Source: Elusimicrobiota bacterium
Lineage (GTDB): Bacteria > Elusimicrobiota > Elusimicrobia > UBA1565 > UBA9628
DNA: 36,479 bases
Assembly: GCA_027319565.1 (NCBI GenBank)
Contig: DAHVNA010000020.1
Location: 1 to 36,479, forward strand
Direction: 5' to 3'
Part shown: positions 1 through 36,479 of the stretch, one piece after another
How positions within the stretch are numbered: position 1 is the first letter of the stretch
How the letters are laid out: each line of letters begins with the position of its first letter
The notes under the pieces: generated by a model
Databases searched by the model: none
What the model was told of the DNA's origin: nothing
What the model saw: the letters and a program-made list of their open reading frames with translations, nothing else
Translations under genes and position numbers: made by a program

Positions 1-3000
1 ACGCCGGTCTATAGTTCGACCTCTTCGTTTACGGTGGGAAGCCCGGATTTGTGGCAATGGGATAACGCGATTTCGCCGACGAACTATTTGGTCAATAGCG
101 TCCAGTATTTAGTGCGGGCCTTTGGAGAGGATTCGGCGAATAATCAGACGATTGAAAATATCGGAAGTTTCACGTTTGATAATGAGGCGCCGATCGCGGG
201 AATTATTGTTCCCTCCAGCGGAGCGTTTTACAATTCGCTTCCGACGATTTCAGGAACGGCCACAGACAATGTGGGAATCGCGACGGTGACGATCTCAATT
301 GAAGATTTAACGACGGGGGTTTGTTACAGCACGGGATCTGGCAGTTTTGGCGGGGCGTGTCCGGATTATTTCCCCGTGGCGGGGAATTGCCAGAATGCGG
401 TTGGAAACCCGGCGAGCTGTTCCTGGAGTTATTCCAATATCCCCTGGAGCAACGAGCATCAGTATTTAGTGTTGTCAAAGGCGGAAGATCTGGCTTCAAA
501 CGTTCAAAATACCTTTGCGTTGGGAGTGAGTTCAAACGCATTTGTCTTTGACACGACCTTGCCCTTGGTCGGGCTTTCGACGCCTCCGGCTTCTATCCCC
601 GAGCCGCCGGGAAGTTTCCGCATGAGTTCGGTGTCTCCAATTTCCGGGACCGCTTCGGTTCCCGCGCCCGATCATTTGGCCTTGGTGCAGGTGTGCGTGC
701 AGCAATTGACCGGAGGTCTTGGCGATTTCTGGAATCCAGCGGTGGGGGCTTTTGATCAGACCAGCTGCGACTGGATGGCGGCGACGACGGCGAATTCTTG
801 GGTCAATTGGTCGACTATGACCGATATTCCCTGGATCAGCGGCGACCAATACGCGATCATCGCGCGCTCGGAAGACGAGGCGGGAAACTTCTCGGTTCCC
901 TATTCAACTTACAATATCGTCTTTGATAATACCCCGCCTATTACGGCTGTCGTCTTGCCGGCGAGCGGAACCTATGTTAACGCTTCCGGCATCGCTCAGA
1001 TTTATGGAACGATGCAGGATCAAACCCAGACCGGAGCCGACACCGGGACGGTGACGACAGTCGACATCGAAATTAACAATATCACTAACGACACGTGTTG
1101 GAATGGGACCTCGTTTCAGGCCCCGCCTTGCCCGGTTTTGGGCGGAGGCGCCATTGTCCCGGTCTATCAGTCCAGCTGGTCGCTAAACGCTGCATATGTG
1201 CCGCCGGTCGTGGATTTGATTTCAGGAGATTCCTATTATTTGACGACTTCGGGAACCGATAACGCTTATCCCGCAGGCAATGTCGAAGCCTATTCTTCAT
1301 CCATTAATTCTCAAGTCGTGGTAGACACGATCCCTCCGAACGGAGTCGTCACTTCTCCGACTAACGGAGCGGTCGTCGCCTCTTTGGCGACGATTACCGG
1401 AACCGCCCAGGATGTGGGCCCCAACCCCTCGGGAGTTTCCAACGCTTCTCAAATATCGGTCTCAATCGGTCAAGTAAGCCCCGGAAATGGATGCTGGAAC
1501 GGGACGATTACGGGAGGCACCTTTACCTTGTCGGGTTGCCCGATTTTTTATCCGATTACCAATAGTGGACTAGGCGGAACTTATTCCGCGGGATTCTGGA
1601 GCGTGAACGCTCCGCCGTTAACGACAAAATACACCTATCGCGTGTGGGTCCAGGTCACCGACAACGCCGGAAACGTCGAACCCTTGAGCGAGGTCTCATC
1701 GATGACCTTTACTTACGACACGACTGCTCCTGGAATCGCGATTACCGCGCCCGTGGGGCTCCCCGCCGTTGGAGGAAATCTCAATGCCATTACGACTTTG
1801 GCCGGAACCGCTTCTGATGAGTTTGGAATTTCATATGCCTCGGTCGCATTCCAAGAAGCCGATACCTTGATGTATTACAGCGGTGTCACTTCTACGTTCT
1901 CATCGACGACTCCTGTTTGGTTTAACGCGCCGGTGACGGGAACAGCCCCCAATTTTAGTTGGATTAGCTCTACCTGGCCGGCCATCGCCCCGACGACGGG
2001 ACGCAAATATAATATTTATGCCGAGGCCGCCAATTTATCCGGTGTTGTGACCACTCCCGTTTCGATTACAATCGAGTGGGACACCACTCCTCCCTTGTCG
2101 GCTCCCACTTTCCCGGCGAATATTTCCTACGTGAACAATATTAGCTCTATTACCGGGACGGCCCAGGATCCGGGAACTTCTCCTTCGGGAGTGGCCGGAG
2201 TTCAGACCCAGATTGAATCCGTCAGCCAAAATTCCTGCTGGACCGGATCGGCCTTTACCGGAACCTGCGGCCTGACGGGCGCTTGGCTGAGCGGCGCTGT
2301 CTTGGGCGTTCCTGTAGGAGGAGTTTATCCCTGGACGGATACAACGAGCCTTCCGCCGTCGAACAATTCCGGAGGTTTTGCCAACGGCTCGCAATACCTG
2401 GTGACCTCTAGGGCTTTTGACTTGGCGACCAACACCCAAACGGTGACCACCCAAAATAGCTTCTATTTCGATGCCTCGTCTCCGACCGCGGTCGTTCAAT
2501 TCCCGCTCCAGGACAAGTATTATAATTCCGTACCCAGTATCACGGGCACCGCTCAGGATAATTTGCCGGGAGATTTCAATGTCTTATTCCCTCGCGTTCG
2601 CATTTATGATATCAGCTTGGCCGAGGCCTGGGATTCCTTGGATAATAAATTTGATCTGCCGGAGACCTCTACTTCGGCTTGGAATGTCGCGAGTTCCTCT
2701 TCTTCGACCGGTGCGCCCTTCAATTGGGCTTTTAATACTTCAGGCATTAATTGGCAGCCCAGAGACTGGGCGACGGGATCGGGATACCGCATAGATGTTT
2801 GGGTCTTAGACGATGCCGGAAACTATACCGTTACCTCAACTACCTTTGGGTTTACCAACGTTCCGCCCAGTTCCTTGGTGACCTTCCCGTCTCCCAACGG
2901 TGTGTGGTTTGATTCGATGAGCGTGATCGACGGCACCGCTCTGGACAACTACGCTCCGATTACGAATGTGTCGCTTGAGATGTGGTATTCCACCAACGGC

Positions 3001-6000
3001 GTCACCAATTATTGGGAGACGGTTTTGCCGCACTGGACGACGACCCCCGGGTTTGTGCCGCTCAATGTCACCGGGGCGGAAGGTTCGGCGATTGCCTGGA
3101 ACTATACGGGGGTTGATTTTAACGATCCCACTTCAAATAATTTCTCTTGGCATGGCGGCGCCGGAAATCTCCCACCTGACGGGATGACTTTCAATTTGAT
3201 TACCCAGGCCGTTGACGCGGCCGGAAATGTTCAAACTATTTATTCTACCGCGACGTTTAATTTCGACAATGTCCCGCCGACCTCGGGCCTTCAAAATCCG
3301 CCGCCCAACTCCGCTCAAAATTCTATTGGGGAACTCATCGGGACCGCGGCAGATGACGCCAGCGGAGTGAAGTCGGATGTCATCTCAATTTATCAATATG
3401 AGACAGCGAACTATTTTAACGGAACGGCGTTTAACTCTTCAAGCCAGATGTGGATTACGCCCAACGTCTATCCTTCTTCTTGGACCTATCTCAACGGCAG
3501 CCTCTCTTTTGTCAATGGCGATCACTACATTTTCTATTCTTCCGCGACCGATGTCGCGACCAATGTGCAAACGGCGGTGAGCGCTTCCGAAGTTCTCTTT
3601 GATACCGTGCCGCCGACCTCCAACGTCATTTCTCCTTCTAACGGCGCAACCGACGCCCAAGATGAGATTATTTCGGGCGCCGCTTCGGACCCGGGCTTTA
3701 CCAGCGGCATCTCCGGAACGGGCTCGGGAGTTTACCCAGGGACAACTCCCACTTGGCAGAAAGGCGCGATTCAAATCGCCGTCTTTTTAGATACCGCACC
3801 CTATGCCGAAACCTCCGGCCCCGTTGCTTATCCCGGCTGGGACTCAACCGGGTATTGGTGGAATGGATCTACCTGGGTTGCGGCCGGGTCAGTGTCCTCT
3901 CCGCCTGTTTGGGTCAACGCCACCTACGGTTCTGACGGATTAGGCGATTGGACCTATACCGGCCTTGTCTGTCCGAGCCCTAACCCGACCAATATTCCCT
4001 GCTGGCAGGACGGTCAACAGTATTATACCTGGTCGCGCTCAATTGACAATGCGGGCAATGTGGAGAACGTGATTAATAACGGGCCGCTTTTCTTTATCGC
4101 GGCTCCGGCGGTTGGTTTTAATGTGACGATTAGCTCAAATCCTTCGGTCGCGGGCTCCAACGGCTCTGAAATCAGCATGACGGTTGAAGCCATTGACGCC
4201 AACGGCAATCGTGCGAGCGGTTATCAGGGCAATGTGAGCTTTTATATTGATGGGGTTCCCGGCGGGCCTGAAGTGATGGGCGACAACGGAAATTACGCTC
4301 ATGATCTGGCTTACGGACTTCCTTCGGCCTATACCTTTACCTCGGGAGTGGGGGGCGACAACGGAATTCACACCTTTACCGATGTGTTAATCCGCAAAGC
4401 GGGAAATCGGCAGTTGCGCGTGGAACAATCGAACAATTCCTCTATCTTCGGAGTTTTGCCGATCACCGTTCAACCCGCGAGTCCCTATCAAGTCCAGGTC
4501 ATCGCCGATTATCCCTCGGGCCAGACGCCGGCCCCGGGAACCGCAAACGGAGTCAGCGGATCGCCCTCTTCTTTTACCGATGGAACTCCCGTTCCGTTTT
4601 TGGTTCAAGTTACCGATCAGTTCTGGAACTTGACGGTTTCAAGTTCGGTGAGCGTCAACTTGTTGAGTTCAGATCCTAATGATTATTGCGAGAACTCAAG
4701 CGCTCCCTTGGTTTTCACCGGCTCAACGACGGTCAATCATATTTTCGTGACCGCTGGAAATCAAACCCTGGCGGCTTCGGGAGCGGGAATCTATCCTAAT
4801 TCCGATAATCCTTCAACGACGGTTCCGATTGTCGGTCAGCCTGCCAGCCGCCTCTTGGCGGTTTTGCCGGGAGAGGCGCTCAATCAAGGAAAAGTTTGCG
4901 CTCAGCCCTTTGGAAAAACGGGAACCCCGAGCCCCATGGAGGCGGGACTGAAATTTGGAGCGACGGTTTATGGCGTAGATGCCTATTATAACGTAGACAC
5001 CTCGGGCAATTTTCAAGTGGCAGCCTCTCTGACCAATGATCCCTACGCTATAGAGCCGTCTTCTCAAAACCTGGTCAACGGGACGACGGAGTTTTTCTTT
5101 ACTCCCGTGGTCGCGGTTTCATCCGAAGGGATCATTGCCCAGGCGAGTTCTCTTCCGGCTGGGACGTCTTTCTATATCACGCCTAATGAGCCGCGGGCTT
5201 GGTGGAATACTCCGGTCAAACTCCAACTCATCGCCCAGGGGCAAGTCGCGGCTCCGGGGCTTGCCCCTTACACCGCCAATCCCACGACCGGCGGGCGTTC
5301 CGTCTCGACGCCGACGACCTTGACGGCGGGGGTGACCACTTATTTAACCGTTAACGTCGTCGATGCCTATTATAACGTTGTCGGTGGAGCGACGCCCTTT
5401 ATGCCTTCTCTGCCGGTTTCTTCTTATAACATCGTCGCTCAAATGAATTTCTTGGGCGATCCTAATATCCAGGGTCGCGGCTTTGAGCCGAATCCCTACC
5501 AGCTGTCCTTGGTCAATGGGACGACGCAATTCTCGGTGATTCCAGTCACGGAAAATCTCACTCCCGGCACCAGCATCCAAATCGTGGACACGGGACTGAC
5601 CGGCACCAATTATTTCGCCGATACGGTCAGTAGTATTCCGGTTCAGGCCAATTCCGCTATTGCGCTTCAGGTTTTAGTTCCGAGTCAACAGCCCGATCAA
5701 GGGACGGCGCTGGGTAAAACCGGTAATGCTGGGCCTTTGACGGCAGGGGTTTCTTACAATGTCGTTGTTCGGGCGGTGGATGAATTTAACAACTTGGCTA
5801 ATAGCGGTCGCCAGGTGGCTCTTTTAGCCAATGATCCATATGCCACGATTCCATCTCCCCAGCCCTTGGCCTCGGGACAGACGACATTCTCCGGATTTAT
5901 TCCCTCGATTGCGACCGGAAACTTGACGGTCGAGGCCTACGACGACAGCGGGAATACTCCCGCTCTCAGTTCCCAAACGGATTCTGGAATCACGGTGAAC

Positions 6001-9000
6001 CCTGGACCGGCTTCTCAGTTGGTCGTCGTTCCTCCGGGAGAAACTCTCTCCGGCGGCAAAACCACTCCTCCCGCGGGACTCACGGGAACGGTTTCGACCC
6101 AGACCGCGGGCGCGGCGTTCTCTGTCTCTATTTACGCGACCGATTCCCGCTACAACTGGGTAGACACTTATAATGCGACAGGTCTTTCCCTGACTTCTAA
6201 TGATCCCCTTGCGTCTAATTTGGGTTCATTTAATCTAACGAACGGTTCAGATGTGGTCAGCGGGATCACTCTCTACACTGCCGGAACGCGCTCAATTACC
6301 GCTTCGGGCGGAAGCCTCACGGCCAGTTCCTCGACCTTGACCGTAGCCCCCAATAGTCCGGTCAATCTTTTAGTCCTTTTGCCAACTGAAACCAGAACCC
6401 CGGGACTATCGGGTTCCACCGGACGCACGGGATCGCCCTTTACGGTTCAGGCGGGAAGTCCTTTTAACGCCGAGGTCGATATCACCGACGCTTTCTGGAA
6501 CCTAGAGCCTGGAACCAGTCAACAAGTCGAGCTTGAGGCCTCAAACCCATTTGGCACCGTCACTCCCTCTTCAGCCGTCATTGTCAGTTCCGGAATTTTC
6601 TCGGTGACCTTAAGAAGCGCGACCACCCAGACCTTGTACGCCCAGATGGTTCAATCGCCTCCGCCTTGGGGGCCGGCATTGGCCGTCGATACCAGCTCTA
6701 TCGTGAACGTCACTCCGGCCCCGGCAAAGAGTCTTTTAATTGTCTTGCCGGGAGAGAGTTTTGATCAGGGGTCTCCCACGGGAAAAAGCGGAACGCCTCA
6801 ACCGCAGACGGCGGGAACGGCTTTCAACGTCACGGTCGGGGTGGTTGATCAATACTTTAACCTGGTGCCGGGTTATTCCGACGTGGTTCAGGTCAACACT
6901 CCGCTTGACCCATATGCCCCGGCGGTTGCCACCGCGCCCATCAATACCGCCTTTGGCTACACTAATCCGCCGATGTCGGCGACCTTGCTCATGGCGACCA
7001 CCGGAGACTATTTGTCGGCCGATGATTTTAGCGCTTCGGGTTTAAGCCCCGATCCGCAATCTTCTACCTTTACTCTGACCGCGGCCCAGGCCATGGGAAT
7101 TCAACTGGTGATGCCGGGAGAGACCGCTTTGCCGGGATCCGGCAATTATCCCAATGGCGGTATGGCGGGAGCGATTTCGACGGCGACCGCGGGTTCCTCT
7201 CAAGCGGGCGTTCCATATGTGGCTACGGTCAATCTCGTGGATAAATATATGAACGTGGTTGGAAGCGCGGGGCAATGCCCTCCTGTCATCGTTCAAACCA
7301 ACGATCTCTATGCGGTTCAGGTGGGAACGATTCCCTTGGCCAATGGCGGGAGTTTGCCGGTGCCTCTTAATTTCGTGACGAAATCAACTCAAGCCCAGGT
7401 CCAGGTGGGAATTGGAGTTGACCCTGCGGTGTGTCCGACCAATGCGGTGTGTCCGGCCAATGCCGGGAGCGTTTGCTTGGCGGAATTTCCCGCGGCTGAG
7501 ACTCCTCTCTTTCAAGTTTTTGCATCGACTGCGGTCGCCATGAAGGTGATCTTGCCGGGTCAAAGCTTGACACAGGGAAAATGTAATGTGAAGCCAGGAA
7601 TTGAATGCGCGCCGATTACCGGCGAACCCGGAGTGACCGGCAGCCCCGATCCGTTCCTCATTCAGGTTCCCGCGACCTCGATGATCGCCGACGTCTATTT
7701 AGTCGACGCCTATAATAATATCACGACCAATATTCCCGCAGGAAATTCTCAGCAAGACACCAATCCCCCGGCGACCATGCCGACAGTTCAGCTTTCTTTC
7801 CCATCCGATCCCTTGGCTTCTCCTCCGCCGTCTGAAACATTATCTTTGGGCAACTGGCCGTTCTCGATATCGCCCTTTACGGCCTTGTCGACCTATACCG
7901 TGGTCGCTTCGACGACTTCGACTTCAGTGGTCAGTTTCTCATCCGCGACTTCCGATTCTTTTATCGTTTGGCCGGGTCCTGCGGATTACCTTGAGTTTTC
8001 TAATTATCCTTCGACCATTTCCGCCGGGACTCCCTTTGCTCCAGACTTGGCGGTCTATGACAAGTATCGCAATCTCGTTTCCACCGGTCCTAACGGGTAT
8101 TCCGATACCGTGGAATATGAGGGAGAGACGTTTACCAATTCCATTCAAAACACCAGTTTTGTCCCGTCGTTTGTGACCTTTGATTCCGCAACCGATATGG
8201 GAATTATCGTCGATACCCCCAGTGTCACCCTGTTTAAGGCGGGACTGCGTTATATCGAGGCCTATGATCAGGCCAACACCAATATCAACACCAATGTATC
8301 GGGATATTCAAGCAATCCTGAAATTTACGTCAACCCCGGCCCGCCGGCGGCGGTGGCGGTTTCTCCTTCGGGACCCGTATCAGTGTCCGCTGGATCCTTG
8401 GTCCCCAATGCTCCGGGATATCAGAATATTACCGGGCAGGTCGTTGACGCCTACGGCAACACCTTAACGGCGGCGGCGACGGTTTATATCGCAATTGCGA
8501 CGGATTCCGTGACTTCCTTGGGCGTGGGAACGACAGGGTATTTAGCCCTTAACTACGGTTCCGGCTGGGTGGATGTCGGCGCCTCAACCGTTGTTTATAC
8601 TGATTCCAACGGCCAGGTGGGCGTCTCAACTCCAACGATCGCTTATTTTGTCAGCTCCCATGCCGGAGATTGGGCTCGAATTTGGGTGGGAACCGGAACC
8701 GTTCCGTCTAATATCAATCCCTTTATCACTCAACAGATTGATATTTCGGGAATTATCACTACGGTTGGTGGAACTCCGTCCCAGATTGTCTTTATCTCAA
8801 GCCAAACCCAGGCCTTTGCCGGTATTACTTCGCCGACTGGCGCGGGAGCTCTCTACACCTTGGAGCGGTTGGATGACTTTGGAAACGTCAGCGATGAAGG
8901 GAACACGACTTTAATTATGCAAATTCCCACGGCCCAAGAGACCATTCATACCAATGCCGGGTTCGCCTTGGGAACCAGCGGAACCGGCGGCGATTACGGA

Positions 9001-12000
9001 TTCATGGTTTTGTCCGGCGGCCAGCTTTTCTTTACTACTCAATGTTTTATTCCCAACGGGAGTTCGAGTTGTCAGGTCCAATATCATGACAAGATGAGCT
9101 CTTATTCTGGCCTCAATCCTGCTTCTAATACTGGGGCTAATGGCCGACCGGGATACTGGACCATCCAGGTCCTTTTGAGCGGGAGCCTTGCGGCCCAAGC
9201 CCAACTTCAGATGAATCCGGATGCGACTTATCAGATGGGCTTTGGAAATAATTATCAAGAAGAAACCGCAGGAACGGTTCTCTATAATTCCCAAAGCGTT
9301 CCTTTCTATGCCGAACTTCAAGATATTTTTGGAAACCCGACGGTGGCGACCGAGACAGTGGAGGTTCAGCTTTCAACAGTCACGAGACAGCCTTCCCCAT
9401 TTGACGACTTCGCCGGTTTCTCAGTTTCCAGCGCGGCTTTCCCCGCCTCGCGCTTAGGCGTGTCTCCGGCGTTTGCGTCTCCGACTTCGACGTTGACGAT
9501 TTCTCTCAATGAATACGAGACGACCTTCTATTATATGGATACCGAAGCTTCAACGGCCTACGCTTCTTCCGCGCCCGTCATTGGGCTGACCGCTCTTAAT
9601 TTACCGGGGCTCTTGACGGGAACTCAACCGGTGGATATTGTGGCCAACGATATCGACCATATCGCGATTACAACCTCGACTGCGGTTCAAATTTCAAGCG
9701 GGTCCATCGCGACTCTCCAAGCCGGAACGACATCACAGGAATTTTTCCTGATTACGCAAGACGTCTTCGACAATCCGTCTCCACTTTTATCTGGACAGGA
9801 CTATCATGGAACGGGATCAGCTCATTTTGAGCTTTCATCGGATTCTCCGGGACAAGTCTTTTTCTCGACCGCCCAGCCGGGAAATTTCTCGGTTCAGCCC
9901 ACGACTGAAACCATGATCCTGACGGCCTATGCGACCGGGTTTTACGTGATCGACGACACGGTCACGGTTTCGGGGTATCATCATCTGTACGCTACCGATC
10001 TCAATGGCGATGGATTTTTGACCGTTCCCTCCAGTTACAGCGTTCTTCCGGGCCCGACGGCGGGGATTGTTTTTGAAAATCCGTCTCGCCGATTAATTGC
10101 GGGAACGACTATTGAGTATTATCCAAGCTACGCGGTCGGAGCCCCGACGAATACCGTCATTTCCGCGGCCTTGGTCGATCAATTTGGCAATATCACGACT
10201 TCAACCAATACCTACACGATTCTCTACAGCGCGGATAACTCGAACGCCTGGATGGGAACCGATCCGACGGCGGTCATTCTCGCGACTAGCCCGTCCGGCT
10301 CTTGGAACAACGTCGGTCCCGGAGTGACCTTTGCAGTTTCTATTCCCGGAGGCTCGGGTTTAAGCGCCGCTCCGATTTATTTCTGGGACACGGTCGCGGG
10401 CACGACGACGGTCACCGCCCAGGCCACCTTGGGCGGAAGCAATGTATTTCCTCTCAGTTCACAACAGGAAATCATCACCCCGGGAACGGCCTATTACATC
10501 ACTCTCCACCATCCCTATGATATTTCCAATCCTCTAAAGGTCAATGTGCCCGGTCCGATTTCTACCACTGAAACTCTCCCCAATGGGACGACCGTTCAGT
10601 GGGGCGTCAACGCCCGCGATCTATTTGGAAACGTCGCGACCGGAGATTCAATTAATGGACAGTATTTTTCGGGAGAGGTCGATTTCTTTACCTCGGATTC
10701 CACTCAGAACGTCAATCTAATCGATCTTCTGCATGGAACGACCTACCATGATTTCGTTCCGACAGACGCCGGGGTCTATAACGATATGCAGGTGACCGAC
10801 AAGGTGGTGGAAGCCTTGCATGTCTCCGCGACTGATTTTGCCGCTATTCCTCCCATTTGGGGAGAGACTGAAGACGGCTCCAGAACCGATCTTTATACCT
10901 CTAACCCCATTGAGCGTTCGACCGGCGACATCTATACCGCCGGAGTCGTGGTTTTGCCTACGGATCTGGCCCCACAAAATCCGCTTCCGACCGCCAAGCA
11001 GCAGGCCGGAGTGACGTTAACTACGCTTGCCCAGGGAGATGGAACTACTCCTCAAAGTCCAAGCCCGGTCCCGATGATTCGCCTCGGTCTTGCCATTGAT
11101 CCCGGTGGAGTTCCTAGTTTGACGGCGCAATTGTCCGAGATGAACGTGTTCGCCAACTCCGCCGGCAACCTCAACAACGATCATATCACTCAAGTTGGGT
11201 TTTACCAGGATACCGATAAAACCGGAGTTTTTGACCCGGTCAATGATTTATTGATTGCCAGCGGCACCTATGACACAACCGTCAATGGCTGGCATTTCGG
11301 AGATCCCGCTTTTAGCGAGATTCCCATGGATCAGTCTCAGCCCGCTGCGACCACTTTAACGGCGGCCGAACAATATTTCTTTGTCACCATTCGTATCGCC
11401 TCTTCCGGATATACCACCGGCGAGCTGCCGGCCTCTTTTGGAATGGATATCGTCGGCCCCTCGGATATTATTTTGACTTCGACGAGCACCGTGGGAATGG
11501 CCATTAACAATTTCCCGATTTATACGACGACTTCAACCGTTTTGCCGGGAGAGCCCGATATCTTCGTTGAGGGACAATCCATCAACGCCTATTGGCAACC
11601 CTCCGGCGCGCCGTCGCCATCGACATTTACATATGTCAATCAAGGCGTTCAAAATGTCGGAGTTCTCGCTCTTCAAATGTGGACCAATCTCTACACTGGG
11701 GTGATCAACACCCTTTTCGTCAACAACGCGGGGCTTGATTCCGATGTCAACGGAGTCAATCTTTATCTCTGCACGAACGCGAGCCTTCAGCCCATCAACC
11801 CTTGCCCCGGCTTTGCCCCGGCAATCGATCTTTTGGTGGCTTCCGCGACCTTTGTCAGCGGATCGGCGCAGCTAAACATCAGCGATCCTTCCGGGGTCGC
11901 CGGAACGATCGGGACCTCGACCAACACGTATTTCGTCGCTTATGATATCTCTCCAACGGCGGCTAATGGGGACGCCGAAGGGGCCAATATCACCAACGGT

Positions 12001-15000
12001 TCGGTGATTGCGCCTTCGGGAGCGGGGCTAGTTCAATCTTTCAGTCAAATTGTCTCGGCGACGGCAACGATTGTCGCGACCCCCAACGTCGTCAATTTGA
12101 CCGCGGTCAACGCCGCCGGCGGGCCCTCTGGAAACATCGAGCCCATTGCCGCCAGCGCGGTTCAAAATTCGACCAATGTCCCGGTGGTTAAATTCACTGT
12201 TCAGACCTATTCCGGCTCCGCCGCTTGGACCGGGCTTAAACTCGATCGCTGGCTTCCGTCGACGATGTTGAGCGGCAACGGCCAATATAACGCTTCAGAG
12301 GCGATGGTCAATAAAGCCTCCGATATCACTAATATCCGCATTTGGCTGGATGTTCCCAATAGCGGGCTCTTTAGCTCGACTTCCGACGTCATTGTCAGTC
12401 CCGTCTCCATCACCCATGTTTTTCCGACTACGACCTTGAGTCAAAGCTTGGGAGCGACCGATACGAGTCCTGAGACTATCGCGGTGGCGGACGCTTCCGC
12501 CATGTATTCCTTGGACAACCCCTTTGCCAATTCCCAGTCCAATGATCCAAATCCCGTCACCGGGCAAACCTTTGAGCGCTTGGTCATTAACGATGCCCAG
12601 ACTAATGAATTAGCAAAAGAAGTGGTTTATTGTTACGGAGTTAATTTCTCGACTTCCGTTTTTACCAATTGTTACCGCGCCCAGGAGGGAACCGCTGAAC
12701 TGGCTTTCTCTTCTGGAACGATCGTTTCGGGCCCCGCACGCCTTCCGATTCAAGGGACATTAGGGACTGGAAACCAGGCGCTCTCACCGGTGGCGCAAAA
12801 TTTCTTCGTGACCTATGATCTCAGCCCTTTCGCGACGGTTTCAAGCCAAGCCTATGTGGGCGCGATTATCCCCTCTGTCAGCACGGTGAGCTTTATCGAT
12901 CTCAACGATTCTGCCGGCGGAGAAATCTCGCTTAATGATCCATCAGTTAATCTTTCGACGGTTTCATTGCCCGGTTGTTTGGGGCCAGGAACTAACGGGA
13001 CCATTTATGAGCCGAGCCCATATGATTCTCTGATCTTGCCAAGCACCAATTACTTTCAGATTGCCGCGCCTAAAACGGTGTGTCCAACGGGATGGGGAAT
13101 TGCGCCTATCGGAGAAACTTCAATTGTTAGGCTTCAGCAAGTTCTCCATTATCCGGATTTGGTCGACGTCATCGCGACCGACACTATTGACGGAAATATC
13201 AGCGGGTCTCCGTCCTTGGCTTTCCAGGCTAACTCCGAGTCTTTTGCCCAGCAAAATTCGACCGTCGCGGTCGCGGAGATGAACCTCAACACCTTTATTT
13301 CCGATGGTCAATTGCGTTGGATGGTCGTTTTTGCGACCGGATCGGCCACTTCCGGCGGCGTCATTACCCCCGATGTGGACATGGTTTCGGTTTGGTATGA
13401 CAAAAACGGCGATGGGGTGTTGGATCAGGGAGACGTTCTGTTGGGGACGGGAACTTTTGGAAATTATGGCGGGCTTCCTCTTGAGGCCCAGGTCAATATG
13501 TTTACCCCAATTGGAATCGTTCCCAATGCCTACGCCTCGCAGGCGCAAAGGTATTTCATCGCCTATCATATAACGTCCAATGCTCTCCCGATTAATCCCA
13601 TCACATTCCAACCGAGAACTTTGGGCGCGATGATTTTGCCGTCCACGGGCACTATCGGCTCTTTCCCCGAGGGGCAGCCGACTCCGCCGGATAATCCCGT
13701 TGAGAACTCAATTGTTCTTCCGGATTCATATGACCCCGCCTCTCCCTTGCCTTTTGCCTCTCAATTGCGACAGATCGTGGCGTCTCCGCAGACTCTTTAT
13801 GTTCAGGCGACTCCATATTTCTCCGATCAATTTGGGAATTCCTATCCCGCGCCTATCTTAGAAGAGGCGATTCCTCAAGAGGCGGCGGGAACTGTGGATA
13901 CCAGCTGGGTGATTACTTCGACCGCCGGGCTTCCGACACCGACTCCGGGAACCACCAGCTATGTCTTAGTCGACCAAGAAATTGTCAGTTATCAAGGCCT
14001 GGGCATACTCCTTTCCGGTCCCACGACGGGACCGGCTCTATTGGGAGTGACGCGCGGCTTGGTCAACACCCTGCCGGTGGCGCATTCTCCCGGAGCGGTC
14101 ATCGCCCCGACTTTGCAACAAGGAGTGAGTAATGCCGTGGCGCTGAGACTTGACGTCTGGTCTTCTGGAACGCAGATGGAATGGAACGGCGTGACCTTGA
14201 ACCGAATCATTCCGACCGGGCTTAACGGACAAGATTCCGATCTTTTGGATGTCAAGATGTGGGACACTTGCGCCAGCGGCGTTTCCTGCGTGGTCGGAGC
14301 TCCTTTTGCTCCAAGCGCGGATTTAAATATCGGAGAGTCCAGCATGGGAGCTCCGGATAATCCAACCGCGGAATCGGCTTTAAGCCTTTCAAATCAGGGG
14401 CAGCCCTTTGCCATGATTACGCCCTCAACCATTACCTTCTATGTCACGCTGGACGTTTCTCCCTCGGCCAGATTTACCTATCCGACCTTGGCCCCTTATA
14501 ACGAAGTGACCGGGGTCTTTGCTTCGACTGTCGCTTTCACTACCTTGCCGGCTGGAAACAGCAATTCAGTCTGCGCTGCGATAAACGGGGCTTGCAGCAA
14601 TCAATCTCAGGTGGCCTCTCCCGCCTTTGTCTTGGTCCCAACCATCAATACGGTCTCAATTAATCTCGCCCAGCTTTCGGGCCAAACGGTGGTTCAAAAT
14701 ACCGTCAATTATCCAATGTTGCGCCTTCAAATGCAGACTAATCAGAATAGCGCGATTATCACGGGCCTGACCTTGCAGCACATCACCGCCAACGGCGCCT
14801 TGGATTCCGATATCACCGCCATCAAGGTTTGGAGATCGACTGATGGAGTGGGGGCTTTCGACGCGGCGGATTCAAGCGAAACCGCGAGCGGAACTTACCC
14901 CAATATGATTTCGTTCGGCAACGATCTCTTCAGCTCGGGCACGGCCAGCATTATACTGAAAGATCCGATTTTAGTCAGCACCACTCCCTGGTATTATTTC

Positions 15001-18000
15001 GTCACATATGATTTCTCGCAATTTGCTTCAATCGGCAGTTTTGACGGAATCGGGGTTTCTTCCGCCGGAGCGTTTGCGGTCCAGGTGCCCAACGTCGCGG
15101 TCTTAGTCGGAAGCCCGACCTTTGTCAGTAATCCCTTGACCGAGGTCAATAAGGTTCAATCCACCTTAACCTTGGGGGTTAATGACGTGGCGGCCAATAT
15201 CCCGCCGGTGACGCAGGCGGCTCAAAATGTGGAGTTCTTGGCCTTTAACCTGGTCACCAACGTGGGACTCTCTCCCTGGAGAAATATTATCTTAGAGCGC
15301 GGCGGAGCCTCTCAGAATCCAAACACTCCTTTAGGCGCCAACACCGACGTTAAATTTGTCCGGGTCTGGAAAGACCTCAATAATAACGGGATTTTGGATC
15401 CCGGAGATCTGGATATTTCGGACGCCAACACCGCCTTGGGAGCCGCTGTTTCATCGAATACCGGGGTTTTCTATTCAACAGCCGGGTATGTGGTTGGCTA
15501 TTCGACTTTCGACTTAGTTGTCATTTCCACTAATGGATTTCCCAGAAACAATGTGGGTAATATGGTGGGAGGACAAATCTACGTGGGCGGAGCGGAACTG
15601 ATGACCTTCTCAGGTCCTGGATGTCAATCTAACCCGACTCCCGGAATCGATACTCTGACTGGAGATCCGTGCCTCTCGATATCTTCAAGAGGAAACGCCT
15701 TGGGCGCCGGGCCAACGCCGATTCTCTCTTGGTCGAGCGGAACCGTGGCCGAGAAAGTCGATGTTTTTGATCAGCTCAATAATAAAGATGTCGACCACAC
15801 GGTTTATCTTAACAGCGATCAACTCATCGCTCCGACGGCGCAGATGTTCTTTGTCGCTTATGATGTCGGCGATGACGCGGTTCCCTCGAACTTAATTGGA
15901 GTTAATATTCGCGCTCCCTCTTGGTTTGGTCTTCCGGATGGAGATCAAATGAGTTCAAATCTTTATCTGAACATCACTAAAAATAACCCGCTGGGAACGG
16001 CTACGACGGGATACCCTTTCGTGGGTTCTATTGTCGCGATTAGCCCGATTGCTTTGTCGGTTTCAGGCTTTACGATCGCGCCTGCCGGAGCGGCTCCGGG
16101 ACAGCAAAATGTTCCCTTGCTAGAGCTTCAGCTCAATACCAATAGCGATTTTACCAATATCTCGACGATGAGAATCACCCAGATTGGGGGCCCCACCAGC
16201 CCTGTGCCCAATGGCGATTTTTCCAGCATGAGCGTCTGGCTTGATAACGGCAGCGGAGTTTTCTTGCCGCAATATGAGTCGGAACTGGGCTCTTTCAATA
16301 TGGTTAGCGGATCTTCGATTGCGCTCGTCAATTTCAACTATCAAGGGATTCCGTATCTGAGCGTCAGCACAAACACAACGACCCTTTATGTCGCCGCGAA
16401 CATCTCCACTGGCGCGGTGATTGGAGACGCTTCCGGGGCGTTGTTGGCTAAATTTAGCGATATGCTTTCCGAAAACGGGAGTCCTCTGCCGGTGGAATCT
16501 AATCCTTCAGAGGCGCCTCCAATTCAGTCGGCTCTGACTACGATCGCGCCCTTGACCGTTCCATCGGTGTGCCTGAGCACTTCCGCCCCGCCAGTCATTG
16601 TTGTCCGCGCCCAGGCGGGCGTTCCAGGAATCGCGGTGGGACAACCCGCTTTTGCCCAAATCAATGCCAGCGGCTGCAACAACGGGCAAGACCCCACCAA
16701 TCCTAGAAACAATATTTGCCGCGATCAAAATGGGGATCCGATTCCCAATCAATCGTTGTGGATTTGCGCCAACGGGACCCCTTGGAAAACCAATTGTCCC
16801 AATAGCTACCCGCTTATTGACATTAACGGCGACGGGGTTCCGGATAATTTTGCCTGGGGCGCGAGTACGATCCCTGATCAAGTGTCTCTGACCTGCGACG
16901 GAATTCCCACCACCGATCTGACCGGAACGGGGGTTTTGGATTTTGACCTCAACAAAGACGGGATTGTGGACATGGTTTTCCCGAACGGATTTGGAGGCAT
17001 TCAAATCCTGTTGGGAAATAATATCGCCGAGCAGGGAAATAGCGCGGCGGCGGTCCCGGTTCCCGACCAAGGTTTTGTGCCTTCAGCCTGGACCGGGCGC
17101 ACCAATCAACTTCCCGTGGCGCTCCCCAATATTTCTATTCCTGGAAGTTATCAAGTCGCGGTCGGGCCCTATTACAGTAATCCAACGGGCTATAGCGTCG
17201 TTTGGTCCTCTCTTACGGTCACCAGCGTTTCGACGACTGTCGTGAGTGGAACTCTTACTTCCGGAATTGTTCAGAACCTGACCTTGTCTTCCCCTCATAT
17301 CACGCATTTAACCAGCGCGATGACCCCTAATACCACCAGCTTTACCGTTGATGACGCTTCTTCCCTTCAACTGCCCGGGCTTCTCTATGTCGGCAGCGAG
17401 ATTTTAAGAGGAGAAAATGCGGGCAGCAATCGGATTAACGTCATCAGCCAAGCCGGAGACCCCGCCCCCGGAACCGGGCGCGGTCTTGAAGGCAGTTCTC
17501 CCATTCTTCATCTATCCGGAGAGCCGGTTTCTGACGGCGCCGCGATTCTCTTTGCCCGATATGTGACTTCCGCGGGAGTCATATCTCAGCCTCGGGCGGT
17601 TCAGGTCTTTAGACCCGATCCCTCTATTCCTGCGCCACCGACCAACGTGCAGGTTTCGGAGACCAGTCAGACTAGCTATCCGATTAACTGGACTCCTTCC
17701 ACCGATCCTGATTCCGGAGTCTTGGGATATGAAATTCAAGAGCGCGGCGGGGCTCCCACTGATTTGGCGGCCAATGTCGTTTGGAGAACGATTAATTTCA
17801 TCTCGGCTCGCGTTCCCACCTATTTTGTCGGCGATCCCGAGTATCCGGGTGAAACCCCGCGCCCCACGGGAGATTTCTTTACCTACCAGATTCGCTCCTT
17901 CTCCGGCTCGGGAGTGTTTTCGCCTTTCTCGGCTTTATCGACCAGCGTTCAAACCAGCGCGATTACGACTCCCATTGCCGGGGTGAGCAATTATCCCAAT

Positions 18001-18282
18001 CCTTTTAATACTGACAAAGGAGAACAGACCTGTATTTCCTATATCCTAGGCGCGGACTCCGATGTCACCATCACTCTCTATGACTTGTTGGGTTATGTCG
18101 TCAGGACTCTCAGTTATTCTTCCGGCCAGCAAGGCGCGGTGGCCGGCCAAAACTGCGCGATGTGGGATGGGAAGGCTTCCTCGGGGCGTTATGTCGCTAT
18201 GGGAGGCTATATTGCCCGCATTCAAGTGAAAGGACCTCTAGGCTCTTCGACTCAGATTCGAAAAATCGGAGTGATTCATTAA
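1..18282 (+). CDS. Giant secreted/surface protein, 5'-truncated (>6,090 aa in window): Ig-like repeat arrays, Ca-binding DxDxDG-type loops, FN3 domain, C-terminal FlgD-Ig/T9SS-CTD-like domain
   Basis: Frame 1 is open from base 1 (TPVYSSTSSFTVGS...), so the GTG at 34 is probably not the start. About 10 repeats with D-x-x-x-P hinges (e.g. DNTPP) and '(I/L)xGTAxD...DxAGN'; about 17 'D-x-(F/Y)-x-N' Big/invasin-like repeats; 8 'VW.D...YFVxYDIS' domains; FN3 (PAPPTNV...INWTPSTD...GYEI); C-terminus SNYPNPFN...VTITLYDLLGYVVRTL...WDGK...GGYIARI. Stop TAA at 18280-18282. Confidence 0.93.
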   Translation, partial: TPVYSSTSSFTVGSPDLWQWDNAISPTNYLVNSVQYLVRAFGEDSANNQTIENIGSFTFDNEAPIAGIIVPSSGAFYNSLPTISGTATDNVGIATVTISIEDLTTGVCYSTGSGSFGGACPDYFPVAGNCQNAVGNPASCSWSYSNIPWSNEHQYLVLSKAEDLASNVQNTFALGVSSNAFVFDTTLPLVGLSTPPASIPEPPGSFRMSSVSPISGTASVPAPDHLALVQVCVQQLTGGLGDFWNPAVGAFDQTSCDWMAATTANSWVNWSTMTDIPWISGDQYAIIARSEDEAGNFSVPYSTYNIVFDNTPPITAVVLPASGTYVNASGIAQIYGTMQDQTQTGADTGTVTTVDIEINNITNDTCWNGTSFQAPPCPVLGGGAIVPVYQSSWSLNAAYVPPVVDLISGDSYYLTTSGTDNAYPAGNVEAYSSSINSQVVVDTIPPNGVVTSPTNGAVVASLATITGTAQDVGPNPSGVSNASQISVSIGQVSPGNGCWNGTITGGTFTLSGCPIFYPITNSGLGGTYSAGFWSVNAPPLTTKYTYRVWVQVTDNAGNVEPLSEVSSMTFTYDTTAPGIAITAPVGLPAVGGNLNAITTLAGTASDEFGISYASVAFQEADTLMYYSGVTSTFSSTTPVWFNAPVTGTAPNFSWISSTWPAIAPTTGRKYNIYAEAANLSGVVTTPVSITIEWDTTPPLSAPTFPANISYVNNISSITGTAQDPGTSPSGVAGVQTQIESVSQNSCWTGSAFTGTCGLTGAWLSGAVLGVPVGGVYPWTDTTSLPPSNNSGGFANGSQYLVTSRAFDLATNTQTVTTQNSFYFDASSPTAVVQFPLQDKYYNSVPSITGTAQDNLPGDFNVLFPRVRIYDISLAEAWDSLDNKFDLPETSTSAWNVASSSSSTGAPFNWAFNTSGINWQPRDWATGSGYRIDVWVLDDAGNYTVTSTTFGFTNVPPSSLVTFPSPNGVWFDSMSVIDGTALDNYAPITNVSLEMWYSTNGVTNYWETVLPHWTTTPGFVPLNVTGAEGSAIAWNYTGVDFNDPTSNNFSWHGGAGNLPPDGMTFNLITQAVDAAGNVQTIYSTATFNFDNVPPTSGLQNPPPNSAQNSIGELIGTAADDASGVKSDVISIYQYETANYFNGTAFNSSSQMWITPNVYPSSWTYLNGSLSFVNGDHYIFYSSATDVATNVQTAVSASEVLFDTVPPTSNVISPSNGATDAQDEIISGAASDPGFTSGISGTGSGVYPGTTPTWQKGAIQIAVFLDTAPYAETSGPVAYPGWDSTGYWWNGSTWVAAGSVSSPPVWVNATYGSDGLGDWTYTGLVCPSPNPTNIPCWQDGQQYYTWSRSIDNAGNVENVINNGPLFFIAAPAVGFNVTISSNPSVAGSNGSEISMTVEAIDANGNRASGYQGNVSFYIDGVPGGPEVMGDNGNYAHDLAYGLPSAYTFTSGVGGDNGIHTFTDVLIRKAGNRQLRVEQSNNSSIFGVLPITVQPASPYQVQVIADYPSGQTPAPGTANGVSGSPSSFTDGTPVPFLVQVTDQFWNLTVSSSVSVNLLSSDPNDYCENSSAPLVFTGSTTVNHIFVTAGNQTLAASGAGIYPNSDNPSTTVPIVGQPASRLLAVLPGEALNQGKVCAQPFGKTGTPSPMEAGLKFGATVYGVDAYYNVDTSGNFQVAASLTNDPYAIEPSSQNLVNGTTEFFFTPVVAVSSEGIIAQASSLPAGTSFYITPNEPRAWWNTPVKLQLIAQGQVAAPGLAPYTANPTTGGRSVSTPTTLTAGVTTYLTVNVVDAYYNVVGGATPFMPSLPVSSYNIVAQMNFLGDPNIQGRGFEPNPYQLSLVNGTTQFSVIPVTENLTPGTSIQIVDTGLTGTNYFADTVSSIPVQANSAIALQVLVPSQQPDQGTALGKTGNAGPLTAGVSYNVVVRAVDEFNNLANSGRQVALLANDPYATIPSPQPLASGQTTFSGFIPSIATGNLTVEAYDDSGNTPALSSQTDSGITVNPGPASQLVVVPPGETLSGGKTTPPAGLTGTVSTQTAGAAFSVSIYATDSRYNWVDTYNATGLSLTSNDPLASNLGSFNLTNGSDVVSGITLYTAGTRSITASGGSLTASSSTLTVAPNSPVNLLVLLPTETRTPGLSGSTGRTGSPFTVQAGSPFNAEVDITDAFWNLEPGTSQQVELEASNPFGTVTPSSAVIVSSGIFSVTLRSATTQTLYAQMVQSPPPWGPALAVDTSSIVNVTPAPAKSLLIVLPGESFDQGSPTGKSGTPQPQTAGTAFNVTVGVVDQYFNLVPGYSDVVQVNTPLDPYAPAVATAPINTAFGYTNPPMSATLLMATTGDYLSADDFSASGLSPDPQSSTFTLTAAQAMGIQLVMPGETALPGSGNYPNGGMAGAISTATAGSSQAGVPYVATVNLVDKYMNVVGSAGQCPPVIVQTNDLYAVQVGTIPLANGGSLPVPLNFVTKSTQAQVQVGIGVDPAVCPTNAVCPANAGSVCLAEFPAAETPLFQVFASTAVAMKVILPGQSLTQGKCNVKPGIECAPITGEPGVTGSPDPFLIQVPATSMIADVYLVDAYNNITTNIPAGNSQQDTNPPATMPTVQLSFPSDPLASPPPSETLSLGNWPFSISPFTALSTYTVVASTTSTSVVSFSSATSDSFIVWPGPADYLEFSNYPSTISAGTPFAPDLAVYDKYRNLVSTGPNGYSDTVEYEGETFTNSIQNTSFVPSFVTFDSATDMGIIVDTPSVTLFKAGLRYIEAYDQANTNINTNVSGYSSNPEIYVNPGPPAAVAVSPSGPVSVSAGSLVPNAPGYQNITGQVVDAYGNTLTAAATVYIAIATDSVTSLGVGTTGYLALNYGSGWVDVGASTVVYTDSNGQVGVSTPTIAYFVSSHAGDWARIWVGTGTVPSNINPFITQQIDISGIITTVGGTPSQIVFISSQTQAFAGITSPTGAGALYTLERLDDFGNVSDEGNTTLIMQIPTAQETIHTNAGFALGTSGTGGDYGFMVLSGGQLFFTTQCFIPNGSSSCQVQYHDKMSSYSGLNPASNTGANGRPGYWTIQVLLSGSLAAQAQLQMNPDATYQMGFGNNYQEETAGTVLYNSQSVPFYAELQDIFGNPTVATETVEVQLSTVTRQPSPFDDFAGFSVSSAAFPASRLGVSPAFASPTSTLTISLNEYETTFYYMDTEASTAYASSAPVIGLTALNLPGLLTGTQPVDIVANDIDHIAITTSTAVQISSGSIATLQAGTTSQEFFLITQDVFDNPSPLLSGQDYHGTGSAHFELSSDSPGQVFFSTAQPGNFSVQPTTETMILTAYATGFYVIDDTVTVSGYHHLYATDLNGDGFLTVPSSYSVLPGPTAGIVFENPSRRLIAGTTIEYYPSYAVGAPTNTVISAALVDQFGNITTSTNTYTILYSADNSNAWMGTDPTAVILATSPSGSWNNVGPGVTFAVSIPGGSGLSAAPIYFWDTVAGTTTVTAQATLGGSNVFPLSSQQEIITPGTAYYITLHHPYDISNPLKVNVPGPISTTETLPNGTTVQWGVNARDLFGNVATGDSINGQYFSGEVDFFTSDSTQNVNLIDLLHGTTYHDFVPTDAGVYNDMQVTDKVVEALHVSATDFAAIPPIWGETEDGSRTDLYTSNPIERSTGDIYTAGVVVLPTDLAPQNPLPTAKQQAGVTLTTLAQGDGTTPQSPSPVPMIRLGLAIDPGGVPSLTAQLSEMNVFANSAGNLNNDHITQVGFYQDTDKTGVFDPVNDLLIASGTYDTTVNGWHFGDPAFSEIPMDQSQPAATTLTAAEQYFFVTIRIASSGYTTGELPASFGMDIVGPSDIILTSTSTVGMAINNFPIYTTTSTVLPGEPDIFVEGQSINAYWQPSGAPSPSTFTYVNQGVQNVGVLALQMWTNLYTGVINTLFVNNAGLDSDVNGVNLYLCTNASLQPINPCPGFAPAIDLLVASATFVSGSAQLNISDPSGVAGTIGTSTNTYFVAYDISPTAANGDAEGANITNGSVIAPSGAGLVQSFSQIVSATATIVATPNVVNLTAVNAAGGPSGNIEPIAASAVQNSTNVPVVKFTVQTYSGSAAWTGLKLDRWLPSTMLSGNGQYNASEAMVNKASDITNIRIWLDVPNSGLFSSTSDVIVSPVSITHVFPTTTLSQSLGATDTSPETIAVADASAMYSLDNPFANSQSNDPNPVTGQTFERLVINDAQTNELAKEVVYCYGVNFSTSVFTNCYRAQEGTAELAFSSGTIVSGPARLPIQGTLGTGNQALSPVAQNFFVTYDLSPFATVSSQAYVGAIIPSVSTVSFIDLNDSAGGEISLNDPSVNLSTVSLPGCLGPGTNGTIYEPSPYDSLILPSTNYFQIAAPKTVCPTGWGIAPIGETSIVRLQQVLHYPDLVDVIATDTIDGNISGSPSLAFQANSESFAQQNSTVAVAEMNLNTFISDGQLRWMVVFATGSATSGGVITPDVDMVSVWYDKNGDGVLDQGDVLLGTGTFGNYGGLPLEAQVNMFTPIGIVPNAYASQAQRYFIAYHITSNALPINPITFQPRTLGAMILPSTGTIGSFPEGQPTPPDNPVENSIVLPDSYDPASPLPFASQLRQIVASPQTLYVQATPYFSDQFGNSYPAPILEEAIPQEAAGTVDTSWVITSTAGLPTPTPGTTSYVLVDQEIVSYQGLGILLSGPTTGPALLGVTRGLVNTLPVAHSPGAVIAPTLQQGVSNAVALRLDVWSSGTQMEWNGVTLNRIIPTGLNGQDSDLLDVKMWDTCASGVSCVVGAPFAPSADLNIGESSMGAPDNPTAESALSLSNQGQPFAMITPSTITFYVTLDVSPSARFTYPTLAPYNEVTGVFASTVAFTTLPAGNSNSVCAAINGACSNQSQVASPAFVLVPTINTVSINLAQLSGQTVVQNTVNYPMLRLQMQTNQNSAIITGLTLQHITANGALDSDITAIKVWRSTDGVGAFDAADSSETASGTYPNMISFGNDLFSSGTASIILKDPILVSTTPWYYFVTYDFSQFASIGSFDGIGVSSAGAFAVQVPNVAVLVGSPTFVSNPLTEVNKVQSTLTLGVNDVAANIPPVTQAAQNVEFLAFNLVTNVGLSPWRNIILERGGASQNPNTPLGANTDVKFVRVWKDLNNNGILDPGDLDISDANTALGAAVSSNTGVFYSTAGYVVGYSTFDLVVISTNGFPRNNVGNMVGGQIYVGGAELMTFSGPGCQSNPTPGIDTLTGDPCLSISSRGNALGAGPTPILSWSSGTVAEKVDVFDQLNNKDVDHTVYLNSDQLIAPTAQMFFVAYDVGDDAVPSNLIGVNIRAPSWFGLPDGDQMSSNLYLNITKNNPLGTATTGYPFVGSIVAISPIALSVSGFTIAPAGAAPGQQNVPLLELQLNTNSDFTNISTMRITQIGGPTSPVPNGDFSSMSVWLDNGSGVFLPQYESELGSFNMVSGSSIALVNFNYQGIPYLSVSTNTTTLYVAANISTGAVIGDASGALLAKFSDMLSENGSPLPVESNPSEAPPIQSALTTIAPLTVPSVCLSTSAPPVIVVRAQAGVPGIAVGQPAFAQINASGCNNGQDPTNPRNNICRDQNGDPIPNQSLWICANGTPWKTNCPNSYPLIDINGDGVPDNFAWGASTIPDQVSLTCDGIPTTDLTGTGVLDFDLNKDGIVDMVFPNGFGGIQILLGNNIAEQGNSAAAVPVPDQGFVPSAWTGRTNQLPVALPNISIPGSYQVAVGPYYSNPTGYSVVWSSLTVTSVSTTVVSGTLTSGIVQNLTLSSPHITHLTSAMTPNTTSFTVDDASSLQLPGLLYVGSEILRGENAGSNRINVISQAGDPAPGTGRGLEGSSPILHLSGEPVSDGAAILFARYVTSAGVISQPRAVQVFRPDPSIPAPPTNVQVSETSQTSYPINWTPSTDPDSGVLGYEIQERGGAPTDLAANVVWRTINFISARVPTYFVGDPEYPGETPRPTGDFFTYQIRSFSGSGVFSPFSALSTSVQTSAITTPIAGVSNYPNPFNTDKGEQTCISYILGADSDVTITLYDLLGYVVRTLSYSSGQQGAVAGQNCAMWDGKASSGRYVAMGGYIARIQVKGPLGSSTQIRKIGVIH

Positions 18283-18339
18283 GGGGGCGGTGTGACAGCG
18301 GGTGTTCCAATGCGCACGTCGGGATACGCCTACTGGACT

Positions 18340-19215
18340 TTATCGCAGGGATTTTTTCATCCGATACATCGCGGTATCGGCGGCGCGGATGAGCCTGGCG
18401 ATATGGTGGATAGGCGGGGTTCCGGCAATTCCGTAGCTAAAACTAATCTGGGATTTTTTGGCGCGAGTCCAAATTCTGCTCATCACTGCCGCCGCTTTTT
18501 CGTGAGTGAGGCCCGGAAGTATGGCCGTAAATTCGTCTCCACCGTAGCGAAAAACCATGTCTTCTTCTCGCCTCAGAGAGTCGCGTAAAATCGCGGAAAA
18601 AGATTTAAGAAACCGGTCTCCGGCCTTATGCCCCTTGGAGTCATTGATCAATTTAAATTCGTTTAAGTCCATTAAAACAAGGGAGAGCGGATAATTTTGC
18701 CTTCGGGCTCGGGCCCATTCTTGTTTGAGGGACTGATCAAAATGGCGGCGATTAAAAAGGCCGGTCAAGTTGTCGGTGCGGGATAAATCTTCAAGTTTTC
18801 TTTCGAGTCGAACGCGGTCACTGATGTCTTTAAAGATGCCAAGAGTGCCGATAATATCTCCGCGCCTGTCTCTAAGCATTGAGGCTGCTAGGCTGGCGTA
18901 AATGATGCGCCCGTTTTTCCCTTTTAAAATCGTTTGATGATTTTTGATCTTGCCGTTCTCGGTTAAAAGCCGCATGATTTTTTTGGCTTCAAGAATTCCT
19001 CCTTGATAAATCTCGCGGGCGTAGCGGTTTCCCATCTCCCCGGCTTTAAAACCGATCATTTCTTCGGCGCCGGGGCTAAAATAGATAAATTTTCCCGACA
19101 TGTCGGTCGTGCAGATGGCATCCGGGCTTGAAGAAATAATGGCCTCAAGATATTCCTTAGCCCTGATAAAATCGCTCGAGAGGTGTATGAGCGGGGCGTC
19201 AATCAATTCGTTCAT
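18340..19215 (-). CDS. PAS-domain diguanylate cyclase
   Basis: PAS (SSPDAICTTDMSGKFIYFSPGAEEM...DISDR), then TDNLTGLFNRR, DLNEFKLIND..GH..GD, intact RYGGDEF and RxxD I-site (REED) five residues upstream. Confidence 0.93.
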   Translation of the reverse strand: MNELIDAPLIHLSSDFIRAKEYLEAIISSSPDAICTTDMSGKFIYFSPGAEEMIGFKAGEMGNRYAREIYQGGILEAKKIMRLLTENGKIKNHQTILKGKNGRIIYASLAASMLRDRRGDIIGTLGIFKDISDRVRLERKLEDLSRTDNLTGLFNRRHFDQSLKQEWARARRQNYPLSLVLMDLNEFKLINDSKGHKAGDRFLKSFSAILRDSLRREEDMVFRYGGDEFTAILPGLTHEKAAAVMSRIWTRAKKSQISFSYGIAGTPPIHHIARLIRAADTAMYRMKKSLR

Positions 19216-19234
19216 ATCTTTAGTATAAAGATAT
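19214..19234. promoter_or_regulatory. -10 box (TATACT on minus strand, 19222-19227) inside a perfect 9-bp inverted repeat; probable leaderless promoter/operator of the cyclase
   Basis: ATATCTTTA-GTA-TAAAGATAT; TATACT lies 6 nt before the ATG at 19215 and no SD is visible. Confidence 0.5.
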
Positions 19235-19273
19235 TCCCAATCGGAGGGTAGGGGCTAAAGTCCTAGGCGGCGT

Positions 19274-19816
19274 CTAGGACCTTGAACGGAAAAAACCGAT
19301 AATTTTTCCAAATATCACCGGGGAAGAATCGGATATCTTTAAAGGATGCCTTTGCGCCCATTGGATAATTCCTTTACTTACAAACGGTCTTTCCAAGAGA
19401 ATACAGCTGCCTTTGGCCAGAGGCTTGATTAGAGGCGCGCGGAATTCCCCCTGAGGAGGAGTCATGACCTGGACCACCATGCGCCCTTGTTCATCGGTAA
19501 AAGAGGTGGGTTCGTCATAAGAACCATTGACCACTTCCTCTAAAGCCGCAGAGTCGATTAAATGCTGATCGGATAAGGCAAGATAAGGGGTCAAACAGGG
19601 TTTTTGAGAGACGTGATCAGAAGAAATCCAATAAAGAGTCAAGGCGGAGGGAAGCGGTTTTGAGGGGAAATTTGCGGGCTGGTGTCCGCCCAGCCATATT
19701 TCTTCAATGCCAGCTTCGGCGGCGGCTTTAATTTGCCTCTCTAAAACTGTATCGCGCCCAATTTTTTCCAGTGCCATATCAGGGTGGGAAATCATCAGCA
19801 TCGCGCGGGTCATCAT
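19274..19816 (-). CDS. Hypothetical protein with a degenerate nucleotidyltransferase (NTP_transf/IPCT-like) fold
   Basis: ALEKIGRDTVLERQIKAAAEAGIEEIWL and YLALSDQHLID resemble sugar-nucleotidyltransferase segments, but the AAGxGxR loop is absent. Confidence 0.5.
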   Translation of the reverse strand: MMTRAMLMISHPDMALEKIGRDTVLERQIKAAAEAGIEEIWLGGHQPANFPSKPLPSALTLYWISSDHVSQKPCLTPYLALSDQHLIDSAALEEVVNGSYDEPTSFTDEQGRMVVQVMTPPQGEFRAPLIKPLAKGSCILLERPFVSKGIIQWAQRHPLKISDSSPVIFGKIIGFFRSRS

Positions 19817-19879
19817 AAGTTTTCCGTTTTGATTCTATCAATTTGGGGTTGGGGGTTTAAAACTTGCTAGCATCATTTT

Positions 19880-21142
19880 ATGGCGCGCCGAATCCCCAAC
19901 TCAGAAATTAACCTTTTTCAATTGATTTATATCCTGTTAAGACAATACCGCGAGAATTCGGGGCTGGAGCCGCTCAACCTTTCCTTGGGAAATCCGGATG
20001 GAATTCCTTCAGAGGAAATACTTGAGCTTCAGTCTCGTTTCGCGAAAGACCCGGTATATGATTATCACACCTACGCCGAGGACAAGAATTTATTTGATTT
20101 CGCCGAAACGATGGTTCTTCTTCATTCCGGAGTGGAGATGAAAAAGAACCCTCATTTAGAAGCGTTTCCGATTGCCGGAATTAAGACCACGAGCGCCCTT
20201 TTGCTTTTGGCTTGCGGATTTGGTGAAAGGCGAGATTTAATCTATGCCTCCAATCTTCCGGCTTACGATATTGTGGGAGTTTGGGGCGAGAAATATTTAA
20301 AATCTCGCTGCATGGTTTGGCCGCTTTGTAGCGCCGATAATATGCGCTTAAACGTCAAACGCCTCAAAGAAGCCGCCTCTCGTTTAGGCCATCAAAAACC
20401 GGAGCTTATTTTTACCGTGCGGCCCGGAAATCCCGCCTCTGTCGGAGCCTCTTTTGAAGAGTGGGTTGAACTCATTTCTTTTTGTCTTGAGCATAAAATT
20501 AGATTGGCAAACGACGGAGCATATGCGGGACTGGCCGGGGAAAAACACGTTTCCCTGGCGTCTGTCGCCAAAGACTATCCCGAGCTTGAATGGGTTGAGA
20601 TGTATTCGGTCAGCAAATCCTTTAACGATCCCGGAGCCCGTTTGGGCGCGATTGTCGGCTCAAAAGATTTTGTGCGCGATTATTTGATGATTAAGGGAAA
20701 TACCGATTCCGGGCCTGTTCCTTTTATGATGGCGGCTTACGGGCAATTTTTCCAGGACCCCGAAAACGCGCGAAAGGTCTTATCGCAATTGCGGGATCTC
20801 TATCGTCGGCGTTTGGAATACGTGATCCCATTATTTAAAAAAGCGGGCCTTGTTCCCGCCTGTGAAACAGAGGCGGGGTTTTTCACTTTATGGAAAGTTC
20901 CCAAAAGCGTTTTAGGGGTCGATCTCAAGAAAGAGGCCGAGAACGGCAATTTCAATTTGGCGGAAGCTTTTAACCGCACCGTGATCTCTAAGACAGGACT
21001 GGCGGGAGTTCACTTCTTAGGACAAGATGAAAAAGGCGAGCCCGAACCCTTGATTCGCTATGCCGTTTGCGCGGACGTTTTAAACCCCCGCTTTAAAGAA
21101 AGATTTGAAGCGGTCTTGCAAACCTTGCGTCCGCGATACTAG
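19880..21142 (+). CDS. PLP-dependent class I/II aminotransferase (LL-diaminopimelate aminotransferase-like)
   Basis: NLSLGNPD, PGNP, NDGAY, YSVSKSFNDPGARLG (PLP Lys), KGNTDSG. Substrate is uncertain. Confidence 0.85.
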   Translation: MARRIPNSEINLFQLIYILLRQYRENSGLEPLNLSLGNPDGIPSEEILELQSRFAKDPVYDYHTYAEDKNLFDFAETMVLLHSGVEMKKNPHLEAFPIAGIKTTSALLLLACGFGERRDLIYASNLPAYDIVGVWGEKYLKSRCMVWPLCSADNMRLNVKRLKEAASRLGHQKPELIFTVRPGNPASVGASFEEWVELISFCLEHKIRLANDGAYAGLAGEKHVSLASVAKDYPELEWVEMYSVSKSFNDPGARLGAIVGSKDFVRDYLMIKGNTDSGPVPFMMAAYGQFFQDPENARKVLSQLRDLYRRRLEYVIPLFKKAGLVPACETEAGFFTLWKVPKSVLGVDLKKEAENGNFNLAEAFNRTVISKTGLAGVHFLGQDEKGEPEPLIRYAVCADVLNPRFKERFEAVLQTLRPRY

Positions 21143-21291
21143 AAGCCCCATTGGGCGACATTGATGTCTCGAAAAGACGAGGCCGAGAGGTCGATACTTT
21201 TGTGCGGATGTCTCTTCACGTGGTGGCGGCGGATTTTTAAACTGTGGCGAAAGTGTCCTAAAATTCCCTTATTTTTTCTGCGTAGGGTCAT
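21139..21291 (-). CDS. Small basic His/Arg/Lys-rich protein, 50 aa (MTLRRKNKGILGHFRHSLKIRRHHVKRHPHKSIDLSASSFRDINVAQWGF); not in the ORF track
   Basis: Hand translation. Strong SD (AAGGGAGG) about 8 nt before the ATG; sigma70-like promoter directly upstream; stop overlaps the aminotransferase stop at CTAG. Confidence 0.7.
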   Translation of the reverse strand: MTLRRKNKGILGHFRHSLKIRRHHVKRHPHKSIDLSASSFRDINVAQWGF

Positions 21292-21324
21292 GTCTATTTC
21301 CTCCCTTCAATATCGATCCCTCGA

Positions 21325-21353
21325 AGGATAACAGGAGTTTTCATTTTTGTCAA
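21325..21353 (-). promoter_or_regulatory. sigma70-type promoter for the 50-aa ORF
   Basis: Minus strand TTGACA-N17-TATCCT with a TG extended -10. Confidence 0.7.
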
Positions 21354-21474
21354 CCCTTTCTATTAATTTCCCAGAAAATCAACCTAGGTAATAAAGTCGA
21401 GGGAGTAGTTTTCACCCATATGTCTCCCCGGCGAAAGAGGCCTACGTGAGCTTTTAGGTAATCTGACACTGCTC

Positions 21475-21503
21475 TTGACAATGTGATGAGGGGCGCGTAT
21501 CCT
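21475..21503 (+). promoter_or_regulatory. sigma70-type promoter for the kinase/LysM operon
   Basis: TTGACA (21475-21480)-N17-TATCCT (21498-21503), ending 22 nt before the ATG at 21526. Confidence 0.7.
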
Positions 21504-21525
21504 TATGGGGGATTTAACTATTTAA

Positions 21526-23658
21526 ATGAATCTTTTTAGAAAATTCGCCTTGATCTTAGCGGCTGTTAGCCTCATCCCCGCCGGATTTTTGGGATACCGC
21601 CTCATCGGAATTAGCCATCGCGGCATTCAGTCGTCGGTTTTGGAGCTTCATACTAAGCTAGCCGAAAGCTTGGCCGGGGAAATTGACCAGTATCTGAAAT
21701 CCAAGGAGGAAGAAATTAATTTTGAGCTCATTTCTCTTCAGGGCCAAAAAAACTGGGGGGAAAAGGAGAAATTTCTTGGGAAACTGGTGGAACAAAGTTC
21801 GGATCTCATCGAGATCGCGCTGGTCAATCGAAAGGGGGAAGATCTTTTAAAGGTCTATAATCCCGCCTTCCTTTTAAAACCTCATTTGGGAAAACACCGA
21901 CAAGAAGAGGGACTTCTTAAGGCGCTTTCTTCGAAAGAAAACCAAGTCGCTTTCGCATGGGTTTCTAAAATTCCCGCCGCCGTTCTCTATATTCCGCTCG
22001 CCCCGACGGTGGTCGCGCGTGTGGAAATCAGTCTCCAAAAATTAGCAGATAAGATTAAAGATGAAAGGGTCGGCGGAACTGGGTTTGCGGTTCTTGCGGG
22101 GGTTAAGGGCGAACCGCTGATTTATCCGCCGGAGCTATCGGAAGACCAATTAAAAAATTTCTCCTCTTGGCCGATGGTTCGTTCCGCGGTCAAGGCTGTC
22201 AGCGTCGGGGCGGGAGAATTTAAATCAGGCCAAACTTCTTACGTTGGGGCATATGCTCCGGTCGAGTCTCTCGGGGGGGCGGTTCTTATTTTCCAGAAGC
22301 GCTTAGACGCGTATAATTCGGAAGTGCGGATGCGCAAAACCGCGATAAGCCTTATTTCTATTGTCGCTTTCTTGGCTGTTTTAGTCGCCATGGTTTTAGC
22401 CCAAAGGCTTACGCGGCCTCTTTTATTTTTAACCCAGGCCGCTCACTCCGTTTCAACCGGAGATTTTTCCGTTCGCGTGCATTTAGACACTCGAGATGAA
22501 TTACGCGAGTTGGCTGAAACTTTTAATCAGATGACTGAAAAATTAAAGGCCTATGCCGATCTGCAAGTCGATCGCCTGATCGCGGAACAGAAAAAAACCG
22601 AGGCGATTCTTTACTCGATTGACGAGGGGATTATTCTTCTGGACCAAGAAAAACGGCTTGATTTAATGAATCGTCAAGCCGTCGAATTCTTAAATTTGCC
22701 GAAAAATGGCGAGGTCTTGGGCCGTTCCTTGGTCGAGGTCTTGGATGAAGGGGCGTTAAAAAAGGCTTTGTTGGAGATTCATAGCCCTACAGGGGAGGGT
22801 GCTGAAATTAAGGAAGTGGAATTGACCCAAGACATCAACAAAATCATCCTTCAGATTATCTCCCGCAAGGTTTTAAGGCCGGAGGGGCAAGAGCCTGGAC
22901 TTCTTTTGGCTTTAAGAGATATCACCCTTCAGCGGGAGTTGGATAAAATGAAGGAAGATTTTCTCCATTACGTGACCCATGATCTCAGAAATCCTTTGGG
23001 TTCCATTATGGGATTTTTAGAAATCCTCTTGAGCGGAATTTCGGGAAATTTAACGGAAGATCAAAGATCCATTTTAAGCTCAATTCAACGCTCTTCCCGC
23101 CGCTTGATGGGGATGATCAATAATATTCTTGATATCGCCAAGATGGAATCGGGCAAGCTGGCTTTGAATTTAAAGAAGGTTTCTCTCCATGAAATCGCTT
23201 TGCGCGCGGCCGATACTTTAGACTCTCTATCAAAATCGAAGAAAATCTCCGTTAAAGTCGAGTCTCAGGGGGATTGCACGGCGATGGCCGATGGGGATCT
23301 CATCGAGCGGGTGTTTATCAACCTTCTTGGAAACGCGATTAAATATACGCCACAGAATGGGACGATCACTCTTTCGGTTGAAGATATGGGGGATCATTTT
23401 AAAGCCGGGGTTTCCGATACCGGCGAGGGAATCCCAAAGGAGTATTTGGAAAGAGTGTTTTTGAAATTCGAGCAGGTTGAAGGGAAAGCGAGAGGCGGCA
23501 CGGGATTGGGCTTGACAATATCGCGCTTCTTTGTCGAATCCCATTTGGGGAAAATATGGGTCGAGTCGGAACTCGGAAAAGGCTCTTCTTTTTATTTTAC
23601 GGTTCCGAAAAATCTAACCCTTAATGCCGCGGGAAATGTGTTGGTATCGACCACATGA
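21526..23658 (+). CDS. Membrane sensor histidine kinase (TM-Cache-like-TM-HAMP-PAS-HisKA-HATPase)
   Basis: Two TM segments; HAMP (TRPL...GDFSVRV...DELRELAETFNQM); H-box THDLRNPL; N-box NLLGNAIKY; DTGEGI; GGTGLGL. Confidence 0.93.
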   Translation: MNLFRKFALILAAVSLIPAGFLGYRLIGISHRGIQSSVLELHTKLAESLAGEIDQYLKSKEEEINFELISLQGQKNWGEKEKFLGKLVEQSSDLIEIALVNRKGEDLLKVYNPAFLLKPHLGKHRQEEGLLKALSSKENQVAFAWVSKIPAAVLYIPLAPTVVARVEISLQKLADKIKDERVGGTGFAVLAGVKGEPLIYPPELSEDQLKNFSSWPMVRSAVKAVSVGAGEFKSGQTSYVGAYAPVESLGGAVLIFQKRLDAYNSEVRMRKTAISLISIVAFLAVLVAMVLAQRLTRPLLFLTQAAHSVSTGDFSVRVHLDTRDELRELAETFNQMTEKLKAYADLQVDRLIAEQKKTEAILYSIDEGIILLDQEKRLDLMNRQAVEFLNLPKNGEVLGRSLVEVLDEGALKKALLEIHSPTGEGAEIKEVELTQDINKIILQIISRKVLRPEGQEPGLLLALRDITLQRELDKMKEDFLHYVTHDLRNPLGSIMGFLEILLSGISGNLTEDQRSILSSIQRSSRRLMGMINNILDIAKMESGKLALNLKKVSLHEIALRAADTLDSLSKSKKISVKVESQGDCTAMADGDLIERVFINLLGNAIKYTPQNGTITLSVEDMGDHFKAGVSDTGEGIPKEYLERVFLKFEQVEGKARGGTGLGLTISRFFVESHLGKIWVESELGKGSSFYFTVPKNLTLNAAGNVLVSTT

Positions 23659-24851
23659 AAACTTTTTTTCTAGCCTCGCTACTGGCATTCTCTTCTTTTT
23701 CGGAGACGGTTTCGTCGGTCCGATTTGAAAAGGTGACGGTCAAGCCCGGCGACACGCTGTGGGGGATCGCCCAGACCTATCTTAAAAACCCCGAGGACTG
23801 GAATCAAATACTCAAATATAATCATCTCCCTTCCGACGATCCGACGGTGGCGCTGCCGGGGATGACTCTTGAGGTTCCTAAAAAAATAATGAAAGAGATT
23901 TTTCAGGCCGGGAGAATCCTCTCTTCGGTCAACCAGGTTTTGCTTCGTCGCCAAGAGACGGCTCAATGGAAAAAAACTCATGCGGGAGAAATCCTCTATT
24001 CCAAAGATACCTTGAGGACCTTGGATGAGTCAAAAGCGAAAGTGCTTTTTATCGATTCTCAGATATTGGATTTAGAGCCGGATTCGATGGCGGTCATCCT
24101 TCTTCCGCCCGGGAAAAAACGGGAGGATTCGGTGTCTCTTAAACGCGGAAGCGTCTTTATCGGACACGCGAAAGTAATGACTCCGTCGGCGACAATCACG
24201 CCCAAGGCTCCGCATACGGTCTATTCGGCTAAAATTAGGGAAGACGCAAGCACCTTGGTCCGGGTTTTTTCCGGAGTCGCGACGGTGAGTGCCGAAGGGC
24301 AAAACGTCGATGTTCCGGCGGGCATGGAAACAACGGTTCCGCCGGGTTTGTCCGCCGGGGTTCCTCAAAAAATTCCGCATTGGAAGGAGTTTCAGTCCGA
24401 GGCACAATTGGCCATGTCAAATCCTGCTCAAGGCTCTCGAAAATTGCGCTCATCTGGAAACGGAGAGTCGGGGTCGGTTTTGGCTGGTCCTGGGGTAGAG
24501 GAAAATTCTTCGGGCCAAGCCCAGGCTGGAAATATGTCCGCGAGAAATAATTTGGGCGCGCGCGCCGGCGTAGGGACAAAAGCCTCTAGCGCTTCGCCTT
24601 CCGCCAGTCTTCAAAAAGAGATATCGGACCTCTCCATTGGAAACCCCATTTCCGGATATCGGCTCCAGGTTTCTATCGCGAGCGATTTCTCATCTCCGAT
24701 TTTAGACAAGGTCTTTGACTCCGATGAAAAAGTCGATATCCAAAGCCTGGGGCTTAAACCGGGCCAGTATTGGTTTCGATTGGCGACGATAGATCTCTTA
24801 GGCGAACAAAGCCCGTTTACTTCTCCGCGCCAATACACGGTTTTTCAATAA
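23655..24851 (+). CDS. Exported LysM + FecR-like + C-terminal FN3-like protein
   Basis: Signal peptide; LysM (VTVKPGDTLWGIAQTYL...W..I..YN...PGMTLEVP); FecR-like core (DTLRT...KAKVLF...TLVRVFSGVATV); low-complexity linker; GYRLQVS..DFS...PGQYWFRLATID. ATGA overlap with the kinase. Confidence 0.8.
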   Translation: MKTFFLASLLAFSSFSETVSSVRFEKVTVKPGDTLWGIAQTYLKNPEDWNQILKYNHLPSDDPTVALPGMTLEVPKKIMKEIFQAGRILSSVNQVLLRRQETAQWKKTHAGEILYSKDTLRTLDESKAKVLFIDSQILDLEPDSMAVILLPPGKKREDSVSLKRGSVFIGHAKVMTPSATITPKAPHTVYSAKIREDASTLVRVFSGVATVSAEGQNVDVPAGMETTVPPGLSAGVPQKIPHWKEFQSEAQLAMSNPAQGSRKLRSSGNGESGSVLAGPGVEENSSGQAQAGNMSARNNLGARAGVGTKASSASPSASLQKEISDLSIGNPISGYRLQVSIASDFSSPILDKVFDSDEKVDIQSLGLKPGQYWFRLATIDLLGEQSPFTSPRQYTVFQ

Positions 24852-24872
24852 ACCTAAATAACGACCGCTTGG

Positions 24873-25589
24873 CTAAGGTTGAATGACTGCGGTTTTAATG
24901 TAATCCAGATGCGGGAAATCTGCCTTAAGATAGGCGTTTCCCTGTTGTTGAACTTGGCTTTGATCGGGGCCCGGTCCCGAGGGAGGGCCGTCCCCGTAGC
25001 CGTTAAAGAGAGAATCAACCACGTCCATTCCTTGAGATACTTTCCCGAAAGGAGTGAATCCCATTGAATCCAAAAACGTGTTGTTGCCGTAATTGATGAA
25101 GACCTGGGTCGTGCGGGTGTTGGGCCCGGCGGTGGCAAAGGAAATGGTTCCCCGTAGATTAGAATGGTTGGTCGCTAAGTCATCCGGGATCTTGGCGTTA
25201 AACCATTTCGCGTTGACTTGCGGATCTCCATTGATTCCGAATTGAACCATGAATCCCTTAACGACGCGGAAAAATGCGTCTCCATTGTAGAACCCGATTT
25301 TGACGAGATTATAAAACCGGTCCGCTCCGCTGGGAGCCCAGTCGCGATGGATTTCAAGGGTAAAATCTCCCTTGGTCGTCGTAAAAAGCACGTGATAGGT
25401 CTCCGGGGCCTTGAGATTGTCCATGTCGGGATTTAAGAGAGGATTGTTCGAGGCGGCATTGGGAGTCTGGGTTTGAGAAGATGCGGGCGAACCGGGTTTA
25501 GGAGACGGGCTTTTGGTTTGCTCATGGCAGGCGGCCAGAAAAAATGCGCAAGCGCACAGCGTTATTGTGGGTAGAATATATTTTGTCAT
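24873..25589 (-). CDS. Cyclophilin-type peptidyl-prolyl cis-trans isomerase, lipoprotein
   Basis: Lipobox LAAC (Cys21), Pro/Ser linker, FFRVVKGFMVQFG, NLRGTISFATAGPNTRTTQVFIN, FGKV..GMDVV. Confidence 0.92.
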   Translation of the reverse strand: MTKYILPTITLCACAFFLAACHEQTKSPSPKPGSPASSQTQTPNAASNNPLLNPDMDNLKAPETYHVLFTTTKGDFTLEIHRDWAPSGADRFYNLVKIGFYNGDAFFRVVKGFMVQFGINGDPQVNAKWFNAKIPDDLATNHSNLRGTISFATAGPNTRTTQVFINYGNNTFLDSMGFTPFGKVSQGMDVVDSLFNGYGDGPPSGPGPDQSQVQQQGNAYLKADFPHLDYIKTAVIQP

Positions 25590-25820
25590 GAGAAGAGTCT
25601 AGCAAAAGAGATTTAAAAATTTCAATTTTTAGCCCGCTCTATGGAGACGCAACCGATGCGAACTATTCTAGAACCTCTTTAAGCTAATGTCCACGCCACC
25701 CAACAACTCAGGCCTTCCCTTTTTCAAAGTGTTGCACTAGTATATTGAACTTGGGGCCGACGCCAAGGCAGCAAGGAAGCATTCCAATAATACACGGGAG
25801 AGATTGCTAAAATACTGAAG

Positions 25821-27308
25821 ATGAAAAAAAGTTTTGACCCGAGGAAAATGATGGAACTGGCTGTCAATGTCATGCGCCAGTCCGTCTCGGAGCCGCGAAA
25901 AGACGACAAGGCGAGTCCGCTTGTCGGCGCAGCGCTCTTCAAACCCGACGGCGCCATCGAGACGGCCTGCCGGGGCGAACTCCGCCACGGAGACCACGCG
26001 GAGTTCACGCTCCTAGAAAGAAAAAATCGCGGGAATAAACTGGACGGCTCCGTCTTATTCGCCACGCTCGAACCCTGCGCCCCGGATTCGCACCATCCTC
26101 CGAAAATGAGCTGCACCGAACGCATTGTGTTGTCGCGAATCAAGGAGGTCTGGGTGGGAATTGAGGATCCCGATCCCAAGGTAGACCGCAAGGGGATCAA
26201 ATTCCTTCAAGATGCTGGCGTCAGGGTGCACATGTTCGACCGCGACCTTCAGGAAGTCATCCGGAAGGCAAACAAAAATTTTCTTAAGCAAGCGCTTCAG
26301 CGAGCCAAGGCGGTGCGGGGCGCAAAGCAATTAAAAGGAACCGCGCTTTCTTCGCTTGAAAACGCTTTGGTTGTTTCCACCATTAAGGATTTTTCAGGAG
26401 AGGCCCTTAAACGATACCGTTCTCAGGCCAAAATCACGACAAGAATCGGCTCACAAGCTTTCAATCGCCATCTGCTGCGGCAGGGGCTGTTAAAAGAGGA
26501 AAAGGGTCGACTGATCCCGACTGGATTCGGCTTTCTTCTCTTCGGGAAAAAACCCCGCGCAATTCTTCATCAGGCCGGTCTCCTGGCCACCATTCATTAT
26601 CCCAATGGCAAAGATGAACTCTTGGATTTTGACGAACCGTTGATCCTGATCCCCGATCTAGTCGAAAAATGGCTCGGCGATAAACTGCCCAACGTCATTG
26701 ACCGAAGCCATATGCAGCGCCAAACTCAGCCAGCTCTCCCCTCTGAGATGGTGCGCGAAGCCGTGATCAATGCCCTCATTCATCGCGATTACGATATCAA
26801 AGGAGCAAAATGCCAACTCGTGGTCACGGAGAACTCCATCACGATCAAGAGCCCCGGCGCTCCGCCGCCACCTATCACAATAGAACAACTGAAATCATTC
26901 AACGCTCCCATGCTGAGTCGGAATCCAGGGTTGCATTACGTCTTCTCTCACATGGGACTGGCTGAAGAACGCGGCCTAGGAGTCAAGACCTTGAAGTCCG
27001 ACGCGGAAGAGGAGGGGTTGCCCTTGCCCAGGTACAGCTTTGAAGCCCCCTATCTTGCGCTCACTCTTTATCGAAATTCGGAAGCGCCTTCGCGAGCGCT
27101 GAACCAGGAAGTGCTGGATTCGATAAACAAGGCTGAGCGGAAAGGATGGCAGTGGCTGACCACGAAGGGCAAAGCCAAATCCAGCCAGTATGCGGTCGCC
27201 ATGGACATCGATAATCGTACCGCACGACGACATCTTAATGGGTTCGTTGAACTCGGCATGGCCAAAAAAACCGGATCAGGACCAGCCACTGAGTATGAGG
27301 TGCTTTAA
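25821..27308 (+). CDS. Fusion protein: RibD-like Zn-dependent deaminase + HATPase_c_4 (RecG_C-type) ATP-binding domain + winged HTH
   Basis: Deaminase: PLVGAAL, HAE, TLEPC-x11-C, DPDPKV...G. ATPase: REAVINALIHRDY, SPG, SRNP, EERGLG. wHTH: RTARRHLNGFVELG..KKTGSGPATEY. No RibD reductase domain. Confidence 0.85.
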   Translation: MKKSFDPRKMMELAVNVMRQSVSEPRKDDKASPLVGAALFKPDGAIETACRGELRHGDHAEFTLLERKNRGNKLDGSVLFATLEPCAPDSHHPPKMSCTERIVLSRIKEVWVGIEDPDPKVDRKGIKFLQDAGVRVHMFDRDLQEVIRKANKNFLKQALQRAKAVRGAKQLKGTALSSLENALVVSTIKDFSGEALKRYRSQAKITTRIGSQAFNRHLLRQGLLKEEKGRLIPTGFGFLLFGKKPRAILHQAGLLATIHYPNGKDELLDFDEPLILIPDLVEKWLGDKLPNVIDRSHMQRQTQPALPSEMVREAVINALIHRDYDIKGAKCQLVVTENSITIKSPGAPPPPITIEQLKSFNAPMLSRNPGLHYVFSHMGLAEERGLGVKTLKSDAEEEGLPLPRYSFEAPYLALTLYRNSEAPSRALNQEVLDSINKAERKGWQWLTTKGKAKSSQYAVAMDIDNRTARRHLNGFVELGMAKKTGSGPATEYEVL

Positions 27309-27324
27309 GTGAATCTACCGCAAC

Positions 27325-27433
27325 CGGACAAGAAAGCGGACATTTTGTCCGGATTCAGACAAGCGCCTATCCGAGCCAAATCGAGGATCCCGCCATTTTG
27401 GCGGGATAACATCCGGACATTTTTCCCGGATTC
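27325..27433. repeat. Palindrome/direct-repeat cluster downstream of the deaminase fusion
   Basis: CGGACATTTTGTCCGGATTC (27337-27356) and CGGACATTTTTCCCGGATTC (27414-27433) match at 18/20; hairpin ATCCCGCCA-TTT-TGGCGGGAT (27387-27407) between them; extra CGGACA at 27325-27330. Confidence 0.75.
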
Positions 27434-27663
27434 GCTTAAGCCGACGCTTGATCAAAGACCCGCGAGGCGTTCGCTGCGTTATTGCCGGACTAACCGAAGA
27501 GAAAAACGAGCTGGAAGTCGTGTGCCGAATTCTTGCCTCTGGAAAACTTCAGGTAATAACGGTATACTTGAGAAAGATAATATGACCGCTAAACAAATCA
27601 TTAATCGAGCTGATAAGCCGATGGCCGCGGTAGTGGCGCGCCCATTGAGCAAGACGCTTTTCT

Positions 27664-27684
27664 GCACTACGCTGGCACTACGCT
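27664..27684. repeat. Tandem 10-bp direct repeat GCACTACGCT x2 (integrase arm-site-like)
   Basis: Exact copies at 27664-27673 and 27675-27684, 64 bp upstream of the tRNA and followed by an AT-rich tract. The arm-site role is inference. Confidence 0.55.
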
Positions 27685-27748
27685 TGAATTTCAGTCAATT
27701 AGACATAAGTATAGATTAGTATTGTTTTATAAGTAGTTTTTTGATTCT

Positions 27749-27841
<93 letters not shown>

Positions 27842-27896
27842 GCTTTTGGGCGGAATTAGCAGAAGAGGATTCGAAGCTGACAGAAAAAACCTCCCT

Positions 27897-27968
27897 TGTC
27901 ATTCCGGCGTAAGCCGGAATCCAGAACTTTTAATAAAAACCTGGACCCCGATTTTCATCGGGGTGACG
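27897..27968. repeat. Inverted dimer of CGTC-type REP-like palindromes
   Basis: TGTC-ATTCCGGC-GTAA-GCCGGAAT-CCAG (27897-27924) and, on the minus strand, CGTC-ACCCCGAT-GAAA-ATCGGGGT-CCAG (27968-27941), separated by an AT-rich spacer. Confidence 0.75.
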
Positions 27969-28065
27969 TTGGGGTGCCCCAGAGCGAAAGCGAAGCTGGG
28001 GGAGACGGAATCCGACCGAGCATAGGCGAGGAAGTGCCGCTTCCAGGTTCCGTTTAAGAAAGCGG

Positions 28066-28078
28066 CCCTCCCTCTCCG
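28066..28078 (+). repeat. 13-bp direct repeat of the tRNA-Ser 3' end
   Basis: CCCTCCCTCTCCG is identical to 27826-27838, 240 bp upstream. Confidence 0.65.
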
Positions 28079-28084
28079 TTTTTA

Positions 28085-29767
28085 TCAGTAAAATTTTGCC
28101 TTAAAAGACAGGCGACGGCGTCGGATATCGGGCTTGATGCGCAGAAGAAAAGATTCTCGCGGAACCGCTTTGAGCCCTTTGTCCAGCCACTCCCGCGATT
28201 TTTTCCAATCTCCTCTCGCCGCCCATTGATAGGTCATGATATCGTAACTATAACCGTCTGTGGGATCTAGTTCAATTGCCTGAGAAAACCTGCGGTCCGC
28301 GCGCTCAAATTCTCCTAAGGCGATATCCACGCTTCCCAGCCAGCGGTAAAGACTCGGGCTTTTCCATCTCAAAATTTGATTGGGATCTCTGCTTGAATAG
28401 TAATTTAAAACCCGATCTCGATGGTTTTGTCTAAGCCACAGGGCGTGCCTGAAATACTCTTGAGATAGATGGTAATGGCCTTCCTGGAAATAAGACTCGC
28501 CCAGCCCTTCATCGGCCTTGGCGCACCAGGGGTAAATTTGAGCAAGACTCGACCATAATCTTGGGCCGCTTTGCCAATCTTTCAGACGCGCCCATCCGCA
28601 GAGAGACCAGAATATCAAAACCAGGATTCCAACCCAAGCGCGGCGATAAATTGCCATTCCGGTTAAAACCGAAAGGCCGAGAAAGGGCAGATACAGCCAT
28701 CTCTCGGCCAAAAGGCGGGTGTTGAGGGCGGCCATCGGAAACAGATTGGAAGTGAGCGCGAGAAACCCCAGCGGCCACAAAAGAAAAAAGACAATTCTCT
28801 TTTCATCTTTTTTCCAGAAATAAAATCCGGCATAGGCCCAGGCCGATAAAAGGCCTATCCCCATTCCCAGTTCAAGAGCCCCATAAAGCCAGGAAGCGGG
28901 TGGGAGGGCGAAATATTCAATCCGGAGACTCAGAGGCAAAAAGAAGATGCGGATGGCCGTTTCAAACCCCGCAAGGGCGAAAAATAAGCGTGTTCCGAAA
29001 GATAAGACTACGGGTTTTTGAAGAACCCCGGGGCCCTTGAGGGGGCCAAAATAAATCGCGAGATACGCCGCCGCTATCAAAAAATAAAACGCGTAAATTT
29101 TTGTTTTTTCTTTCCATCGCTTATCCGTCAAAAAGTCATGGAGAAAAACCAGAGGCAAGAAGACAATCGCGGTTTCTTTTGAAAGAAACGCCCAGACAAG
29201 GCCCAAAGAGGCGAGAAAATATTTTTTGTGGCGATGACACAAAAGAAAAAAAAGAAGCCCCAAGGCGACCAGAACTTCTTCATTAAATGAGACGCACATC
29301 AAGGTCTCTATGTTAGAGGGCTGCGTCCAAAAAAGGGCTGCGGCCCAGGAAGCGGCCAATTCGGTAAAGCCTAAGGAAAGAGACAGGGCAAACAACATAA
29401 ACCCAATCAAAACATGGGCCGCCCATTGAGGCGAGCGCATCGCCGCGGGAGATTTTCCAAAGATTCTCGCCATGGCGTAATAACTGAATGTCGCTAGAGG
29501 CCTCCAGGATTCTTCGCCCGAAAAAGAATAATAATGGGAATTAAAAAATTCCTTGCCGGGGATGGGGCGGTCTATTTCTGAGTTAAGAACGATGGTTCCC
29601 CTATCGTCGAGCAAAAACGGATCATTGATGTGGGGGAGATAAAGGACGGCCCAAAGGGTGAGCCCAAGAAAGAGAGGCCAAAACCTCTTAAAAACGTTTT
29701 TTTCTGTTTTCGAACTCACGGCCCTCGGCGCAGATTCTCTCGATGTCATTAATTTCCTTGGGGACAT
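28085..29767 (-). CDS. TMTC-like GT-C membrane glycosyltransferase with C-terminal TPRs (start may be GTG at 29719)
   Basis: First-loop FLLDD, WRPL, SKETA, FFLPLSL, LAERWLYLP, DWQS...LW, then TPR helices (LGESY..EG, QAIELDP); many TM segments. Confidence 0.8.
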   Translation of the reverse strand: MSPRKLMTSRESAPRAVSSKTEKNVFKRFWPLFLGLTLWAVLYLPHINDPFLLDDRGTIVLNSEIDRPIPGKEFFNSHYYSFSGEESWRPLATFSYYAMARIFGKSPAAMRSPQWAAHVLIGFMLFALSLSLGFTELAASWAAALFWTQPSNIETLMCVSFNEEVLVALGLLFFLLCHRHKKYFLASLGLVWAFLSKETAIVFLPLVFLHDFLTDKRWKEKTKIYAFYFLIAAAYLAIYFGPLKGPGVLQKPVVLSFGTRLFFALAGFETAIRIFFLPLSLRIEYFALPPASWLYGALELGMGIGLLSAWAYAGFYFWKKDEKRIVFFLLWPLGFLALTSNLFPMAALNTRLLAERWLYLPFLGLSVLTGMAIYRRAWVGILVLIFWSLCGWARLKDWQSGPRLWSSLAQIYPWCAKADEGLGESYFQEGHYHLSQEYFRHALWLRQNHRDRVLNYYSSRDPNQILRWKSPSLYRWLGSVDIALGEFERADRRFSQAIELDPTDGYSYDIMTYQWAARGDWKKSREWLDKGLKAVPRESFLLRIKPDIRRRRLSFKAKFY

Positions 29768-31061
29768 GGGTGAGGTTTAAAGCCGCGCCGACAGACCTAA
29801 TCAGGATATCATCTTCGATTCGGATGCCGCCAAAATGAAGGAAGTTTTTGACCGCTTTAAAATTAATCTGGGCTTTCATTTTCTCTTGAATTTTCGGGTT
29901 TTCCAAAAGAAAGCGAATAAAATAAATGCCGGGTTCCATCGTGATGACAAATCCGGCTTCGAGTTTCGCCGAAAAACGGACAGGGACCTTGGTGGGATTG
30001 GGGACGCATCTCTTTTTCCCGCCGATGACGTCGTGGACGTCAAGCCCCAACATATGGGTCAGGCCATGAGGATAGAAGACGCGAACCGCCCCGTTTTCAA
30101 TTAGGCCGTCAACCTCGCCTTTGAGTATCCCCAAGGATTTAAGGCCCTCGGCGATGATCCGCATTGAAAGCACATGAAGCTCGGCCGACAAAGCCCCTGG
30201 CCGCGCGCTTGAGATTGATTTTTTTTGGGCTTCGAGAACAATTGAATAAATGTCCCGCTGTTGTCGAGTGAAACGTCCATTGGCGGGAAAGGTGCGTGTA
30301 ATATCGGCGGAATATCCCCGGAATTCCGCTCCCGCGTCGATTAAAACCAGATCCCCGTCTTTGATTTTGTCCGAGTTTTTATTGTAATGCAAGACGGCCG
30401 CATTTTTACCGGTCGCGACAATAGAGGGGTATCCCAGGGAAGAAAGTCCGGATTTAAGACATTCCGATTCAAAAACGGCTTGCGCTTCATATTCATATTG
30501 CCCGGGGCGGGTTTGGCGCATGACCTCGATGTGGGCGTCTCCAGAAACGCGGTTTGAGACTTTTAACAATTCTATTTCTCCCGGAATTTTGACGGCCCTA
30601 AGCTCCTCTAAAGCTTCCCGCAAGTCCTCGGGAAATATCGAATGCCGCCCCAGATGCTTGAGCTCGTCTTTGGCCTCTTTGGGGGCGTATATTTTCCGAT
30701 ATCCGTTAAAGGATTTTTTAATTTCAGATTTAAGATCGTCTTGATAGCATACTTTTGAAAATCCGTAGCGCTTGCGGGATTCTTCCAAGGTCGGCAAGGT
30801 CCCAATCCAAACTAAATGGTGCTCATCGGCCTTGGGAATGAAAAGAACGTCTTTTTTGCGTTTGGGATCAATGAGAATCCAGGCTCCCGGCTCTTCAAAG
30901 CCGCTGAGATAGAGAAAATCGGATTGTTGGCGGAATGGATATTCGACATCTCCATTGCGGACAATGGGATTGCCTCCTTTCAAAAGGATAAGCCCGTCCG
31001 GCAGCCTTTGGGCGAGGAATTGTCTAATTTGAGAGTAATGCTTAAATGAGGGGAGATTCAT
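29688..31061 (-). CDS. pepP: Xaa-Pro aminopeptidase (M24B)
   Basis: YPFRQQSDFLYLSG, LHY, LIDAG...YSADITRT, HGLTHMLGLDVHD, TMEPGIY, GGIRIEDD. Start set at MNLPS (31061), which has an AAGGA SD. Confidence 0.9.
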   Translation of the reverse strand: MNLPSFKHYSQIRQFLAQRLPDGLILLKGGNPIVRNGDVEYPFRQQSDFLYLSGFEEPGAWILIDPKRKKDVLFIPKADEHHLVWIGTLPTLEESRKRYGFSKVCYQDDLKSEIKKSFNGYRKIYAPKEAKDELKHLGRHSIFPEDLREALEELRAVKIPGEIELLKVSNRVSGDAHIEVMRQTRPGQYEYEAQAVFESECLKSGLSSLGYPSIVATGKNAAVLHYNKNSDKIKDGDLVLIDAGAEFRGYSADITRTFPANGRFTRQQRDIYSIVLEAQKKSISSARPGALSAELHVLSMRIIAEGLKSLGILKGEVDGLIENGAVRVFYPHGLTHMLGLDVHDVIGGKKRCVPNPTKVPVRFSAKLEAGFVITMEPGIYFIRFLLENPKIQEKMKAQINFKAVKNFLHFGGIRIEDDILIRSVGAALNLTHVPKEINDIERICAEGREFENRKKRF

Positions 31062-31063
31062 TT

Positions 31064-32101
31064 TTATTCCTTGATCGCGTTTTTCCCGACCACTCCGGCG
31101 ATTCTTGCGACGTCCTTGGCCCAATCGGGGATAAAACTCCGGGAATCCTGGGGGTTGTCCCGGTAGCGCTCCAGTTCTTCCGAAATTTGAAAAGCGAGCT
31201 TTAAAGCCTCGATGCCTCGCTCCGCCGAAGGCCAGGGTTTGACATTGTTTCGGATGCAGTTAATCCAATGCAGGTGTTCGCTTTTGAGCGGCTCGGTCGA
31301 AGACAGCTTCGGCCTTAGGATTTCGATGTCCTTTAAGCTTTTGATGGTGGCGGATTTTTTCTTGTAAATTTTAAGATCGGAATTTCCGTAATCAAGGGAA
31401 ATGTAACCTTCTTTTTGAAATAGGCGGAGCTTTCGGCTTTTAGCGAGGGAAATGCGGCTGGCCGTGAGATTGGCGACGCAACCGGTCTTGAATCGCACGC
31501 GGACGTTGGCGATATCCTCGTAATCAGACAAGATATGGGCTCCCAGGGCTTCAATCGATTCGACTTCGGAACCGACCAAGGTCAGTAAAATGTCTAAGTC
31601 ATGGATCATCAGATCCAAGACGACTCCGATATGGGACATTCGCGGATCATAGGGCCCTAAGCGCTCGACGGTGATAAAGCGGGGTTCATGGATGTGCTTG
31701 ACGGCTTCAAGGACGGCGGGGTTAAAGCGCTCGATATGCCCGACTTGAAGGACGAGATTTTTTTCTTGGGACAAAGCCAAAAGCTTTCGGGCTTCGTCTA
31801 GTGACGAGGCCAGCGGCTTTTCGATGAGGCAATGAAGGCCACGCTCGAGGGCTTCTTTTCCCACTTGATAATGGAGCGGGGTCGGAACCGAGATAACGAC
31901 CGCTTCCGCGCGGGAAAAAACATCCTGATAATTCCGGACCGGGGTGGTATTGGCCTTCCATGCGGCGATCTGCGCGCGCCACAAATTGAGGTCCGCTATC
32001 GCGACGAGATCGACTTCCGGGATTTTGCTGAGAACCCGGGCGTGATGGCTTCCCATGGCGCCGGCGCCGATGACAGCGACTTTGATTTTATTTGAGTTCA
32101 T
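31064..32101 (-). CDS. Gfo/Idh/MocA oxidoreductase (GnnA-like, lipid A cluster associated)
   Basis: VIGAGAMG, EKP, VGHIERFNP, DLMIHDLD, ASRIS. Overlaps the lpxI stop; start set at MNSNK (32101). Confidence 0.88.
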   Translation of the reverse strand: MNSNKIKVAVIGAGAMGSHHARVLSKIPEVDLVAIADLNLWRAQIAAWKANTTPVRNYQDVFSRAEAVVISVPTPLHYQVGKEALERGLHCLIEKPLASSLDEARKLLALSQEKNLVLQVGHIERFNPAVLEAVKHIHEPRFITVERLGPYDPRMSHIGVVLDLMIHDLDILLTLVGSEVESIEALGAHILSDYEDIANVRVRFKTGCVANLTASRISLAKSRKLRLFQKEGYISLDYGNSDLKIYKKKSATIKSLKDIEILRPKLSSTEPLKSEHLHWINCIRNNVKPWPSAERGIEALKLAFQISEELERYRDNPQDSRSFIPDWAKDVARIAGVVGKNAIKE

Positions 32102-32951
32102 AGTTTTTTTCCGTGGGGCCCGTGGATGGATAAGCAACGAGCGCGATTTTTTGTTGGTTCACTTCTTGGATAAATTGATCCTTGTCGAAAATCATCACGG
32201 ACTTAGCCTCAAGGGCTAAAGCGGAAACAGAAGCCTGGGAAAAGACCTTGAGAGTTTCAAGCCCGATAATTGGAATGTCAAAGCGCAGGTCTTGTTTTGG
32301 CTTTGCGACCTTGACGACGACGAGTTGCGGTTTTTTTCCGCGGGCTTGGACGATTTCTTTGGCCCTCATGATGCAGGCATCGGTTCCCTCCATCGCTTCC
32401 ACCGCGACGATCGCCTTCTCTTTCGATACGACGGTTTGTCCGATGTCAAAAGCGGCTACCGCTTTAGCCGCTTTCCAGCCGATGAGGATGTCTTCAAATT
32501 CCTCTTGAGTAGGTTTTCTTTGGCTTAATATTCCTTCCGGTACGAGTAGATGGGATAAAAAAGTCGTCGAGGGCAAAAGCTCGATGCCTTCGCTTTGAAG
32601 TTCGGAGGCGATTTCGCCTAAAAGGGTGTCTGTCCGGCGGTCCTTGGCCCTCCATAAAATTTTGGCCGCTCTTAAGTCGGGAGAAATTCCCCCAAAAAGA
32701 GAAGCGTGTTGAACTTTTCCCGCCATGACGGCTTGGCTGACGCCTTCTTTTTTAAAAGTCTCGATCGGCTTTGAGAGTTGTCCGAGCTTGAAGTAGTAAA
32801 GCCGAGAAACCAAACTCTCGAGCTTAGGATCGGTAATCCCAGGCATACCGATGGCGATGACGGAAACCCCTAATCTCCTCGCTTCTTCGGCGAAAAGGAG
32901 GGGAAACTTTCCCGAACCGGCAATTAGACCTATTTTTTTATGATGAGTCAT
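32088..32951 (-). CDS. lpxI: UDP-2,3-diacylglucosamine diphosphatase LpxI
   Basis: IGLIAGSGKFP, AVMAGKV, DIGQTVV, AVEAMEGTD, KVAKPKQDLRFDIPIIG. Confidence 0.93.
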   Translation of the reverse strand: MTHHKKIGLIAGSGKFPLLFAEEARRLGVSVIAIGMPGITDPKLESLVSRLYYFKLGQLSKPIETFKKEGVSQAVMAGKVQHASLFGGISPDLRAAKILWRAKDRRTDTLLGEIASELQSEGIELLPSTTFLSHLLVPEGILSQRKPTQEEFEDILIGWKAAKAVAAFDIGQTVVSKEKAIVAVEAMEGTDACIMRAKEIVQARGKKPQLVVVKVAKPKQDLRFDIPIIGLETLKVFSQASVSALALEAKSVMIFDKDQFIQEVNQQKIALVAYPSTGPTEKNYELK

Positions 32952-32969
32952 CAGGCGCCTAACAGAGTT

Positions 32970-32975
32970 ATTATA
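32970..32975 (-). promoter_or_regulatory. -10 box for the lpxI operon
   Basis: Perfect TATAAT on the minus strand, 18 nt before the ATG; no clear -35. Confidence 0.45.
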
Positions 32976-32992
32976 GCGGAATTGAGGCGGGT

Positions 32993-34198
32993 CTAATTCC
33001 GCGGAATTTCAAAAATAAAACGGCTGCCGCGTCCGGGCCCTTCTGATTCCGCGCGCAAAGTGGCGTTGTGTTTTTGAGCGATTCTCAGCGCCGAGGATAG
33101 CCCCAGGCCAGTTCCCTCTTTTTTAGTCGTAAAGAAAGGCATAAAGAGTTTTGCGCGGTCAAGCATAGTTATTCCGCATCCATTATCTTCTATTTGAATG
33201 AAAACTTTTCCCCTTTCCCAGTTAAAGAGAGATTTTGCGCCCAGATGGGCCAAAATGCGGATGCGCCCCGAAGAATTTGGAGAGATTGACTCGACGGAAT
33301 TTTGGATCAAAACCGTGAAAGCCTGTTCCAATAATTCCGTGTCGCCTAAAACCGGAAGCGGGTCTTCAAATCCCACCATTTCATGTTTGATTTTTTTGGC
33401 CCGTATTTGAGGCTCCAGGGAGTGAAGGGCTTGTTTGATGGGGGTCCTTAAGTCAACGGGGGCAAGCCTTACGGATTCTCTTCGCCCCATTTCGATGATG
33501 CGGGATAAAAGGGCGCGGCATTTCCAAATTTCCTCTCGGATGTCTTTGGCTTCCGAAGCGGCCGGAGGCCCTAAACGCTGTTCCAAAATATCGGCGCTGA
33601 CCAAAATATTCGATAGCGGGCCTTTGAGTTGATGGGCGAGATGGGCGGCGACGTCGGAAACCGACTCTAGCCGCGCTTGGGCTTCTTCCCATTTTTTCTT
33701 TCGCGTTTCTTCTTCTTTTTGTATTCGCCGCGCCTCTAGCGAGAGAAGAGCCAGAAGCGCGGTGGCTGCGACCAGAAATATCGCTTTGAGCCAAAAGCTG
33801 GTGCCCAAATTGTGAGAGGCGAAATTAATTGAGAAAAATAACGAGAGAGAAATAATTCCAATCAAAAAGCTTTGCTTCCAATTGGAGGTAAGAGCGGTTC
33901 CCATGACGATGAAAAGGTAAATGAGATCAAGATTAGCGTTTCCCGAGGAATAGAAAAGGGCAATCGAGGCGGTTAAGGCGTCTCCGATAAAAAAAGTCGC
34001 CTGAAAATACCAGCGTTCCAGTATTGTCGAGGGCGCGAGAGATAAAAAAAGAAGGGTTAAACCGCTCCAAGATAAAACCACCCAGCGAAGCCCGAGGCTC
34101 ATCTGGGACGCGCCCGGATAGAATGCGAGAATCAGCGTTAGGACCGCGAAGAAAAGCCCTTGGAAGGCGAAATAAAGGCTTTTTTTATTGGAGGGCAT
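32993..34198 (-). CDS. Multi-TM sensor histidine kinase (PilS-like membrane domain, atypical H-box)
   Basis: About 6 N-terminal TM helices; AHQLKGPL; IEDNGCGI; FMPFFTTK; GTGLGL. Confidence 0.88.
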   Translation of the reverse strand: MPSNKKSLYFAFQGLFFAVLTLILAFYPGASQMSLGLRWVVLSWSGLTLLFLSLAPSTILERWYFQATFFIGDALTASIALFYSSGNANLDLIYLFIVMGTALTSNWKQSFLIGIISLSLFFSINFASHNLGTSFWLKAIFLVAATALLALLSLEARRIQKEEETRKKKWEEAQARLESVSDVAAHLAHQLKGPLSNILVSADILEQRLGPPAASEAKDIREEIWKCRALLSRIIEMGRRESVRLAPVDLRTPIKQALHSLEPQIRAKKIKHEMVGFEDPLPVLGDTELLEQAFTVLIQNSVESISPNSSGRIRILAHLGAKSLFNWERGKVFIQIEDNGCGITMLDRAKLFMPFFTTKKEGTGLGLSSALRIAQKHNATLRAESEGPGRGSRFIFEIPRN

Positions 34199-34868
34199 CG
34201 AAATTGAGCCGATAGCCTACTTTTGGAATGGTTTCAAGAGTGAATGCCTTTTTGCCCAGTTTTTTGCGGATATTTTTGATATGGGCGTCCAGGCTTCTGG
34301 GAGAGGCGTTAGATTCGTAGGGAGATGTCCGTTCGATAATGAAAAACCGCTCGAGGGTCTTGCCGGGGTTGGCCGCCAAAAGGGCGAGAATCTCAAATTC
34401 CCGCGGCCGAAGTTTCAGCGGCTTTGCGTCCAAAAAAGCTTCGCGAGACTCTAAATTCATAAACAATCCGGTCTGGGGAGTTTTGGGCGCGCGAAAGCGC
34501 CCGCGCCTTAATACCGCGCGAATTCTCGCCAAGAGTTCTAGCGCCCCAAAGGGCTTGGTCAGGTAATCATCGGCCCCTAGGTCAAGGCCCAAGGCCTTGT
34601 CTTTTTCTCCGGAAAGGCCGGTGAGAAAAATAACGGGGATATCGTTGACCGAGGCGTTTCTTCTAATTTCTTTTAATATCTGCCTTCCGTCAAAATCCGC
34701 AAGCCCGATATCCAGAAGAATGAGATCGGGCTTAAAATCCAAAAGGTTTGAAATCAGCCGCTCGGGCCGAGGCAAACGCTTCAAGATAAACCCCTTCTCC
34801 ATTCCCAATGATTTTTCTACCGCTTTGGCGGCGGAATCATCGTCTTCGACTAAAAGCACTCGCGGCAT
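34185..34868 (-). CDS. OmpR/PhoB-family response regulator
   Basis: LLVEDD, DLILLD, FLTG, GADDYLTKPF, wHTH RSLDAHIKNIRKKL...ETIPKVGYR. Confidence 0.93.
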   Translation of the reverse strand: MPRVLLVEDDDSAAKAVEKSLGMEKGFILKRLPRPERLISNLLDFKPDLILLDIGLADFDGRQILKEIRRNASVNDIPVIFLTGLSGEKDKALGLDLGADDYLTKPFGALELLARIRAVLRRGRFRAPKTPQTGLFMNLESREAFLDAKPLKLRPREFEILALLAANPGKTLERFFIIERTSPYESNASPRSLDAHIKNIRKKLGKKAFTLETIPKVGYRLNFDALQ

Positions 34869-34963
34869 TTATATGTTCTACAAAATTTTTTTCGCTTTCA
34901 CATTTTTTTCAGATTTTTATGATAAACTAGCATTGTCGTCTAAATCAAAAACAGGGGGAAAAA

Positions 34964-35455
34964 ATGAAGCCAATCATGGAAGCAAAGCGTAAAAAGGAGT
35001 CCGGTTTTACCTTGATCGAACTCTTGGTCGTCGTTTTAATCATCGGCATCTTGGCCGCCATCGCCATTCCGCAATATTTCGCGGTTATTGAAAAGGGCCG
35101 CTTTGCAGAGGCGATGAATTGTCTTGATATTTTACGCGGGGCGGAATCTCGCTATTATCTAGCAGAGACAAGCTATGCAAGTCTCAGTGCTCCCGTTGTA
35201 ACTAATGGCGGATCAGAGAATCAACCTACTCCACTAGATGCGACCTGCCAGCCGAAATATTTTTCTGCAGACACTGTTGGAAGCGGCAACACGTATACAG
35301 TTACTCTTACGAGAGTAAGCAATAATGCTCAATGTCCTACAGAATATGGGTGTTATACTGTCACCTACACTCATACGCAAGGTGTGGCAGATTCTGGGAT
35401 TCTGTGTAATGGAACGCCTAACAGTTGTCAGAGTATGGTTCCCGCGGGTTCTTAA
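34964..35455 (+). CDS. Type IV pilin (PilA/PilE-like)
   Basis: Class III signal KKESG|FTLIELLVVVLIIGILAAIAIPQY; six Cys; SD AGGGGG; own terminator. Confidence 0.93.
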   Translation: MKPIMEAKRKKESGFTLIELLVVVLIIGILAAIAIPQYFAVIEKGRFAEAMNCLDILRGAESRYYLAETSYASLSAPVVTNGGSENQPTPLDATCQPKYFSADTVGSGNTYTVTLTRVSNNAQCPTEYGCYTVTYTHTQGVADSGILCNGTPNSCQSMVPAGS

Positions 35456-35476
35456 CTCTTGTCTCGAGGATCGGAT

Positions 35477-35509
35477 AAAGAGGGCCGCCTTCGGACGGCC
35501 CTCTTTTTT
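35477..35509 (+). terminator. Rho-independent terminator after the pilin
   Basis: AAAGAGGGCCG-c-C(TTCG)G-a-CGGCCCTCTTT followed by further T residues. Confidence 0.88.
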
Positions 35510-35517
35510 GGGTTTTT

Positions 35518-36479
35518 GTGATTTTTTTTAATTTCTTTCCCGCATTCAAATCAAAACACGTCAAAATCGGAACAGGAATCGTGTTTCTGTTCGTGAGCAT
35601 TCTTTATTTCTTTGCGGCCCATGAACATCTCTTGGGCGGCTTCGGCGATGAGCCTTTCTTCATTCTTTTGGCGCAATCGCTTTGGCATGGGCAGTTTCAT
35701 TTGCCCTTGATGAATTTGCCAATAACCGATCCTCTTCCGGGTTATCCCCTCCTTTTGGCCTTGCCCATCCATTTTTTAGGCAGACATTGGAATTATTATT
35801 TTTTTATTGGGCTTTTTCAAATCTTGATTGCCCTCTATTTTTCTTGGCGCTTGGCCCGTGAGTTTTTAACTTCCGGGATAGCCTTACTAACTTTTCTTTT
35901 AATTGCAATCAACCCGACTCTTCTTTTTTATTCCGGCACGATCTTTTTAGATACCGCCTATTTAGCTATTTCCCTGATTCTCTTTTTTGCGATTGCCCAT
36001 GCGGAAGAAAGTTCTATTCTTTATTGGGCGCCATTGTCTGCCTTATCTCCGCTGATTAAACCTCATGGGGCAATTCTCATTTTGTGTCTTATGGTTTTAA
36101 TTTCCCTGCGTTTTAATTGGAAGAAAGCCGTTCTTTTTGGGTTTGTATCTTTTCTTCCTTTGGCTTTATGGCTTTTGAGAAATCACCTTCTTGCGGGAAC
36201 TTCGACCGGCTATATGGACAACTGGCTTTCGCAAGCCTCTTTGCCGCAAAATAAAGGGAACCCTCTTTTCCATATCATGAAGGTTGTCGCTTCGCTTTGG
36301 GGGGCAGCTCCCTTGGGCGCCTATCGCAGGACTTGGGCGCTATTTCCCTTCTGGATGAGTTTAGGGTTTGGGATATTGTTGATTGTCTTTTTTTCAAGAG
36401 GGGTTAGTCGACTCATCAAGAATCCCTCTCATCAGGCGCTTGTTTTTTCCCTGGCTTTATACATTCTTTTATTGAGTTT
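35518..36479 (+). CDS. GT-C (ArnT/PMT-like) membrane glycosyltransferase, 3'-truncated; not in the ORF track
   Basis: Frame 1 is open from GTG 35518 to the window end: ...GGFGDEPFFILLAQSL..G...PGYPLLLA...INPTLLFYS...LIKPHG...PLALWLLRN; many TM segments. The start codon is uncertain. Confidence 0.8.
   Translation, partial: MIFFNFFPAFKSKHVKIGTGIVFLFVSILYFFAAHEHLLGGFGDEPFFILLAQSLWHGQFHLPLMNLPITDPLPGYPLLLALPIHFLGRHWNYYFFIGLFQILIALYFSWRLAREFLTSGIALLTFLLIAINPTLLFYSGTIFLDTAYLAISLILFFAIAHAEESSILYWAPLSALSPLIKPHGAILILCLMVLISLRFNWKKAVLFGFVSFLPLALWLLRNHLLAGTSTGYMDNWLSQASLPQNKGNPLFHIMKVVASLWGAAPLGAYRRTWALFPFWMSLGFGILLIVFFSRGVSRLIKNPSHQALVFSLALYILLLS

Follow-up and report, generated by a model that had tools for sequence, protein, structure and literature searches.

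Nucleotide deamination is an established output of anti-phage defence, as in the dCTP deaminases and in AvcD, the latter combining a P-loop kinase with a dCMP-deaminase and being controlled by an RNA. RADAR contains RdrB, an amidohydrolase-fold deaminase, together with a separate AAA+ protein. Back-up effectors of the PrrC/RloC type reside in type I restriction-modification (RM) loci and are NTPase-gated, pairing an ABC-ATPase with a HEPN anticodon nuclease. KomA of the Kongming system is reported as an anti-phage nucleotide deaminase in the accessible part of its preprint (bioRxiv 10.1101/2024.12.20.629578).

The closest described proteins are the Schlatpases, in which a Schlafen head is carried on a GHKL-type ATPase scaffold (PF13749). 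In the accessible text describing them, 60,692 SLFN-GHKL proteins were counted, most having no further domains or a short HTH, with exchange with type I RM being noted (bioRxiv 10.64898/2026.05.29.728809). The same text reports that in RzAgo PF13749 binds ATP via E314 and N318 and drives the formation of tetramers that assemble the effector, with the hydrolysis mutant E314A showing severely reduced phage protection (bioRxiv 10.64898/2026.05.29.728809). A Schlafen-minimal histidine kinase-wHTH protein is among the back-up effectors of BREX/BR systems according to the accessible part of PMC12839542. Neither of these two texts, as far as they are accessible, mentions a deaminase fusion.

The window, meaning the whole stretch of 36,479 nt analysed here (Elusimicrobiota bacterium, GCA_027319565.1, contig DAHVNA010000020.1, positions 1 to 36,479), contains at 25821..27308 (+) a real open reading frame of 495 aa. 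With a probability of about 0.7 its product is an ATP-switched back-up anti-phage effector deaminating a nucleotide or an RNA base, that is, a single-gene, horizontally mobile conflict effector in which a RibD-derived zinc deaminase replaces the Schlafen tRNase on a Schlatpase scaffold. The features of the locus are as follows.

25630..27725, no strand: 2.1-kb insertion that separates the cyclophilin gene from tRNA-Ser, missing in the congeners G001 and G005
25821..26315, + strand: RibD-fold zinc deaminase domain, aa 1-165 (Pfam, structure comparison, alignments)
26316..26369, + strand: flexible linker, aa ~166-183, with pLDDT below 50 at 168-183 (AF2 model)
26370..27074, + strand: Schlatpase-type scaffold, a helical/beta subdomain and the PF13749 GHKL ATPase, aa ~184-418
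27075..27308, + strand: C-terminal winged helix, aa ~419-495, more variable than any other part of the protein
27512..27748, + strand: right end of the integrative element
27749..27841, + strand: tRNA-Ser(GCT), its 5′ half being the integration target

The fusion of deaminase, ATPase and wHTH proposed in the preliminary description is borne out both by Pfam, with dCMP_cyt_deam_1 (PF00383) at aa 11-113 (E 2e-9) and HATPase_c_4 (PF13749) at aa 328-415 (E 6e-15), and by VIA-align comparison of an AF2 model (62-sequence alignment, pLDDT 81, pTM 0.56). In the model aa 6-161 align with B. subtilis RibG (Z 20.0, rmsd 2.1, 143 aligned), aa 182-451 with the uncharacterised DIP2311 (3lmm; Z 20.4, rmsd 4.9, 222 aligned) and aa ~420-495 with winged helices (Z up to 10.3). 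The deaminase motif set is intact as claimed (H59/E61/C86/C98), and the RibG-like fold is indeed present without a reductase domain, none being detected by Pfam in the 495-aa protein. There was likewise no SLFN_AlbA_2 (PF04326) match by Pfam, with structure comparison also identifying the N-terminus as deaminase. An alternative start at M10/M11 is preceded by a closer ribosome-binding-like site, and the resulting 485-aa form is that found in database entries.

The PF13749 GHKL domain carries the ExxxN ATP/Mg ligands, with E313 and N317 being invariant (58/58) and corresponding to RzAgo E314 and N318. It is followed by a C-terminal HTH as in stand-alone Schlatpases, and identity to the two Schlatpases compared is 24-27% over the scaffold. 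The scaffold is that of the published Schlatpases minus the Schlafen head. As the head is a zinc deaminase rather than a Schlafen domain, the output cannot be tRNA cleavage, and the window protein resembles a Schlatpase-type back-up effector yet is not a member of that group, the Schlafen domain being missing.

The family is widespread, database labels being ‘ATP-dependent DNA helicase RecG’ or RibD. Among the best 120 homologues listed, 119 carry PF00383 and PF13749, with at least 63% identity, and the ESM Atlas holds five sets of clusters with this architecture (53-457 members) under automatic names only. A profile of the deaminase domain identified 543 representatives (50% clustering) at E up to 1e-30. 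Examination of 143 new representatives showed 60 or more residues after the deaminase in 110, with 85 of the 110 matching the scaffold and 25 not, the latter being mostly fusions to long Pfam-blank regions (30 scanned, 13 read). The deaminase is therefore a mobile domain, recurring in unrelated architectures as effector domains do. A weak search of longer fusions (868-2475 aa) with aa 1-165 scored none of 216 candidates. The shorter matches, of which at least 120 were listed, were read as truncations or frameshifts, and in 29 of those listed with unaligned ends no evident new domain was seen by eye. Three proteins (P0304, P0285, P0266) have an extra N-terminal domain of 135-185 aa before the deaminase, Pfam-blank and in one case Cys-rich. 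On a viral contig (L106 4282-5316) a deaminase of the same RibD-like clade lies behind an unrelated N-terminal region without the GHKL scaffold.

The spread of the family is sporadic, although its sequence is conserved. The 79 loci collected from GTDB genomes fall in 27 named phyla, three of the loci being archaeal, with conservation across phyla of 49-77%. A quick tree of 72 rows (71 of the 79 loci and the window) mixes phyla, the nearest named neighbours of the window copy being Elusimicrobiota. Full-length copies occur in 3/60 relatives and 0/5 congeners, and matches were found in 2/300 other genomes of the phylum. The vertical, conserved distribution that the preliminary description had named as counting against a defence role is thus not seen, the spread being sporadic and mobile. 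No match was found in a plasmid collection at E 1e-30, and a phage collection gave two weak matches to the scaffold only.

The family also appears to be undescribed, as had been proposed. In PADLOC-DB 2.0.0 (2023) it matches only the scaffold shared with pAgo and with Argonaute-associated SIR2 proteins, a SIR2 head preceding the same scaffold in the latter models, and in PHROGs the two halves of the protein are matched separately. The PADLOC dCTPase model does not match the window protein at E up to 1, and matches one of eight scaffold-bearing representatives over 39 residues only. A full-text literature search, covering few subscription journals and main texts rather than supplements, found no description of a deaminase-PF13749 fusion and no publication combining ‘HATPase_c_4’ and ‘deaminase’. 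The word ‘deaminase’ is absent from the main texts of DefensePredictor (PMC13092281), Bacterial Schlafen (PMC13056530) and PMC13552941, the supplements of which may list the architecture.

A link of the homologues to defence genes, which the preliminary description asked to be checked, is evident from their neighbourhoods. A co-oriented type I or III RM gene lies within 5 kb in 40 of the 79 loci and within 1.5 kb in 34, with RM genes on both sides in 23, each locus's own genes being excluded as queries and RM identities being assigned by Pfam. At loci with 1.5 kb on both flanks an RM gene was found in 26/55 against 0/30 RibD controls, a contrast favoured by drawing the queries from the test loci and by the narrow control (RibD of one phylum, 1.5-kb flanks). 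In all, 1057 frames were called in the 79 loci and 249 neighbours (148 + 101) were Pfam-scanned; these were a selection among the 344 cluster representatives lying no more than 4 kb away, with opposite-strand frames of later loci omitted. The recurring neighbours are HsdS (23 loci), HsdM (18), HsdR (16 and 7), RadC (10), type III Res (6) and Mod (4). Layouts include hsdM-hsdS-gene-hsdR, hsdR-hsdM/S-gene-radC and res-gene-mod, with one copy lying between two DUF1156 genes. The RM matches at L004, L056 and L018 are remnants. The RM-linked loci span 17 named phyla, type I and type III layouts being scattered over the tree, and the 19 changes of context on the tree indicate an autonomous cargo rather than a fixed subunit. 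Other loci adjoin SIR2-HerA, Upx, Hachiman, CBASS, GmrSD, AbiEii or DUF1156/DUF499 genes. No RM gene lies within 5 kb in 39/79 loci, some of these being on short contigs and several among housekeeping genes; they include SIR2-HerA-type (L010), Upx (L076) and integrase-, transposase- and housekeeping-flanked cases. Since RM operons gather varied cargo (RadC, RhuM, ORF6N, Fic), residence there is no proof of defence. No conserved partner or antitoxin gene was found across the family neighbourhoods.

At L037 (8570-11479) an HsdS (Methylase_S) region and the deaminase-GHKL protein share one open frame of 970 aa, possibly a fusion comparable to that of Schlatpase and HsdS in the accessible text of bioRxiv 10.64898/2026.05.29.728809. 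In G024 a second family member, of 638 aa, lies in a large defence island (L103, G024:C54 72000-91900) along with several further PF13749 genes, genes for a helicase and an HNH nuclease, and a ThiF/ubiquitin-like cluster.

The frequency of RM operons raises the question of whether the protein assists restriction directly, with the deaminase altering modified phage nucleotides such as 2-aminoadenine or 7-deazaguanine and so making phage DNA cleavable again. Nucleotides of either kind keep a 2-amino group. A substrate missing from uninfected cells would also explain both the high conservation and the harmlessness of the stand-alone gene, RM operons contain or adjoin half of the loci, sometimes with GmrSD, and RibD chemistry removes a guanine-derived amino group according to the accessible text of PMC8256712. 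Such a helper role is nevertheless unlikely: many copies, the window copy included, have no nearby RM partner, the conserved ribose-binding Asp leans to ribo-substrates, and the retention of the ATP switch and winged helix would be left unexplained.

The frequent position within operons, together with the C-terminal winged helix, would also suit a regulator or sensor of RM or defence operons, the winged helix binding an operator and the deaminase fold merely binding a nucleotide ligand. This is a somewhat less probable role in that the catalytic Glu and the Zn ligands are near-invariant across the family (H59 139/140, E61 139/141, C86 142/143, C98 140/142), the gene is usually mid-operon or last, and the types of operon vary. 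Moreover, conservation is lowest in the winged helix, with 44/75 codons non-synonymous against 26/165 in the deaminase (ungapped, compared with the G024 copy), and DNA similarity to that copy ends where the winged helix starts. Variability of this kind might be expected of a sensor.

At the window locus, the gene had been described as standing alone beside tRNA-Ser. While tRNA-Ser(GCT) does adjoin, the gene proves to lie within 2.1 kb of DNA inserted at a tRNA integration site. In congeners G005 and G001 the site is empty, the cyclophilin gene running straight into tRNA-Ser, and the 5′ part of tRNA-Ser is duplicated in G002 and G003. At the same site G003 has an insert of ~16 kb with an integrase, hsdM/S/R, a Schlafen-PF13749 gene and PIN, AAA and Panacea genes, and G002 one of 1.9 kb with an AAA_14-DUF4143 gene. 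Window positions 27512-27838 (327 bp) share 92% identity with the sequence that comes after the integrase of the G003 island. Neither an integrase nor a left-hand tRNA duplicate was found in the 2.1-kb insertion; together with the right-end match this makes it a reduced remnant of an integrative island, with the gene being the sole recognised surviving cargo at a defence hotspot. Run X3, possibly part of the source study, yielded a contig that matches 25600-27777 apart from 11 letters and 2 gaps and covers both insertion junctions, which therefore exist outside this assembly. Empty-site joints from related organisms occur in three metagenome runs.

GC content does not flag the gene as foreign (0.536 against 0.47-0.54). 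A promoter scan gave 4 sites against 1.7 +/- 1.3 in shuffles, none being 5′ of the gene on the same strand, and no RNA dataset carrying the gene was listed among sequencing runs. Elsewhere in the window, 27830-28070 is a dispersed intergenic repeat 3′ of tRNA-Ser (38 further matches in the genome and many in congeners), and 34-18282 (+) is a single 6082-aa ORF neither half of which matches Pfam at E 1e-5. The window genome (G000, 92% complete) has no type I RM match. It has two other PF13749-scaffold genes (G000:C31 16942-20000 and G000:C28 6018-7436), one of them adjoining the only RM-type (Mod-like) match found in the genome. Deleted remnants of the gene cassette, in which the upstream region and the opening ~27 codons run into the downstream flank, lie at other sites: at L102 7422-7758 (G001:C14), at G000:C89 8-62 and in a joint of 25886 to 27387. 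At G000:C89 8-62 a second copy begins where a contig of the window genome ends. G035 also has a deleted remnant.

Selfish or neutral mobile cargo, either an addiction-type toxin or a nucleotide house-cleaning enzyme serving mobile elements, with no anti-phage role and with the window copy perhaps a decaying relic, would account for the integrases, transposases and tRNAs adjoining several loci, the loss of integrase and left junction at the window element, and the deleted remnants in G001, G035 and at the contig end of the window genome. It is less probable again, as a conserved antitoxin partner was not found and the window copy deviates at only 6/229 conserved columns (family range 0-13), one deviation being R91H. 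Compared with the G024 relative, synonymous codon differences exceed non-synonymous ones in three of four parts, and the window copy looks intact from its sequence.

The relationship of the deaminase to RibD is close in fold and distant in detail. RibG/RibD is the closest solved deaminase at Z 20.0, TadA and dCMP deaminase reaching 14.9 and 14.8, and the domain has the CDA-fold HxE/PCxnC zinc site (Zn ligands H59, C86 and C98, catalytic E61) and the ribose-binding Asp (D116). NCBIfam RibD (TIGR00326) scores the window protein at 62.8 bits against a cut-off of 156.35, over profile positions 16-167 of 343 only. A separate, full-length RibD (332 bits) is encoded on contig C59 of the genome and is followed by frames which we take from their sequence to be ribE, ribBA, ribH and nusB, so that it lies in a rib operon. 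None of the 79 family loci adjoins rib genes, so the rib-operon residence that would have spoken for a riboflavin role is not seen; nor do the frames around 30 RibD control loci match any part of the window or of the sequence flanking the 79 loci, in agreement with the earlier statement that the window has no rib genes. When 45 family and 29 RibD domains are aligned together, the pocket Asn seen in every RibD (29/29) varies among family members and the equally constant RibD pocket His (29/29) gives way to Arg51 (45/45), a mapping by sequence alignment for which one pairwise alignment placed E53 at that position instead, with the ribose-loop Asp being common to all 74. R51, E53, K95 and F139 are specific to the family, which is split from RibD by a branch with 100% local support (unrooted FastTree). 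The claim of altered substrate loops holds in that the RibD signature PCxHxG(R/K)TPPC is absent from the family; the loop His is private to the window copy, position 91 being Arg in 138/143 members and in the three closest relatives checked. The signature and the roles of the pocket Asn and His are given in the accessible part of PMC3668577, residue roles also in that of PMC8256712, and the accessible text of Iyer 2011 (PMC3239186) treats the RibD-like clade as riboflavin enzymes only. For all its likeness in fold and the retention of D116, a divergent riboflavin-pathway deaminase is highly improbable given the separate RibD, the rib-free loci, the replaced residues and the supported branch, and the window protein is not RibD.

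The reading as an ATP-switched effector was already put forward as an effector swap in the preliminary description, and is supported by the RM-operon association, the tRNA island and the sporadic spread. By analogy with RzAgo, the protein would be held inactive until an infection cue, candidates being a phage protein, altered ATP levels and DNA recognised through the winged helix. The cue would lead to ATP binding and hydrolysis, oligomer formation and the switching on of the deaminase heads, a model taken from one preprint on a protein with a different sensor (Argonaute). Once active, the heads would convert an RNA base or a phosphorylated ribonucleotide; the pool would thereby be poisoned or drained and the infection aborted, the protein serving as a back-up to RM. 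Mononucleotide CDA-fold deaminases are mostly oligomers (accessible text of PMC8256712), making assembly of deaminase heads by an ATP switch plausible. Points against a defence role are the cross-phylum conservation, which is less typical of an arms-race protein, the window genome without a type I RM match, the R91H change in the window copy and the 39/79 loci without RM.

Depletion of dNTPs had been suggested on the analogy of dCTP deaminase. The invariant RibG ribose-binding Asp points away from this and leans to a ribonucleotide or RNA substrate, and the kept Asp116/Asx118 with basic Arg91/Lys95 suggests ribose-phosphate. In TadA the equivalent Asp reads a 2′-OH. Arg is a common guanine reader, and the amino group removed by RibD is that of the guanine 2-position. 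The RibD substrate derives from GTP. In the pathway given in the accessible text of PMC8256712, RibD removes a guanine-derived amino group. Taken with the Arg and the ribose-phosphate binders, this leads us to guess a guanine nucleotide or RNA G (to xanthine) first, at somewhat less than an even chance, with a cytosine nucleotide a good deal less likely, an adenine nucleotide or RNA A slightly less so again and some other substrate the least likely. The full proposal of a RibD-evolved, ATP-switched guanine deaminase that on infection converts GTP/GMP to XTP/XMP, or RNA G to X, and would form a new class of anti-phage effector, is tentative and on balance improbable; in its favour the ribose and phosphate binders are kept, with an invariant Arg probably placed in the base pocket. 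Were it true, PF13749 GHKL-wHTH would be a general plug-in immune switch (Schlafen, SIR2 and deaminase heads) and the RibD-like clade of 543 representatives a mobile deaminase used in many architectures. Guanine as substrate would be a chemistry not found among anti-phage systems in a limited literature search, and possibly a new editing enzyme. The gene is a tangible candidate for a defence system consisting of one gene, and as the same switch drives a different enzyme here, a clean test of stand-alone Schlatpase-type triggering.

Among the known deaminase systems, the family shares with the dCTP deaminases, AvcD, RADAR and Kongming the predicted use of nucleotide deamination as a defence output, and with RADAR and AvcD the gating of the deaminase by an NTPase-type partner, which is likewise predicted for the family. 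It does not have the kinase-deaminase architecture of AvcD, and differs from RADAR and Kongming in having a CDA fold and no conserved partner genes, KomA belonging to PF00962. KomA and P. aeruginosa DeaR were both considered as relatives and rejected on their TIM-barrel/PF00962 fold. With RibD/RibG the family shares the fold, the HAE and PC..C zinc site, the DP[ND]P ribose loop and basic residues in the CxxC insert, and it differs in having no reductase, in lying outside rib operons in a separate clade, and in its base pocket, where the Asn is variable, the His has become an invariant Arg and E53, K95 and F139 are extra. Like PrrC/RloC it is a putative effector gated by an NTPase and placed in the accessory slot that separates hsdS from hsdR, with GHKL and deaminase in place of their domains and without being bound to one RM type. 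The nearest likeness is to the Schlatpases and RzAgo, with which it shares the GHKL scaffold and its ATP/Mg-binding Glu and Asn, and with the Schlatpases also the C-terminal winged helix, sporadic horizontal spread and residence in RM and DUF499-type operons. It differs from them in having neither Schlafen nor Argonaute, the head being a zinc deaminase, which would make it an undescribed effector domain, of predicted function, on a known kind of defence protein.
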